Shown piece after piece: positions 1-46,643 of a stretch of DNA of 46,643 nt. The notes under the pieces are model-generated. The model saw only the letters and a program-made list of their open reading frames with translations, was not told the origin of the DNA and did no database searches. Position numbers and translations under genes: made by a program. The stretch is from Candidatus Iainarchaeum sp. (GTDB lineage Archaea; Iainarchaeota; Iainarchaeia; Iainarchaeales; JAGVWC01): NCBI GenBank assembly GCA_018304465.1, contig JAGVWC010000004.1, positions 1 to 46,643 of the forward strand. Reading direction: 5' to 3'. Numbering within the stretch: the first letter of the stretch is position 1; every line of letters begins with the position of its first letter.

Positions 1-590
1 ATGCGGTTAAGTATACATTATACGGTAAGCCTACGTAGGCATTTTTTTTAAAATCGTTAAAAATCGATATCGGAATTTTTAGGGTATTTCACAAAGAGTT
101 TTGGAAAAAACAATGGGGGGTGGCAATCGAATGCGGGGTGGAAGGATGGCACGACGGCAAGTAAGTTATGTATACAACTACTGGGTTTTGGAATACGCTT
201 TTTCGGTGAGAGATCCCTGCCAACGGTTCTTTTTTTCTTCCCCTCCTGTTTTTCCGTTCCCTGGGGTCTCGGGTGTTTTGGCCAAAAAGTATCCTGAAAA
301 GGCTCTTAAACCACTGGATTTTCCCGCCTCTCTGTATTTGGAAGAATAAACACCCTTCGCAACTCGGGGTATATTCCCTGCGTGTGCGATAGACCCTTTT
401 CCTCGTGGTTTTCTTCTTTTTTCGAATTTAACCTGATCTTGTATCCGTTTAGTCCGTCATGGGGTTTACTGATGCCGTTTCGGACCCTGCGTCCCACCCG
501 GTGGATTTTGGAGGTTCTGGGGGCGGGTTTTTGCGCCCACAACAATTAGTTATGTATAATATAGCTACATAATATCCTTTTTACCGCCAT

Positions 591-598
591 GTTTAAAT
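591..598 (+). promoter_or_regulatory. Putative archaeal TATA box for the GGDEF gene (probably a leaderless transcript)
   Basis: GTTTAAAT lies about 23 nt upstream of the ATG at 621, and there is no RBS. Confidence 0.45.
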
Positions 599-620
599 CC
601 CACAAAATCCACTTATTTCC

Positions 621-1511
621 ATGCAATCCCGTCATTTGAAAACGCCTCCCAAAAAACCCCTGGGAAGCGTCCAGCGTTTGCACCGGATTCGCCGCCAACT
701 AAAACGAGCGCCTCCGGCGGTAGGGTCCATTACGGCGTTGTCCAAAGGGCTGGAGCGGTTACACGCGGCATCGTCTCGCGGATTGCGTCGTCAAGAAGCT
801 GAAGTTCGCCGGAAAAATCGATTGCGAGACGGGGGTGTTACGCGTCTTGATTTGGATTTGCTGAGCGCGATTCGACGCAAAGGACATCATTTGATGGCGC
901 CGCGTATTCATCAATTGAGTGAATTGGCGACCAAAGACCCGAAATTTAAAGCATTGTACACGCTTCCCGCGTTTCGAGAAAAAGCCCTGGCCGCGTTTGG
1001 CGGTTCGTCCAGGTCCGGTTCAGGTTCGTCGCGGTGCCTGATCATGGTGGATGTGGATCATTTCAAGGCTTTCAATGATTTGCTCGGGCATGACGCGGGA
1101 GACCAGGTTCTTTCGGAATTCAGCCAAGTGTTGGCCCAACACGCCGAACAAAACCACGGGTTTGCTGGGCGTCACGGAGGCGAAGAATTCCTCGTGTTTG
1201 CTCCGGTTTCACAGGCCCGCGCGATTTCCATGATGGCCGCCGTGCGACGCGATTTGTCTAGCTGGTTTTCGACCGTTTTGGCGCACCGGGTTCGTACGAT
1301 TGATCCCCGCAAGTCCAAAAAGCTTCGTTCGTTGATGCGGTTCATTTCAAATCACCAAATGCCCTTTAGTGCGGGAATGGCGATTCGAAAACCACATGAA
1401 TCATACGACGCGATCGAAAAAAGATCGGATCAATTGTTGTACATGGCCAAACAAACCCGAAACGCGATGATGATCGGTGGCCAAAAAGCTTCGCGCCGAT
1501 TGCTGTTTTAA
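621..1511 (+). CDS. GGDEF-domain diguanylate cyclase with a basic N-terminal extension
   Basis: Canonical motifs IMVDVDHFKAFNDLLGHDAGDQVL, AGRHGGEEF, FSAG and SDQLLYMAKQTRN. No RxxD I-site precedes GGEEF, and no sensor domain or TM segment is visible. Confidence 0.92.
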   Translation: MQSRHLKTPPKKPLGSVQRLHRIRRQLKRAPPAVGSITALSKGLERLHAASSRGLRRQEAEVRRKNRLRDGGVTRLDLDLLSAIRRKGHHLMAPRIHQLSELATKDPKFKALYTLPAFREKALAAFGGSSRSGSGSSRCLIMVDVDHFKAFNDLLGHDAGDQVLSEFSQVLAQHAEQNHGFAGRHGGEEFLVFAPVSQARAISMMAAVRRDLSSWFSTVLAHRVRTIDPRKSKKLRSLMRFISNHQMPFSAGMAIRKPHESYDAIEKRSDQLLYMAKQTRNAMMIGGQKASRRLLF

Positions 1512-1910
1512 CTATAGGTCGTCGTCTTCGACCAGCAATGGAATATGAGTTCTTTTTCCTTTCCGCGGCGGGACTTTTTTTGGCAATTTTCCCCAACTCG
1601 TCGCCAAACGACTTTTTCGCGGGCTTCGGACAAACACTTTGTTCCCGTCAGACCATTGCCATTGTTCGAACACCGAAACGCGCTGGTTGTTGTAGCGGGC
1701 CTGGACCCGTCGGTCGCCTTGTATTCGTCTTCCGGCGTTATCATTATGGGGCCGTCGGTCCGTTACGCGGATTCTGCGTTCGGGTCCTTCGTATGGCATG
1801 CTAGGCGGAACGGGAACCATTTTGCCGTAGTGTCGCCAGCGGTACCCGCTTTTTTTGACGCGAATGATCCCGGTTCTTTTCGGAGCTTGGCGTGGTTTTA
1901 CGTTCGGCAT
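1512..1910 (-). CDS. Basic small protein with YEGPERR...DRR...GRR...DRR arginine repeats (candidate c-di-GMP binder)
   Basis: ATG start with a TATA-like TTTTTATT about 30 nt upstream. Its stop directly abuts the GGDEF stop. The motif is at residues 40-68. Confidence 0.65.
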   Translation of the reverse strand: MPNVKPRQAPKRTGIIRVKKSGYRWRHYGKMVPVPPSMPYEGPERRIRVTDRRPHNDNAGRRIQGDRRVQARYNNQRVSVFEQWQWSDGNKVFVRSPRKSRLATSWGKLPKKVPPRKGKRTHIPLLVEDDDL

Positions 1911-1955
1911 AGGGGATACTCATTATTTTGGAGGAAACCGGAATAAAAACATTGG

Positions 1956-3215
1956 TTATTCCTGTGGTTTTTGAGTGGCGTTCTGGGGTTTGGGGGCCGC
2001 TGGCCAGTACGGTTTGGTGAATCGGTACAACGTATAGATCCCGAACAAAAATAATACCATGAGAATGATGTACGTGGACACCAGAATCGGTGGTCGGGGG
2101 TGAAGCAAGTGCGTGTCCAATAACAGCCGGACCAGTCGGCTTCGAAGGTCATCGGTGTTGGACTCGAATTGTTCTTCGGGCAACGTGACGCTTTCCCGGG
2201 TTAACTCATGGATCTGTGCCTGGATGTCGTTCCATTTTCGTTCCGCGTCCGACGTATCCGCGTTCTCTTTTTTTTTCGATTCGATCAGGTCCGCGGCTTC
2301 TTTTAATCGGCGGTTAAGTTCCTCAAGCACCTTGGACCGGTACTCTGACAGCAAGGGAATTTCAAACGACGCGAACGCGCTGGCTTTTTGGGCGCCAAAA
2401 CTGATTTCGGCTTTAAGCAGGTAGTCTCCGGATGGCGCGGTTTTTGGCAGCGGCAACTGGACATTGATGCGAAGCGGTTTGTCGGAGGGAATGAACAAAC
2501 TGGTGGATTGACTGCTGATGTTTCGGCCAAGGGCATCTTCGACCCAATAGGTGAGCACGAGATCGTCTTCGATCTGACCTTTGTTATGTAGCAATATCAG
2601 GATGTTTTGATCTTCGCCGGGCCGCATTACGTATTTCAAATCTTCGATCGCGATGTCAAACAAAAACTCGGCGGTAATCGTCACGACGCCTGCCCGCGAG
2701 CTGAGCACCTTGTTTTCATCTCTATCCAATAACTCCGCGATCACGTAAAGCCTTCCCGCCTGGGTCGCGTTCCAATCGTCAAACACGAAAATCGTTTCGC
2801 CTTTATGCACCTTGTTTTTTTGAACCGGGTACGTGAAAACGGTTTGCCCGTTTTTCTCGAGGCGCAACCGTAACGCCAGTTCGGTTTCCACGTTCGAATT
2901 GTTTTTGACGATCACGTTGATCATCGGAGAGTCACCCAAAACCGCGTCAAACGCCTGGAGTTCAAGGCTGTATCCTCCCACCACGGGCGGTGGAAGCGGG
3001 GATCCGCCTCCGCCGGGTGAAGGCGCTTCCGGCGTCACGGGGGGTGCGATGGTGCATCCTTCATCAATGACGCCATCACAATTATCGTCAATTCCGTTGT
3101 AACACGTTTCCGCGTAATGACACACCACGAACGTCACATTGATCGGTTCGTTTAAACTCGCGTGAACGCTGATCAGAAATCCGACGAATAGTAGCACGAT
3201 CCACAACGAACGCAT
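1956..3215 (-). CDS. Secreted, C-terminally membrane-anchored Ig-domain protein with a Cys/Asp metal-binding motif (candidate fimbrial anchor)
   Basis: Signal peptide, then N-terminal strand EPINVTFVV, ETCYNGIDDNCDGVIDEGC (MopE-like motif), a Pro/Gly linker, two CARDB-like Ig domains, a coiled coil and a C-terminal TM helix. Confidence 0.8.
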   Translation of the reverse strand: MRSLWIVLLFVGFLISVHASLNEPINVTFVVCHYAETCYNGIDDNCDGVIDEGCTIAPPVTPEAPSPGGGGSPLPPPVVGGYSLELQAFDAVLGDSPMINVIVKNNSNVETELALRLRLEKNGQTVFTYPVQKNKVHKGETIFVFDDWNATQAGRLYVIAELLDRDENKVLSSRAGVVTITAEFLFDIAIEDLKYVMRPGEDQNILILLHNKGQIEDDLVLTYWVEDALGRNISSQSTSLFIPSDKPLRINVQLPLPKTAPSGDYLLKAEISFGAQKASAFASFEIPLLSEYRSKVLEELNRRLKEAADLIESKKKENADTSDAERKWNDIQAQIHELTRESVTLPEEQFESNTDDLRSRLVRLLLDTHLLHPRPPILVSTYIILMVLFLFGIYTLYRFTKPYWPAAPKPQNATQKPQE

Positions 3216-3235
3216 TTTGATCCCGGATGGGTTGA

Positions 3236-3655
3236 TTAGAAAAACAGCGGGTTATCCCAATAAAATACGATCCTTATGGTGCCGTTGTAATCCCCGTCAA
3301 GGGCATTGAAGGGAATCTGTCCCCGGATTACAACCATTTTTTTTTCGTTGGGTCCCATGCGCATGGACACGCTTGGAACCACGGTTAGCCACGGCGCCAG
3401 ATCGCCTTCGGTCACGATTCGCACATACACGGTTTCATTGTACGGATTGGTGACCTCAAAACCGCGTTCCGCCACGCTTCCGGCTAGTCCTTTCCCCATG
3501 TAAAGCGCGTTTCCATCCAGGTTGAATCCCACGCGGTCTCCAACACCTAAAAACACCGGCAAGGAATGAACGGTGCGCGGAATTGACCACACCGCCAAAG
3601 CGAAGCCGATCACAAGTACGATTCCGATCAAAAAAAACAATCGTCGCATAGGCAT
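3236..3655 (-). CDS. Pilin-like/Ig-fold exported protein (minor subunit candidate)
   Basis: N-terminal hydrophobic helix. The pattern LYMGxxxxG...EVTN...GQIP...GDYNGTIRI parallels the layout of the neighbouring pilin-like proteins. Confidence 0.7.
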   Translation of the reverse strand: MPMRRLFFLIGIVLVIGFALAVWSIPRTVHSLPVFLGVGDRVGFNLDGNALYMGKGLAGSVAERGFEVTNPYNETVYVRIVTEGDLAPWLTVVPSVSMRMGPNEKKMVVIRGQIPFNALDGDYNGTIRIVFYWDNPLFF

Positions 3656-3667
3656 TACTACCCGGAT

Positions 3668-4867
3668 TCATTTTTTCTTCAATACCAAGTATCCCAGCGC
3701 GGCAACAACCAACAACAACAACAAAATGACGCCGCCACTGATCATCAACACATTCGGATCCAATTCGGTTTCGGGTTCTTCCGCGTTCACGGGTTCGGTG
3801 GCGGGACGCGTCTTTAGTTCGAGCGGAAACGCTTTGGAAATTATTTTTTCTTCCATGTGAACCACGACATTGAAATCATACGTGTCCGGCGGAACCGAAT
3901 GCGTGTCCAAAAACAAGTCCATGGTGCGGTTTCCCCACGGCGTCATTTCAACGCTTTGACTGGGCACCGTGTTTCGGATCGCGGTTCCGGTTTTGTCAAG
4001 CAAAAACCCCTGCACCCACACGTTTGGAATCGGGCTTCCCCACAAACTGTCGATCTGGGTCTCGACTTTCGTAATTTCTTCGACATATCCTGTCGGAGAA
4101 ATTTTGGTGGGTTCAACCCGAATTTCTCCGATCTTAAAATCCTGCGTGGCTTCAAACGGCTTGTCGCCTCCGAATTCCAGAGTGGCTTTGGCGGTATACA
4201 CGCCGCCTGAAATCTGCGACGGGTTTTCCGCCATCCAATCAAACTCGTCTACTTTGCTTTGCCCTTTGGCGAGCGAAAAATTTCTCGAAGGAAACGATCC
4301 GATGGCCCGACCCTGGGCGTTTCGGACGTCAAAAAAAAGCGTTACATTCAAATCTTCGGATCCAAGATTCGTGCTTCGAACATCAAAAAAAACAGGGTTT
4401 CCTGATTTCACGACATCCAACGCCACGTTTTCCGTTGAAATCGTCGCGCTGGCGAATCGGTACGGAAACGGAATATGCACCCAAAACTGGTGTCCGATCG
4501 CGACCGCGGCGCCGACTTGTCCGCTGCGCGCGCGCCGGTCAATGACTTCACGCGCGACAATCAAGGTTTCGTTTCTCCCATAACTTTCGCTTGACTCCGG
4601 TAACTTGAACGAATACGTGACGTAACGGGTTTCGAACGGATTCAAGTGAAAATTGGTCGGGGAAATCGTCACGTTTTCGGAAAAACCGTTTTCGGCATAC
4701 ATGACAATATCGGCTTCTTTTCCCGAGTTTTCCGTCACGGTTAAGGTGAAACTTCCTTCAAGCCCGGGCCGATAAATCCATTCCACGCGCGCGGGTCCCA
4801 CTGCCAGTCCGAAAAAACCCGGAGAAATCAGCAAAAAAGCAATGAAAACTACGATTTTGGAATCCAT
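3668..4867 (-). CDS. Membrane-anchored PapD/DUF916-like chaperone candidate (three Ig-like domains)
   Basis: Start MDSKIVV at 4867 with a signal peptide. LAVGPARVE...FTLTVTENS...ISPTNFHLNP resembles the N-terminus of PapD/WxL-interacting (DUF916) chaperones. C-terminal TM followed by KKK. Confidence 0.65.
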   Translation of the reverse strand: MDSKIVVFIAFLLISPGFFGLAVGPARVEWIYRPGLEGSFTLTVTENSGKEADIVMYAENGFSENVTISPTNFHLNPFETRYVTYSFKLPESSESYGRNETLIVAREVIDRRARSGQVGAAVAIGHQFWVHIPFPYRFASATISTENVALDVVKSGNPVFFDVRSTNLGSEDLNVTLFFDVRNAQGRAIGSFPSRNFSLAKGQSKVDEFDWMAENPSQISGGVYTAKATLEFGGDKPFEATQDFKIGEIRVEPTKISPTGYVEEITKVETQIDSLWGSPIPNVWVQGFLLDKTGTAIRNTVPSQSVEMTPWGNRTMDLFLDTHSVPPDTYDFNVVVHMEEKIISKAFPLELKTRPATEPVNAEEPETELDPNVLMISGGVILLLLLVVAALGYLVLKKK

Positions 4868-4918
4868 TCGTTCGCCCGTACGTATCCAACGCAACCGAAA
4901 TTAATAAATGTTTTTGAA

Positions 4919-5491
4919 TTAATTCGCGGCTGCCGCTTTAAGCGTAAAAGTCGTCTGAATCAAACCCGCGGGTTGATCCAGCGGCACGAACACGTTCAAA
5001 TCGATGCGAAGGGTATCGTTTGCGGTTTCGAAATTGAATCCTTTCGCAAGACTCGTTCCCGCGGTTCCGGTGTTATAACAATCCCGATACGTGGTGGCCA
5101 CGATCGTGGTCGCGGATCCGCCTTCACTGTTGGCGGCTTTGCAGCCTAAAAAGTTGTGGTCGGAAGGCTTGCTGGTTCCCGTGAAAAAAGCGCTTTCGCT
5201 GTACGCATTCAAATCCACGTCGATGGAACCGTTGTTTTCAACGACGATTCCGGTTCCGCTTTCTGATGTGTTTGAATCTCCGACAAACAAGGTGCCCAAA
5301 TTCAAGTCTTCTCCGGCGGTAATCGTAATCGACGCCGCGCTGACCACCAAAACATTGACGTCCGCGTTGTCAAGCGAAGAAAAAGCAGTCAGGGTTTGCC
5401 GGGGAAACGAAAGCAGTAGATTAAGCACCAGCACCAAGGAAACAAAACCGAATAATCCGATAATGGCTTGTTCTTTTGCGGTAACAGTCAT
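4919..5491 (-). CDS. Pilin-like subunit B (paralog of 5526..6101)
   Basis: N-terminal TM, LTAF motif, strand DVNVLVV, then a beta-rich body with DLNLGTLF, VENNG, a Cys pair and DLNVFVP...G...TFTLKA. Confidence 0.8.
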   Translation of the reverse strand: MTVTAKEQAIIGLFGFVSLVLVLNLLLSFPRQTLTAFSSLDNADVNVLVVSAASITITAGEDLNLGTLFVGDSNTSESGTGIVVENNGSIDVDLNAYSESAFFTGTSKPSDHNFLGCKAANSEGGSATTIVATTYRDCYNTGTAGTSLAKGFNFETANDTLRIDLNVFVPLDQPAGLIQTTFTLKAAAAN

Positions 5492-5950
5492 TCCATCAAA
5501 GCCTTTTTCGTGCCTTGGCCACTCATTAATTGGCGGCCGCTGCTTTAAGCGTCAAAACGGCTTGCACAAGCCCCGCGGGTTGATCCAGCGGCACGAACAC
5601 GTTAAGGTCCACGCGCACGGTATCGTTTGCGGTTTCGAAATTGAATCCTTTACCCAGTGCCGTTCCCGCGGTTCCGGTGTTATAACAATCCCGATACGTG
5701 GACGCAATCACCGTCGTAATCGAACCGCCTTCGCTGTTCGCGATTTTACAACCCAAAAAATTATGGTCGGCGGGTTTACTTGTTCCCGTAAAGAACGCCG
5801 TGGTGCTGTACACATTTAGGTCCACGTCGATGGAACCGTTGTTTTCAACGACGATTCCGGTTCCGCTTTGTGATGTGTTTGAGTCTCCGACAAACAAGGT
5901 GCCCAAATTCAAGTCTTCTCCGGAGGTAATCGTAATCGACGCCGCGCTGA
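4919..5950. repeat. Tandem gene duplication: body of pilin B (~4919-5345) vs body of pilin A (~5526-5950)
   Basis: Long near-identical DNA stretches (e.g. tccacgtcgatggaaccgttgttttcaacgacgattccggttccgcttt in both) with divergent N-termini. Confidence 0.9.
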
Positions 5951-6101
5951 TAATCGTGACATTGACATCGCTGCTTGGCGTTGGAGTCGCGATGATGAAA
6001 CCCGTCAAAAACGGCTGCGTATTAATCAGCAGATTAAATCCAAGCACGACCGCGACAATCACCAGCACCGCGATAATTCCTTTTTCAACCGTTGGATCCA
6101 T
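5526..6101 (-). CDS. Pilin-like subunit A
   Basis: N-terminal TM, LTGF motif, strand DVNVTII; the body is near-identical to 4919..5491. GGAGTGA RBS upstream. Confidence 0.8.
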   Translation of the reverse strand: MDPTVEKGIIAVLVIVAVVLGFNLLINTQPFLTGFIIATPTPSSDVNVTIISAASITITSGEDLNLGTLFVGDSNTSQSGTGIVVENNGSIDVDLNVYSTTAFFTGTSKPADHNFLGCKIANSEGGSITTVIASTYRDCYNTGTAGTALGKGFNFETANDTVRVDLNVFVPLDQPAGLVQAVLTLKAAAAN

Positions 6102-6270
6102 TCGGGATCACTCCTGGTTCCGTTACCGGTTTTTCTTCGGGCAATACGACAAAACTGACGCGCACCGATCCATCGGAGGGCGCGGGGTTGGGTTGACTGT
6201 TCATCACGGTCCAAGTGACGGCCGAGAGCAGCACAACGACTAACAACAATACAATAATCCACTTATTCAC
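6085..6270 (-). CDS. Small membrane protein: TM + linker + single beta-strand (candidate donor-strand anchor/terminator)
   Basis: GTG start with a GAGTGA RBS, MNKWIIVLLLVVVLLSAV TM, then DGSVRVSFVVLP. Its end overlaps the start of pilin A. Confidence 0.7.
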   Translation of the reverse strand: MNKWIIVLLLVVVLLSAVTWTVMNSQPNPAPSDGSVRVSFVVLPEEKPVTEPGVIPNGSNG

Positions 6271-6330
6271 TTTATCACTCTTTTTTGTTATTTCACACTC
6301 TTATTGGTTGTTTCTCTTTTTAATTATTTG

Positions 6331-6338
6331 TATTAAAA
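6331..6338 (-). promoter_or_regulatory. Putative TATA box for the pilin sub-operon
   Basis: TTTTAATA on the minus strand in the AT-rich gap between the adhesin stop (6346) and the GTG at 6270. Confidence 0.4.
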
Positions 6339-6345
6339 CCGCTTA

Positions 6346-7221
6346 TCAGGCTTGTACCGCCGTCATGGTGACGACCGTGGTGCGAACCCCCCCCGGCTCT
6401 CCACCGGGAATCGTTACATTCAAATCCACGCGCACAAGATCCGTGGTGTCTTCATAATTTAACGTGTCAATCGCTCCCGCCGCCACGCCGATCGGCATCT
6501 CAGTATAACTGGACTGGTTTCCGGTCAGGCTCGAACCCGATTCCACGTCAATCACTTTATAGGTAAAATACGTGGAAGTCGTGGTCACTTCCGTGAAAAA
6601 CGTGGTCGCGTCAAAAAGCACGTTCGAATCTACGTTTCCGTTGTTTTCGACCCACAATCCGTTTCGATCGGGTCCTTCCGTGGAATTGGAATCCAACACG
6701 AACAACGTTCCAAGATTCAGGTCGCTGTTGTAAATCACTAGACTCAGAATCGCCTGTGTCAGGAAACCCGGCGAATAATTCCGATCCGTTGAATTTCCCG
6801 CGCCTTGCTGGTCGTTGACTTCGCACCAGATATAATAGTCGCCCGCGTTCCAATCCGAAAGATCGCACATCCGCGCATTGATCATATCCTTGTTTGAATC
6901 CACGTTGGAAAAACACGTATAGGTCTGGGTGTAACCGACATTATCCGTGTCCGCGTAACAACTCGTCTTAAGCGAATTGGCAACATCCGGATCCGACACG
7001 CGCCACACGACATTAAAATCCGTGCTGGCGGCATCGCTTACGCCGTCCGGTTGGATCACGTTGATATCCGGCGGGTTGTTCTGGTTGATCTGAAAGTTGT
7101 GGTCGGAGTAGTCGGTGGTGGTTCCGTTTCGGTCTTGTCCGGTGAGTTTGATGTAGTAGTTTCCGTCGGTGGCTGTGGTGGTGTCCCAGGTGTAGTGGCA
7201 TGTGAATTGGGGTCCTGTTGA
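6346..7221 (-). CDS. Adhesin fragment 4: end of an Ig repeat, an Ig domain and the C-terminal pilin-like domain
   Basis: SDLNLGTLFVLDSN, WVENNGNVD and LNYEDTTDLVRVDLNVTIPGGEPGG...VTMTA match the pilins' EDLNLGTLFVGDSN, VVENNGSID and FNFETANDTVRVDLNVFVPLDQPAG...LTLKA. Confidence 0.85.
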   Translation of the reverse strand, partial: STGPQFTCHYTWDTTTATDGNYYIKLTGQDRNGTTTDYSDHNFQINQNNPPDINVIQPDGVSDAASTDFNVVWRVSDPDVANSLKTSCYADTDNVGYTQTYTCFSNVDSNKDMINARMCDLSDWNAGDYYIWCEVNDQQGAGNSTDRNYSPGFLTQAILSLVIYNSDLNLGTLFVLDSNSTEGPDRNGLWVENNGNVDSNVLFDATTFFTEVTTTSTYFTYKVIDVESGSSLTGNQSSYTEMPIGVAAGAIDTLNYEDTTDLVRVDLNVTIPGGEPGGVRTTVVTMTAVQA

Positions 7222-10200
7222 GTTGTGTATTCGAGTTGCGCGTTCAGGTCAATGGGTTGTCCAAACTCGCTTTCGAAATTGAAGTCGATGGTTTGGGTTC
7301 CGCTTAAAACGTTGTAATCCGACGGAGAAAGCACTTGCACGTAGGGACCGTTTTGATCGTAGTGGTATCCGATGTCGATCTTGCCGGTATCCAGTTTGTT
7401 GCTCTGATACGACGTGCGGATATTGAAGAAATTGTTGATGTCGACTCCGTTGGAATCCTCGTTTCCCGCGTTCAAGAGTGGTTGGCCGGCATTCGCATTG
7501 GTGTTCAACAAGAAGTTCCGGTCTGTTCCATCCGCGATAAACGGGGTTCCGCTTAGATACACGCTGCCGGTTCCTTCGGTGGCACCGGTGATATTCGTGT
7601 CGTTTGCCCAAAACGCGTTGTGGTTGGAGTCCAGTTGTCCGCCCTGGGCGTACACCGCGGTTCCCGTATTGAACGCGAAAATATTGTTGTAATTCTTTTG
7701 CACCACGCCATTAGTGTCCCGCGTGAGGATCGCGCCGCCAAACAAAACCGCGGAATTATTCGAAAACGTGTTGCTGTAAAAGTTGATCAAGCCGTTTTGG
7801 TCCCAGACGCCGCCTCCGCTTCGCGCCTTGTTGTCCGCGAACAAGTTATTGTAAAAATTGACGATGTTTCCAAGATTATACAATCCGCCCCCATTTCGGT
7901 CCGATGACGTGGTGACGACGTTTCCGGTGATGGTATTGTTGTAAAAGTTCGTGATGGTTCGCAGATTATACACGCCGCCGCCGTATGACCCGTAGGAATT
8001 GTTGTCCCGAATCGTGTTGTTGAAAAAATTCGTCACGTTTCCCGATGCTGTGTCAAACAAGACCCCGCCGCCTTTTCCGGCTGATTTGTTGTTGGTGATG
8101 ACGTTGCCGTAAAAATTGGTGATGGTATGCCCGTTGCCGAAAAACGCTCCGCCGCCACCGCCGTTACTTTCAATGCCCGTGTTATACGTGAGGGTGTTGT
8201 TGTAAAAATTGGTGATCCCCCCCCATGAGGTAATCGCGCCGCCGTAACTTCCTCCTTGGTTTTGCGTGAAGGTATTGTTGTAGAAATTGGTGATGGCACC
8301 ATGGAATCTCGCTATTCCGTACCCCGTGTAATTGTTTCGAATGACGTTGTTGTAAAAGTTCGTGATGGTCGGGCTGGTCGAATAAATGGCGATTCCCCCG
8401 CCGCTTGCGTTTCCGTTAATGTCGTGGATGGTGTTGTTGTAAATGTCGGTGACCCCACCGGATACGACCGCGATTCCCCCGCCAGTAAAGTCTCCGCAGT
8501 TTAGGTCGTGAATGTTGTTGTCATGGATCGACCCGATGTATCGCATTAAAACGATTCCGCGTTTTCCAAACTCGATATTTAAATCATCCAACGAATTGAC
8601 GTCAGACCAGACAAGAGCACCTGCAGCCAGATAAATCGCGGTGTTATAATCCGCTTTTTGGGGTGCTCCGGTGCTTCCGTTGATACTGGCTCCGATGGAG
8701 TTGTCATTGGCGCTCGTAAACGTGATTTTTTTGGCGCTTGTTCCCTGGGCTTTTAGCGCCCCCCCGGTCGTCACATTAATGAACGTGGTGCCGCCGGTTT
8801 TGTACTTGACGATCGCACCCGGTTGAATTGTCAACTGGCATCCGCGGACATCTATGTTTTCATCCACGTTCAAATAATACGTGTTTCCGTCGTACCATGT
8901 AACGTTGGCGTCTCCTGGTTGGCACACAGACGCGTACAGCGTGTTGTAAGCTGTGTTTAGGATCTGAAAGTTGTTGTCGGAGTAGTCGGTGTTGGTTCCG
9001 TTTCGGTCTTGTCCGGTGAGTTTGATGTAGTAGTTTCCGTCGGTGGCTGTGGTGGTGTCCCAGGTGTAGTGGCATGTGAATTGGGGTCCTGGATGATCAC
9101 CGTGCCAGAACCCGTACTGGTCGTCGTGTACTCCAATTGCGCGTTCAAATCCGCGGCTTGACCAAACTGCGATTCGACATTAAAATCAATCGACTGTGTG
9201 CCCACAAGGGTATTGAAATCGCTCGGACTGACAATGATAACCCCCGGTGCATTCTGATCAAAATGATACCCGATGTCGATTGTACCGAGGTCAAACCGAT
9301 TTGATTGTTGAGTGGTCCGAACGTTAAAGAAATTATTAATATCGACATTGTTCGAATCCACGCCGCCGGCATCCACTAGTTTTGCTCCGCCGGTTGAAGT
9401 CGTGTTGAGTAAAAAGTTTCGATCGGTCCCGTTTGCAATAAACGGATCGGTCGTGAAACCGGTCGCGGAATTAACGTCGTTATTCGTTTGACCGTTCACA
9501 GCGCCTGTTGACCCGACCTGAAAATACGCATTATTAGACACCGTTGCGGACGAATTGATATCTTTGAGTGCTTGTCCCATGTTCACGAACAAATTCCGCT
9601 GGATTTTTCCGGTGAAACTTTTGATGTTCATAATGCCGTATCCACCGGAAGCAAAATTGGCAAACGTGTTGTTGTAAATGTTTCCTGAAAATGCCGTGGT
9701 CAATCTGATGCCTGTTCCGGTGCCTGACCCGTTTAACAGGAGGTTATTGTAAATATCAGCCGAGCCGGTGTTTGCAAGCACGATATAATTCGCGTTTGCA
9801 GCCATGCTCACAAATCGGTTGTTGAAAATCGCCGAGCGTGAAGCCCCGGCGTTTATGATGTATACCCCATAATTAGCGCTGTTTTGGATCACGTTGTTGT
9901 AAATGGATCCGAACATCGTGCCGTTTCGGTAAAATACCTGCGACGCGCTGGTGAAGTTGTTGTCAAAAATGTCGCCTCTGTATTCTCCCGCGTTCCATGC
10001 ATAAATCGAATTGGTGGCGGAGACGAAGTTATTACGGTAAATGTGTCCCGAGATCGACCCGTCGGCGCTGGTGTCAATCGCAGTCGCCATCGACTTGAAC
10101 GAGTTTTGAAAAACGTTTGCGTCCGTGGCGCGCGTGAACTGGACTCCGGTAGTTCGAATATTTTGGAAGTTGGAATCGTGCACGCTTCCGATGTTTTGAT

Positions 10201-13200
10201 CCAAACGGATTCCGATGTTTGAATCGAGTATTCTCAGAAACGAAAACGAATCCGCTTTTGTCATTGCGGCATCGGATTTCACCCAAATCGCGTTGTTGTA
10301 GTCGCCTAATGCGGGGCTTCCGCTACAACCGCTTACCAGTTCGGTGTTTTGATTGGTGCTTCCAGAATAAGCGGATTGGTCTTTGCACGACGTGAAAATA
10401 ATGTTCGCGTCCGCGCGGCCATTCGCAATCAAACGGCCACCATTTACCACCTGAAGATTGGCACTGGTTTTGTATTTGATGACGGTTCCGGGTGCGATGT
10501 TGAGGTCTACTCCCGCACCCGTTATGTTGACATCACAGGTTAAGAGGTACGTGTTTTGATCCCAGTTGGTATCGCTAGAAATGTCGCCGCACACCGTGGT
10601 AGCACTGGTGTGACTGATTTGAAAGTTGTGGTCGGAATAATCGGTGGCTGTAAGTATATCCTCCGTGAAATCGACTCGGATGAAATAGTTTCCATCCGGA
10701 ATTCCGGTAGTGTCCCACTCATAATGACAAACATAGTGGGGTCCCGCGCTACAGTTGTACGCCGCCGCATCCAGTGTGTCGGAACTAATCGTGGTGCCGG
10801 CTCCAGGGTTTGTCGTGGAATAATATATTTCTAGTCCCAATGCGGATGGATCTGTTCCGTTTCGATCCGCGTTAAAGTCAATCGTTTGCGTTCCGGTTAA
10901 CACGTTATAATCATTCGGAGAGGTTACTTGTACAAAGGGGGCATTCTGATCTTGGTGGAAACCGATATCCACTTTTCCGGTGTCAAGCCGGCTGTTTTCC
11001 TGGGTGGTCCGCGACAAGAAAAATGCATCGGAATTCACGCCACCGGCATCCACTAATTTTGTTCCTCCCGTGGCGGTAATATTAAGCAAAAAATTCCGGT
11101 CGTTTACGCCGCCAAACGGATCCGTCGTAAAACCGGTCAGTGTGTTTTGGTCGCCGACGTGGTTATTCGGTGTTCCGCCTGGAGTTGAAACGTCAAAATA
11201 TCCGTTGAAAGCAACGGTCCCCGAATAGCTTGAACCGCCCGTAACTGCAAGCACGGTGCCCACGTTTGCAAACAAGTTTCGCTGGGTTTTTCCAGTCCAG
11301 TTTGCCCCGGTTCCGTTATGGAGCGCGTTTGTGGGGCCGAAAATCGTATTGTTATTGACGTCGCCGGTAATGTTGACGGCGCTTTCTACGACATCGCCGT
11401 TGTAAATCGCGTAGTTTCCGAAAAACGGGGCGAACAAGTTGTTGTAGATGTGGCCGCTGATAATTCCATCGGTAACCGTGCCGGTGTTGCTGATTCCAAT
11501 TCCGGCACCCGGAACTGCGGTGAATCGATTGTCGAAAATGGGTCCGCTAATGGTTCCGCCCTCATTGTTGATTCCGATTCCGGTGCCCATCCTGAAATTG
11601 TTGTCGCGAATCGCTCCGGAAACCGTAAGGCTTGCGATGTAAATTCCGTCTCCGCTTCCGGTGGCAACATTAAAGTCGTTGTCGTAAATGCTTCCCGAAA
11701 AAGTACCGTTGGTCACTGAAACGACATAGCTTTCGCTTCCCCTAAAACGATTATTGTAAATATTGCCGGTAAACGTGCTCGTAGTCATGCGAATGGCCGG
11801 CGACGCGTTAAAATCCAAAAAGAAATTGTTGTAAATGTGACCGTAATGCCCGCTGGCGGTATCAATCCCGGCAGCGCTGGCACTGAAATACTGGAACGCG
11901 TTGGAATAAATGTTCACGTCGCTTGAAAGCCGCAATAAGACGCCTCTTCCGTATGAGGTTGAAAAAAACGAGAAATTATTGTCATGAACGCTACCGATGT
12001 TTTGATCCAATTCCACTCCCACATTGGCGTCCCGGATTTTTAGGTACGAAAACGAATCCGATTTGGTCATTCCGGCAGTTCGACGAATGTGAATCGCAAC
12101 GTTATAGTCATTGGCGCTCGGACCTCCGGAACAACCCACTTGGGCGTTGGTATCGGCTCCGAAATTCTGGTCTTTGCACGACGTGAAAATAATGTTTTTG
12201 TCCGCCCGCCCGTTCGCCAGAATTCTTGCGTTGTTTAACACCGAAAGACTCACGCCTTCCTTGTACTTGACGATCGCGCCGGGCTGAATGTTCAAATCCA
12301 CGCTGCTTCCGGTCACGTTCACGTTACAGGTCAACAAATACGTGTTTCCGTCGTACCAGTTCTGGTCGCTTGTGATGTCTCCGCATCGCACGTTGTAATC
12401 CGAAGGACTGTTTAGCACTTGGAAATTTTGGTCGGAGTAATCTGCCATGCTTCCGTTATCATCGCTGCCTGTTAAGCGGATAAAATAATTTCCATCCGTC
12501 GCCTGGGTCGTATCCCATTCCACTGAACATCGCGCAACCGGAAAACCACTGGAGCACGTATAATCCGACACAGTTGTGCCCCCCGCAATTTCAGTCCCTG
12601 CATCACTGGGAGTAGGCGTATACGATATCGAAGCACCGACCCCGGCTTCGTAACTGAATCCGCTTTCCACGTTAAAATCGATCAATTGCGTTCCAGACAG
12701 AACATTGTAATCACTCGGAGAAAGCACTTGCACGTAGGGTGCGTTTTGATCGTAGTGGTAACCGATATCGATGGTTTGCGTGTCAAGCTTGTTGTTGGAT
12801 TGTGTGGTTCGCAGGTTGAAGAAATTGTTGACGTCCACGTTGTTGGAGTCGATTCCGCCGGCGTTTACGAGTTTGGCTCCGCCTGTACTCGTGGTGTTTA
12901 ACAAAAAGTTTCGATCGGTGTTTTCGGCGATGAAGGGGTCCGTCGTGAAACCGGTTTCGGTGTTTTGGTCTCCGACATGATGAGACGGAACGACGGAGGG
13001 TGCTTCGATCGTGGTCACGTTGAAATACGCATTGTTGCTTACGGTCGCGGTTGAATTGATGTCTTTGATTGCTTTTCCTGTTACGTGGGCGAACAAGTTG
13101 CGCTGGATTTGGCCGCTGAACGTGGCCGTACTGGCAATCGCGTTCGCGTCTCCCACATTGAAAAATAAGTTGTTGTATACCTGGCCATCTCCGTTTCCAC

Positions 13201-16200
13201 TTATGAGAATTCCCGTCGAGTTCAAGCCGATGGACAAGAACCGGTTGTTGTAAATCGAATACGCGCCGTTGTAATTGATTCTGAATTCAATTCCGGTCGA
13301 ATACGTCAGGAGCGAAAAATCATTGTTGTATATATTTCCGGATCGTGTCGTCGAGGCGGCGGTGAACCGGATTCCGGTGGTCCAGGCGGACATCGTGAAA
13401 TTATTGTCGTTGATCGAACCGTAAAAATGGTCGGTGACCGACAGACACGTCACAATGCAGGACAAAAACTTGTTCTTCGAAATGCTTCCGGACAAAGCGC
13501 CGGTCCCATAATACGGATAAGCCCCTCCGATGGCAAAGGTGTTGTTGAATATCTGCCCCGAATAACCCCTCGCACGGATCGAATACGTGTCATAACTGCC
13601 CATATTTCCGAAGTAGTTGTTGTATATCCACACGTTTGAATCATACGGGAAATAAATCGCGGAGATCGCTCCTGTCCAGATGTTATTGGTGATAAAACCA
13701 AAGTTGGAGTCGTGAATCGACCCGATGTTCAGATCCGTTTTCACCCCGAAGTTGGCGTCAAATATTTTCAAGTACGAAAACGAATCCGTTCCCGTCATTC
13801 CCGAACTAGACCGGACATAAATGGCGGTGTTGTAATCCCTTGGACTTGGCGCCCCGGCGCATCCGGCCGCGTCCGAAGTGTCTTCGTTGGTGCTTCCGGT
13901 GTAGGTGTTTTGGTCTTTGCAACTGGTGAAGATGATGTTTTTGTCGGGTGTTCCATTGGCGAGGATTCTTCCTCCGTTGGATGTAACGAGGCTGGTTCCG
14001 GTTCCAGAATATTTTACGACGGTTCCAGGAGCGATGTTTAAGTCGACTCCCGCACCCGTGACATTGACATCACAGGTCACCAGATACGTGTTTTGATCCC
14101 AGTTGGTGTCGACGGTGATGTTTCCACAGGTTTCGGTCCACGGATTTGCCGTGTTCTGGATTTGGAAGTTGTTGTCGCTGTAGTCGGTGGTGGTTCCGTT
14201 TCGGTCTTGTCCGGTTAGTTTGATGAAATAATTTGCATCCGCGGCTGTTGTCGTATCCCATGAATAGTGGCAACTAAATTGTGGTCCGGTAGAACAATTA
14301 TAGCTTGCTTGGTTGAGGTTTTGGTCGATGATCACCGTGCCAGAACCCGTACTGGTCGTCGTATACTCCAACTGCGCGTTCAAATCCGCTGCTTGTCCGA
14401 AACCCGATTCGACATTAAAATCAATCGATTGCGTACTCGTCAACGTGTTATAATCGCTTGGCGACACGACGATCACGAATGGCACGTTTTGGTCATGGTG
14501 ATAACCGATATCGACCTGGGCAAAGTCAAGCTTGTTGTTTTGCTGGGTGGTTCGGACGTTGAAGAAATTGTTGATATCCACGTTGTTCGAATCCACGCTG
14601 CCGGCGTTCACGAGCTTTAAGCCGCCGCTCGCGTTTTCGTTAAGCAAGAAATTCCGGTCGGATCCGTCCGCAAGAAACGGATCTGCACTGAATCCCGTCG
14701 TTGTATTCTGGTCTGCAACATGCTGGCTGGGAGTCCCACCCTCGTTGGATACGCCGTAGTACGCGTTGTTTGAAACCGTTCCGGAAAACGTTCCGCTTAG
14801 GCCATACAATTGTCGGACGAACAAGTTACGCTGAACACTTCCCGTAAAAGTAGCGTTGTTGTAAATCGCGCGTGCCGTGGTGCCTCCGTAGGCAAACGTG
14901 TTGTTGAAAATCCGACCGCTAAACGTTCCCACCGCAAGACCGAATCCCGCGTAGGGCCCGTTTGTTCGAACAAAAAGATTGTTGTAAATGTCGGAAGAAG
15001 TCGTGGAACCGGTGGAGGCCACGATGGACGCCGCATTGGCATTGGTGATGTTGAAAAAGCGGTTGTTATAGATGGGGCCCGTGGTGTTTCCGAGTAAAAA
15101 CATCATGTAGTCGCTTCCAGTGCCCGTAATCGTGTCAAAATTATTGTCATAGATTCTTCCGGTCATCGTGCCTGCTTGATAGATTCCGTGGCCCAGGGTG
15201 TTGTAAATCGTGTTGTTGTAAAAATCTCCGGAAAACGTTCCGCTGATATAAACCGCCATCGACCCGTCAAGAAAATTCGTGAACCGGTTGTTGTACACAC
15301 GGCCGCCCCACACAGAACCGGCCAAGTTTCGAATTCCGTATCCGGAAAAGTTAGAAAAGTTATTGTCGTAAAAATCAAGTTCGAATCTTCCGGACGCGAC
15401 GTAAAGTCCATATTTTCCGGTCGTTTGTCCCTCAAAACGATTCCGATAAATGCTTCCGTTCGAATCCGTGGAAGCGAAATACATCAGGTATGTCGCATCG
15501 CTGTTGGAAAAATTGTTGTCGTGGAATTGTCCGTCAAAATTTGAAGAAACATAAAATCCGTAGCTGCTTCCGGTCAAGTGAATGATATTGTTATCATAAA
15601 TATCTTGGTTGCATTGCGAAAGGTAGTAACAATAAATGAGTCCGCTTGAGTTGTTTAGGTCCTTGAACACGTTGTTATAGATTTTCCCGTCATTGATGCC
15701 CTGAAAATATGAAATTGTCCAAATTCCATTGCTGTCTTTGAACAGATTATTGTGAACGTTTCCCGTATGGGTTCCCAGGAAAAAGATCGGCATTCCGTTT
15801 CCTGTTCCAAGGCCAAAATCATGGAACACGTTATTGTAAACATTCACGTCGCTTGCGACAGTCAAATAAATTGCCGCTTGGGCATCGCCCGTAAAGCGTT
15901 TCATGATAATCGTTTGGCTTTGGCGCGCCCGAACAACCGGGTCTCGTTGAAGTATTCACGTTGTTGGAGCCAGCATACGCGTTCTGATCTTTACAGCTGG
16001 TGAAAATAATGTTTTTGTCCGGGGTTCCGTTGGCTACGATTCGACCGCTGTTTTGCGCATATATTCGACCGGTGACCGTGTACTTGATGACCGCCCCCGG
16101 TTGAATCGTCAGGGTGGTGCCGGCGTCGGAAACAATCACAATACATGTCACCAGATACGTGTTGCCGTCAAACCATGTTTCGGACGACGAAATCGATCCG

Positions 16201-19200
16201 CATTTTTCGTACAGGTTTTCCTCGGTCTGGTTCGCGTCGAGGCTTAAGTACTGGATGTTTACATCTTGCACGTGAATCGTGTTGGAATCAAACGGGTTCT
16301 GTTGCCAAAAATTTCCCAGCTGAGAATAATTCTGATCCAGTAAAAGACGGTACTGAAAAAATCTTCCGCGGCCGCCTTGACCGCCGTTTAAATCAAACGC
16401 GACTCCGCTTTGCGGTCGTCCATCACTTGAAAAAGGCGGGTTCGCGGAACAAGCGGCATTCGTGCAGACGCGGCTTTGGAACTGCACTCCGCTCATGACC
16501 GCGTTGGTGTCAAACGTCACTTTGGCCTTGTTGAAGTTACAGTCCGTACACCAGCCATTGGCATTTCCGTCAAAAACCTTGGAATAATAATGTCCGGTCC
16601 ACCATCGGTTGTAGTCTGCGGCGACTTCCTCGTCGGACAACGCCCGATCAAAGATCTTGACTTCTTCGAGCGCGGCATTGAGGTACTTGATGGCAGTGGC
16701 GTGATTGCTGTTTCCGATATACGCCGGGTTGACGGTGGACCCAAATGTCGCGTCGATGCTTGTGGTATTCTGCTGATCCAACACCCCGTTCTTGAACAGT
16801 TTGATATAGCTTCCGCCTTTGAACACGCCGCAGTAATGATCCCATCGGTCGGAGGTCACCAGATTCGTGGAGCCTTCGACGCGGCTTCCCAAGGCATTAT
16901 TCGAAAATGAAAGCGTGTTGGTGCGGCCAGAGGTAACGGCGACATCGTCCACCCAGAAAAGCCATCCGCTATCCGCATTCCATTTGGAAACAATGGCGCC
17001 ATCCACCGTGACGGACGTCGGATAATATTTCATCCAAAAACAAATCGATCCCTCCGGTTTTCCGTCGAGCAACGTTGTGGTTTGCGGATTGACGTATCCC
17101 GAAGACCCGTTGGCGTAGAGCGCGTTGGTGTCAAACAATCCGAGCGCGTTGGTGTCCGCGCTTCCCGAAATCAGTCCGTCCAGGTTTTCAAGCGAGTAAT
17201 CCTGCGCGTAGGAACCGTTGGTATCGTTGAATTTCCAGTATCCCACGAGGTTTTTGTCAAGCGTGCCTTCGTAATACAAATTATTGATATCGATTGGAGA
17301 CAATACGCGGTCGTAGACCCGAAAGTCGTCAAACGGGTTGGACGCAAGATACAACGCCTGAGTATTCGCGGATAGGTTTGGACTAAAGTTAGCTACATAG
17401 ACCCCGTTGAGGTATCCGCGCGCGGTGGTACCATCCATTGTGACGGCGATATGGTTCCATTTATACAGATTCGGCACGGTTTCCCAGCACCAGGACATCC
17501 CGTAAAAATCCACTGCCAAACTGTTTAATGTTACACACACCAGGTATTCGCCGTCGATAAATACGCCTGGTTTGTTGGTCAACTCTGTAGCGCCGTTGAT
17601 ATACTCCGGCCGCACCCAAAACGCGAACGTGTACGGCGTTGTCATATCAATCACGGATTTTCCGATCATGGTTCCCGCTCCAATGTTGGCGCCTTGACGC
17701 GTTCCGCGGATTCCGCTCCAATTGTTGTCTTGAAACGTTGTTGATTTTTTCAACGCATTTCCGCGGCCGGTTTTGTCCAAAAAATGCGTGGAATTCTGGT
17801 CGTCAAAATCGATCCACATCAATAGATTCCGATCGCTGGTCACTTGCCCCATCGTTTCCACGTTGGCGTCCAGTTCTCCGGTCAAGGTCAGGTTTCCATC
17901 AAACCCCATTTTCGTCCAGTTGAAATCATGCTTGGCGGGGTAAGCGGTTTCGTTGGTGTCAAACACCGTGTTGGCGTCCGAATACCAATACGGATCGATG
18001 GTAAAATGCTGGCCGAACTTCAAATCGTATTTTCCATTGCTTCCCGCCGGAACCATGAATTCCACAAAAAGCTCTAGTGAAGAATGCGCGTCAACGCACG
18101 TTCTGTCCGCGGCCACGTTTCTAAACGAACGCTTTTCGATTTTCTCGCCGCTTTTTTTTTGGATTCTGATGGCACAGTTTCCTTTTTCATCAATGGATTC
18201 GCAGGAAACGGTTTTGGGTTCGCTTTCGCCCGACCCGATTTTTCTTGCCCGAACCACGCATTCATTCCCATTGAGGGTTCCGTTCACGCATTTTCGGGTC
18301 AAAAGGTTTTGTACGTACACCGGAACCGCAACGTTGCGTTCAATATTCGCTTTTGTTTTTCGGTTTTGAATCAACACCGAGGCAGGAGAAAGATCCGTTC
18401 CAAAAAAGCAATACGCTTGATCGGACGTGTTTTCAAACACCACAGGCACGCGGCAGTTTTCTCCTGAACAACGCACGGTTTCCTCCAGAACCCGCAGTTC
18501 GAATTCACTGGTGCGGATTCCGATCGTGTTTTCGCCGGCAATGTCCTCGACCACGGAATAATTCAGGGGGGATAATTCCGCGGCATTCAACGGTTCCCGG
18601 GTTTCCAAAACTCGCTCTTCGGCCAGATCCGAATCCAGGTCCGTTGCCAGGATTCCTTTTGTTTCGGATTCGGAAGTCACGTTGACCGGAACGATCACGT
18701 TTCCGTTTTCATCGATAATCGTTGCGACGCCGCTTTCATCCAAGACGCGGACCTGATTGATGTCCGGAATCGGAACATTGACAAGCGTGTTTTCGTCCGC
18801 TGAAAGATACAGGTGAAAATCCACCGCGTTCACGAATAATACGAATTCGGTGCTGGGCCGGATCCGCAAATCCAGCGAGATCCCTCCGCCGGTCGATTGC
18901 AGCAAGGCATCCGCCAAATCGCATTCCAGCAACCGCGGAACCGTCGGAATCGAAACCGCGGGACACTGGTCCATCGGAACCCAGTCGCCCTCCAGGCGCA
19001 GATACGTAGCCGCGAATTCGCTTCCGTTTCTGTCGGTTGCTTGGATGTCCATCCAAAACGGCGCTGAAATCAAAAAAAGCGTGGACTCACCGGGATTAAA
19101 AGGCGTGAGCCGATTGAAATCAAACGTGAAACGATACTCGCGGTCGCCCAGCAATCCAACCAGTCCGAAATTGGCATCGGCGTCGTTGATCCGAAACGAC

Positions 19201-24288: not shown

Positions 24289-25221
24289 TCAACGACCCGA
24301 AATCATCGTGGTTTCCGTCAAAAAACCGAGTTTTTTCTGAATATCCGACGCCACTTTGGCTGCCGAATCCGAATTTTTGCATAACGCAATCGCAAGTCCT
24401 CCGCGTCCGGTTCCCGTCATTTTGGCGGCGAGCGCCCCCGAGTTCGTCGCGGTTTCCACGATTTGGTCCAGTTGGGAATTCGAAACGGTTATCTGCTGAA
24501 GCAATTTATGATTTCCGTTCATTTGCTGGGCGAGGAGTTTCAAATCGTTGGTTTCAAGCGCGCGCCTGCCGTCGGTTGCGATTCGTTCATATTGCTTTAG
24601 AACACCGTCAAACCATTCAGGTTTTTTTTCCCTTAATTTTTTTACGTCTCCAACCACGGCTTGTGTATCGGAGGTTTTTCCCGTGTTCGTGATCACGAGG
24701 TATAGTTTCAAATCCGTTCGGATTCGCTCGATCAGCGGCGGGGTTCCTTTCCGAAACCAGATCGTTCCGCCAAACGTCGAAACCGAATTGTCGATTCCGC
24801 TGGGGGTTCCGTGATACCCTTTTTCGCCTTCGAAACCGGTTTCGTTGATTTCATCGTCGTTTAATCCGAGTTCAAAATGCTCGTTTAATGCGCGCGCAAC
24901 GGAAACACAATCCGCGGCGCTTGCGCCAACTCCGCTTGCAGCCACCAAGTCGCCTTCCAACGTCATTCGAAACGGGGTTTTTTGCGGATCGATTCCAAGC
25001 TTGGCAAAAATCAGTTCGTGGGATTTTTTCTGTTGTTCGAATTTTTCGCGTTTGTAACCCGGGGTCTCGGGCCGCTTGTCCGCCAATTCGAATTGGGCCG
25101 CGTTTTCGATTCGGCAAATGGTTTTTTGGCTTAACCCCGCCGCGATTGCGGGAAAACCGTATACGACGAAGTGTTCGCCGATTAAAATCGTTTTTCCGAA
25201 TCCAATTCCTGTTCCCGTCAT
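24289..25221 (-). CDS. mvk: Mevalonate kinase
   Basis: GKTILIGEHFVVYG, SGVGASAA, HGTPSGIDN and KMTGTGRGG. Confidence 0.93.
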   Translation of the reverse strand: MTGTGIGFGKTILIGEHFVVYGFPAIAAGLSQKTICRIENAAQFELADKRPETPGYKREKFEQQKKSHELIFAKLGIDPQKTPFRMTLEGDLVAASGVGASAADCVSVARALNEHFELGLNDDEINETGFEGEKGYHGTPSGIDNSVSTFGGTIWFRKGTPPLIERIRTDLKLYLVITNTGKTSDTQAVVGDVKKLREKKPEWFDGVLKQYERIATDGRRALETNDLKLLAQQMNGNHKLLQQITVSNSQLDQIVETATNSGALAAKMTGTGRGGLAIALCKNSDSAAKVASDIQKKLGFLTETTMISGR

Positions 25222-25225
25222 GCTT

Positions 25226-25804
25226 TCACCGCTCCCGTAGTCGGTTTTTTACTACCGTGGAAAATGCGCGAAGGTAGTTTCCCGTGAACCACATGTAATT
25301 TTTTCCCAAGATTGAAACTATATATAAATCGTGAAATGCCTTCGCGGCACGAAGGTGGTCTGGAGTTATAAAAAATGGTTTTTCCGTCGGCTCCGCTTTT
25401 ACTCTTCCCAATTCTCGAATCATTCCGAGTTGTAGGGCATAGAACCCTTTTTTTGCTCGCGGGTTCATTAGTTCCATTCCCCCTTTTTTTTTAAACAAGG
25501 GCCATTCGTTTAGCGCGGTTTCGAGGATTCTTCGGGCAATTCTCGCTGGAACGGGTTTTTCTTGGCTGGTTTCTTCTTGTGCTACATCAAGCATCCATGA
25601 ATGACCCATCCCCCGCAATCCCCGATTCAACACTTGCTTCGAAACCTTTTTTTTCTCCAGCAAATACTTTGAAATTGCAATGGAAATAATTCCCGCTTCC
25701 TCTTCTGGCTTTAGAAAATCAGAAGCGGGAAACCAAGACGCTTCGCGGACAACTTGACTTAGCCGAGTGTGGCGCGGACCGTGGGAAAACTTCTGAGGAG
25801 CCAT
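25226..25804 (-). CDS. Orphan basic protein inserted in the mevalonate operon
   Basis: 192 aa ORF filling the DUF35-mvk gap; no recognisable motif. Confidence 0.65.
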   Translation of the reverse strand: MAPQKFSHGPRHTRLSQVVREASWFPASDFLKPEEEAGIISIAISKYLLEKKKVSKQVLNRGLRGMGHSWMLDVAQEETSQEKPVPARIARRILETALNEWPLFKKKGGMELMNPRAKKGFYALQLGMIRELGRVKAEPTEKPFFITPDHLRAAKAFHDLYIVSILGKNYMWFTGNYLRAFSTVVKNRLRER

Positions 25805-25831
25805 GCATTCACTTCGTTTCGGATTCAGGTA

Positions 25832-26236
25832 TCACTCCGTCACCTTGAACTTGTATCCATAGTTAATGACGCCTTCCTTGTCGTTATCCTGAATTTTTCG
25901 AAACATCATTTTTACGTTGGCGCCGATTTGAATCCGATCGCGCGAAGAATCAACGATCTGGGTCAGCAAGATCACGCCGTTCCCCAAATCAATCAAGGCC
26001 AAAAAATACGGGGTTTCGTTTTCGAATCCGACGGGCCCCACGAATACTTCGGTAAATGCGACGATTTTTCCTGTGCGCGGCATGTCTTTGACAATCAGTT
26101 TTCCTTTTCGCCGACAGTTATGGCAAAACACGCGCGGAGGAAAATAATCCGTTTTACATGTCGCGCAATGATTGCCTATTAACGAGTATCGTTCCGGATA
26201 CCGTCTCCAGTGTAAAGCAACGCTTCCTTCGACCAT
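25832..26236 (-). CDS. DUF35 Zn-ribbon/OB-fold protein (scaffold of the thiolase-HMG-CoA synthase complex)
   Basis: CxxC...FPPR..CxxC followed by an OB-fold ending YGYKF; lies next to the thiolase. Confidence 0.92.
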   Translation of the reverse strand: MVEGSVALHWRRYPERYSLIGNHCATCKTDYFPPRVFCHNCRRKGKLIVKDMPRTGKIVAFTEVFVGPVGFENETPYFLALIDLGNGVILLTQIVDSSRDRIQIGANVKMMFRKIQDNDKEGVINYGYKFKVTE

Positions 26237-26254
26237 TTTTTTTCTCCTGTACTT

Positions 26255-26557
26255 TTACTTTCGTTTTTTTGCAGGCGTTTTGGGCTCCGCCGGAGGACGC
26301 GCCGCGGGCGACACTCGATGTAACGGATGTCCTTTTACCGGTAACCGAACCGTTCCGACTCCCCTGGATCCCGTTTTTTTTCTGGGTTTTTTTCCGATGA
26401 CGGCACTTTGATGCGCCTGATGCTTCCGATACGCCGCGACTCCTTCGGTCAACAACGGCATTACGCCGAGTGTTTGGCGGTGCATCATTTCGAATAACCC
26501 TGGCTTGGCACCTGCTTTTGCTGCTTTTGTTTTTCTCTGTTGCGTTCTGATCGGCAT
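26255..26557 (-). CDS. Orphan Lys/Arg-rich protein (100 aa, MPIRTQQRKTK...)
   Basis: GGTGA RBS right after the thiolase stop, with the ATG at 26557. Confidence 0.65.
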   Translation of the reverse strand: MPIRTQQRKTKAAKAGAKPGLFEMMHRQTLGVMPLLTEGVAAYRKHQAHQSAVIGKKPRKKTGSRGVGTVRLPVKGHPLHRVSPAARPPAEPKTPAKKRK

Positions 26558-26570
26558 GTTTTTTTCACCT

Positions 26571-27731
26571 TCAGGCTTTTTTGTACACATGAACAACGGC
26601 AGTCGCTCCGCTTCCGCCGACATTATGCGTCAAACCGATTTCTGCGTCTTTTCGTTGGCGTTTGCCCGCGATTCCGTTTAACTGGTAAAAAATTTCCGCG
26701 GCTTGCTTGACGCCGGTTGCTCCCACGGGATGACCGCAGGCTTTGAGTCCGCCGGATGGATTAACCGCGACTTGACCATTGATTTCGGTTTCCCCGCCAA
26801 GCGACGCGGTTCCGCCGGATCCTTTTTTGAAAAAACCCAAATCCTCGATCGCGAGAATTTCGGCAATCGTAAAACAATCGTGTACTTCGGCGACATCAAT
26901 GTCTTTCGGAGTCGCTTTGGCCTGGGCTAAGGCGTGCTTGGCCGCAAGCATGGTGGCGTCCAGTTGCGTGAGACTTTTTCGCCCGGTTAGCGCCAACGAA
27001 TCCGAGGCTTGTCCGCTTCCCACGATTTCGATGGCTTGGTCGGAAAGTTTTTTGGCTTTGCTGGTTTCGCACAAAATCAATACCGCGGCGCCGTCGGTAA
27101 TCGGCGAACAATCCAACAGTTTTAACGGCGACGCGATGTAACCCGAATTCATGACGTCGGCGATCGAAAATTCCTTGTGAAACTGGGCGATCGGATTATG
27201 CATGGCATTATGGTGATTTTTGACCGCGCAAGACGCCATCATTTCTTCGGTGGTTCCGAATTTTTCCATGTGTTTTTGCGCAAGCAACGCGTACAATGCT
27301 GGAAACGTGGCTCCGTGAAACAACTCGGTTTCCTGGTCTCCGGCGCCACCCAAGGCAAAAGCGGCTTGTTCCGTGGACACGTCCGTCATTTTTTCGGCGC
27401 CACCTACCGCGACAATATCGTACATTCCGCTGGCAACCGCTGTAAATCCCTGCCGCAACGCGACGCCACCGGACGCGCACGCGGCTTCGACTCGTGTGGA
27501 CGCGATCGGGTTTAAGCCCAGTTGGTCCGCGATCAAAGCGCCGATGTGTTCTTGTCCGATGAAACGGCCCGACGCCATGGTTCCGCCGAAAATCGCTTCG
27601 ATTTCTTTTCCTTCCACGACATTGGAGCTTAACGCTTCCAGCGCGGCTTTGGCGATCATCTGACGGTAGGATTCATCCCAGTTTTCTCCGAATTTACTCA
27701 GACCGGCAGCGATTATTGAAACACTACGCAT
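26571..27731 (-). CDS. Archaeal acetoacetyl-CoA thiolase
   Basis: VEAACASGG, GAEKMTD, EVHDCFT, NPSGGLKACGHPVGATG and HNVGG. GGTGA RBS with the ATG at 27731 (MRSVSII). Confidence 0.95.
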   Translation of the reverse strand: MRSVSIIAAGLSKFGENWDESYRQMIAKAALEALSSNVVEGKEIEAIFGGTMASGRFIGQEHIGALIADQLGLNPIASTRVEAACASGGVALRQGFTAVASGMYDIVAVGGAEKMTDVSTEQAAFALGGAGDQETELFHGATFPALYALLAQKHMEKFGTTEEMMASCAVKNHHNAMHNPIAQFHKEFSIADVMNSGYIASPLKLLDCSPITDGAAVLILCETSKAKKLSDQAIEIVGSGQASDSLALTGRKSLTQLDATMLAAKHALAQAKATPKDIDVAEVHDCFTIAEILAIEDLGFFKKGSGGTASLGGETEINGQVAVNPSGGLKACGHPVGATGVKQAAEIFYQLNGIAGKRQRKDAEIGLTHNVGGSGATAVVHVYKKA

Positions 27732-28947
27732 TTTTTTCACCATACAAACTATACGGGTCTAATAATCCCATTAGCAACTGCTTTCTTTGTTTAATGTTGG
27801 TTTTTGGCGGGCAAAACCCAAACTTCTTCCAAACCAAATACTTTGTCATATGTTTTGGATTATTTATTCCAATTTTATTCATCCATTTTTCAAGTTGTGC
27901 TTCTCCACACATTCGAACAGAATATTCTAAGAATTTTTTTTTCCGGATCTGATGGGTAACGTTGGGTTTTAATCCTAGTTGAGTTAAAATCGTTTTTAGT
28001 TGGTATGCTAGTTTTGGTGAGGCGGTACTGCCCGAAATTCTGGGGTAGTAATGAATTTTTTTATGCGCTTTTCCAAACATAAACGAAAAATCTGTATCTG
28101 CAATTCCGCGGACTACTGCACGCTTAATGTTAATATCCCCGTTCATAATTCGTGGGGGTATTGTAATTGTTCTTGATTTTTCTCCAATGGGCAAGCCAAT
28201 AACTTTTGTTTTATAATCTGTAACTGCCTTTGATGACAATGTAAAACCATATGCTCTTTTTCGGGATTTGTAGCCTATCTTCAAGTCGGTATTATATATT
28301 TTTTTAAATGCCTTTCTTACGTACAGATCGTAAAACTCTTTTTCTTCGGACTTATCTCCCGACAGTTGATATGTCCGGTGTTGTGTCGAATTATTTGGCA
28401 TACTGCCATCCCCAATGTGCCAGCCGATCTCTTCGGCTACTGCAGGGGTTATTTCTGTCGGAATTTGGACCCCTCTCGAAACATCTTGTTCGCTGAAAGC
28501 AACTTCGGGATAGACTTTGGATATTTCATCCACATTAGACTCAAAAGTTTCACTCGCTTCTTTTAATGCTCTTATTGAAGCGAAATAACAATTAATAATT
28601 TTATGCGATTTATACCCTGCTTTCTCTGCGATTTCTCTTGCCGAGGCTTTGGGTGGAAGCGCCTTAGCTGCATTGATTAACTTTTCCACAGGGTTTTCAA
28701 ATGCTGTTCCGATCTCGAAAAAAAGGTCTTTTTTCGAATGAAAATAGTAGTTAACTGTTCTTCGTGATTTTAACCCAGCAAATTCAGCAATTTCTTGATT
28801 GTTTGCCTTCTTTCCCAAGCGTATTGCAGCATCTAAGATTTTTTGTCTTGTGAATGCACCGTTATTCATGTCACTATATGTCGGCTCTTCAAAATATCCT
28901 TCTTGGGGGGCACCCGTCATTGCCGGTGAAACACTGACACTTCTCAT
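27724..28947 (-). mobile_element. Free-standing LAGLIDADG homing endonuclease with two N-terminal TetR-like HTH repeats
   Basis: Motifs EEIGWHIGDGS and AVVRGIADTDFS. HTHs RQKILDAA...EIAEFAG..RRTVNYYF and EKLINAA...EIAEKAG...IINCYF. Visibly more AT-rich than the flanks. ATGA-coupled start at 28947, with a 9-bp direct repeat at both ends. Confidence 0.85.
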
Positions 28948-29333
28948 CGGACGGTCCCTCGCGGTCTTTTTTTCCCCTGCCATGCTTCGGCTTTTTTCAT
29001 CAAAACCGTTCGAACCCTGGGTTTTTGCGGCGCTCCGGGAATTAACGGATCCACTTTTTTAGGTTCGCCTGCAAGTCGCCGTTCAACCCGCTGCTTTGGC
29101 GACTCGACTTCCGGAGCGGCCAATCGCCTGAGAACCCGCGCTTTTTCTTTTTTGCGTTTCGCTTCTTTTTCGTCCAAATATAATTTTGCGCCTTTGTATC
29201 CGACTACGCCCATCATGATTCCGGTCACGGGGGAAGGAACAACGATTCCCGCGGCAACTGACGCGGCGGCTAATCTGCGAAACGAGCGTTGTTTTTGCTC
29301 AACCGGCGTCAAAGGTTTTTTTCTCATGGTCAT
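28944..29333 (-). CDS. Orphan basic protein with a hydrophobic hairpin (MTMRKKPL...)
   Basis: TGATG overlap with the HMGS stop; segment LAAASVAAGIVVPSPVTGIMMGVVG. Confidence 0.7.
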   Translation of the reverse strand: MTMRKKPLTPVEQKQRSFRRLAAASVAAGIVVPSPVTGIMMGVVGYKGAKLYLDEKEAKRKKEKARVLRRLAAPEVESPKQRVERRLAGEPKKVDPLIPGAPQKPRVRTVLMKKAEAWQGKKRPRGTVR

Positions 29334-30382
29334 CACAAATTCTTGAGTTTTTTCCTGTGTTTGGCGTATTCCGCGTAAGAAATGTATTCCTTGTCCTTAA
29401 TTAATTCCAGCACCGGCACTTTTGACCGGCGTTTTTCAATTGCATTCGTCGCGGTCAAAACAAAGCTGTCCGAACCGGAACCGCTTCCATAACTGGTCAC
29501 CAGGATCCTGTCTTTGGGTTTGGCGACATCTAACACCGATGCCAAGCCCACCATGCTGGCGCCCGAATACGTATTGCCGATAAGCGGCGTCAACAATCCT
29601 TGTTCGATCTTGTTTCGTTCGACTCCCAGCATTTTGGCGACCATGACCGGAAACTTTCCGTTGGGTTGATGGAATACGACCCAATCGAAATCCGCGGGAC
29701 TTAGCTTGGCTTTTTTGAGCATTCCTTTGGTGGCACCTATCACGTGCTTGAAATACGCGGGTTCTCCGGTAAAACGGCCCGCGTGACGCGGAAACTCCGC
29801 GTGCTGGCGACGCCAAAAATCCGGAGTATCCGTAGTAAACGAAAACGTGTCGTCAATGGTCGCGATCATTTCTTTTTTGTCGCGCCCGACAATGAATCCC
29901 GCGCCGCCGCTTCCGGCCGAAAACTCGAGCGCGTCGTTTGGTTTTCCTTGCGCGGTATCGGCTCCGATCGCCAACCCGTATTCGATCATTTCGCTTGCGA
30001 CCAGACCCATACACGCCTGGATTCCCGCGGTTCCGGCTTTGCATGCGAATTCCAGATCCGCAGCCATGAATTCGGGTCCGCAACCCAGGGCTTCGCCCAC
30101 GATTCCCGCAGTGGGTTTTACGGCGTACGGATGCGATTCGCTTCCCACATACACGGCTCCGATCCGAATCGGCGTAATGTTAAAATCTTCAATCGCGCGT
30201 CGACCGATTTCAACCGAAATCGTCGCGGTATCCTCGTCAATCGCGGCCACGGCTTTTTCCGTCAAGCCGAGTCCTTCCTTGATTTTCAACGGGTCTTTTT
30301 TCCAAGTCGTCGCGATTTCTTCCACGCTGATGCGCAATCGTGGAACAAAACAGCCGTATCCAACGATTCCAACGGGGTTCAT
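29333..30382 (-). CDS. Hydroxymethylglutaryl-CoA synthase (archaeal type)
   Basis: Start MNPVGIVGYG at 30382 (ATGA overlap with the HMGR stop). GSESHPYAVKP, EFACKAGT, FHQPN, GNTYSG and SYGSG. Confidence 0.95.
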   Translation of the reverse strand: MNPVGIVGYGCFVPRLRISVEEIATTWKKDPLKIKEGLGLTEKAVAAIDEDTATISVEIGRRAIEDFNITPIRIGAVYVGSESHPYAVKPTAGIVGEALGCGPEFMAADLEFACKAGTAGIQACMGLVASEMIEYGLAIGADTAQGKPNDALEFSAGSGGAGFIVGRDKKEMIATIDDTFSFTTDTPDFWRRQHAEFPRHAGRFTGEPAYFKHVIGATKGMLKKAKLSPADFDWVVFHQPNGKFPVMVAKMLGVERNKIEQGLLTPLIGNTYSGASMVGLASVLDVAKPKDRILVTSYGSGSGSDSFVLTATNAIEKRRSKVPVLELIKDKEYISYAEYAKHRKKLKNL

Positions 30383-31671
30383 TTCGAATACTCCTTGACG
30401 AGTTCTTCCGCGCGCGCTTGGCGAATGTTTTTCTCCGTAATCATTTGTTCGGCCACTAGGTCTATTAAGCTTCCGGTGGCGCCGCCCGCCACCGCAATGT
30501 TTTTGGCGTGAAGCTTCATATGGCCGCGCTGAATTCCTTCGGTGGCCAATGCGCGTAACGCCGCGAAATTCTGGGCGAGTCCCACACACGCCAATACCCG
30601 GCCGAATTCCTGCGCGGTTTTTACCTTCAGCAATTTAATCGAAATCTTGGCAATCGGATGGGTTTTAATCGCGCCGCCGACCAAACCGACCGCGGTCGGA
30701 ATCTCGATTTCGCCCACCAAATCCCCGTTTTTGTTCTTGTAATATTTCGTCAAAGGCTTGTAGGTTTTGGTCTTAAACCACGCATAGGCATGCGCTCCGG
30801 CTTCAAGCGCGCGGAAATCCTGTCCCGTGGCGATCGCGACGGCGTCAATTCCGTTCATGATGCCTTTGTTGTGCGTGGTCGCCCGAAACGGATCCGCGTC
30901 CGCAAATGCGTACGCTTCAAGGATTCGTTCCACGACTTCCTCGCCAGTGGCCTTGAATTCCGGCGTGTTAACCGCGAGTTCTTCTTTTTTCCACACCGCT
31001 TTCGCACGGCTCTTGCGATGAATCGCAAGGTTCGAAATAATCCGTAACCGCGCTTGTCCGCCGCTCAGTTCTTCCAAACGCGGGGTTAATCGCTCGGCAA
31101 TCGTATTGATCGCGTTCGCGCCCATGGCGTCGCGCACATCCACCAACAAGTCCACGATCAGCATTTCACCCTTGATGGTGTCCAAAATACTCGTGTCGAT
31201 TTCCTTGACGCCGCCACCGTACTTCACGAGGGTCGCGTCGACTTCGTTGGCGGCATCGATCAATTCTTGTTTGTGTTTTCGAATGTTTTCCTGTCCTTTT
31301 TTGGCGCTGGGAAGTTTCACCAACTGGATTTGTCCGATCATGATGGGTTCGTCGCCCTCGGTTTCGAATCCGCCGGTTTGACGGCACAGTTTGGCGGCAT
31401 TCGATGCCGCGGCCACAACCGAGGGTTCTTCGAGCGCCATGGGAATCAAGATTTCTTTTTGATCCACTAAAAAATTCGTTGCGATCCCCAAAGGCAAGGC
31501 ATGCGACGAAAAAACATTTTCAATCATACGGTTGGCTGTTTCAAAATCCAAGGCGCCGAATTGCTTGAGTTGCATCACTTCGTCGTCGGACAAGTCGGCA
31601 AAATCCTTGATGCAAGCGATGCGGTCGACAAGGCTTTTTTTATAAAATTCCGAAATCGCACTGGTTTTCAT
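30379..31671 (-). CDS. mvaA: HMG-CoA reductase, class II
   Basis: MIENV, EEPSVVAAAS, DAMGAN, THNKGIMNG and EGIQRGHMKLH. Confidence 0.95.
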   Translation of the reverse strand: MKTSAISEFYKKSLVDRIACIKDFADLSDDEVMQLKQFGALDFETANRMIENVFSSHALPLGIATNFLVDQKEILIPMALEEPSVVAAASNAAKLCRQTGGFETEGDEPIMIGQIQLVKLPSAKKGQENIRKHKQELIDAANEVDATLVKYGGGVKEIDTSILDTIKGEMLIVDLLVDVRDAMGANAINTIAERLTPRLEELSGGQARLRIISNLAIHRKSRAKAVWKKEELAVNTPEFKATGEEVVERILEAYAFADADPFRATTHNKGIMNGIDAVAIATGQDFRALEAGAHAYAWFKTKTYKPLTKYYKNKNGDLVGEIEIPTAVGLVGGAIKTHPIAKISIKLLKVKTAQEFGRVLACVGLAQNFAALRALATEGIQRGHMKLHAKNIAVAGGATGSLIDLVAEQMITEKNIRQARAEELVKEYSK

Positions 31672-31772
31672 GAAACAATCCCGAATCCAGGAGCAAGCAG
31701 TTCAATAGTATCTAGCCGTGTGTAGCCATAAAAACGTTTCGCTTACAAACGAAGAAAACAACGACAATTGTC

Positions 31773-32036
31773 TTAATGCTGACGTGGTCGAGGTCTCTTG
31801 ACAGAGGGTTTTATCGCCTTGAAATTTCTTTGAATACGTCTTTTTCTAAGTTGATGCGCTCCGACTCCCAATGCAAGGCCGCCGGCGGCTCCTGCCGCCC
31901 AAAACCACTTTTTGTTCATTCCCTGTAGACGACCGGCTTTTTCGGCTACTTTTTGGCTGGGTTTTAATGCATCCTCTAATCGTTTTCGAAGCTCCGGATT
32001 TCGTTGACGCCCTCCGCTTCCTTGCGCCGGTTGCAT
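31773..32036 (-). CDS. Small basic membrane protein, possibly a frameshifted continuation of the SDR C-terminal extension
   Basis: KWFWAAGAAGGLALGVG hydrophobic segment with a basic tail; overlaps the SDR stop by 61 nt. Confidence 0.4.
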   Translation of the reverse strand: MQPAQGSGGRQRNPELRKRLEDALKPSQKVAEKAGRLQGMNKKWFWAAGAAGGLALGVGAHQLRKRRIQRNFKAIKPSVKRPRPRQH

Positions 32037-32947
32037 TTTTCAGGGTGCTCGCGACCATATTCTGCCGCAACGTCGTCAATTTTCGAAATCTGATATCTGC
32101 CGATTCCTCTTCGAGTCGATTCGATGGCTTGATCACTGGAAATACCCAGCAACGCGGCTCCGACAACGCCGACGAACGCCAATCTCTTGGCCACTTGCGG
32201 TAACCGACCCGCGCGTTCATCCGCCCATTTTCGGGCAACCCGGCTTGGATCCCGATAATATCGCTCGTCAAAACCCGGCCGCGGTTTGATCACGTCCAAT
32301 TCCGTCCAGCTCGCGGGATTTTGGATCGTTTCCGCGGAACGCTTCACGATTTCTTCAGGGGACAACCAAAACCGCTGATCCGCAAATGGCCGCAATTTTT
32401 CTTCGTTTTGCGTTTTTACCGTGCTGACGTTTACAAACACGCCGCGGATTTTTGTGTTTTTCTCTAACCTGGAAAGTTTTTGCATTAATGCGCGCAAATA
32501 ATTTTTTGCGGCCGTATACGACCGCCAAGCAAAAATATTATACTTATCACTGACTGATCCAAACGCGCACAAGGTAACCAACGGTCTTTTTGACTGTTGT
32601 CGCACCCGGAAAAGCAAGGCGCGGGAAACGTTTCGAAACGTGTCGACATTGGATTCCCACACTTCACGGTCGAACTCTTTTTCTTTTCGGGGATCTAGCT
32701 TGAATTTTCCGACTGCGTGAACCAAAACGATTTCATGTACATCCGAAAGCGGTAATTTTCGCATTTCTTGTTCCACTTGACGAGGGTCCGATAAATCCGC
32801 CTGCAAGTACGTCGTGTTCGGATTTTTGGTTTGAGCCGCCTTTCGGCTGATTCCCACGCAAACCGTTGCGGGTTGGGCTTCGAAAAAATCAACGTATGCT
32901 TTTCCGAGAGCGCCGTTTGCTCCCGTTACGATTACCATTCGGACCAT
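31976..32947 (-). CDS. Short-chain dehydrogenase/reductase with a C-terminal membrane extension
   Basis: VIVTGANGALG Rossmann motif, ADLS, and catalytic YTAAK. Extra tail LAFVGVVGAALLGI. Confidence 0.85.
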   Translation of the reverse strand: MVRMVIVTGANGALGKAYVDFFEAQPATVCVGISRKAAQTKNPNTTYLQADLSDPRQVEQEMRKLPLSDVHEIVLVHAVGKFKLDPRKEKEFDREVWESNVDTFRNVSRALLFRVRQQSKRPLVTLCAFGSVSDKYNIFAWRSYTAAKNYLRALMQKLSRLEKNTKIRGVFVNVSTVKTQNEEKLRPFADQRFWLSPEEIVKRSAETIQNPASWTELDVIKPRPGFDERYYRDPSRVARKWADERAGRLPQVAKRLAFVGVVGAALLGISSDQAIESTRRGIGRYQISKIDDVAAEYGREHPEKCNRRKEAEGVNEIRSFEND

Positions 32948-32991
32948 GATGCATTGTTGATGAAAAAAGAACTATTAAATGATTTCGGGTT

Positions 32992-34101
32992 TTAACCGCG
33001 CACGTCGCGAAAAGCTTGCCAAGCGGGTTTTTCGTTTCCGTCACTGGTTCGAAGCCCCATGGATTTGAAAAAATCGGCGTATCCTTCCCCGCTCCAATCG
33101 TGCAAAAACCACCAGATCCACACCTGCAGGTTCAGATCCTGGGTCAACACCGGCAAGCGCTTAATGAACTCTGCTTGGTTTTGTTCGGATCCGTGAAAAC
33201 CGGGTTCTCCTGCCGAAGGCCAACCGGATTCCGCGATGATCACTGGCTTTTGCGTATGCGACCCCAATTGGCGGTAATAATCCTCGGGGATTTTTCCCGG
33301 GGATTCGAAAAAAGGACTGGGATACGTGGTGATCGCCACCACATCCACGCTGGGCTCGATTTGTTCAAGCAAATCCCACTGCGACGATCCGTTTACTTTT
33401 CCCGTCAACTCTTCGAATTGAAACGTCGTTGTAACGATGGTGTCGGGGGACTCGTACTTGACTTCAGCAATGATTTCCTTAATCGCGGAAATCAAAAACA
33501 AGGCGTCTTCCGGGTGTTTTCGCATATACGTATTGATTTCGGATCCGATTCCCAAATATTTTGGTTTGTAATCGCGTACGATTCGCATCGTGTAATTCCG
33601 AAACGCCGCGCGAACCGCCGAATCCTGAAACTTGAACCCGATGGGAGCCACGTTCGGATCGATTTCCAATCGGTCGCTTCGAAGCGGATCAACCACGATC
33701 AATACGTTCAATTGGTTTTGTTTGGCCATCAACGCCACAAAATTCGTCTGCTCCAGATTCGGGGTTTTGTCCGCGGAACGCGGCGCATTCGCGTTTTCAG
33801 AAAATTTATTCCAATCGATGGCGGAATGATGCAACACCACGTCGGCGTTTCTTCCAAGCAAACGAAACGTGTCCATCCAACCCGCTTCGGTAATCGGTTG
33901 CGGCGGAATCGGAACGAATCCTTGTTCAAAAGAACGCGTGACTGGCGGCGAAAGAGGCGTGTTTTCATCCGGCGGAAAAACCGGGTTGTTTTGATCCGTG
34001 TTCTGATCCGGGATCTCGGGCGAAGCATCGGGCGCAGCGCAGCCCATCAACACCAACAAACACAAAAATCCGATTCCAACAAACGTCCAGCCATAATTCA
34101 T
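32992..34101 (-). CDS. Lipoprotein, clan GH-A glycoside hydrolase-like (GH53/GH39-like TIM barrel)
   Basis: Start MNYGW at 34101 and lipobox VLMGC. IGSEIN (putative acid/base) and IIAESGWPS (putative nucleophile); MGL...G.EKPAW at the C-terminus. Confidence 0.75.
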   Translation of the reverse strand: MNYGWTFVGIGFLCLLVLMGCAAPDASPEIPDQNTDQNNPVFPPDENTPLSPPVTRSFEQGFVPIPPQPITEAGWMDTFRLLGRNADVVLHHSAIDWNKFSENANAPRSADKTPNLEQTNFVALMAKQNQLNVLIVVDPLRSDRLEIDPNVAPIGFKFQDSAVRAAFRNYTMRIVRDYKPKYLGIGSEINTYMRKHPEDALFLISAIKEIIAEVKYESPDTIVTTTFQFEELTGKVNGSSQWDLLEQIEPSVDVVAITTYPSPFFESPGKIPEDYYRQLGSHTQKPVIIAESGWPSAGEPGFHGSEQNQAEFIKRLPVLTQDLNLQVWIWWFLHDWSGEGYADFFKSMGLRTSDGNEKPAWQAFRDVRG

Positions 34102-34256
34102 GAATTTATATACGTGAAGAAAATTTTTAAAAGAAACTATCCGCTTTTTCATCGTTTGAATTAAAAACTCTTCTCCCTTTCATCTAATCGGATTCGTTTT
34201 TATACGGTTTTTTTCGTGAAAAATCGTTCTTTTGATTTAATTTGGAGGAAAAATAC

Positions 34257-36887
34257 ATGACCACAAAATATGTCCACTTGTTTACGGAAGGAAACAAGGA
34301 CCAAAAAGACCTGCTCGGCGGAAAAGGCGCCAACCTGGCGGAAATGACCAACGCCGGATTGCCGGTTCCACCCGGTTTTACGATTTCAACCGACGCGTGC
34401 CGTCACTATTATAAAAACGGCGAAAAAGTTCCCGTCGAACTGGACAAACAAATGATGGACGCCTTAAAAAACGTTGAAAAACAAACCGGAAAAGAATTCG
34501 GCGGCGAAAACCCGTTATTGGTTTCGGTTCGGTCCGGCGCCAAATTTTCGATGCCCGGAATGATGGACACGGTGTTAAACCTCGGATTAAACGACACCAC
34601 GGTTTTGGCATTGGAAAAGAAAAGCAAAAATCCGCGTTTTGCGTGGGATTCCTACCGACGATTCATCCAGATGTTCTCGGATGTCGTGCTTGAAATTCAC
34701 GTGAATCATTTCGAAGAACTGCTTCACAACATGAAAGAAAAACACAAATACAAAACCGACCTGGATCTAACCGCAAACGATCTTAAAGAACTGGTCATGC
34801 AGTACAAAGCCCTCGTTCGAAAAAACCTGGGAAAAGATTTTCCAAGCGATCCTGTCGAACAGTTGCGCATGTCGCGTGACGCCGTGTTCAAAAGCTGGAA
34901 CTCGGACCGCGCTATCATTTACCGCCGTCTTCACGATATTCCCCATGATTTGGGAACCGCCGTCAACATCCAATCCATGGTGTTCGGAAACCTCGGAGAC
35001 GACTCGGGAACCGGCGTGGCGTTCACGCGCGATCCCGCCAACGGAGACAACGTTTTTTACGGGGAATTCCTCGTCAACGCCCAAGGTGAAGACGTGGTCG
35101 CCGGAATCCGCACTCCCCAACCGATTATCGAAATGAAAAAAGTGTTCCCGCCGATGTACGACGAACTGGTCGCGGTTCGGAAAAAACTCGAACACCACTA
35201 TCACGACATGCAGGATTTCGAATTCACGATCGAACAAGGAACCCTGTACATGCTCCAGACCCGAAACGGAAAACGAACTGCAAAAGCCGCGGTTAAAATC
35301 GCGGTGGACATGGAACACGAAGGACTCGTTTCTCAAGAACAAGCGCTTTTGATGGTCGATCCCAACGCGTTGAACCAATTATTGCACAAGACCTTTGATC
35401 CAAAACACAAATACAACGCGCTTACCAAAGGACTTGCCGCATCTCCCGGGGCCGCGGTCGGAAAAGTCGTTTTTAACGCCGAAACCGCCAAACTCTGGGC
35501 CGAAGGAGGCCACAAAGTCATTTTGGTTCGCATTGAAACCTCGCCGGAAGATATTCAGGGAATGGTTTCCTCGCAAGGAATCCTGACCACGCGCGGCGGA
35601 ACTACCTCGCACGCGGCGGTTGTTGCCCGAGGAATGGGAAAATGCTGTGTTGCCGGCGCCGGAGACATTCGCGTTAATGAAAAAGAAAAATTCTTCGAAG
35701 TATCCAACCAAGTCATCAAAGAAGGCGACCTGATTTCGTTGAACGGAACCACGGGCGAAGTCATTATGGGCGCTGTTCCAACGGTTGATCCCGCCATTTC
35801 AGGCGAATTCAAAACTTTGATGGAATGGGCTGACAAAACCCGGCGACTCGAAGTCCGAACCAACGCCGACACCCCCAAAGACGCGCAAATCGCGCTTAAT
35901 TTCGGAGCCCAAGGAATCGGATTGTGCCGAACCGAACACATGTTCTTTGAAGGCGACCGAATCACGGCCATGCGCGAAATGATCCTGGCCGACTCCACAG
36001 AAGGACGCAAAAAAGCGCTGTCTAAACTCTTGCCGTACCAACGCGAAGACTTTTTCGGTTTGTTCAAAGTCATGACCGGAAAACCCGTCATCGTACGGTT
36101 TTTGGACCCGCCGTTGCACGAATTCCTGCCCAAAACCGACAAGGAAATCGAAGAACTCTCGGAACAAATCAACGTTTCCGTCAAAAAAATCAAGGAAACC
36201 ATCGAAGACTTGCACGAATTCAATCCCATGCTTGGCTTTCGCGGCTGCCGACTCGGCGTCGTTTACCCGGAGATTTCTTCGATGCAAGCCCAAGCGATTT
36301 TCGAAGCCGCGATTGAAGCCAAAAACAAAGGATTCACGCCAGTGCCCGAAATCGAAGTGCCTAACGTGATTTCCGTGAACGAATTCAAGCTGATCAAAAA
36401 CCTGATCCTCGAACAAGCCAAAGCCACCGGTGCCGAAGGAAAAATCAAATACAAAATCGGAACCATGATCGAATTCCCGCGCGCCGCGTTCATCGCCGAC
36501 GATTTGGCCCACGAAGCCGAATTCATGAGCTTTGGAACCAACGACTTGACGCAAACCACGCTCGGATTCTCGCGCGACGACGTCGCCAAATTCATCGGAG
36601 TCTACATTGACAAAGGCATTTTCGATCGCGACCCCTTTCAAGCCATCGACCAACACGGCGTCGGACGCGTCATGCAAATGGCCGTCGAAAAAGCCCGTTC
36701 CGTCAAAAGCGACTTGGACATCGGAATCTGCGGAGAACACGGCGGAGAACCATCATCGGTTGAATTCTGTCACCGCATCGGATTATCCAATGTCAGCTGT
36801 TCGCCGTACCGCGTGCCCATCGCACGACTCGCCGCGGCCCAAGCCGTCATTCGGGAAAAACAAGCTTTCTCCAAATCCAAAAAATAA
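34257..36887 (+). CDS. ppdK: Pyruvate, phosphate dikinase
   Basis: GGAGG RBS. LLGGKGANLAEM, SVRSGA..SMPGMMDT, GGTTSHAAVVARG, GLCRTEHM and SFGTNDLTQ. Confidence 0.98.
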   Translation: MTTKYVHLFTEGNKDQKDLLGGKGANLAEMTNAGLPVPPGFTISTDACRHYYKNGEKVPVELDKQMMDALKNVEKQTGKEFGGENPLLVSVRSGAKFSMPGMMDTVLNLGLNDTTVLALEKKSKNPRFAWDSYRRFIQMFSDVVLEIHVNHFEELLHNMKEKHKYKTDLDLTANDLKELVMQYKALVRKNLGKDFPSDPVEQLRMSRDAVFKSWNSDRAIIYRRLHDIPHDLGTAVNIQSMVFGNLGDDSGTGVAFTRDPANGDNVFYGEFLVNAQGEDVVAGIRTPQPIIEMKKVFPPMYDELVAVRKKLEHHYHDMQDFEFTIEQGTLYMLQTRNGKRTAKAAVKIAVDMEHEGLVSQEQALLMVDPNALNQLLHKTFDPKHKYNALTKGLAASPGAAVGKVVFNAETAKLWAEGGHKVILVRIETSPEDIQGMVSSQGILTTRGGTTSHAAVVARGMGKCCVAGAGDIRVNEKEKFFEVSNQVIKEGDLISLNGTTGEVIMGAVPTVDPAISGEFKTLMEWADKTRRLEVRTNADTPKDAQIALNFGAQGIGLCRTEHMFFEGDRITAMREMILADSTEGRKKALSKLLPYQREDFFGLFKVMTGKPVIVRFLDPPLHEFLPKTDKEIEELSEQINVSVKKIKETIEDLHEFNPMLGFRGCRLGVVYPEISSMQAQAIFEAAIEAKNKGFTPVPEIEVPNVISVNEFKLIKNLILEQAKATGAEGKIKYKIGTMIEFPRAAFIADDLAHEAEFMSFGTNDLTQTTLGFSRDDVAKFIGVYIDKGIFDRDPFQAIDQHGVGRVMQMAVEKARSVKSDLDIGICGEHGGEPSSVEFCHRIGLSNVSCSPYRVPIARLAAAQAVIREKQAFSKSKK

Positions 36888-36895
36888 ACCAGTCC

Positions 36896-36940
36896 AAAGA
36901 GCGGGGAAAGCCCCCTTTCCCCCTCTTTTTCTTTTCTTTT
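36896..36940 (+). terminator. Stem-loop + T-tract terminator after ppdK
   Basis: AAAGAG(C)GGGGAAAG-CCCC-CTTTCCCC(C)TCTTT followed by TTCTTTTCTTTT. Confidence 0.7.
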
Positions 36941-37009
36941 CCAAGCATCAAACCTTTCAATGAACCCGTTTCCCCACAGCTTAAATACTAGATTTCTCTT
37001 TCTTTTGCT

Positions 37010-37552
37010 ATGGGCTTTTTTGACAAGGACTTTTTCGAAATACTTTCCGCAGAAACCGTTTCGCTTTTCGGCGGACTCGTAGTCGGAACCATTCTTCTGA
37101 TTTACACTGGCGAATTCCTGTTGATTCCGGGAATGCTGATCCTACTGCCGGGTTTTTTTGAATTACGCGGAAACATCAGCGGTTCGTTTGCAGCGCGATT
37201 AAGCTCCGGTCTATTCCTAGGCGTAATCGATCCATATCATCCCGGCAAACGCATCATTGGGCAAAATCTCTTGGCGTCGTTTCTGCTCGCGATCGTGGTT
37301 TCGCTTGCGCTGGGCCTCATCGCGTTTCTCTTCATCTACTTCGCTTTTTCAACGGTGTACCCGCGTATCCTCCTCATTTCCGTGATTGCGGGAGTGATCG
37401 CCAACGCGATCGAAATCCCCCTTACCCTGTACGCGACCTTTATTTTGTTTCGCAAGGGCCATGACCCCAATAACATCATGGGGCCGTTTGTCAGCGTCAG
37501 CGGAGACGTCATCAGTCTCTTCGCATTGATCATCGCGGTGCTCGTGGTATGA
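37010..37552 (+). CDS. MgtE/SLC41 integral membrane domain protein (half 1)
   Basis: Five TM segments, LRGNISGSFAARLS and DPNNIMGPFVSVSGD. Confidence 0.88.
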   Translation: MGFFDKDFFEILSAETVSLFGGLVVGTILLIYTGEFLLIPGMLILLPGFFELRGNISGSFAARLSSGLFLGVIDPYHPGKRIIGQNLLASFLLAIVVSLALGLIAFLFIYFAFSTVYPRILLISVIAGVIANAIEIPLTLYATFILFRKGHDPNNIMGPFVSVSGDVISLFALIIAVLVV

Positions 37553-38244
37553 AGACAATTCGGGAACATCTGGAAGAACTGCGCCAAATCAAGCGAAAAG
37601 AACATCACCCGCTCGTACACGAGATTCATGTGCAGCACCGCATTTCCAAGAAAACCCTCTTTTACGTCAAGGAATACGGTCCGCATTCGCACATCGCGCA
37701 CACGATCATCAAGGAAAGCTGGAAAATCCTCTTGTTCGCATCGGTCTTAAGTTCATTCGGCGGGTTTGCCTTGGAACAAATCAAGGAAATATTCATTTCC
37801 ATCAGCCCCCTCATTATTCTGTTGCCTGCCTTAAACGGCCTCATCGGAGACCTTGGAACCATTATTTCATCCAACTTTTCCACGTTTCTTCACGAAGGCA
37901 AAATCGGTCCGCACTGGTGGAAAAACCCCGAATTAAGAAAGCTATTCGGACAACTCTTCGTGATCGCTGTTCTATTTGCGGGCGCCGGAAGTCTGTTGGC
38001 CATCGTCGTTTCGCAATTCGTCGGAAACGCTTTTGACACCGCGCACGCCTACAAAATATTCCTCATCGCATTCATCGACGTGGTCATGCTGGTCGTGCTT
38101 TTGTCGTTGGTCGCAATCCTGGCGGGGCTGTATTTTTACCACAAAGGCGAAGACCCCAACAACTTTTTAATTCCCATCACCACTTCGGTTGCCGACTTTG
38201 GGAACATGCTGCTTCTCGTCGGGCTTGTCATCCTGTTTTTTTAA
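37549..38244 (+). CDS. MgtE/SLC41 integral membrane domain protein (half 2) with a His-rich N-terminus
   Basis: ATGA overlap. LPALNGLIGDLG and DPNNFLIPITTSVAD; N-terminus EHHPLVHEIHVQH. Confidence 0.88.
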   Translation: MKTIREHLEELRQIKRKEHHPLVHEIHVQHRISKKTLFYVKEYGPHSHIAHTIIKESWKILLFASVLSSFGGFALEQIKEIFISISPLIILLPALNGLIGDLGTIISSNFSTFLHEGKIGPHWWKNPELRKLFGQLFVIAVLFAGAGSLLAIVVSQFVGNAFDTAHAYKIFLIAFIDVVMLVVLLSLVAILAGLYFYHKGEDPNNFLIPITTSVADFGNMLLLVGLVILFF

Positions 38245-38294
38245 ACCACCCTATTTAAAATTTATAACCTGATTATAATACGGGGGGTGTTGGT

Positions 38295-38711
38295 TTGCCA
38301 CGGAAAAAAACAGGTAAAAAAACCGCCGGGACCCGGTCCCGAAAAACCAGAAAAAAAACAAGTTTGAAACAAAAAATCAGCAACAGACTCCAAAAAATTA
38401 ACACGCGCGCTGTTGTTCGGGGAATTAAAGCATCGATTCCAAAACTAAAAAGGAAAGTCGCAGCCGTTTCAAAAAAAGCCGCGCTGGCTGTCAAGCGACT
38501 TCCTCAGACTGCAAAAAAACTAAAAAACAAATCCGTTCGAACCGTTCGAAAAGCAGGTGATCTGGGGACGCGTATCAAACACGTGGGCGAATCCGTTGAA
38601 ATCGGCGCCGCGCGCGTCGAAGGCGCGATCGAAGAAGTATCCGAAAGCATCGCGGACATCAAAGACAGCGCGACCCGAAAAACGAACCGTTCGACCCGAA
38701 AAAATACCTGA
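38295..38711 (+). CDS. Lys-rich basic hypothetical protein
   Basis: TTG start after a G-rich RBS, MPRKKTGKK..., and an amphipathic C-terminal helix. TATTTAAA at ~38252. Confidence 0.65.
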   Translation: MPRKKTGKKTAGTRSRKTRKKTSLKQKISNRLQKINTRAVVRGIKASIPKLKRKVAAVSKKAALAVKRLPQTAKKLKNKSVRTVRKAGDLGTRIKHVGESVEIGAARVEGAIEEVSESIADIKDSATRKTNRSTRKNT

Positions 38712-38767
38712 CGAACTTTGGCCGAAAGAAAAAAAGGTCCTAACGGACCCCGTTTTTTCCGACGGTT

Positions 38768-40033
38768 TTAGACGTAAAACGGATAACCCGCGCAGAATTC
38801 CTTGACATCCGACCTGATGCGGGACAACGCCGCGTCATCATTTGGCTTGTCAAGCGCCTCAAGAATAAACCGGCCGACTTCTTTCATTTCGCTTTCTTGC
38901 ATGCCACGCGTGGTCAGCACCGGGGTTCCGATCCGGATTCCGCTTGGATCCCATGGTTTTCGCTCGTCAAACGGAATCGTGTTCTTATTGCAGTAAATTC
39001 CCGCCTTGTCCAGCGTGGTTTCCGCTTGTTTTCCCGCCAAATTTTTGCTCTTGATGGTGTTTACCAACAACAAGTGATTGTCGGTTCCGCCGCTGGCCAG
39101 CGTGCATCCGCCCGCCAAGAGTTCGTCCGCCAATGCTTTGGCGTTTTTGACGATTTGCTTTGCGTACTCCGCAAACGCGGGTTCCATCGCTTCCTTGAAA
39201 CAAACGGCTTTTCCCGCGATGATGTGTTCGTGCGGTCCGCCTTGCAACCCCGGAAAAACCGCCTTGTCAATTTTTTCTTTCCACTCTTCTTTGCACAAGA
39301 TCATGCCGCTGCGGGGACCGCGAAGCGTCTTGTGCGTTGTCGTGGTCACGATGTCAAAAAATGGCACTGGATTCTCGTGTACTCCGGTCACGCACAACCC
39401 CGCGATATGCGCGATGTCCGCCATGCAAACCGCGCCTACCTCGTCGCAGATTTTTCGGAATTCCTTAAAATCAATCGAACGCGGATACGCCGTGTAACCC
39501 GAAAGAATCAGTTTTGGTTTTTCCTGTATCGCCAGTTTCCGGATCGCGTCATAATCCAGCATTTCGGTTTCGCGATCCAGTCCATACTGGACGTTGTGAA
39601 ACCATTTTCCCGAAAAATTAACCGGGTGGCCATGCGACAAATGCCCGCCTTCGGTCAGCTTCATTCCCAAAAACGTGTCGCCGTGCTCCATGGTCGCGTA
39701 ATACGCGGCCATGTTGGCGGGAGAACCCGACAACGGCTGTACATTGGCGTGCTGGGCGCCAAACAATTTTTTGGCACGGTCAATCGCCAGATTTTCCACG
39801 ACATCCGTGAATTCGTTTCCGCCGTAATACCTTTTTCCGGGATATCCTTCCGAGTACTTGTTGTTTAAAATGCTGCCCATGGCTTCAAGAACGGCCTGCG
39901 AAACCAGGTTTTCGCTTGGAATCAGTTCGATTCCGTCCATCTGCCGTTTTTTCTCGTGTTCAATCGCGTTGAACAAATCCGGATCGTACTGTTTGATCGC
40001 ATCCAAATGCATTTGGTACTTGGGTCCCGTCAT
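38768..40033 (-). CDS. glyA: Serine hydroxymethyltransferase (bacterial-type, THF-dependent)
   Basis: ELIPSEN, NKYSEGYPGKRYYGG, GGHLSHG, TTTTHKTLRGPR and FPGLQGGP. Confidence 0.98.
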   Translation of the reverse strand: MTGPKYQMHLDAIKQYDPDLFNAIEHEKKRQMDGIELIPSENLVSQAVLEAMGSILNNKYSEGYPGKRYYGGNEFTDVVENLAIDRAKKLFGAQHANVQPLSGSPANMAAYYATMEHGDTFLGMKLTEGGHLSHGHPVNFSGKWFHNVQYGLDRETEMLDYDAIRKLAIQEKPKLILSGYTAYPRSIDFKEFRKICDEVGAVCMADIAHIAGLCVTGVHENPVPFFDIVTTTTHKTLRGPRSGMILCKEEWKEKIDKAVFPGLQGGPHEHIIAGKAVCFKEAMEPAFAEYAKQIVKNAKALADELLAGGCTLASGGTDNHLLLVNTIKSKNLAGKQAETTLDKAGIYCNKNTIPFDERKPWDPSGIRIGTPVLTTRGMQESEMKEVGRFILEALDKPNDDAALSRIRSDVKEFCAGYPFYV

Positions 40034-40081
40034 GATTCCACCGCAGAAACAAACGCGAAAATCATTAAAAAACAGGCGTTC

Positions 40082-40555
40082 TTAGGGAGTCCGGTGCCGC
40101 CGCGAAACCTTCAGCTCCTGAAGAAAAAAACGCGCGTCCGCGATTTTGGCGTTGATCCGGCGCATTTCTTCAACCAAATCATTAAAACGAACCATTTCCC
40201 GGTCGCGTTCAACGGATGATAGACGCGGGTTCGAAAGCCGGTCCCGAATCTTTTTCGCTTTTTGCATTTCGCGTTCAAGCCGAGGAACGTTTTCCTCAAG
40301 CGACTCCACTGCAAAAAAAAACTCGTCGATTTTTTTGAGGTCTCCCCAATCCTTCTTTTCGTTTGCCAGTTTTTGAGCCACGCCTTCAAGGGTTCCGAAA
40401 TCTTTTTTTGCTCTCGAAAAAGCGGATCGCTCCGCGGCATAATCGATCACGCGAGGAGAATACACTGGCGCGCATCCCGCAGCCAAAAGACCCGCGCTCA
40501 TCAATGCTTTGGCAAGGCGTAACCGGGGCTTTGGCTTTTTCACGCGTGGTTTCAT
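40082..40555 (-). CDS. Orphan lipoprotein-like coiled-coil protein with a basic leader
   Basis: MKPRVKKPKPRLRL... followed by lipobox LAAGC. Confidence 0.7.
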   Translation of the reverse strand: MKPRVKKPKPRLRLAKALMSAGLLAAGCAPVYSPRVIDYAAERSAFSRAKKDFGTLEGVAQKLANEKKDWGDLKKIDEFFFAVESLEENVPRLEREMQKAKKIRDRLSNPRLSSVERDREMVRFNDLVEEMRRINAKIADARFFLQELKVSRRHRTP

Positions 40556-40584
40556 ATGTGGTCAATCATTGTCTTTTTGAAAAT

Positions 40585-41208
40585 TTAATCCTTTCGAAGC
40601 CACGCGGAACCGGCATACACCAAGGGGGTTCCAACGACCGCATATCCGACTTTTAGCAGCCACCACGGAATAATGAGTCCGATAACGAACAGCACGTCGT
40701 GTTTTGGGCTCACGCCGTAAAACGCGACCATCATGAAAATCGTGGTGTCAATGAATTCCGAAATCAGGGTGGAAACATTGGTTCGAAGCCAAAGCATTTT
40801 TCCTTTCGTCAATTCTTTGACGATGCGAAACACGTGAATGTCCACCAGTTCCGCGGTCAAGAACGCCAAAATGCTTGCCACCATGATGCGAAGACTCACT
40901 CCGAAAATCTTCCCGTATTCCACCGGAAAAAAATCCCGCGGCGCCGACGGCAACGCCACGGCAATCGCGGTCATGACCAAAATAAACACCATGGCGACCA
41001 AGGTTCCAAACACGATTCGTTTCGCTTTTTCTTTTCCTTCGACTTCCTGAACGATGTCAAGTGCCAGCATGCTTACCGGAAACACGAGCAAACCGACGCT
41101 GGCATAAAACAAACTGAAATCCGCGATTTTTCCGCCCATCAGGTTGGAGGCCACCACGCCCGCGACAAACAACGCCGAAAGAATTGAAAGCTTGGTTTCC
41201 TTGTTCAT
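40585..41208 (-). CDS. Queuosine/archaeosine precursor (preQ0/preQ1) transporter, YhhQ/VUT family
   Basis: Start MNKETK (ATGA overlap with the folC stop). SNLMGGK, DIVQEVEG, R...ASILAFL and LWLRTNVSTLISEFIDT. Confidence 0.88.
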   Translation of the reverse strand: MNKETKLSILSALFVAGVVASNLMGGKIADFSLFYASVGLLVFPVSMLALDIVQEVEGKEKAKRIVFGTLVAMVFILVMTAIAVALPSAPRDFFPVEYGKIFGVSLRIMVASILAFLTAELVDIHVFRIVKELTKGKMLWLRTNVSTLISEFIDTTIFMMVAFYGVSPKHDVLFVIGLIIPWWLLKVGYAVVGTPLVYAGSAWLRKD

Positions 41209-42509
41209 TTTTTTCCCTTCTTGGGTTTGGGCCATTTCAGTTCAAGGGCTTCGCCCACTACGAAAATACTTCCGCACACGCACACCACTTCCGTCGGACG
41301 GCAGTTTTTAATCGCTTCTTTGACCGCGTCTTTGACCGCGGGAATTTCCTTGATTTTAAACGCCGGTAAAAATTCTTTTCCCACCGCGAAAAGATCGCTT
41401 GTAGGGGTTTTTCGAAAACGCGCCTCGCAAAAAAAAGCATTCTGGGCCAGTGGAAGCAACGATGAAAGCATCTGGTTTGCGGCCTTGTCCGAACTGACGC
41501 CGATCACAAACGAAAACTTCTGGTTTGGAAAACGCTGTTTTAACGCGGCGGAAAACACCCGGGCGCCATCGGGATTATGACAGCAATCCGCGACCACAAT
41601 CGGGTTCTGGGAAAGCACCTGAAAACGCGCCGGCCAAACGGTTTTTTTCAAGGCTTTTCGCACCGCGTTTTCCTGCAATCGGATTCGTTTGTTTTGCTTT
41701 AACACCGCGGCAATCGCCAACGCCAAAGACGCGTTTTCCAATTGATGATCCCCAAAAAGCGATAACTGCAGGTTTTTCCAGTCTATTCCAAGGCCTTTGA
41801 AGTCCATGGTTTCAAGCCCGTCCAGAAACGGTTTTTTCGTGGCGGAAAAATCTTTTCCGAGAAAAAACGCTTGCGCTTCTTTTGCGCTCGCCAGGTCGGC
41901 GAACACGGTTCGCAATTCCGGATTGGCGACGCACGAAACCAGCGGAGCGTTGTTTTTGATGATTCCCGCTTTTTCCAACGCGATTTGCCGGATCGATTGG
42001 CCCAGGTATTGCTGGTGATCCAGTCCGATGTTCGTGATCGCGTTGGCCACGGTGGGCACCGCGTTCGTGGCGTCCAGGCGCCCGCCCATTCCCACTTCAA
42101 GCACTCCGAACTCGACTTTTTTCTGGGCAAAAAAACCCAGCGCCATCAACGTCAAAAACTCGAAATGCGTGGCCGATAACCGCTCGGTTTCCAGCACGCT
42201 TCTGGTTTTCGTTGCAAGCTCCGCGAATTCTTTGTCCGAAATCGTTTTTCCGTTCACTTGAATGCGCTCGTTGTATTTGACCAGATGCGGAGACGAATAA
42301 AAACCGGTTTTGTGCTTGTTTTCAATCAAAATCCGGTTCAAAAACGCGCACGTGCTTCCTTTTCCGTTTGTTCCGGCCACCAAAATATTCGAATATTTTT
42401 TCTCCGGGTTTCCAAACGCCGTCAAAGCGATTTCCATGTTCTGCAGACCCAGTTTGATGCCATGCGCTTCCAGCGACGACAAGTACTCCAACGATTCCTC
42501 GTAATTCAT
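41205..42509 (-). CDS. folC: Folylpolyglutamate synthase/dihydrofolate synthase
   Basis: VAGTNGKGST, SSPHL...ERI, EVGMGGRLDATN, IGLDH, EKAGI and GSIFVVG. Confidence 0.95.
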   Translation of the reverse strand: MNYEESLEYLSSLEAHGIKLGLQNMEIALTAFGNPEKKYSNILVAGTNGKGSTCAFLNRILIENKHKTGFYSSPHLVKYNERIQVNGKTISDKEFAELATKTRSVLETERLSATHFEFLTLMALGFFAQKKVEFGVLEVGMGGRLDATNAVPTVANAITNIGLDHQQYLGQSIRQIALEKAGIIKNNAPLVSCVANPELRTVFADLASAKEAQAFFLGKDFSATKKPFLDGLETMDFKGLGIDWKNLQLSLFGDHQLENASLALAIAAVLKQNKRIRLQENAVRKALKKTVWPARFQVLSQNPIVVADCCHNPDGARVFSAALKQRFPNQKFSFVIGVSSDKAANQMLSSLLPLAQNAFFCEARFRKTPTSDLFAVGKEFLPAFKIKEIPAVKDAVKEAIKNCRPTEVVCVCGSIFVVGEALELKWPKPKKGKK

Positions 42510-43060
42510 CCCGATCCGCTTCCGATTTTTTTTCCCAATTCAAAACACGACAACAGCTTTCCTTCGCTAATCGTTGTTTTTTCATCCGCGCTCGCGCGAA
42601 TTTTTCCGATCACGGTTAAATGCATTTTGGAAAAAAACAATTCCAAATACTGTTCGGCTTCGCGGTTCTTGTTTTCCGTTTGTCCGCCGCACGTCAAGAT
42701 CACGGCTTTTTTTTCAAAGCACAGGCGTTTGAATTCTTCGTCTCCCCAGTACACTTCAAATCGATCAATGAAATTTTTGAGCAGGCCCGAAATATTCCAC
42801 CAGTAAACCGGCGAGGCAAACACCCACACGTCCGCTTTTTCCAGCAACGAATAAATTCCCTGCATGTCATCGTTTAGATGACACTTGTGGGTTTCGTTGC
42901 ATCCTTCACACCCGTCACACCCCGAAAAAATGACTTCCCGAAGCTTGATCAACGTGCTTTTTCCGCCGGTTTCAATCGCGCCGCGATGAAACTCGGAAAT
43001 CATGGCGTCGGTATTTCCGCCTTCACGGGGAGAACCGGAAACGCATAAAATCGAGGTCAT
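42506..43060 (-). CDS. Iron-sulfur flavoprotein / NADPH-dependent FMN reductase family
   Basis: Start MTSILC at 43060. GSPREGGNT, CDGCEGC....C...DDM and ASPVYW. Confidence 0.9.
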   Translation of the reverse strand: MTSILCVSGSPREGGNTDAMISEFHRGAIETGGKSTLIKLREVIFSGCDGCEGCNETHKCHLNDDMQGIYSLLEKADVWVFASPVYWWNISGLLKNFIDRFEVYWGDEEFKRLCFEKKAVILTCGGQTENKNREAEQYLELFFSKMHLTVIGKIRASADEKTTISEGKLLSCFELGKKIGSGSG

Positions 43061-43161
43061 TTTTAGAACCAATCCCCAGAGAATTTTTAAACCAAAACGA
43101 ATCCGTTTTCTTTTCCGGGATGGATTTTTAACCCTTTTTTTCCACCAAATCTTGGTTGGAT

Positions 43162-44841
43162 ATGCCGGAATCATTTTCGTCCGAAGAAACCAAAATCCTG
43201 GCCAGTTATGTATCAAACATGGACAAGAACGTGTTTGTTCTCACGAATTTACCCGAAGCCGTCAAAGGCGCGTTGTTTTCTAGGTATTCGCGTTCTCCCA
43301 AAGGACTGCGCCGATTGCTGCTGGATGAATTCATTCGCAGCCAGGATTTCGACTTTAACCAAATCGCGGGCCAAAGTACGCTTTCCGCGGCCGCTTCTCC
43401 GGTGAACAAGCAAAAAGCCGACGAATTTTACACGCGCGTGCTCGACGGCTACGGCGACGATTCCGTGGGCGAACTCGGCGGCTGTCACATCGCCTTGGAA
43501 AACGTTTCCAATGTCGCCACCAAAATCATCGAAGACTGCCGTATCGGCGGGTCTCCGCTTGAAAAAAGCACGCGGTATGTTTTTTTTGACCAAAAAATCG
43601 ACGGGAAATACCCGTTTTTCGAAGAACCCCGCATCCTGCAAAGCGAATTCCGTGACCAGTATGTTGCCTTGATGAACCAGTTGTTCGACACCTACGCGGC
43701 GCTGATCGAACCGCTAAAGCAGTTCATGCAACAACGCTTTCCCATCGAAGATTTTTCTTTCATGGTCGACCTTAAAACCCGCGAAGAAAAAAAATTTCCC
43801 GATATTACGGATGAAACCGCGAAAAAACGCTGTCAAGCCGCGTACAATGCGTCGATTCGCGCCAAAACCTGCGACGTGCTTCGCGGACTGCTTCCGGCCG
43901 CCACCTTGACCAACGTGGGCTTGTTTGGAAACGGCCGGTTTTTCGAATACCTGCTTCGAAAACTCTATTCGCATCCCTTGTCGGAAATGCATTCACTGGG
44001 AAAAGACATTCACGGCGAACTCGACACCCAGATCTCTTCGTTTGTGCGCCGCGCCAAAGCCGACGAATACCTTCAAAAAACAAAACTCGATGTGCGGTCC
44101 GCGGTTCAAACCATCACTGAAAAAAACCGGCCTTCCGACGCCCAACCGGTTTCCCTCGTGGATTACGATCCCGGCGCCGAAGAAAAACTCCTCGCGTACC
44201 TGTTGTATCCGGATTCAAACCAGTCTTTGGTGCAATTAACCCAAGTGGTGGAACACCTTGATCAAAACGAAAAAATGGCCCTTTACCAGACGTATATGGG
44301 TCAGCGGCGCAATCGCCGCGACAAACCCGGACGCGCCTTCGAAAACACGTATTATACGTTTGACATCCTTGCCGATTACGGGATTTACCGCGACTTGCAA
44401 CGACACCGCGTTCTGACCCAAGAACGACAATTACTCTCCACCGTACACGGATATGATTTGCCGCTTGAAATCACGGAAGCGGGCCTGGAGCAATCGTTTG
44501 TTGATTGTATGAAAGCCGCCGCCGAACTCTACCGAAAAATATCGGTTTCAATGCCGTTCGAAGCCCAATACGTGGTGCCCATGGCGTACCGCATTCGATG
44601 GTACATGACCCTGAATTTACGCGAAGCCATCCACTTCATTGAATTACGCTCGACCAAACAAGGTCACGAATCATACCGGCGCGTCGCGCAACTGATGTAT
44701 CACGAAATCAAACGCGTGCACCCGAATTTCGCGGGCTTCATGAATTACGTCGACCTCAACAAATATTCGCTTTCGCGCCTGGACGCGGAAACGAAAAACG
44801 AAATCAAACGCTCGGAATGGAAAAATCCTACAACCGCTTGA
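43162..44841 (+). CDS. thyX: Flavin-dependent thymidylate synthase, tandem-domain type
   Basis: ALFSRYSR, YGDDSVGELG, EKSTRY, DLQRHR, and ELRS...GH.SYR. About 560 aa, i.e. two ThyX domains. Confidence 0.92.
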   Translation: MPESFSSEETKILASYVSNMDKNVFVLTNLPEAVKGALFSRYSRSPKGLRRLLLDEFIRSQDFDFNQIAGQSTLSAAASPVNKQKADEFYTRVLDGYGDDSVGELGGCHIALENVSNVATKIIEDCRIGGSPLEKSTRYVFFDQKIDGKYPFFEEPRILQSEFRDQYVALMNQLFDTYAALIEPLKQFMQQRFPIEDFSFMVDLKTREEKKFPDITDETAKKRCQAAYNASIRAKTCDVLRGLLPAATLTNVGLFGNGRFFEYLLRKLYSHPLSEMHSLGKDIHGELDTQISSFVRRAKADEYLQKTKLDVRSAVQTITEKNRPSDAQPVSLVDYDPGAEEKLLAYLLYPDSNQSLVQLTQVVEHLDQNEKMALYQTYMGQRRNRRDKPGRAFENTYYTFDILADYGIYRDLQRHRVLTQERQLLSTVHGYDLPLEITEAGLEQSFVDCMKAAAELYRKISVSMPFEAQYVVPMAYRIRWYMTLNLREAIHFIELRSTKQGHESYRRVAQLMYHEIKRVHPNFAGFMNYVDLNKYSLSRLDAETKNEIKRSEWKNPTTA

Positions 44842-45682
44842 TGAAAAACGCGCCTTTCTTTTTGTACCCGTTTCCTTGGGCCATGCGGGAATAAAAATTC
44901 TTGATGCCGCGGCGCATTTCGAGGCGTTCGTGCAACTGCCGCAGACTAAACCCCAGTGCATCCCAAAGGCCTTGGGAAATGTCGCCGACCAATTTCCTGT
45001 TTTTGAGGAGTCCTTCCTGCTGCAGGACGCTTCCGAGCGAATCGATTGAAGGATCCGAATCCAGATGCGTCCGTTCTTCCTCGGATAATTGCACTTGGCC
45101 GTTTCGCTCAACGCGTCTCTTCAGCAACGCAAGGCGATCCTTTACAACGCGGTCAATCCGATGTCGGACCGTTTCTGTCAGCGTACCGGCCATCGGCCGC
45201 TGGTAATACCACATGGTTTCCGGTGTCCGCATATAGGCATACGAAAAACCGACGCCCCGCGCGTGATTTTCAATTTGCTCGAGCAAAAAATTCGCCCACG
45301 GTTTTCCCAAACGATCGCTTAGATTGTCTACATCCCGTTTCGATCCTGCTTGGCCCTGGATCGCCTCGACCACTACGCCATTGGACGTAAATCCCAACCG
45401 TGCCACCAGCTGTAATTTTCCCGGAATCAGAAGGCCCACGGCTACCGGGGATTCGAACATCGAACTCATTGTCTGCAACAAAACGCCTTTGTGCACTTCT
45501 TGCACCGGAAACGATGCCAAGAATAGCTTTCCGAAACGGTTGATGTTTCGTGGCCTCGCGGGGTATCTGGCGTGTGGATGTTCCTTGATGAGTTTTCTGA
45601 TCGCTTCAAAGCGGCTTTTAAGCCTGCGCGTACCGATTCTTCGCAGGTAAGGCCGAGCCGCAAGCGCTTTTTTAAGGGGCAT
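44828..45682 (-). CDS. Orphan basic protein with a possible GNAT/DUF535-like core
   Basis: MPLKKALAARPYLRR leader. VVVEAIQG, LLEQIENHARGVGF and FYSRMAQGNGYKK are reminiscent of an acyltransferase-like fold. Confidence 0.6.
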   Translation of the reverse strand: MPLKKALAARPYLRRIGTRRLKSRFEAIRKLIKEHPHARYPARPRNINRFGKLFLASFPVQEVHKGVLLQTMSSMFESPVAVGLLIPGKLQLVARLGFTSNGVVVEAIQGQAGSKRDVDNLSDRLGKPWANFLLEQIENHARGVGFSYAYMRTPETMWYYQRPMAGTLTETVRHRIDRVVKDRLALLKRRVERNGQVQLSEEERTHLDSDPSIDSLGSVLQQEGLLKNRKLVGDISQGLWDALGFSLRQLHERLEMRRGIKNFYSRMAQGNGYKKKGAFFIKRL

Positions 45683-45688
45683 ACAAAA

Positions 45689-46643
45689 TCAGATTTTTCG
45701 TTCCACCAAATAATCCGCGAAATCTTTCAAAGTTTTCTTTGCTTGTGAAGGCGGAAGGGTGTTTTCGACTTTTTTCCACGCGTCTTTGACCAGTTCATCG
45801 GCTTTTTTTCGCGCGTAACCAACCGAACCCGTTTTTTCGATCAAACGAATCGCTTCCCGGATCGTTTTCTCGTCTTCCGGGTGTGCATTCAGGATTTCAA
45901 GCAGTCGATTTCGATCCACCGGATTAGAATTTTTCAAACAATGCAGCACCATGATGGTTCGTTTTCCCTCGTGAATATCCTCGCCGACGCCTTTTCCTTT
46001 CTGGAATTCTTCGCCCACCAAGTTCAAAATGTCATCCTGGATCTGGAACGCGACTCCGATGGTTTCCCCGAATTTTCCGAGAGCGTCCATTTGTTTTTCA
46101 GTTGCGCCGCCAAGAATCGCTCCCAGTTTGGTCGCAAACCGGGCAAGTACTCCTGTTTTGTAACTGCACATCTGCAGGTACTCGTCTTCCGAGACGTCGA
46201 ATTTGTGTCCTTTGTGCCACCAGATATCCATGGCTTGTCCCACGGACACGCGCAGCAGTTCTTGGCCGTAAAGACTCCAGATCAGATCTAGCGTATGATC
46301 ATTGAGTTTGTATGGGTTGTTGTAAAGCAACGTAAGTGGAAGAAAATACATCGCATTGGCATCGTTTACAGCTACGTCAACGCCGTACAATAAATGCGTA
46401 CAGGGTTTTCCGCGGCGCATGGTGGAATTATCTTCTAAATCGTCTACCATAATTGTTCCGTTATGTATAAGTTCCACGAGTGGGGAAAACCGCAGCGCTT
46501 GTTCTTTCGTCCCGCCGACGCTTTCGCAGGAAAGAATCGTCAAAGCGGGCCGCCAGCGTTTTCCGCCGCGATCCAAAAACTCCCAGATCGGTTCCGCCAT
46601 GGCTTTGGTCAAGGTTTCTTCATCGTACGCAAAATCTGCTTTT
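45689..46643 (-). CDS. Polyprenyl diphosphate (GGPP) synthase, 5' end outside the window
   Basis: GGKRWRP, first Asp-rich motif DDLED...RRG, GQAMD, KTG, second motif FQIQDD and GEDIHEGK. The frame runs off the window edge. Confidence 0.93.
   Translation of the reverse strand, partial: KADFAYDEETLTKAMAEPIWEFLDRGGKRWRPALTILSCESVGGTKEQALRFSPLVELIHNGTIMVDDLEDNSTMRRGKPCTHLLYGVDVAVNDANAMYFLPLTLLYNNPYKLNDHTLDLIWSLYGQELLRVSVGQAMDIWWHKGHKFDVSEDEYLQMCSYKTGVLARFATKLGAILGGATEKQMDALGKFGETIGVAFQIQDDILNLVGEEFQKGKGVGEDIHEGKRTIMVLHCLKNSNPVDRNRLLEILNAHPEDEKTIREAIRLIEKTGSVGYARKKADELVKDAWKKVENTLPPSQAKKTLKDFADYLVERKI

Follow-up and report, generated by a model that had tools for sequence, protein, structure and literature searches.

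Background: described cyclases and c-di-GMP receptors

Sidorov et al. (Mol Microbiol 2026, PMC13725321; September 2026) described GGDEF cyclases of archaea, DPANN lineages included. Their assays of archaeal GGDEF proteins known from MAGs gave inconsistent outcomes, only three of seven being active in the most sensitive assay, and they name the receptors of c-di-GMP in archaea as an open question. An earlier note on the DNA analysed here had described c-di-GMP as lacking established messenger status in archaea, a statement that this publication partly overtakes.

The best sequence and fold matches of the cyclase discussed below are SiaD of P. aeruginosa (7e6g) and DgcB of C. crescentus (6ttr/6tts), both of which share with it the arrangement of a helical stalk and then a GGDEF domain; identity amounts to only 24–29%. 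By description, it also resembles the short-N-terminus "GGDEF-only" cyclases in the available sections of PMC13725321: a GGDEF domain preceded by an N-terminal stretch without a known domain, a canonical GG(D/E)EF motif, Asp in the xxGD motif, archaeal neighbours on the contig and models matching active bacterial cyclases. That set comprises 20 MAG proteins, and our cyclase or its relatives may be among them.

On the receptor side, the closest described system is the arginine-rich region (ARR) of the Caulobacter Cle proteins, from which CSP peptides were derived; it is a heptad [Y/F]xGP[D/E][R/K]R in tandem combined with the spacing DRR-x11-(R/K)RxxD, as described in PMC5677366 and the consulted parts of PMC7382256. 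Of the 302 known ARR proteins, 294 are alphaproteobacterial, and in 91% a CheY-like receiver bears the region at its C-terminal end (PMC5677366). In the CleD peptide, a change of the second-motif Tyr, Gly or Arg169 leads to at least 25-fold loss of affinity or to no binding (Table 1 of PMC7382256); the same source describes apo Cle peptides as disordered.

The window, that is, the whole 46,643-nt stretch of DNA analysed here, was proposed in the earlier note to carry a cyclase–receptor pair at the end of a surface-protein (adhesin) locus. We consider it probable that the locus instead holds a native archaeal cyclase next to a species-specific orphan ORF with a coincidental Cle-like match, the two forming no conserved module.

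The cyclase gene

On its sequence and predicted structure, the gene at 621..1511 (+) is a complete GGDEF diguanylate cyclase gene. It encodes 296 aa and ends in a TAA stop codon at 1509–1511; all coordinates given earlier, namely 621–1511 (+), 1512–1910 (−) for the converging ORF and 1707–1793 for its arginine-rich stretch, were confirmed in the sequence. A basic N-terminus precedes two long helices, constituting a predicted stalk (residues 37–104), and the GGDEF domain (approximately residues 105–285). The protein scores 76.8 bits (E 2.1e-21) with PF00990 of Pfam, whose cut-off is 23.8, and 78 bits with TIGR00254 of NCBIfam (cut-off 37.4); a SiaD-type NCBIfam model aligns to residues 81–279. 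With a score of 85.6 where the SiaD equivalog demands 290, it is not a SiaD orthologue, and no SiaC-like partner was identified for it. A sequence search of the PDB matched 38 GGDEF chains, including DgcB (6tts; E 1.2e-16 across residues 113–279).

The GGEEF active-site motif occupies residues 186–190 (codons 1176..1190, +, from the translation); G186, G187 and E189 are invariant in an alignment of 30 GGDEF proteins of the order. No RxxD product-inhibition site precedes GGEEF in the translation, where, by the position rule that we assume for this inhibitory site, it would lie. The metal- and guanine-binding signature DxDxFKxxND...GHxxGD is present as DVDHFKAFNDLLGHDAGD (residues 144–161; codons 1050..1103, +). 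D144, N152 and G160 are invariant in the same alignment, D146, K149, G156, H157 and D161 are at least 90% conserved, and in the PDB sequence alignment the stretch matches DgcB residue for residue. With these substrate residues in place, the description of an intact GGEEF cyclase in the earlier note holds. Position 161 is Asp rather than Ser; a Ser at this place of the xxGD motif marks cGAMP makers, as quoted in PMC13725321, and the Asp would point to a c-di-GMP type. A difference from the cyclases of that paper concerns the DxLT wide turn, which, according to its section 2.4, begins the GGDEF domain: the aligned position reads KDPKF in our cyclase and RDPKF as the order consensus, with Asp kept and Leu-Thr not.

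The AF2 model (pLDDT 83.9, pTM 0.73) contains helices at residues 37–68 and 75–104, followed by the GGDEF fold. Its top Foldseek matches are SiaD (7e6g), DgcB (6ttr) and a GCN4–WspR fusion (3i5c); the Foldseek probability is 1.00 against more than 30 solved cyclases, and the target-normalised TM is 0.79–0.85 for isolated GGDEF domains. The modelled helices and the fold matches to the stalk-bearing SiaD and DgcB offer a candidate means of dimerisation; the two long helices are probably a stalk for this purpose. On this reading the protein is a soluble cyclase, and, if it works like SiaD, DgcB and WspR, two GGDEF domains joined by the stalk would condense two GTP molecules into c-di-GMP.

Upstream of the gene, TTTAAA at 592..597 (+), about 26 nt before the ATG, is a possible archaeal TATA box under the promoter geometry that we take to apply; if it is one, a leaderless or short-leader cyclase mRNA would be implied. 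The stretch 1..620 contains no convincing ORF and no Rfam match, and in the sister contig it extends 93 nt further, to a LAGLIDADG endonuclease gene. Past the stop codon, the plus strand carries T-runs at 1551–1557 and 1575–1583 with a hairpin at 1561–1573. In sequence, these look like possible termination signals for the cyclase transcript. A scan for bacterial-type promoters and terminators gave counts at shuffle level; at gathering thresholds the window yielded nothing in Rfam, and positions 5100–9196 of an independent metagenome contig (L015) yielded nothing at E up to 1.

Native archaeal origin

The earlier note had proposed a check on whether bases 1–1950 are a chimeric bacterial fragment misassembled onto an archaeal contig. 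Such an origin would fit the location of the genes right where the contig begins, the typically bacterial nature of the GGDEF domain and the coding score of the cyclase gene, which is low for the genome (16th percentile). Nevertheless, we regard it as extremely improbable. The independent contig mentioned above (9.2 kb) is 99.54% identical across window positions 1–7144 and extends 2052 nt further, so that it covers 5 kb of the surface-protein locus and 2 kb of sequence beyond the beginning of our contig. Position 1950 is crossed by two Logan contigs from different runs (1–2123 in run X3 and 74–2054 in run X4), depth is equal on either side of it in four DNA runs, and the contig breaks at 1935–2125 coincide with strain bubbles. 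The organism reaches a contig depth of 5–10x in groundwater or soil samples. The region has the synonymous codon use of the genome, and by tetranucleotide distance 1–1950 ranks at the 33rd percentile among 630 windows. A second GGDEF-type gene, a degenerate paralogue with GGDEL, is located mid-contig on another contig (C6), and 68 further genomes of the order have GGDEF. The assembly itself carries archaeal SSU and LSU rRNA in an rRNA operon. The cyclase gene is native to the archaeon and not a chimeric bacterial fragment. Between this strain and one that is 99.5% identical, the gene has 0 differences in 891 nt. A related-locus search with the cyclase in genome contigs yielded a single match, a 65-residue core in a Halomonas record.

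c-di-GMP components in the genome and across the order

The assembly is 92% complete (1.25-Mb genome), and absences from it are to be read as "not found". The best EAL match (13.3 bits) lies under the cut-off, and there was no match in the assembly to PilZ, HD_5 (HD-GYP), MshEN, YajQ/DUF520 or the c-di-GMP riboswitches I and II (RF01051, RF01786); the proposed search for EAL, HD-GYP, PilZ and MshEN partners of the cyclase returned none.

Across the order, GGDEF is found in 69 of 196 genomes, single-contig genomes included, which corresponds to 31 of 73 genera; among high-quality genomes the count is 22 of 55. In the archaeon's own family, 0 of 3 genomes have GGDEF. Neither EAL above the cut-off nor PilZ occurs in any of the 196 genomes, and HD_5 (HD-GYP-type) exceeds the cut-off in 17. 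Eight of the 69 GGDEF-positive genomes are among the 20 that match HD_5; none has EAL or PilZ. This order-wide pattern is not reported in the available sections of PMC13725321. The conserved neighbours of the relatives' GGDEF genes are clade-specific housekeeping genes. The cyclase is one of a varied group of short proteins built as "stalk plus GGDEF", which approximately one third of the genomes in this DPANN-type order possess; the order is probably to be placed in Woesearchaeota/Nanobdellota.

Such a distribution lends some weight to a reading in which the GGDEF protein is not a c-di-GMP signalling enzyme inside the cell and might instead make the nucleotide for release to a host or to neighbouring bacteria, make another product or serve as a nucleotide-binding scaffold. 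The missing RxxD site before GGEEF, the failure to find a known degrading enzyme or receptor in the genome and the inconsistent assays of MAG-derived archaeal proteins cited above point the same way. We nevertheless judge it unlikely: all GTP-binding and catalytic signature residues are present, D161 included, and no export system is linked to the cyclase gene. Moreover, missing known receptor families are not equivalent to missing receptors. If c-di-GMP is used inside the cell, an unknown receptor must exist, because no other known receptor type was found.

The converging orphan ORF

The cyclase gene converges on an orphan ORF of 132 codons at 1512..1910 (−), very basic (Arg 16%, Lys 9%) and acidic at its C-terminal end. 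Its stop codon is TAG, the reverse complement of 1512–1514; since the cyclase TAA ends at 1511 and the TAG lies opposite 1512–1514, the two stop codons abut, in agreement with the stop-to-stop convergence described earlier. Also correct was the description of the ORF as co-directional with the surface-protein genes, from which it is separated by a 45-nt spacer (1911..1955). The adjoining gene (1956..3215, −; coding score 0.27) is the last clear gene of the surface-protein run and encodes a protein of 419 aa with hydrophobic segments at the N-terminus and near the C-terminus, and with a Cys-rich MopE-like motif just under the cut-off (PF11617; 25.5 bits against 27).

Pfam and NCBIfam contain no family matching the orphan ORF, and no homologue was detected in 40 relatives. 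A word-based search of 5.8 billion clusters gave nothing beyond its own strain variants, and phmmer against 1.84 billion representatives gave, besides its own variant, only a spurious match to a PKD-repeat protein. Because the ORF has no homologue, there is no conservation to support a receptor function, and co-occurrence of the two genes is not seen in relatives. The translation is predicted to be disordered (Atlas model pLDDT 0.24), which is not evidence against binding, since apo Cle peptides are themselves disordered.

Whether the orphan ORF is a gene at all is uncertain. Its coding score of 0.038 bits/codon is the best of the six frames and lies at the 91st percentile of shadow ORFs, which makes it ambiguous evidence for a gene. 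Its length is within chance, because 17–20% of simulated 444-nt stretches hold an open frame of at least 132 codons. The Shine-Dalgarno test is uninformative here, as the 4-mer core precedes 23% of long ORFs against a 9% background, and so is the length of the spacer between the flanking genes, since 18% of convergent spacers (by a crude gene caller) reach at least 440 nt. No RNA run is listed among the 10 runs, and structured RNA in 1512–1955 is not supported (fold z-score +0.51). Strain comparison revealed six SNPs in the 399 nt of the ORF, three synonymous and three nonsynonymous, none of them on a second codon position, against 0 in the 891 nt of the cyclase gene; nowhere else in the 7 kb compared between strains is polymorphism as high. 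The amino-acid polymorphisms W25R, H27Y and P54S are radical. The frame is open in all four haplotypes seen, with the core of the arginine-rich motif unchanged. The ORF may be the closing gene of the surface-protein operon, with a small, basic, disordered protein as its product; alternatively, it may be an open frame in the spacer. In either case it is species-specific.

Two resemblances were considered and rejected. The first was a by-eye likeness to a basic module, "RVxLKSG..TPLVR", found at the N-terminus of GGDEF proteins in relatives: with an HMM of seven such N-termini searched against the 13,892 ORFs of the genome, the orphan ORF was absent among the best 15 matches (top E 0.36). The second was a likeness of the segment GYRWRHYGK to WRKY; its W and H are R and Y in the sister strain, and the ORF has no Cys residues.

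The opposite strand offers another candidate for the real gene of 1512–1955, a mirror-frame ORF of 133 codons at 1545..1946 (+). It begins 33 nt past the cyclase stop in the same direction, hinting at co-transcription with the cyclase, and its three amino-acid polymorphisms (I66V, V71I and N89D) are conservative. However, its coding score (−0.161) equals the median of shadow ORFs, it has no Pfam family, and 150 genomes of the order gave two marginal matches (E 0.002 and 0.005), one of them with five stops. In addition, the T-runs and hairpin within it look like termination signals of the cyclase transcript. We rejected it on its coding score and its want of a family or a credible homologue, and consider such a gene very improbable.

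The arginine-rich stretch compared with Cle proteins

The arginine-rich stretch of the orphan ORF (residues 40–68; 1707..1793, −) begins with YEGPERR (residues 40–46), an exact match to [YF]xGP[DE][RK]R, and continues with DRR, GRR and DRR; close to the heptad lie RR dipeptides and, as RVTD, an RxxD. Translated in six frames, the 1.25-Mb genome (2.49 million residues) has this single match to the pattern, and 0.6–0.9 matches are expected by chance. The count is therefore unremarkable, and only its place beside the cyclase, 196 nt from the stop codon, is unusual: by our own arithmetic, a chance match inside or within 1 kb of either of the two GGDEF-type genes has a probability of about 0.003–0.004.

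One exact heptad in an Arg-rich, disordered setting with RxxD nearby is what the ORF shares with the ARR/CSP peptides of Cle proteins. Unlike them, it carries a single heptad in the middle of the ORF instead of a tandem, lacks a receiver domain and shows no detectable homology to ARR proteins. Residues 47–132 contain no second [YF]xGP copy, and the DRR-x11-(R/K)RxxD spacing is absent: eleven residues past ERR (44–46) lie N58 and A59, and past DRR (51–53) G65 and D66, the closest arrangement being RR (61–62)-x3-D66. The P54S polymorphism directly follows the first DRR. No ARR-like motif was found in the GGDEF loci of 37 relatives (119 kb).

These observations bear on the proposal that the locus is a minimal c-di-GMP module, in which the orphan protein binds the cyclase product through the arginine-rich stretch and folds on binding like the CleD peptide. 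Apart from the low chance of the sole exact heptad of the genome adjoining a cyclase and the RR and RxxD elements beside it, the proposal can draw on the co-directional ORF 45 nt downstream of surface-protein genes, the minus frame being the best-coding of six, the intact frame and unchanged motif core in four haplotypes, the failure to find any other receptor type in the genome and the open question of archaeal receptors in print. However, the ORF has half of the tandem Cle motif, without the second heptad whose stacking Tyr and Gly, by the published CleD measurements, cannot be changed without severe loss of binding. The motif occurs at chance frequency and in none of the 37 relatives' loci, and the region is the most variable of the 7 kb, radical substitutions included. 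We therefore find such a module improbable. The extended version, in which the binding protein then acts on the surface-protein operon or the cell surface, is likewise improbable, and we would give only a slim chance to the ORF being a minimal disordered c-di-GMP binder (one heptad plus RR and RxxD) paired with an I-site-less cyclase.

We favour the reading of a native cyclase beside an unrelated, species-specific ORF, in which the YEGPERR match is most likely a coincidence, aided by the Arg-rich composition. The cyclase–receptor pair of the earlier note is not borne out, since the ORF has no homologue anywhere searched and only half of the tandem motif. The same absence of homologues leaves the arginine motif without the conservation, and the two genes without the co-occurrence, that were to be looked for in relatives. 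A link to adhesin control fares no better: the adjacency is seen in one species only, and the GGDEF genes of relatives lie among housekeeping genes.

Implications

The solid result is a native cyclase belonging to a family present in about one third of a DPANN-type order; the adjoining ORFs are not a conserved cyclase–receptor module. If the orphan ORF did bind c-di-GMP, it would be the first candidate archaeal receptor, in an order without EAL or PilZ. More generally, an order possessing cyclases but neither EAL nor PilZ in 196 genomes implies either unknown receptors and degradation routes or a different use of the nucleotide, for example, towards partner cells. Experiments would do better to start from this order-wide pattern than from a gene pair in a single species.

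The predicted diguanylate cyclase

The gene at 621–1511 (plus strand) encodes a protein of 296 aa with a GGDEF domain (Pfam 76.8 bits, E 2.1e-21), in which the GGEEF motif occupies residues 186–190 and the TAA stop ends at 1511. The NCBIfam SiaD model covers residues 81–279, and a phmmer search against PDB sequences matched 38 GGDEF chains, the best being Caulobacter DgcB (E 1.2e-16, cyclase residues 113–279), with whose counterparts DVDHFKAFNDLLGHDAGD and RHGGEEF align. When the protein was aligned with 29 GGDEF proteins of the same archaeal order, D144, N152, G160, G186, G187, E189, G252 and K277 were invariant, and D146, K149, G156, H157, D161, R184 and D270 were at least 90% conserved. An RxxD inhibitory site is expected five residues upstream of GGEEF; its four positions are occupied by QNHG. 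An AF2 model based on this 30-sequence alignment is confident (pLDDT 83.9, pTM 0.73) and places helices at residues 16–28, 37–68 and 75–104 ahead of the GGDEF fold; SiaD, DgcB with its coiled coil and a GCN4-WspR fusion hold the top Foldseek ranks. We infer a soluble, stalk-dimerised enzyme, predicted to lack product inhibition. Position 161 is Asp and not Ser, the latter being the mark of cGAMP-making GGDEF domains at this xxGD-type position (rule as quoted in PMC13725321). The intact GGEEF cyclase gene described in the earlier note is supported, and the coordinates given there all proved correct.

Origin of the locus and its surroundings

The 46.6-kb window stands at the start of its contig, in an assembly of 1.246 Mb (15 contigs, 92% complete) which also carries a full-length archaeal SSU rRNA (1406.7 bits) adjoining an archaeal LSU rRNA. 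A mevalonate-pathway cluster lies in the window, and the ESM Atlas look-alikes of a 190-aa surface protein are archaeal, most commonly from Woesearchaeota/Nanobdellota, a lead rather than a classification. The earlier note had considered that bases 1–1950 might be a chimeric bacterial fragment, but four lines of evidence make such an assembly error at the contig end extremely improbable. Synonymous codon choice is genome-typical in both the cyclase gene and the open reading frame (ORF) facing it, and the tetranucleotide distance of 1–1950 to the genome falls at the 33rd percentile of 630 equal-size windows. An independent metagenome contig of a close strain (L015, 9196 nt) matches 1–7144 at 99.54% identity and extends 2052 nt past the first base of the window, where it enters genes for a LAGLIDADG endonuclease and an inositol-monophosphatase-family protein. 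Across 1–4000, Logan contigs of four DNA runs have similar depth either side of 1950, two of them (1–2123 and 74–2054) crossing that position, and the contig breaks near 1935–2125 are sites of alternative strain versions. Finally, the assembly has another GGDEF-type gene, degenerate (GGDEL) and situated in the middle of a different contig.

Upstream of the cyclase gene, about 713 nt (window 1–620, L015:6525–7237) hold no convincing ORF or Rfam match, and beyond them stands the free-standing LAGLIDADG gene (L015:7238–7858, PF00961, E 1e-13), an unusual arrangement for a compact 1.25-Mb genome. Within this non-coding stretch, 175–205 shows 7 differences in 31 nt, including TACT to GGGG at 179–182, in L015 and one run (X3) only. 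A second homing-endonuclease-like gene in or adjoining the window, an ORF of 419 aa (27724–28983, minus strand) that matches LAGLIDADG_3 (E 1e-4), sits within the mevalonate-pathway cluster, flanked by a thiolase gene and an ACP_syn_III_C-type ORF.

On the other side lies the surface-protein run, whose last clear gene encodes 419 aa (1956–3215, minus strand). At 1935–2125 and 3108–3221 the contigs of all four runs break into versions with 0 or 6–7 differences, so that most of the variation between co-existing strains falls at either end of this gene. Tandem paralogues of 190 and 191 aa (4919–6101, minus strand), each with a hydrophobic N-terminal segment and 85–86% identical in DNA across about 430 nt, resemble only hypothetical proteins of Woesearchaeota/Nanobdellota; since they match no Pfam family, the label "fimbrial" is unproven for them. 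Three large ORFs at 7056–19520 (minus strand; 623, 2315 and 1229 aa, the latter two overlapping by 74 nt) carry right-handed beta-helix and Laminin_G_3 (concanavalin-like) domains and are probably giant surface proteins.

The convergent 132-codon ORF

The proposed receptor is encoded by a 132-codon ORF at 1512–1910 (minus strand), whose TAG, the reverse complement of 1512–1514, abuts the cyclase stop and whose ATG comes 45 nt after the stop codon of the 419-aa gene. It has no family in Pfam or NCBIfam and no match in 40 relatives, so the co-occurrence proposed for the two genes is not seen. In a library of 5.8 billion clusters it matches solely its own 99%-identical variant, and HMMER against 1.84 billion representatives returned only that variant and a spurious PKD-repeat match. 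Its Atlas model has pLDDT 0.24 and pTM 0.10.

Coding potential was scored with a three-periodic fourth-order Markov model against 878 shadow ORFs. At 0.038 bits per codon the ORF scores best of the six frames and reaches the 91st percentile of the shadow ORFs, well below the long-gene median of 0.26. Simulated 444-nt stretches contain an open frame of at least 132 codons in 17–20% of cases, and two such frames in 1.4–2.1%. The RNA fold of the region is unremarkable (z +0.51), and Shine-Dalgarno motifs are used too rarely in this genome to serve as evidence. Of 33 differences from the 99.5%-identical strain across 7.1 kb, the ORF has 6 and the cyclase gene 0; half of the six are synonymous and at third positions, the other half are W25R, H27Y and P54S, and none affects a second codon position. 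The six sites form two blocks, which occur in all four combinations among the four runs, with the frame open in every one. We put the chances that the ORF is a translated gene at about even. That the plus-strand mirror ORF (1545–1946) is the real gene instead is very improbable, as its coding score (−0.161) equals the shadow median and it has neither a family nor a credible homologue in 150 order genomes.

The Cle-like motif

The arginine-rich c-di-GMP-binding region of Caulobacter Cle proteins consists of tandem [Y/F]xGP[D/E][R/K]R motifs with flanking conserved Arg and Asp (Nesper et al. 2017, PMC5677366; Hee et al. 2020, PMC7382256), and binding is credited to DRR-x11-(R/K)RxxD. Substitution of Tyr, Gly or Arg169 of the second motif in the minimal peptide weakens binding at least 25-fold or abolishes it; of 302 known carriers, 91% are CheY-like proteins and 294 come from alphaproteobacteria (PMC5677366, PMC7382256). 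Residues 40–68 of the 132-aa protein (nt 1793–1707) read YEGPERR, then DRR, GRR and DRR. The Cle-type motif claimed by the earlier note stands as one exact heptad, whereas the second [YF]xGP, the x11 spacing of DRR-x11-(R/K)RxxD and a receiver domain are missing.

The heptad pattern matches once in 2,491,956 six-frame residues of the genome, as expected, because 0.87 matches are predicted from composition and the mean over twelve Markov-3 simulated genomes is 0.58. Only its location is improbable: by arithmetic, the chance of falling inside or within 1 kb of either GGDEF-type gene is about 0.003–0.004. Such a coincidence will turn up somewhere, given 69 GGDEF-bearing genomes in this order alone and the many more loci read when scanning is done at large scale. 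The strict pattern, GP[DE][RK]R and a three-fold RR pattern each had 0 matches in 37 GGDEF loci of relatives (119 kb). A real, new kind of c-di-GMP binder encoded by this ORF is distinctly unlikely.

GGDEF proteins across the order

Among 196 order genomes, a sample of relatives in which many are incomplete, 69 (the window's genome included) have GGDEF above the cut-off, as do 22 of the 55 with at least 90% completeness and 31 of 73 genera. The domain is near-universal in some families (18/19, 6/7 and 15/23 genomes); in the family to which the window's genome belongs, it was detected in none of the 3 other members. Its holders include single-contig genomes. EAL and PilZ exceed the cut-off in 0 of the 196 genomes; HD_5 (HD-GYP type) exceeds the cut-off in 17, or 20 at E up to 0.001, of which 8 also have GGDEF. 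EAL, PilZ and HD_5 are all missing from 61 of the 69 GGDEF-positive genomes. The search for c-di-GMP parts suggested earlier likewise found no EAL, HD_5, PilZ or MshEN in the window's 92%-complete genome, and DUF520/YajQ and c-di-GMP-I and -II riboswitches were not found there. We regard it as unlikely that the product does not serve as an intracellular messenger here. The adhesin-linked pair is not mirrored in relatives: around GGDEF in 34 distinct loci, the genes that recur are clade-specific housekeeping genes, and neither surface-protein genes nor a small partner ORF is among them.

The second GGDEF-type gene of this genome (L002:973–2010 on contig C6, plus strand; 345 aa, PF00990, E 3e-6) reads GGDEL where GGDEF would stand, has a degenerate substrate-binding signature and no RxxD at the I-site position, and resembles the window's cyclase in its long basic N-terminus; it is possibly a non-catalytic paralogue. 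A subset of the order's GGDEF proteins (loci L040, L028, L006, L029, L035, L045 and L033) begins with a basic RVxLKSGxxVxTPLVR segment that leads into a helical region and then RDPKF; Pfam gives this segment no name in the proteins scanned, and it is absent from the window's cyclase.

A recent study (Sidorov et al., Mol Microbiol, 21 Sep 2026, PMC13725321) describes GGDEF proteins from archaeal isolates together with 20 that derive from MAGs, chiefly of DPANN and class II archaea; several are GGDEF-only or have short extensions, and a riboswitch assay detected activity in 3 of 7. For follow-up, its authors single out the questions of whether EAL or HD-GYP co-occurs and which proteins are the receptors in archaea. 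No report of a Cle-type region in archaea was found in the available text of PMC13725321, PMC5677366 and PMC7382256 or among the listed literature on archaeal c-di-GMP, GGDEF and Cle proteins. As archaeal GGDEF proteins have already been published, the cyclase half of the pair belongs to a known kind. The reading we find fairly likely is that this archaeon carries a native, probably active, stalk-dimerised diguanylate cyclase, and that the rapidly changing orphan ORF beside it bears a partial Cle motif probably by coincidence.
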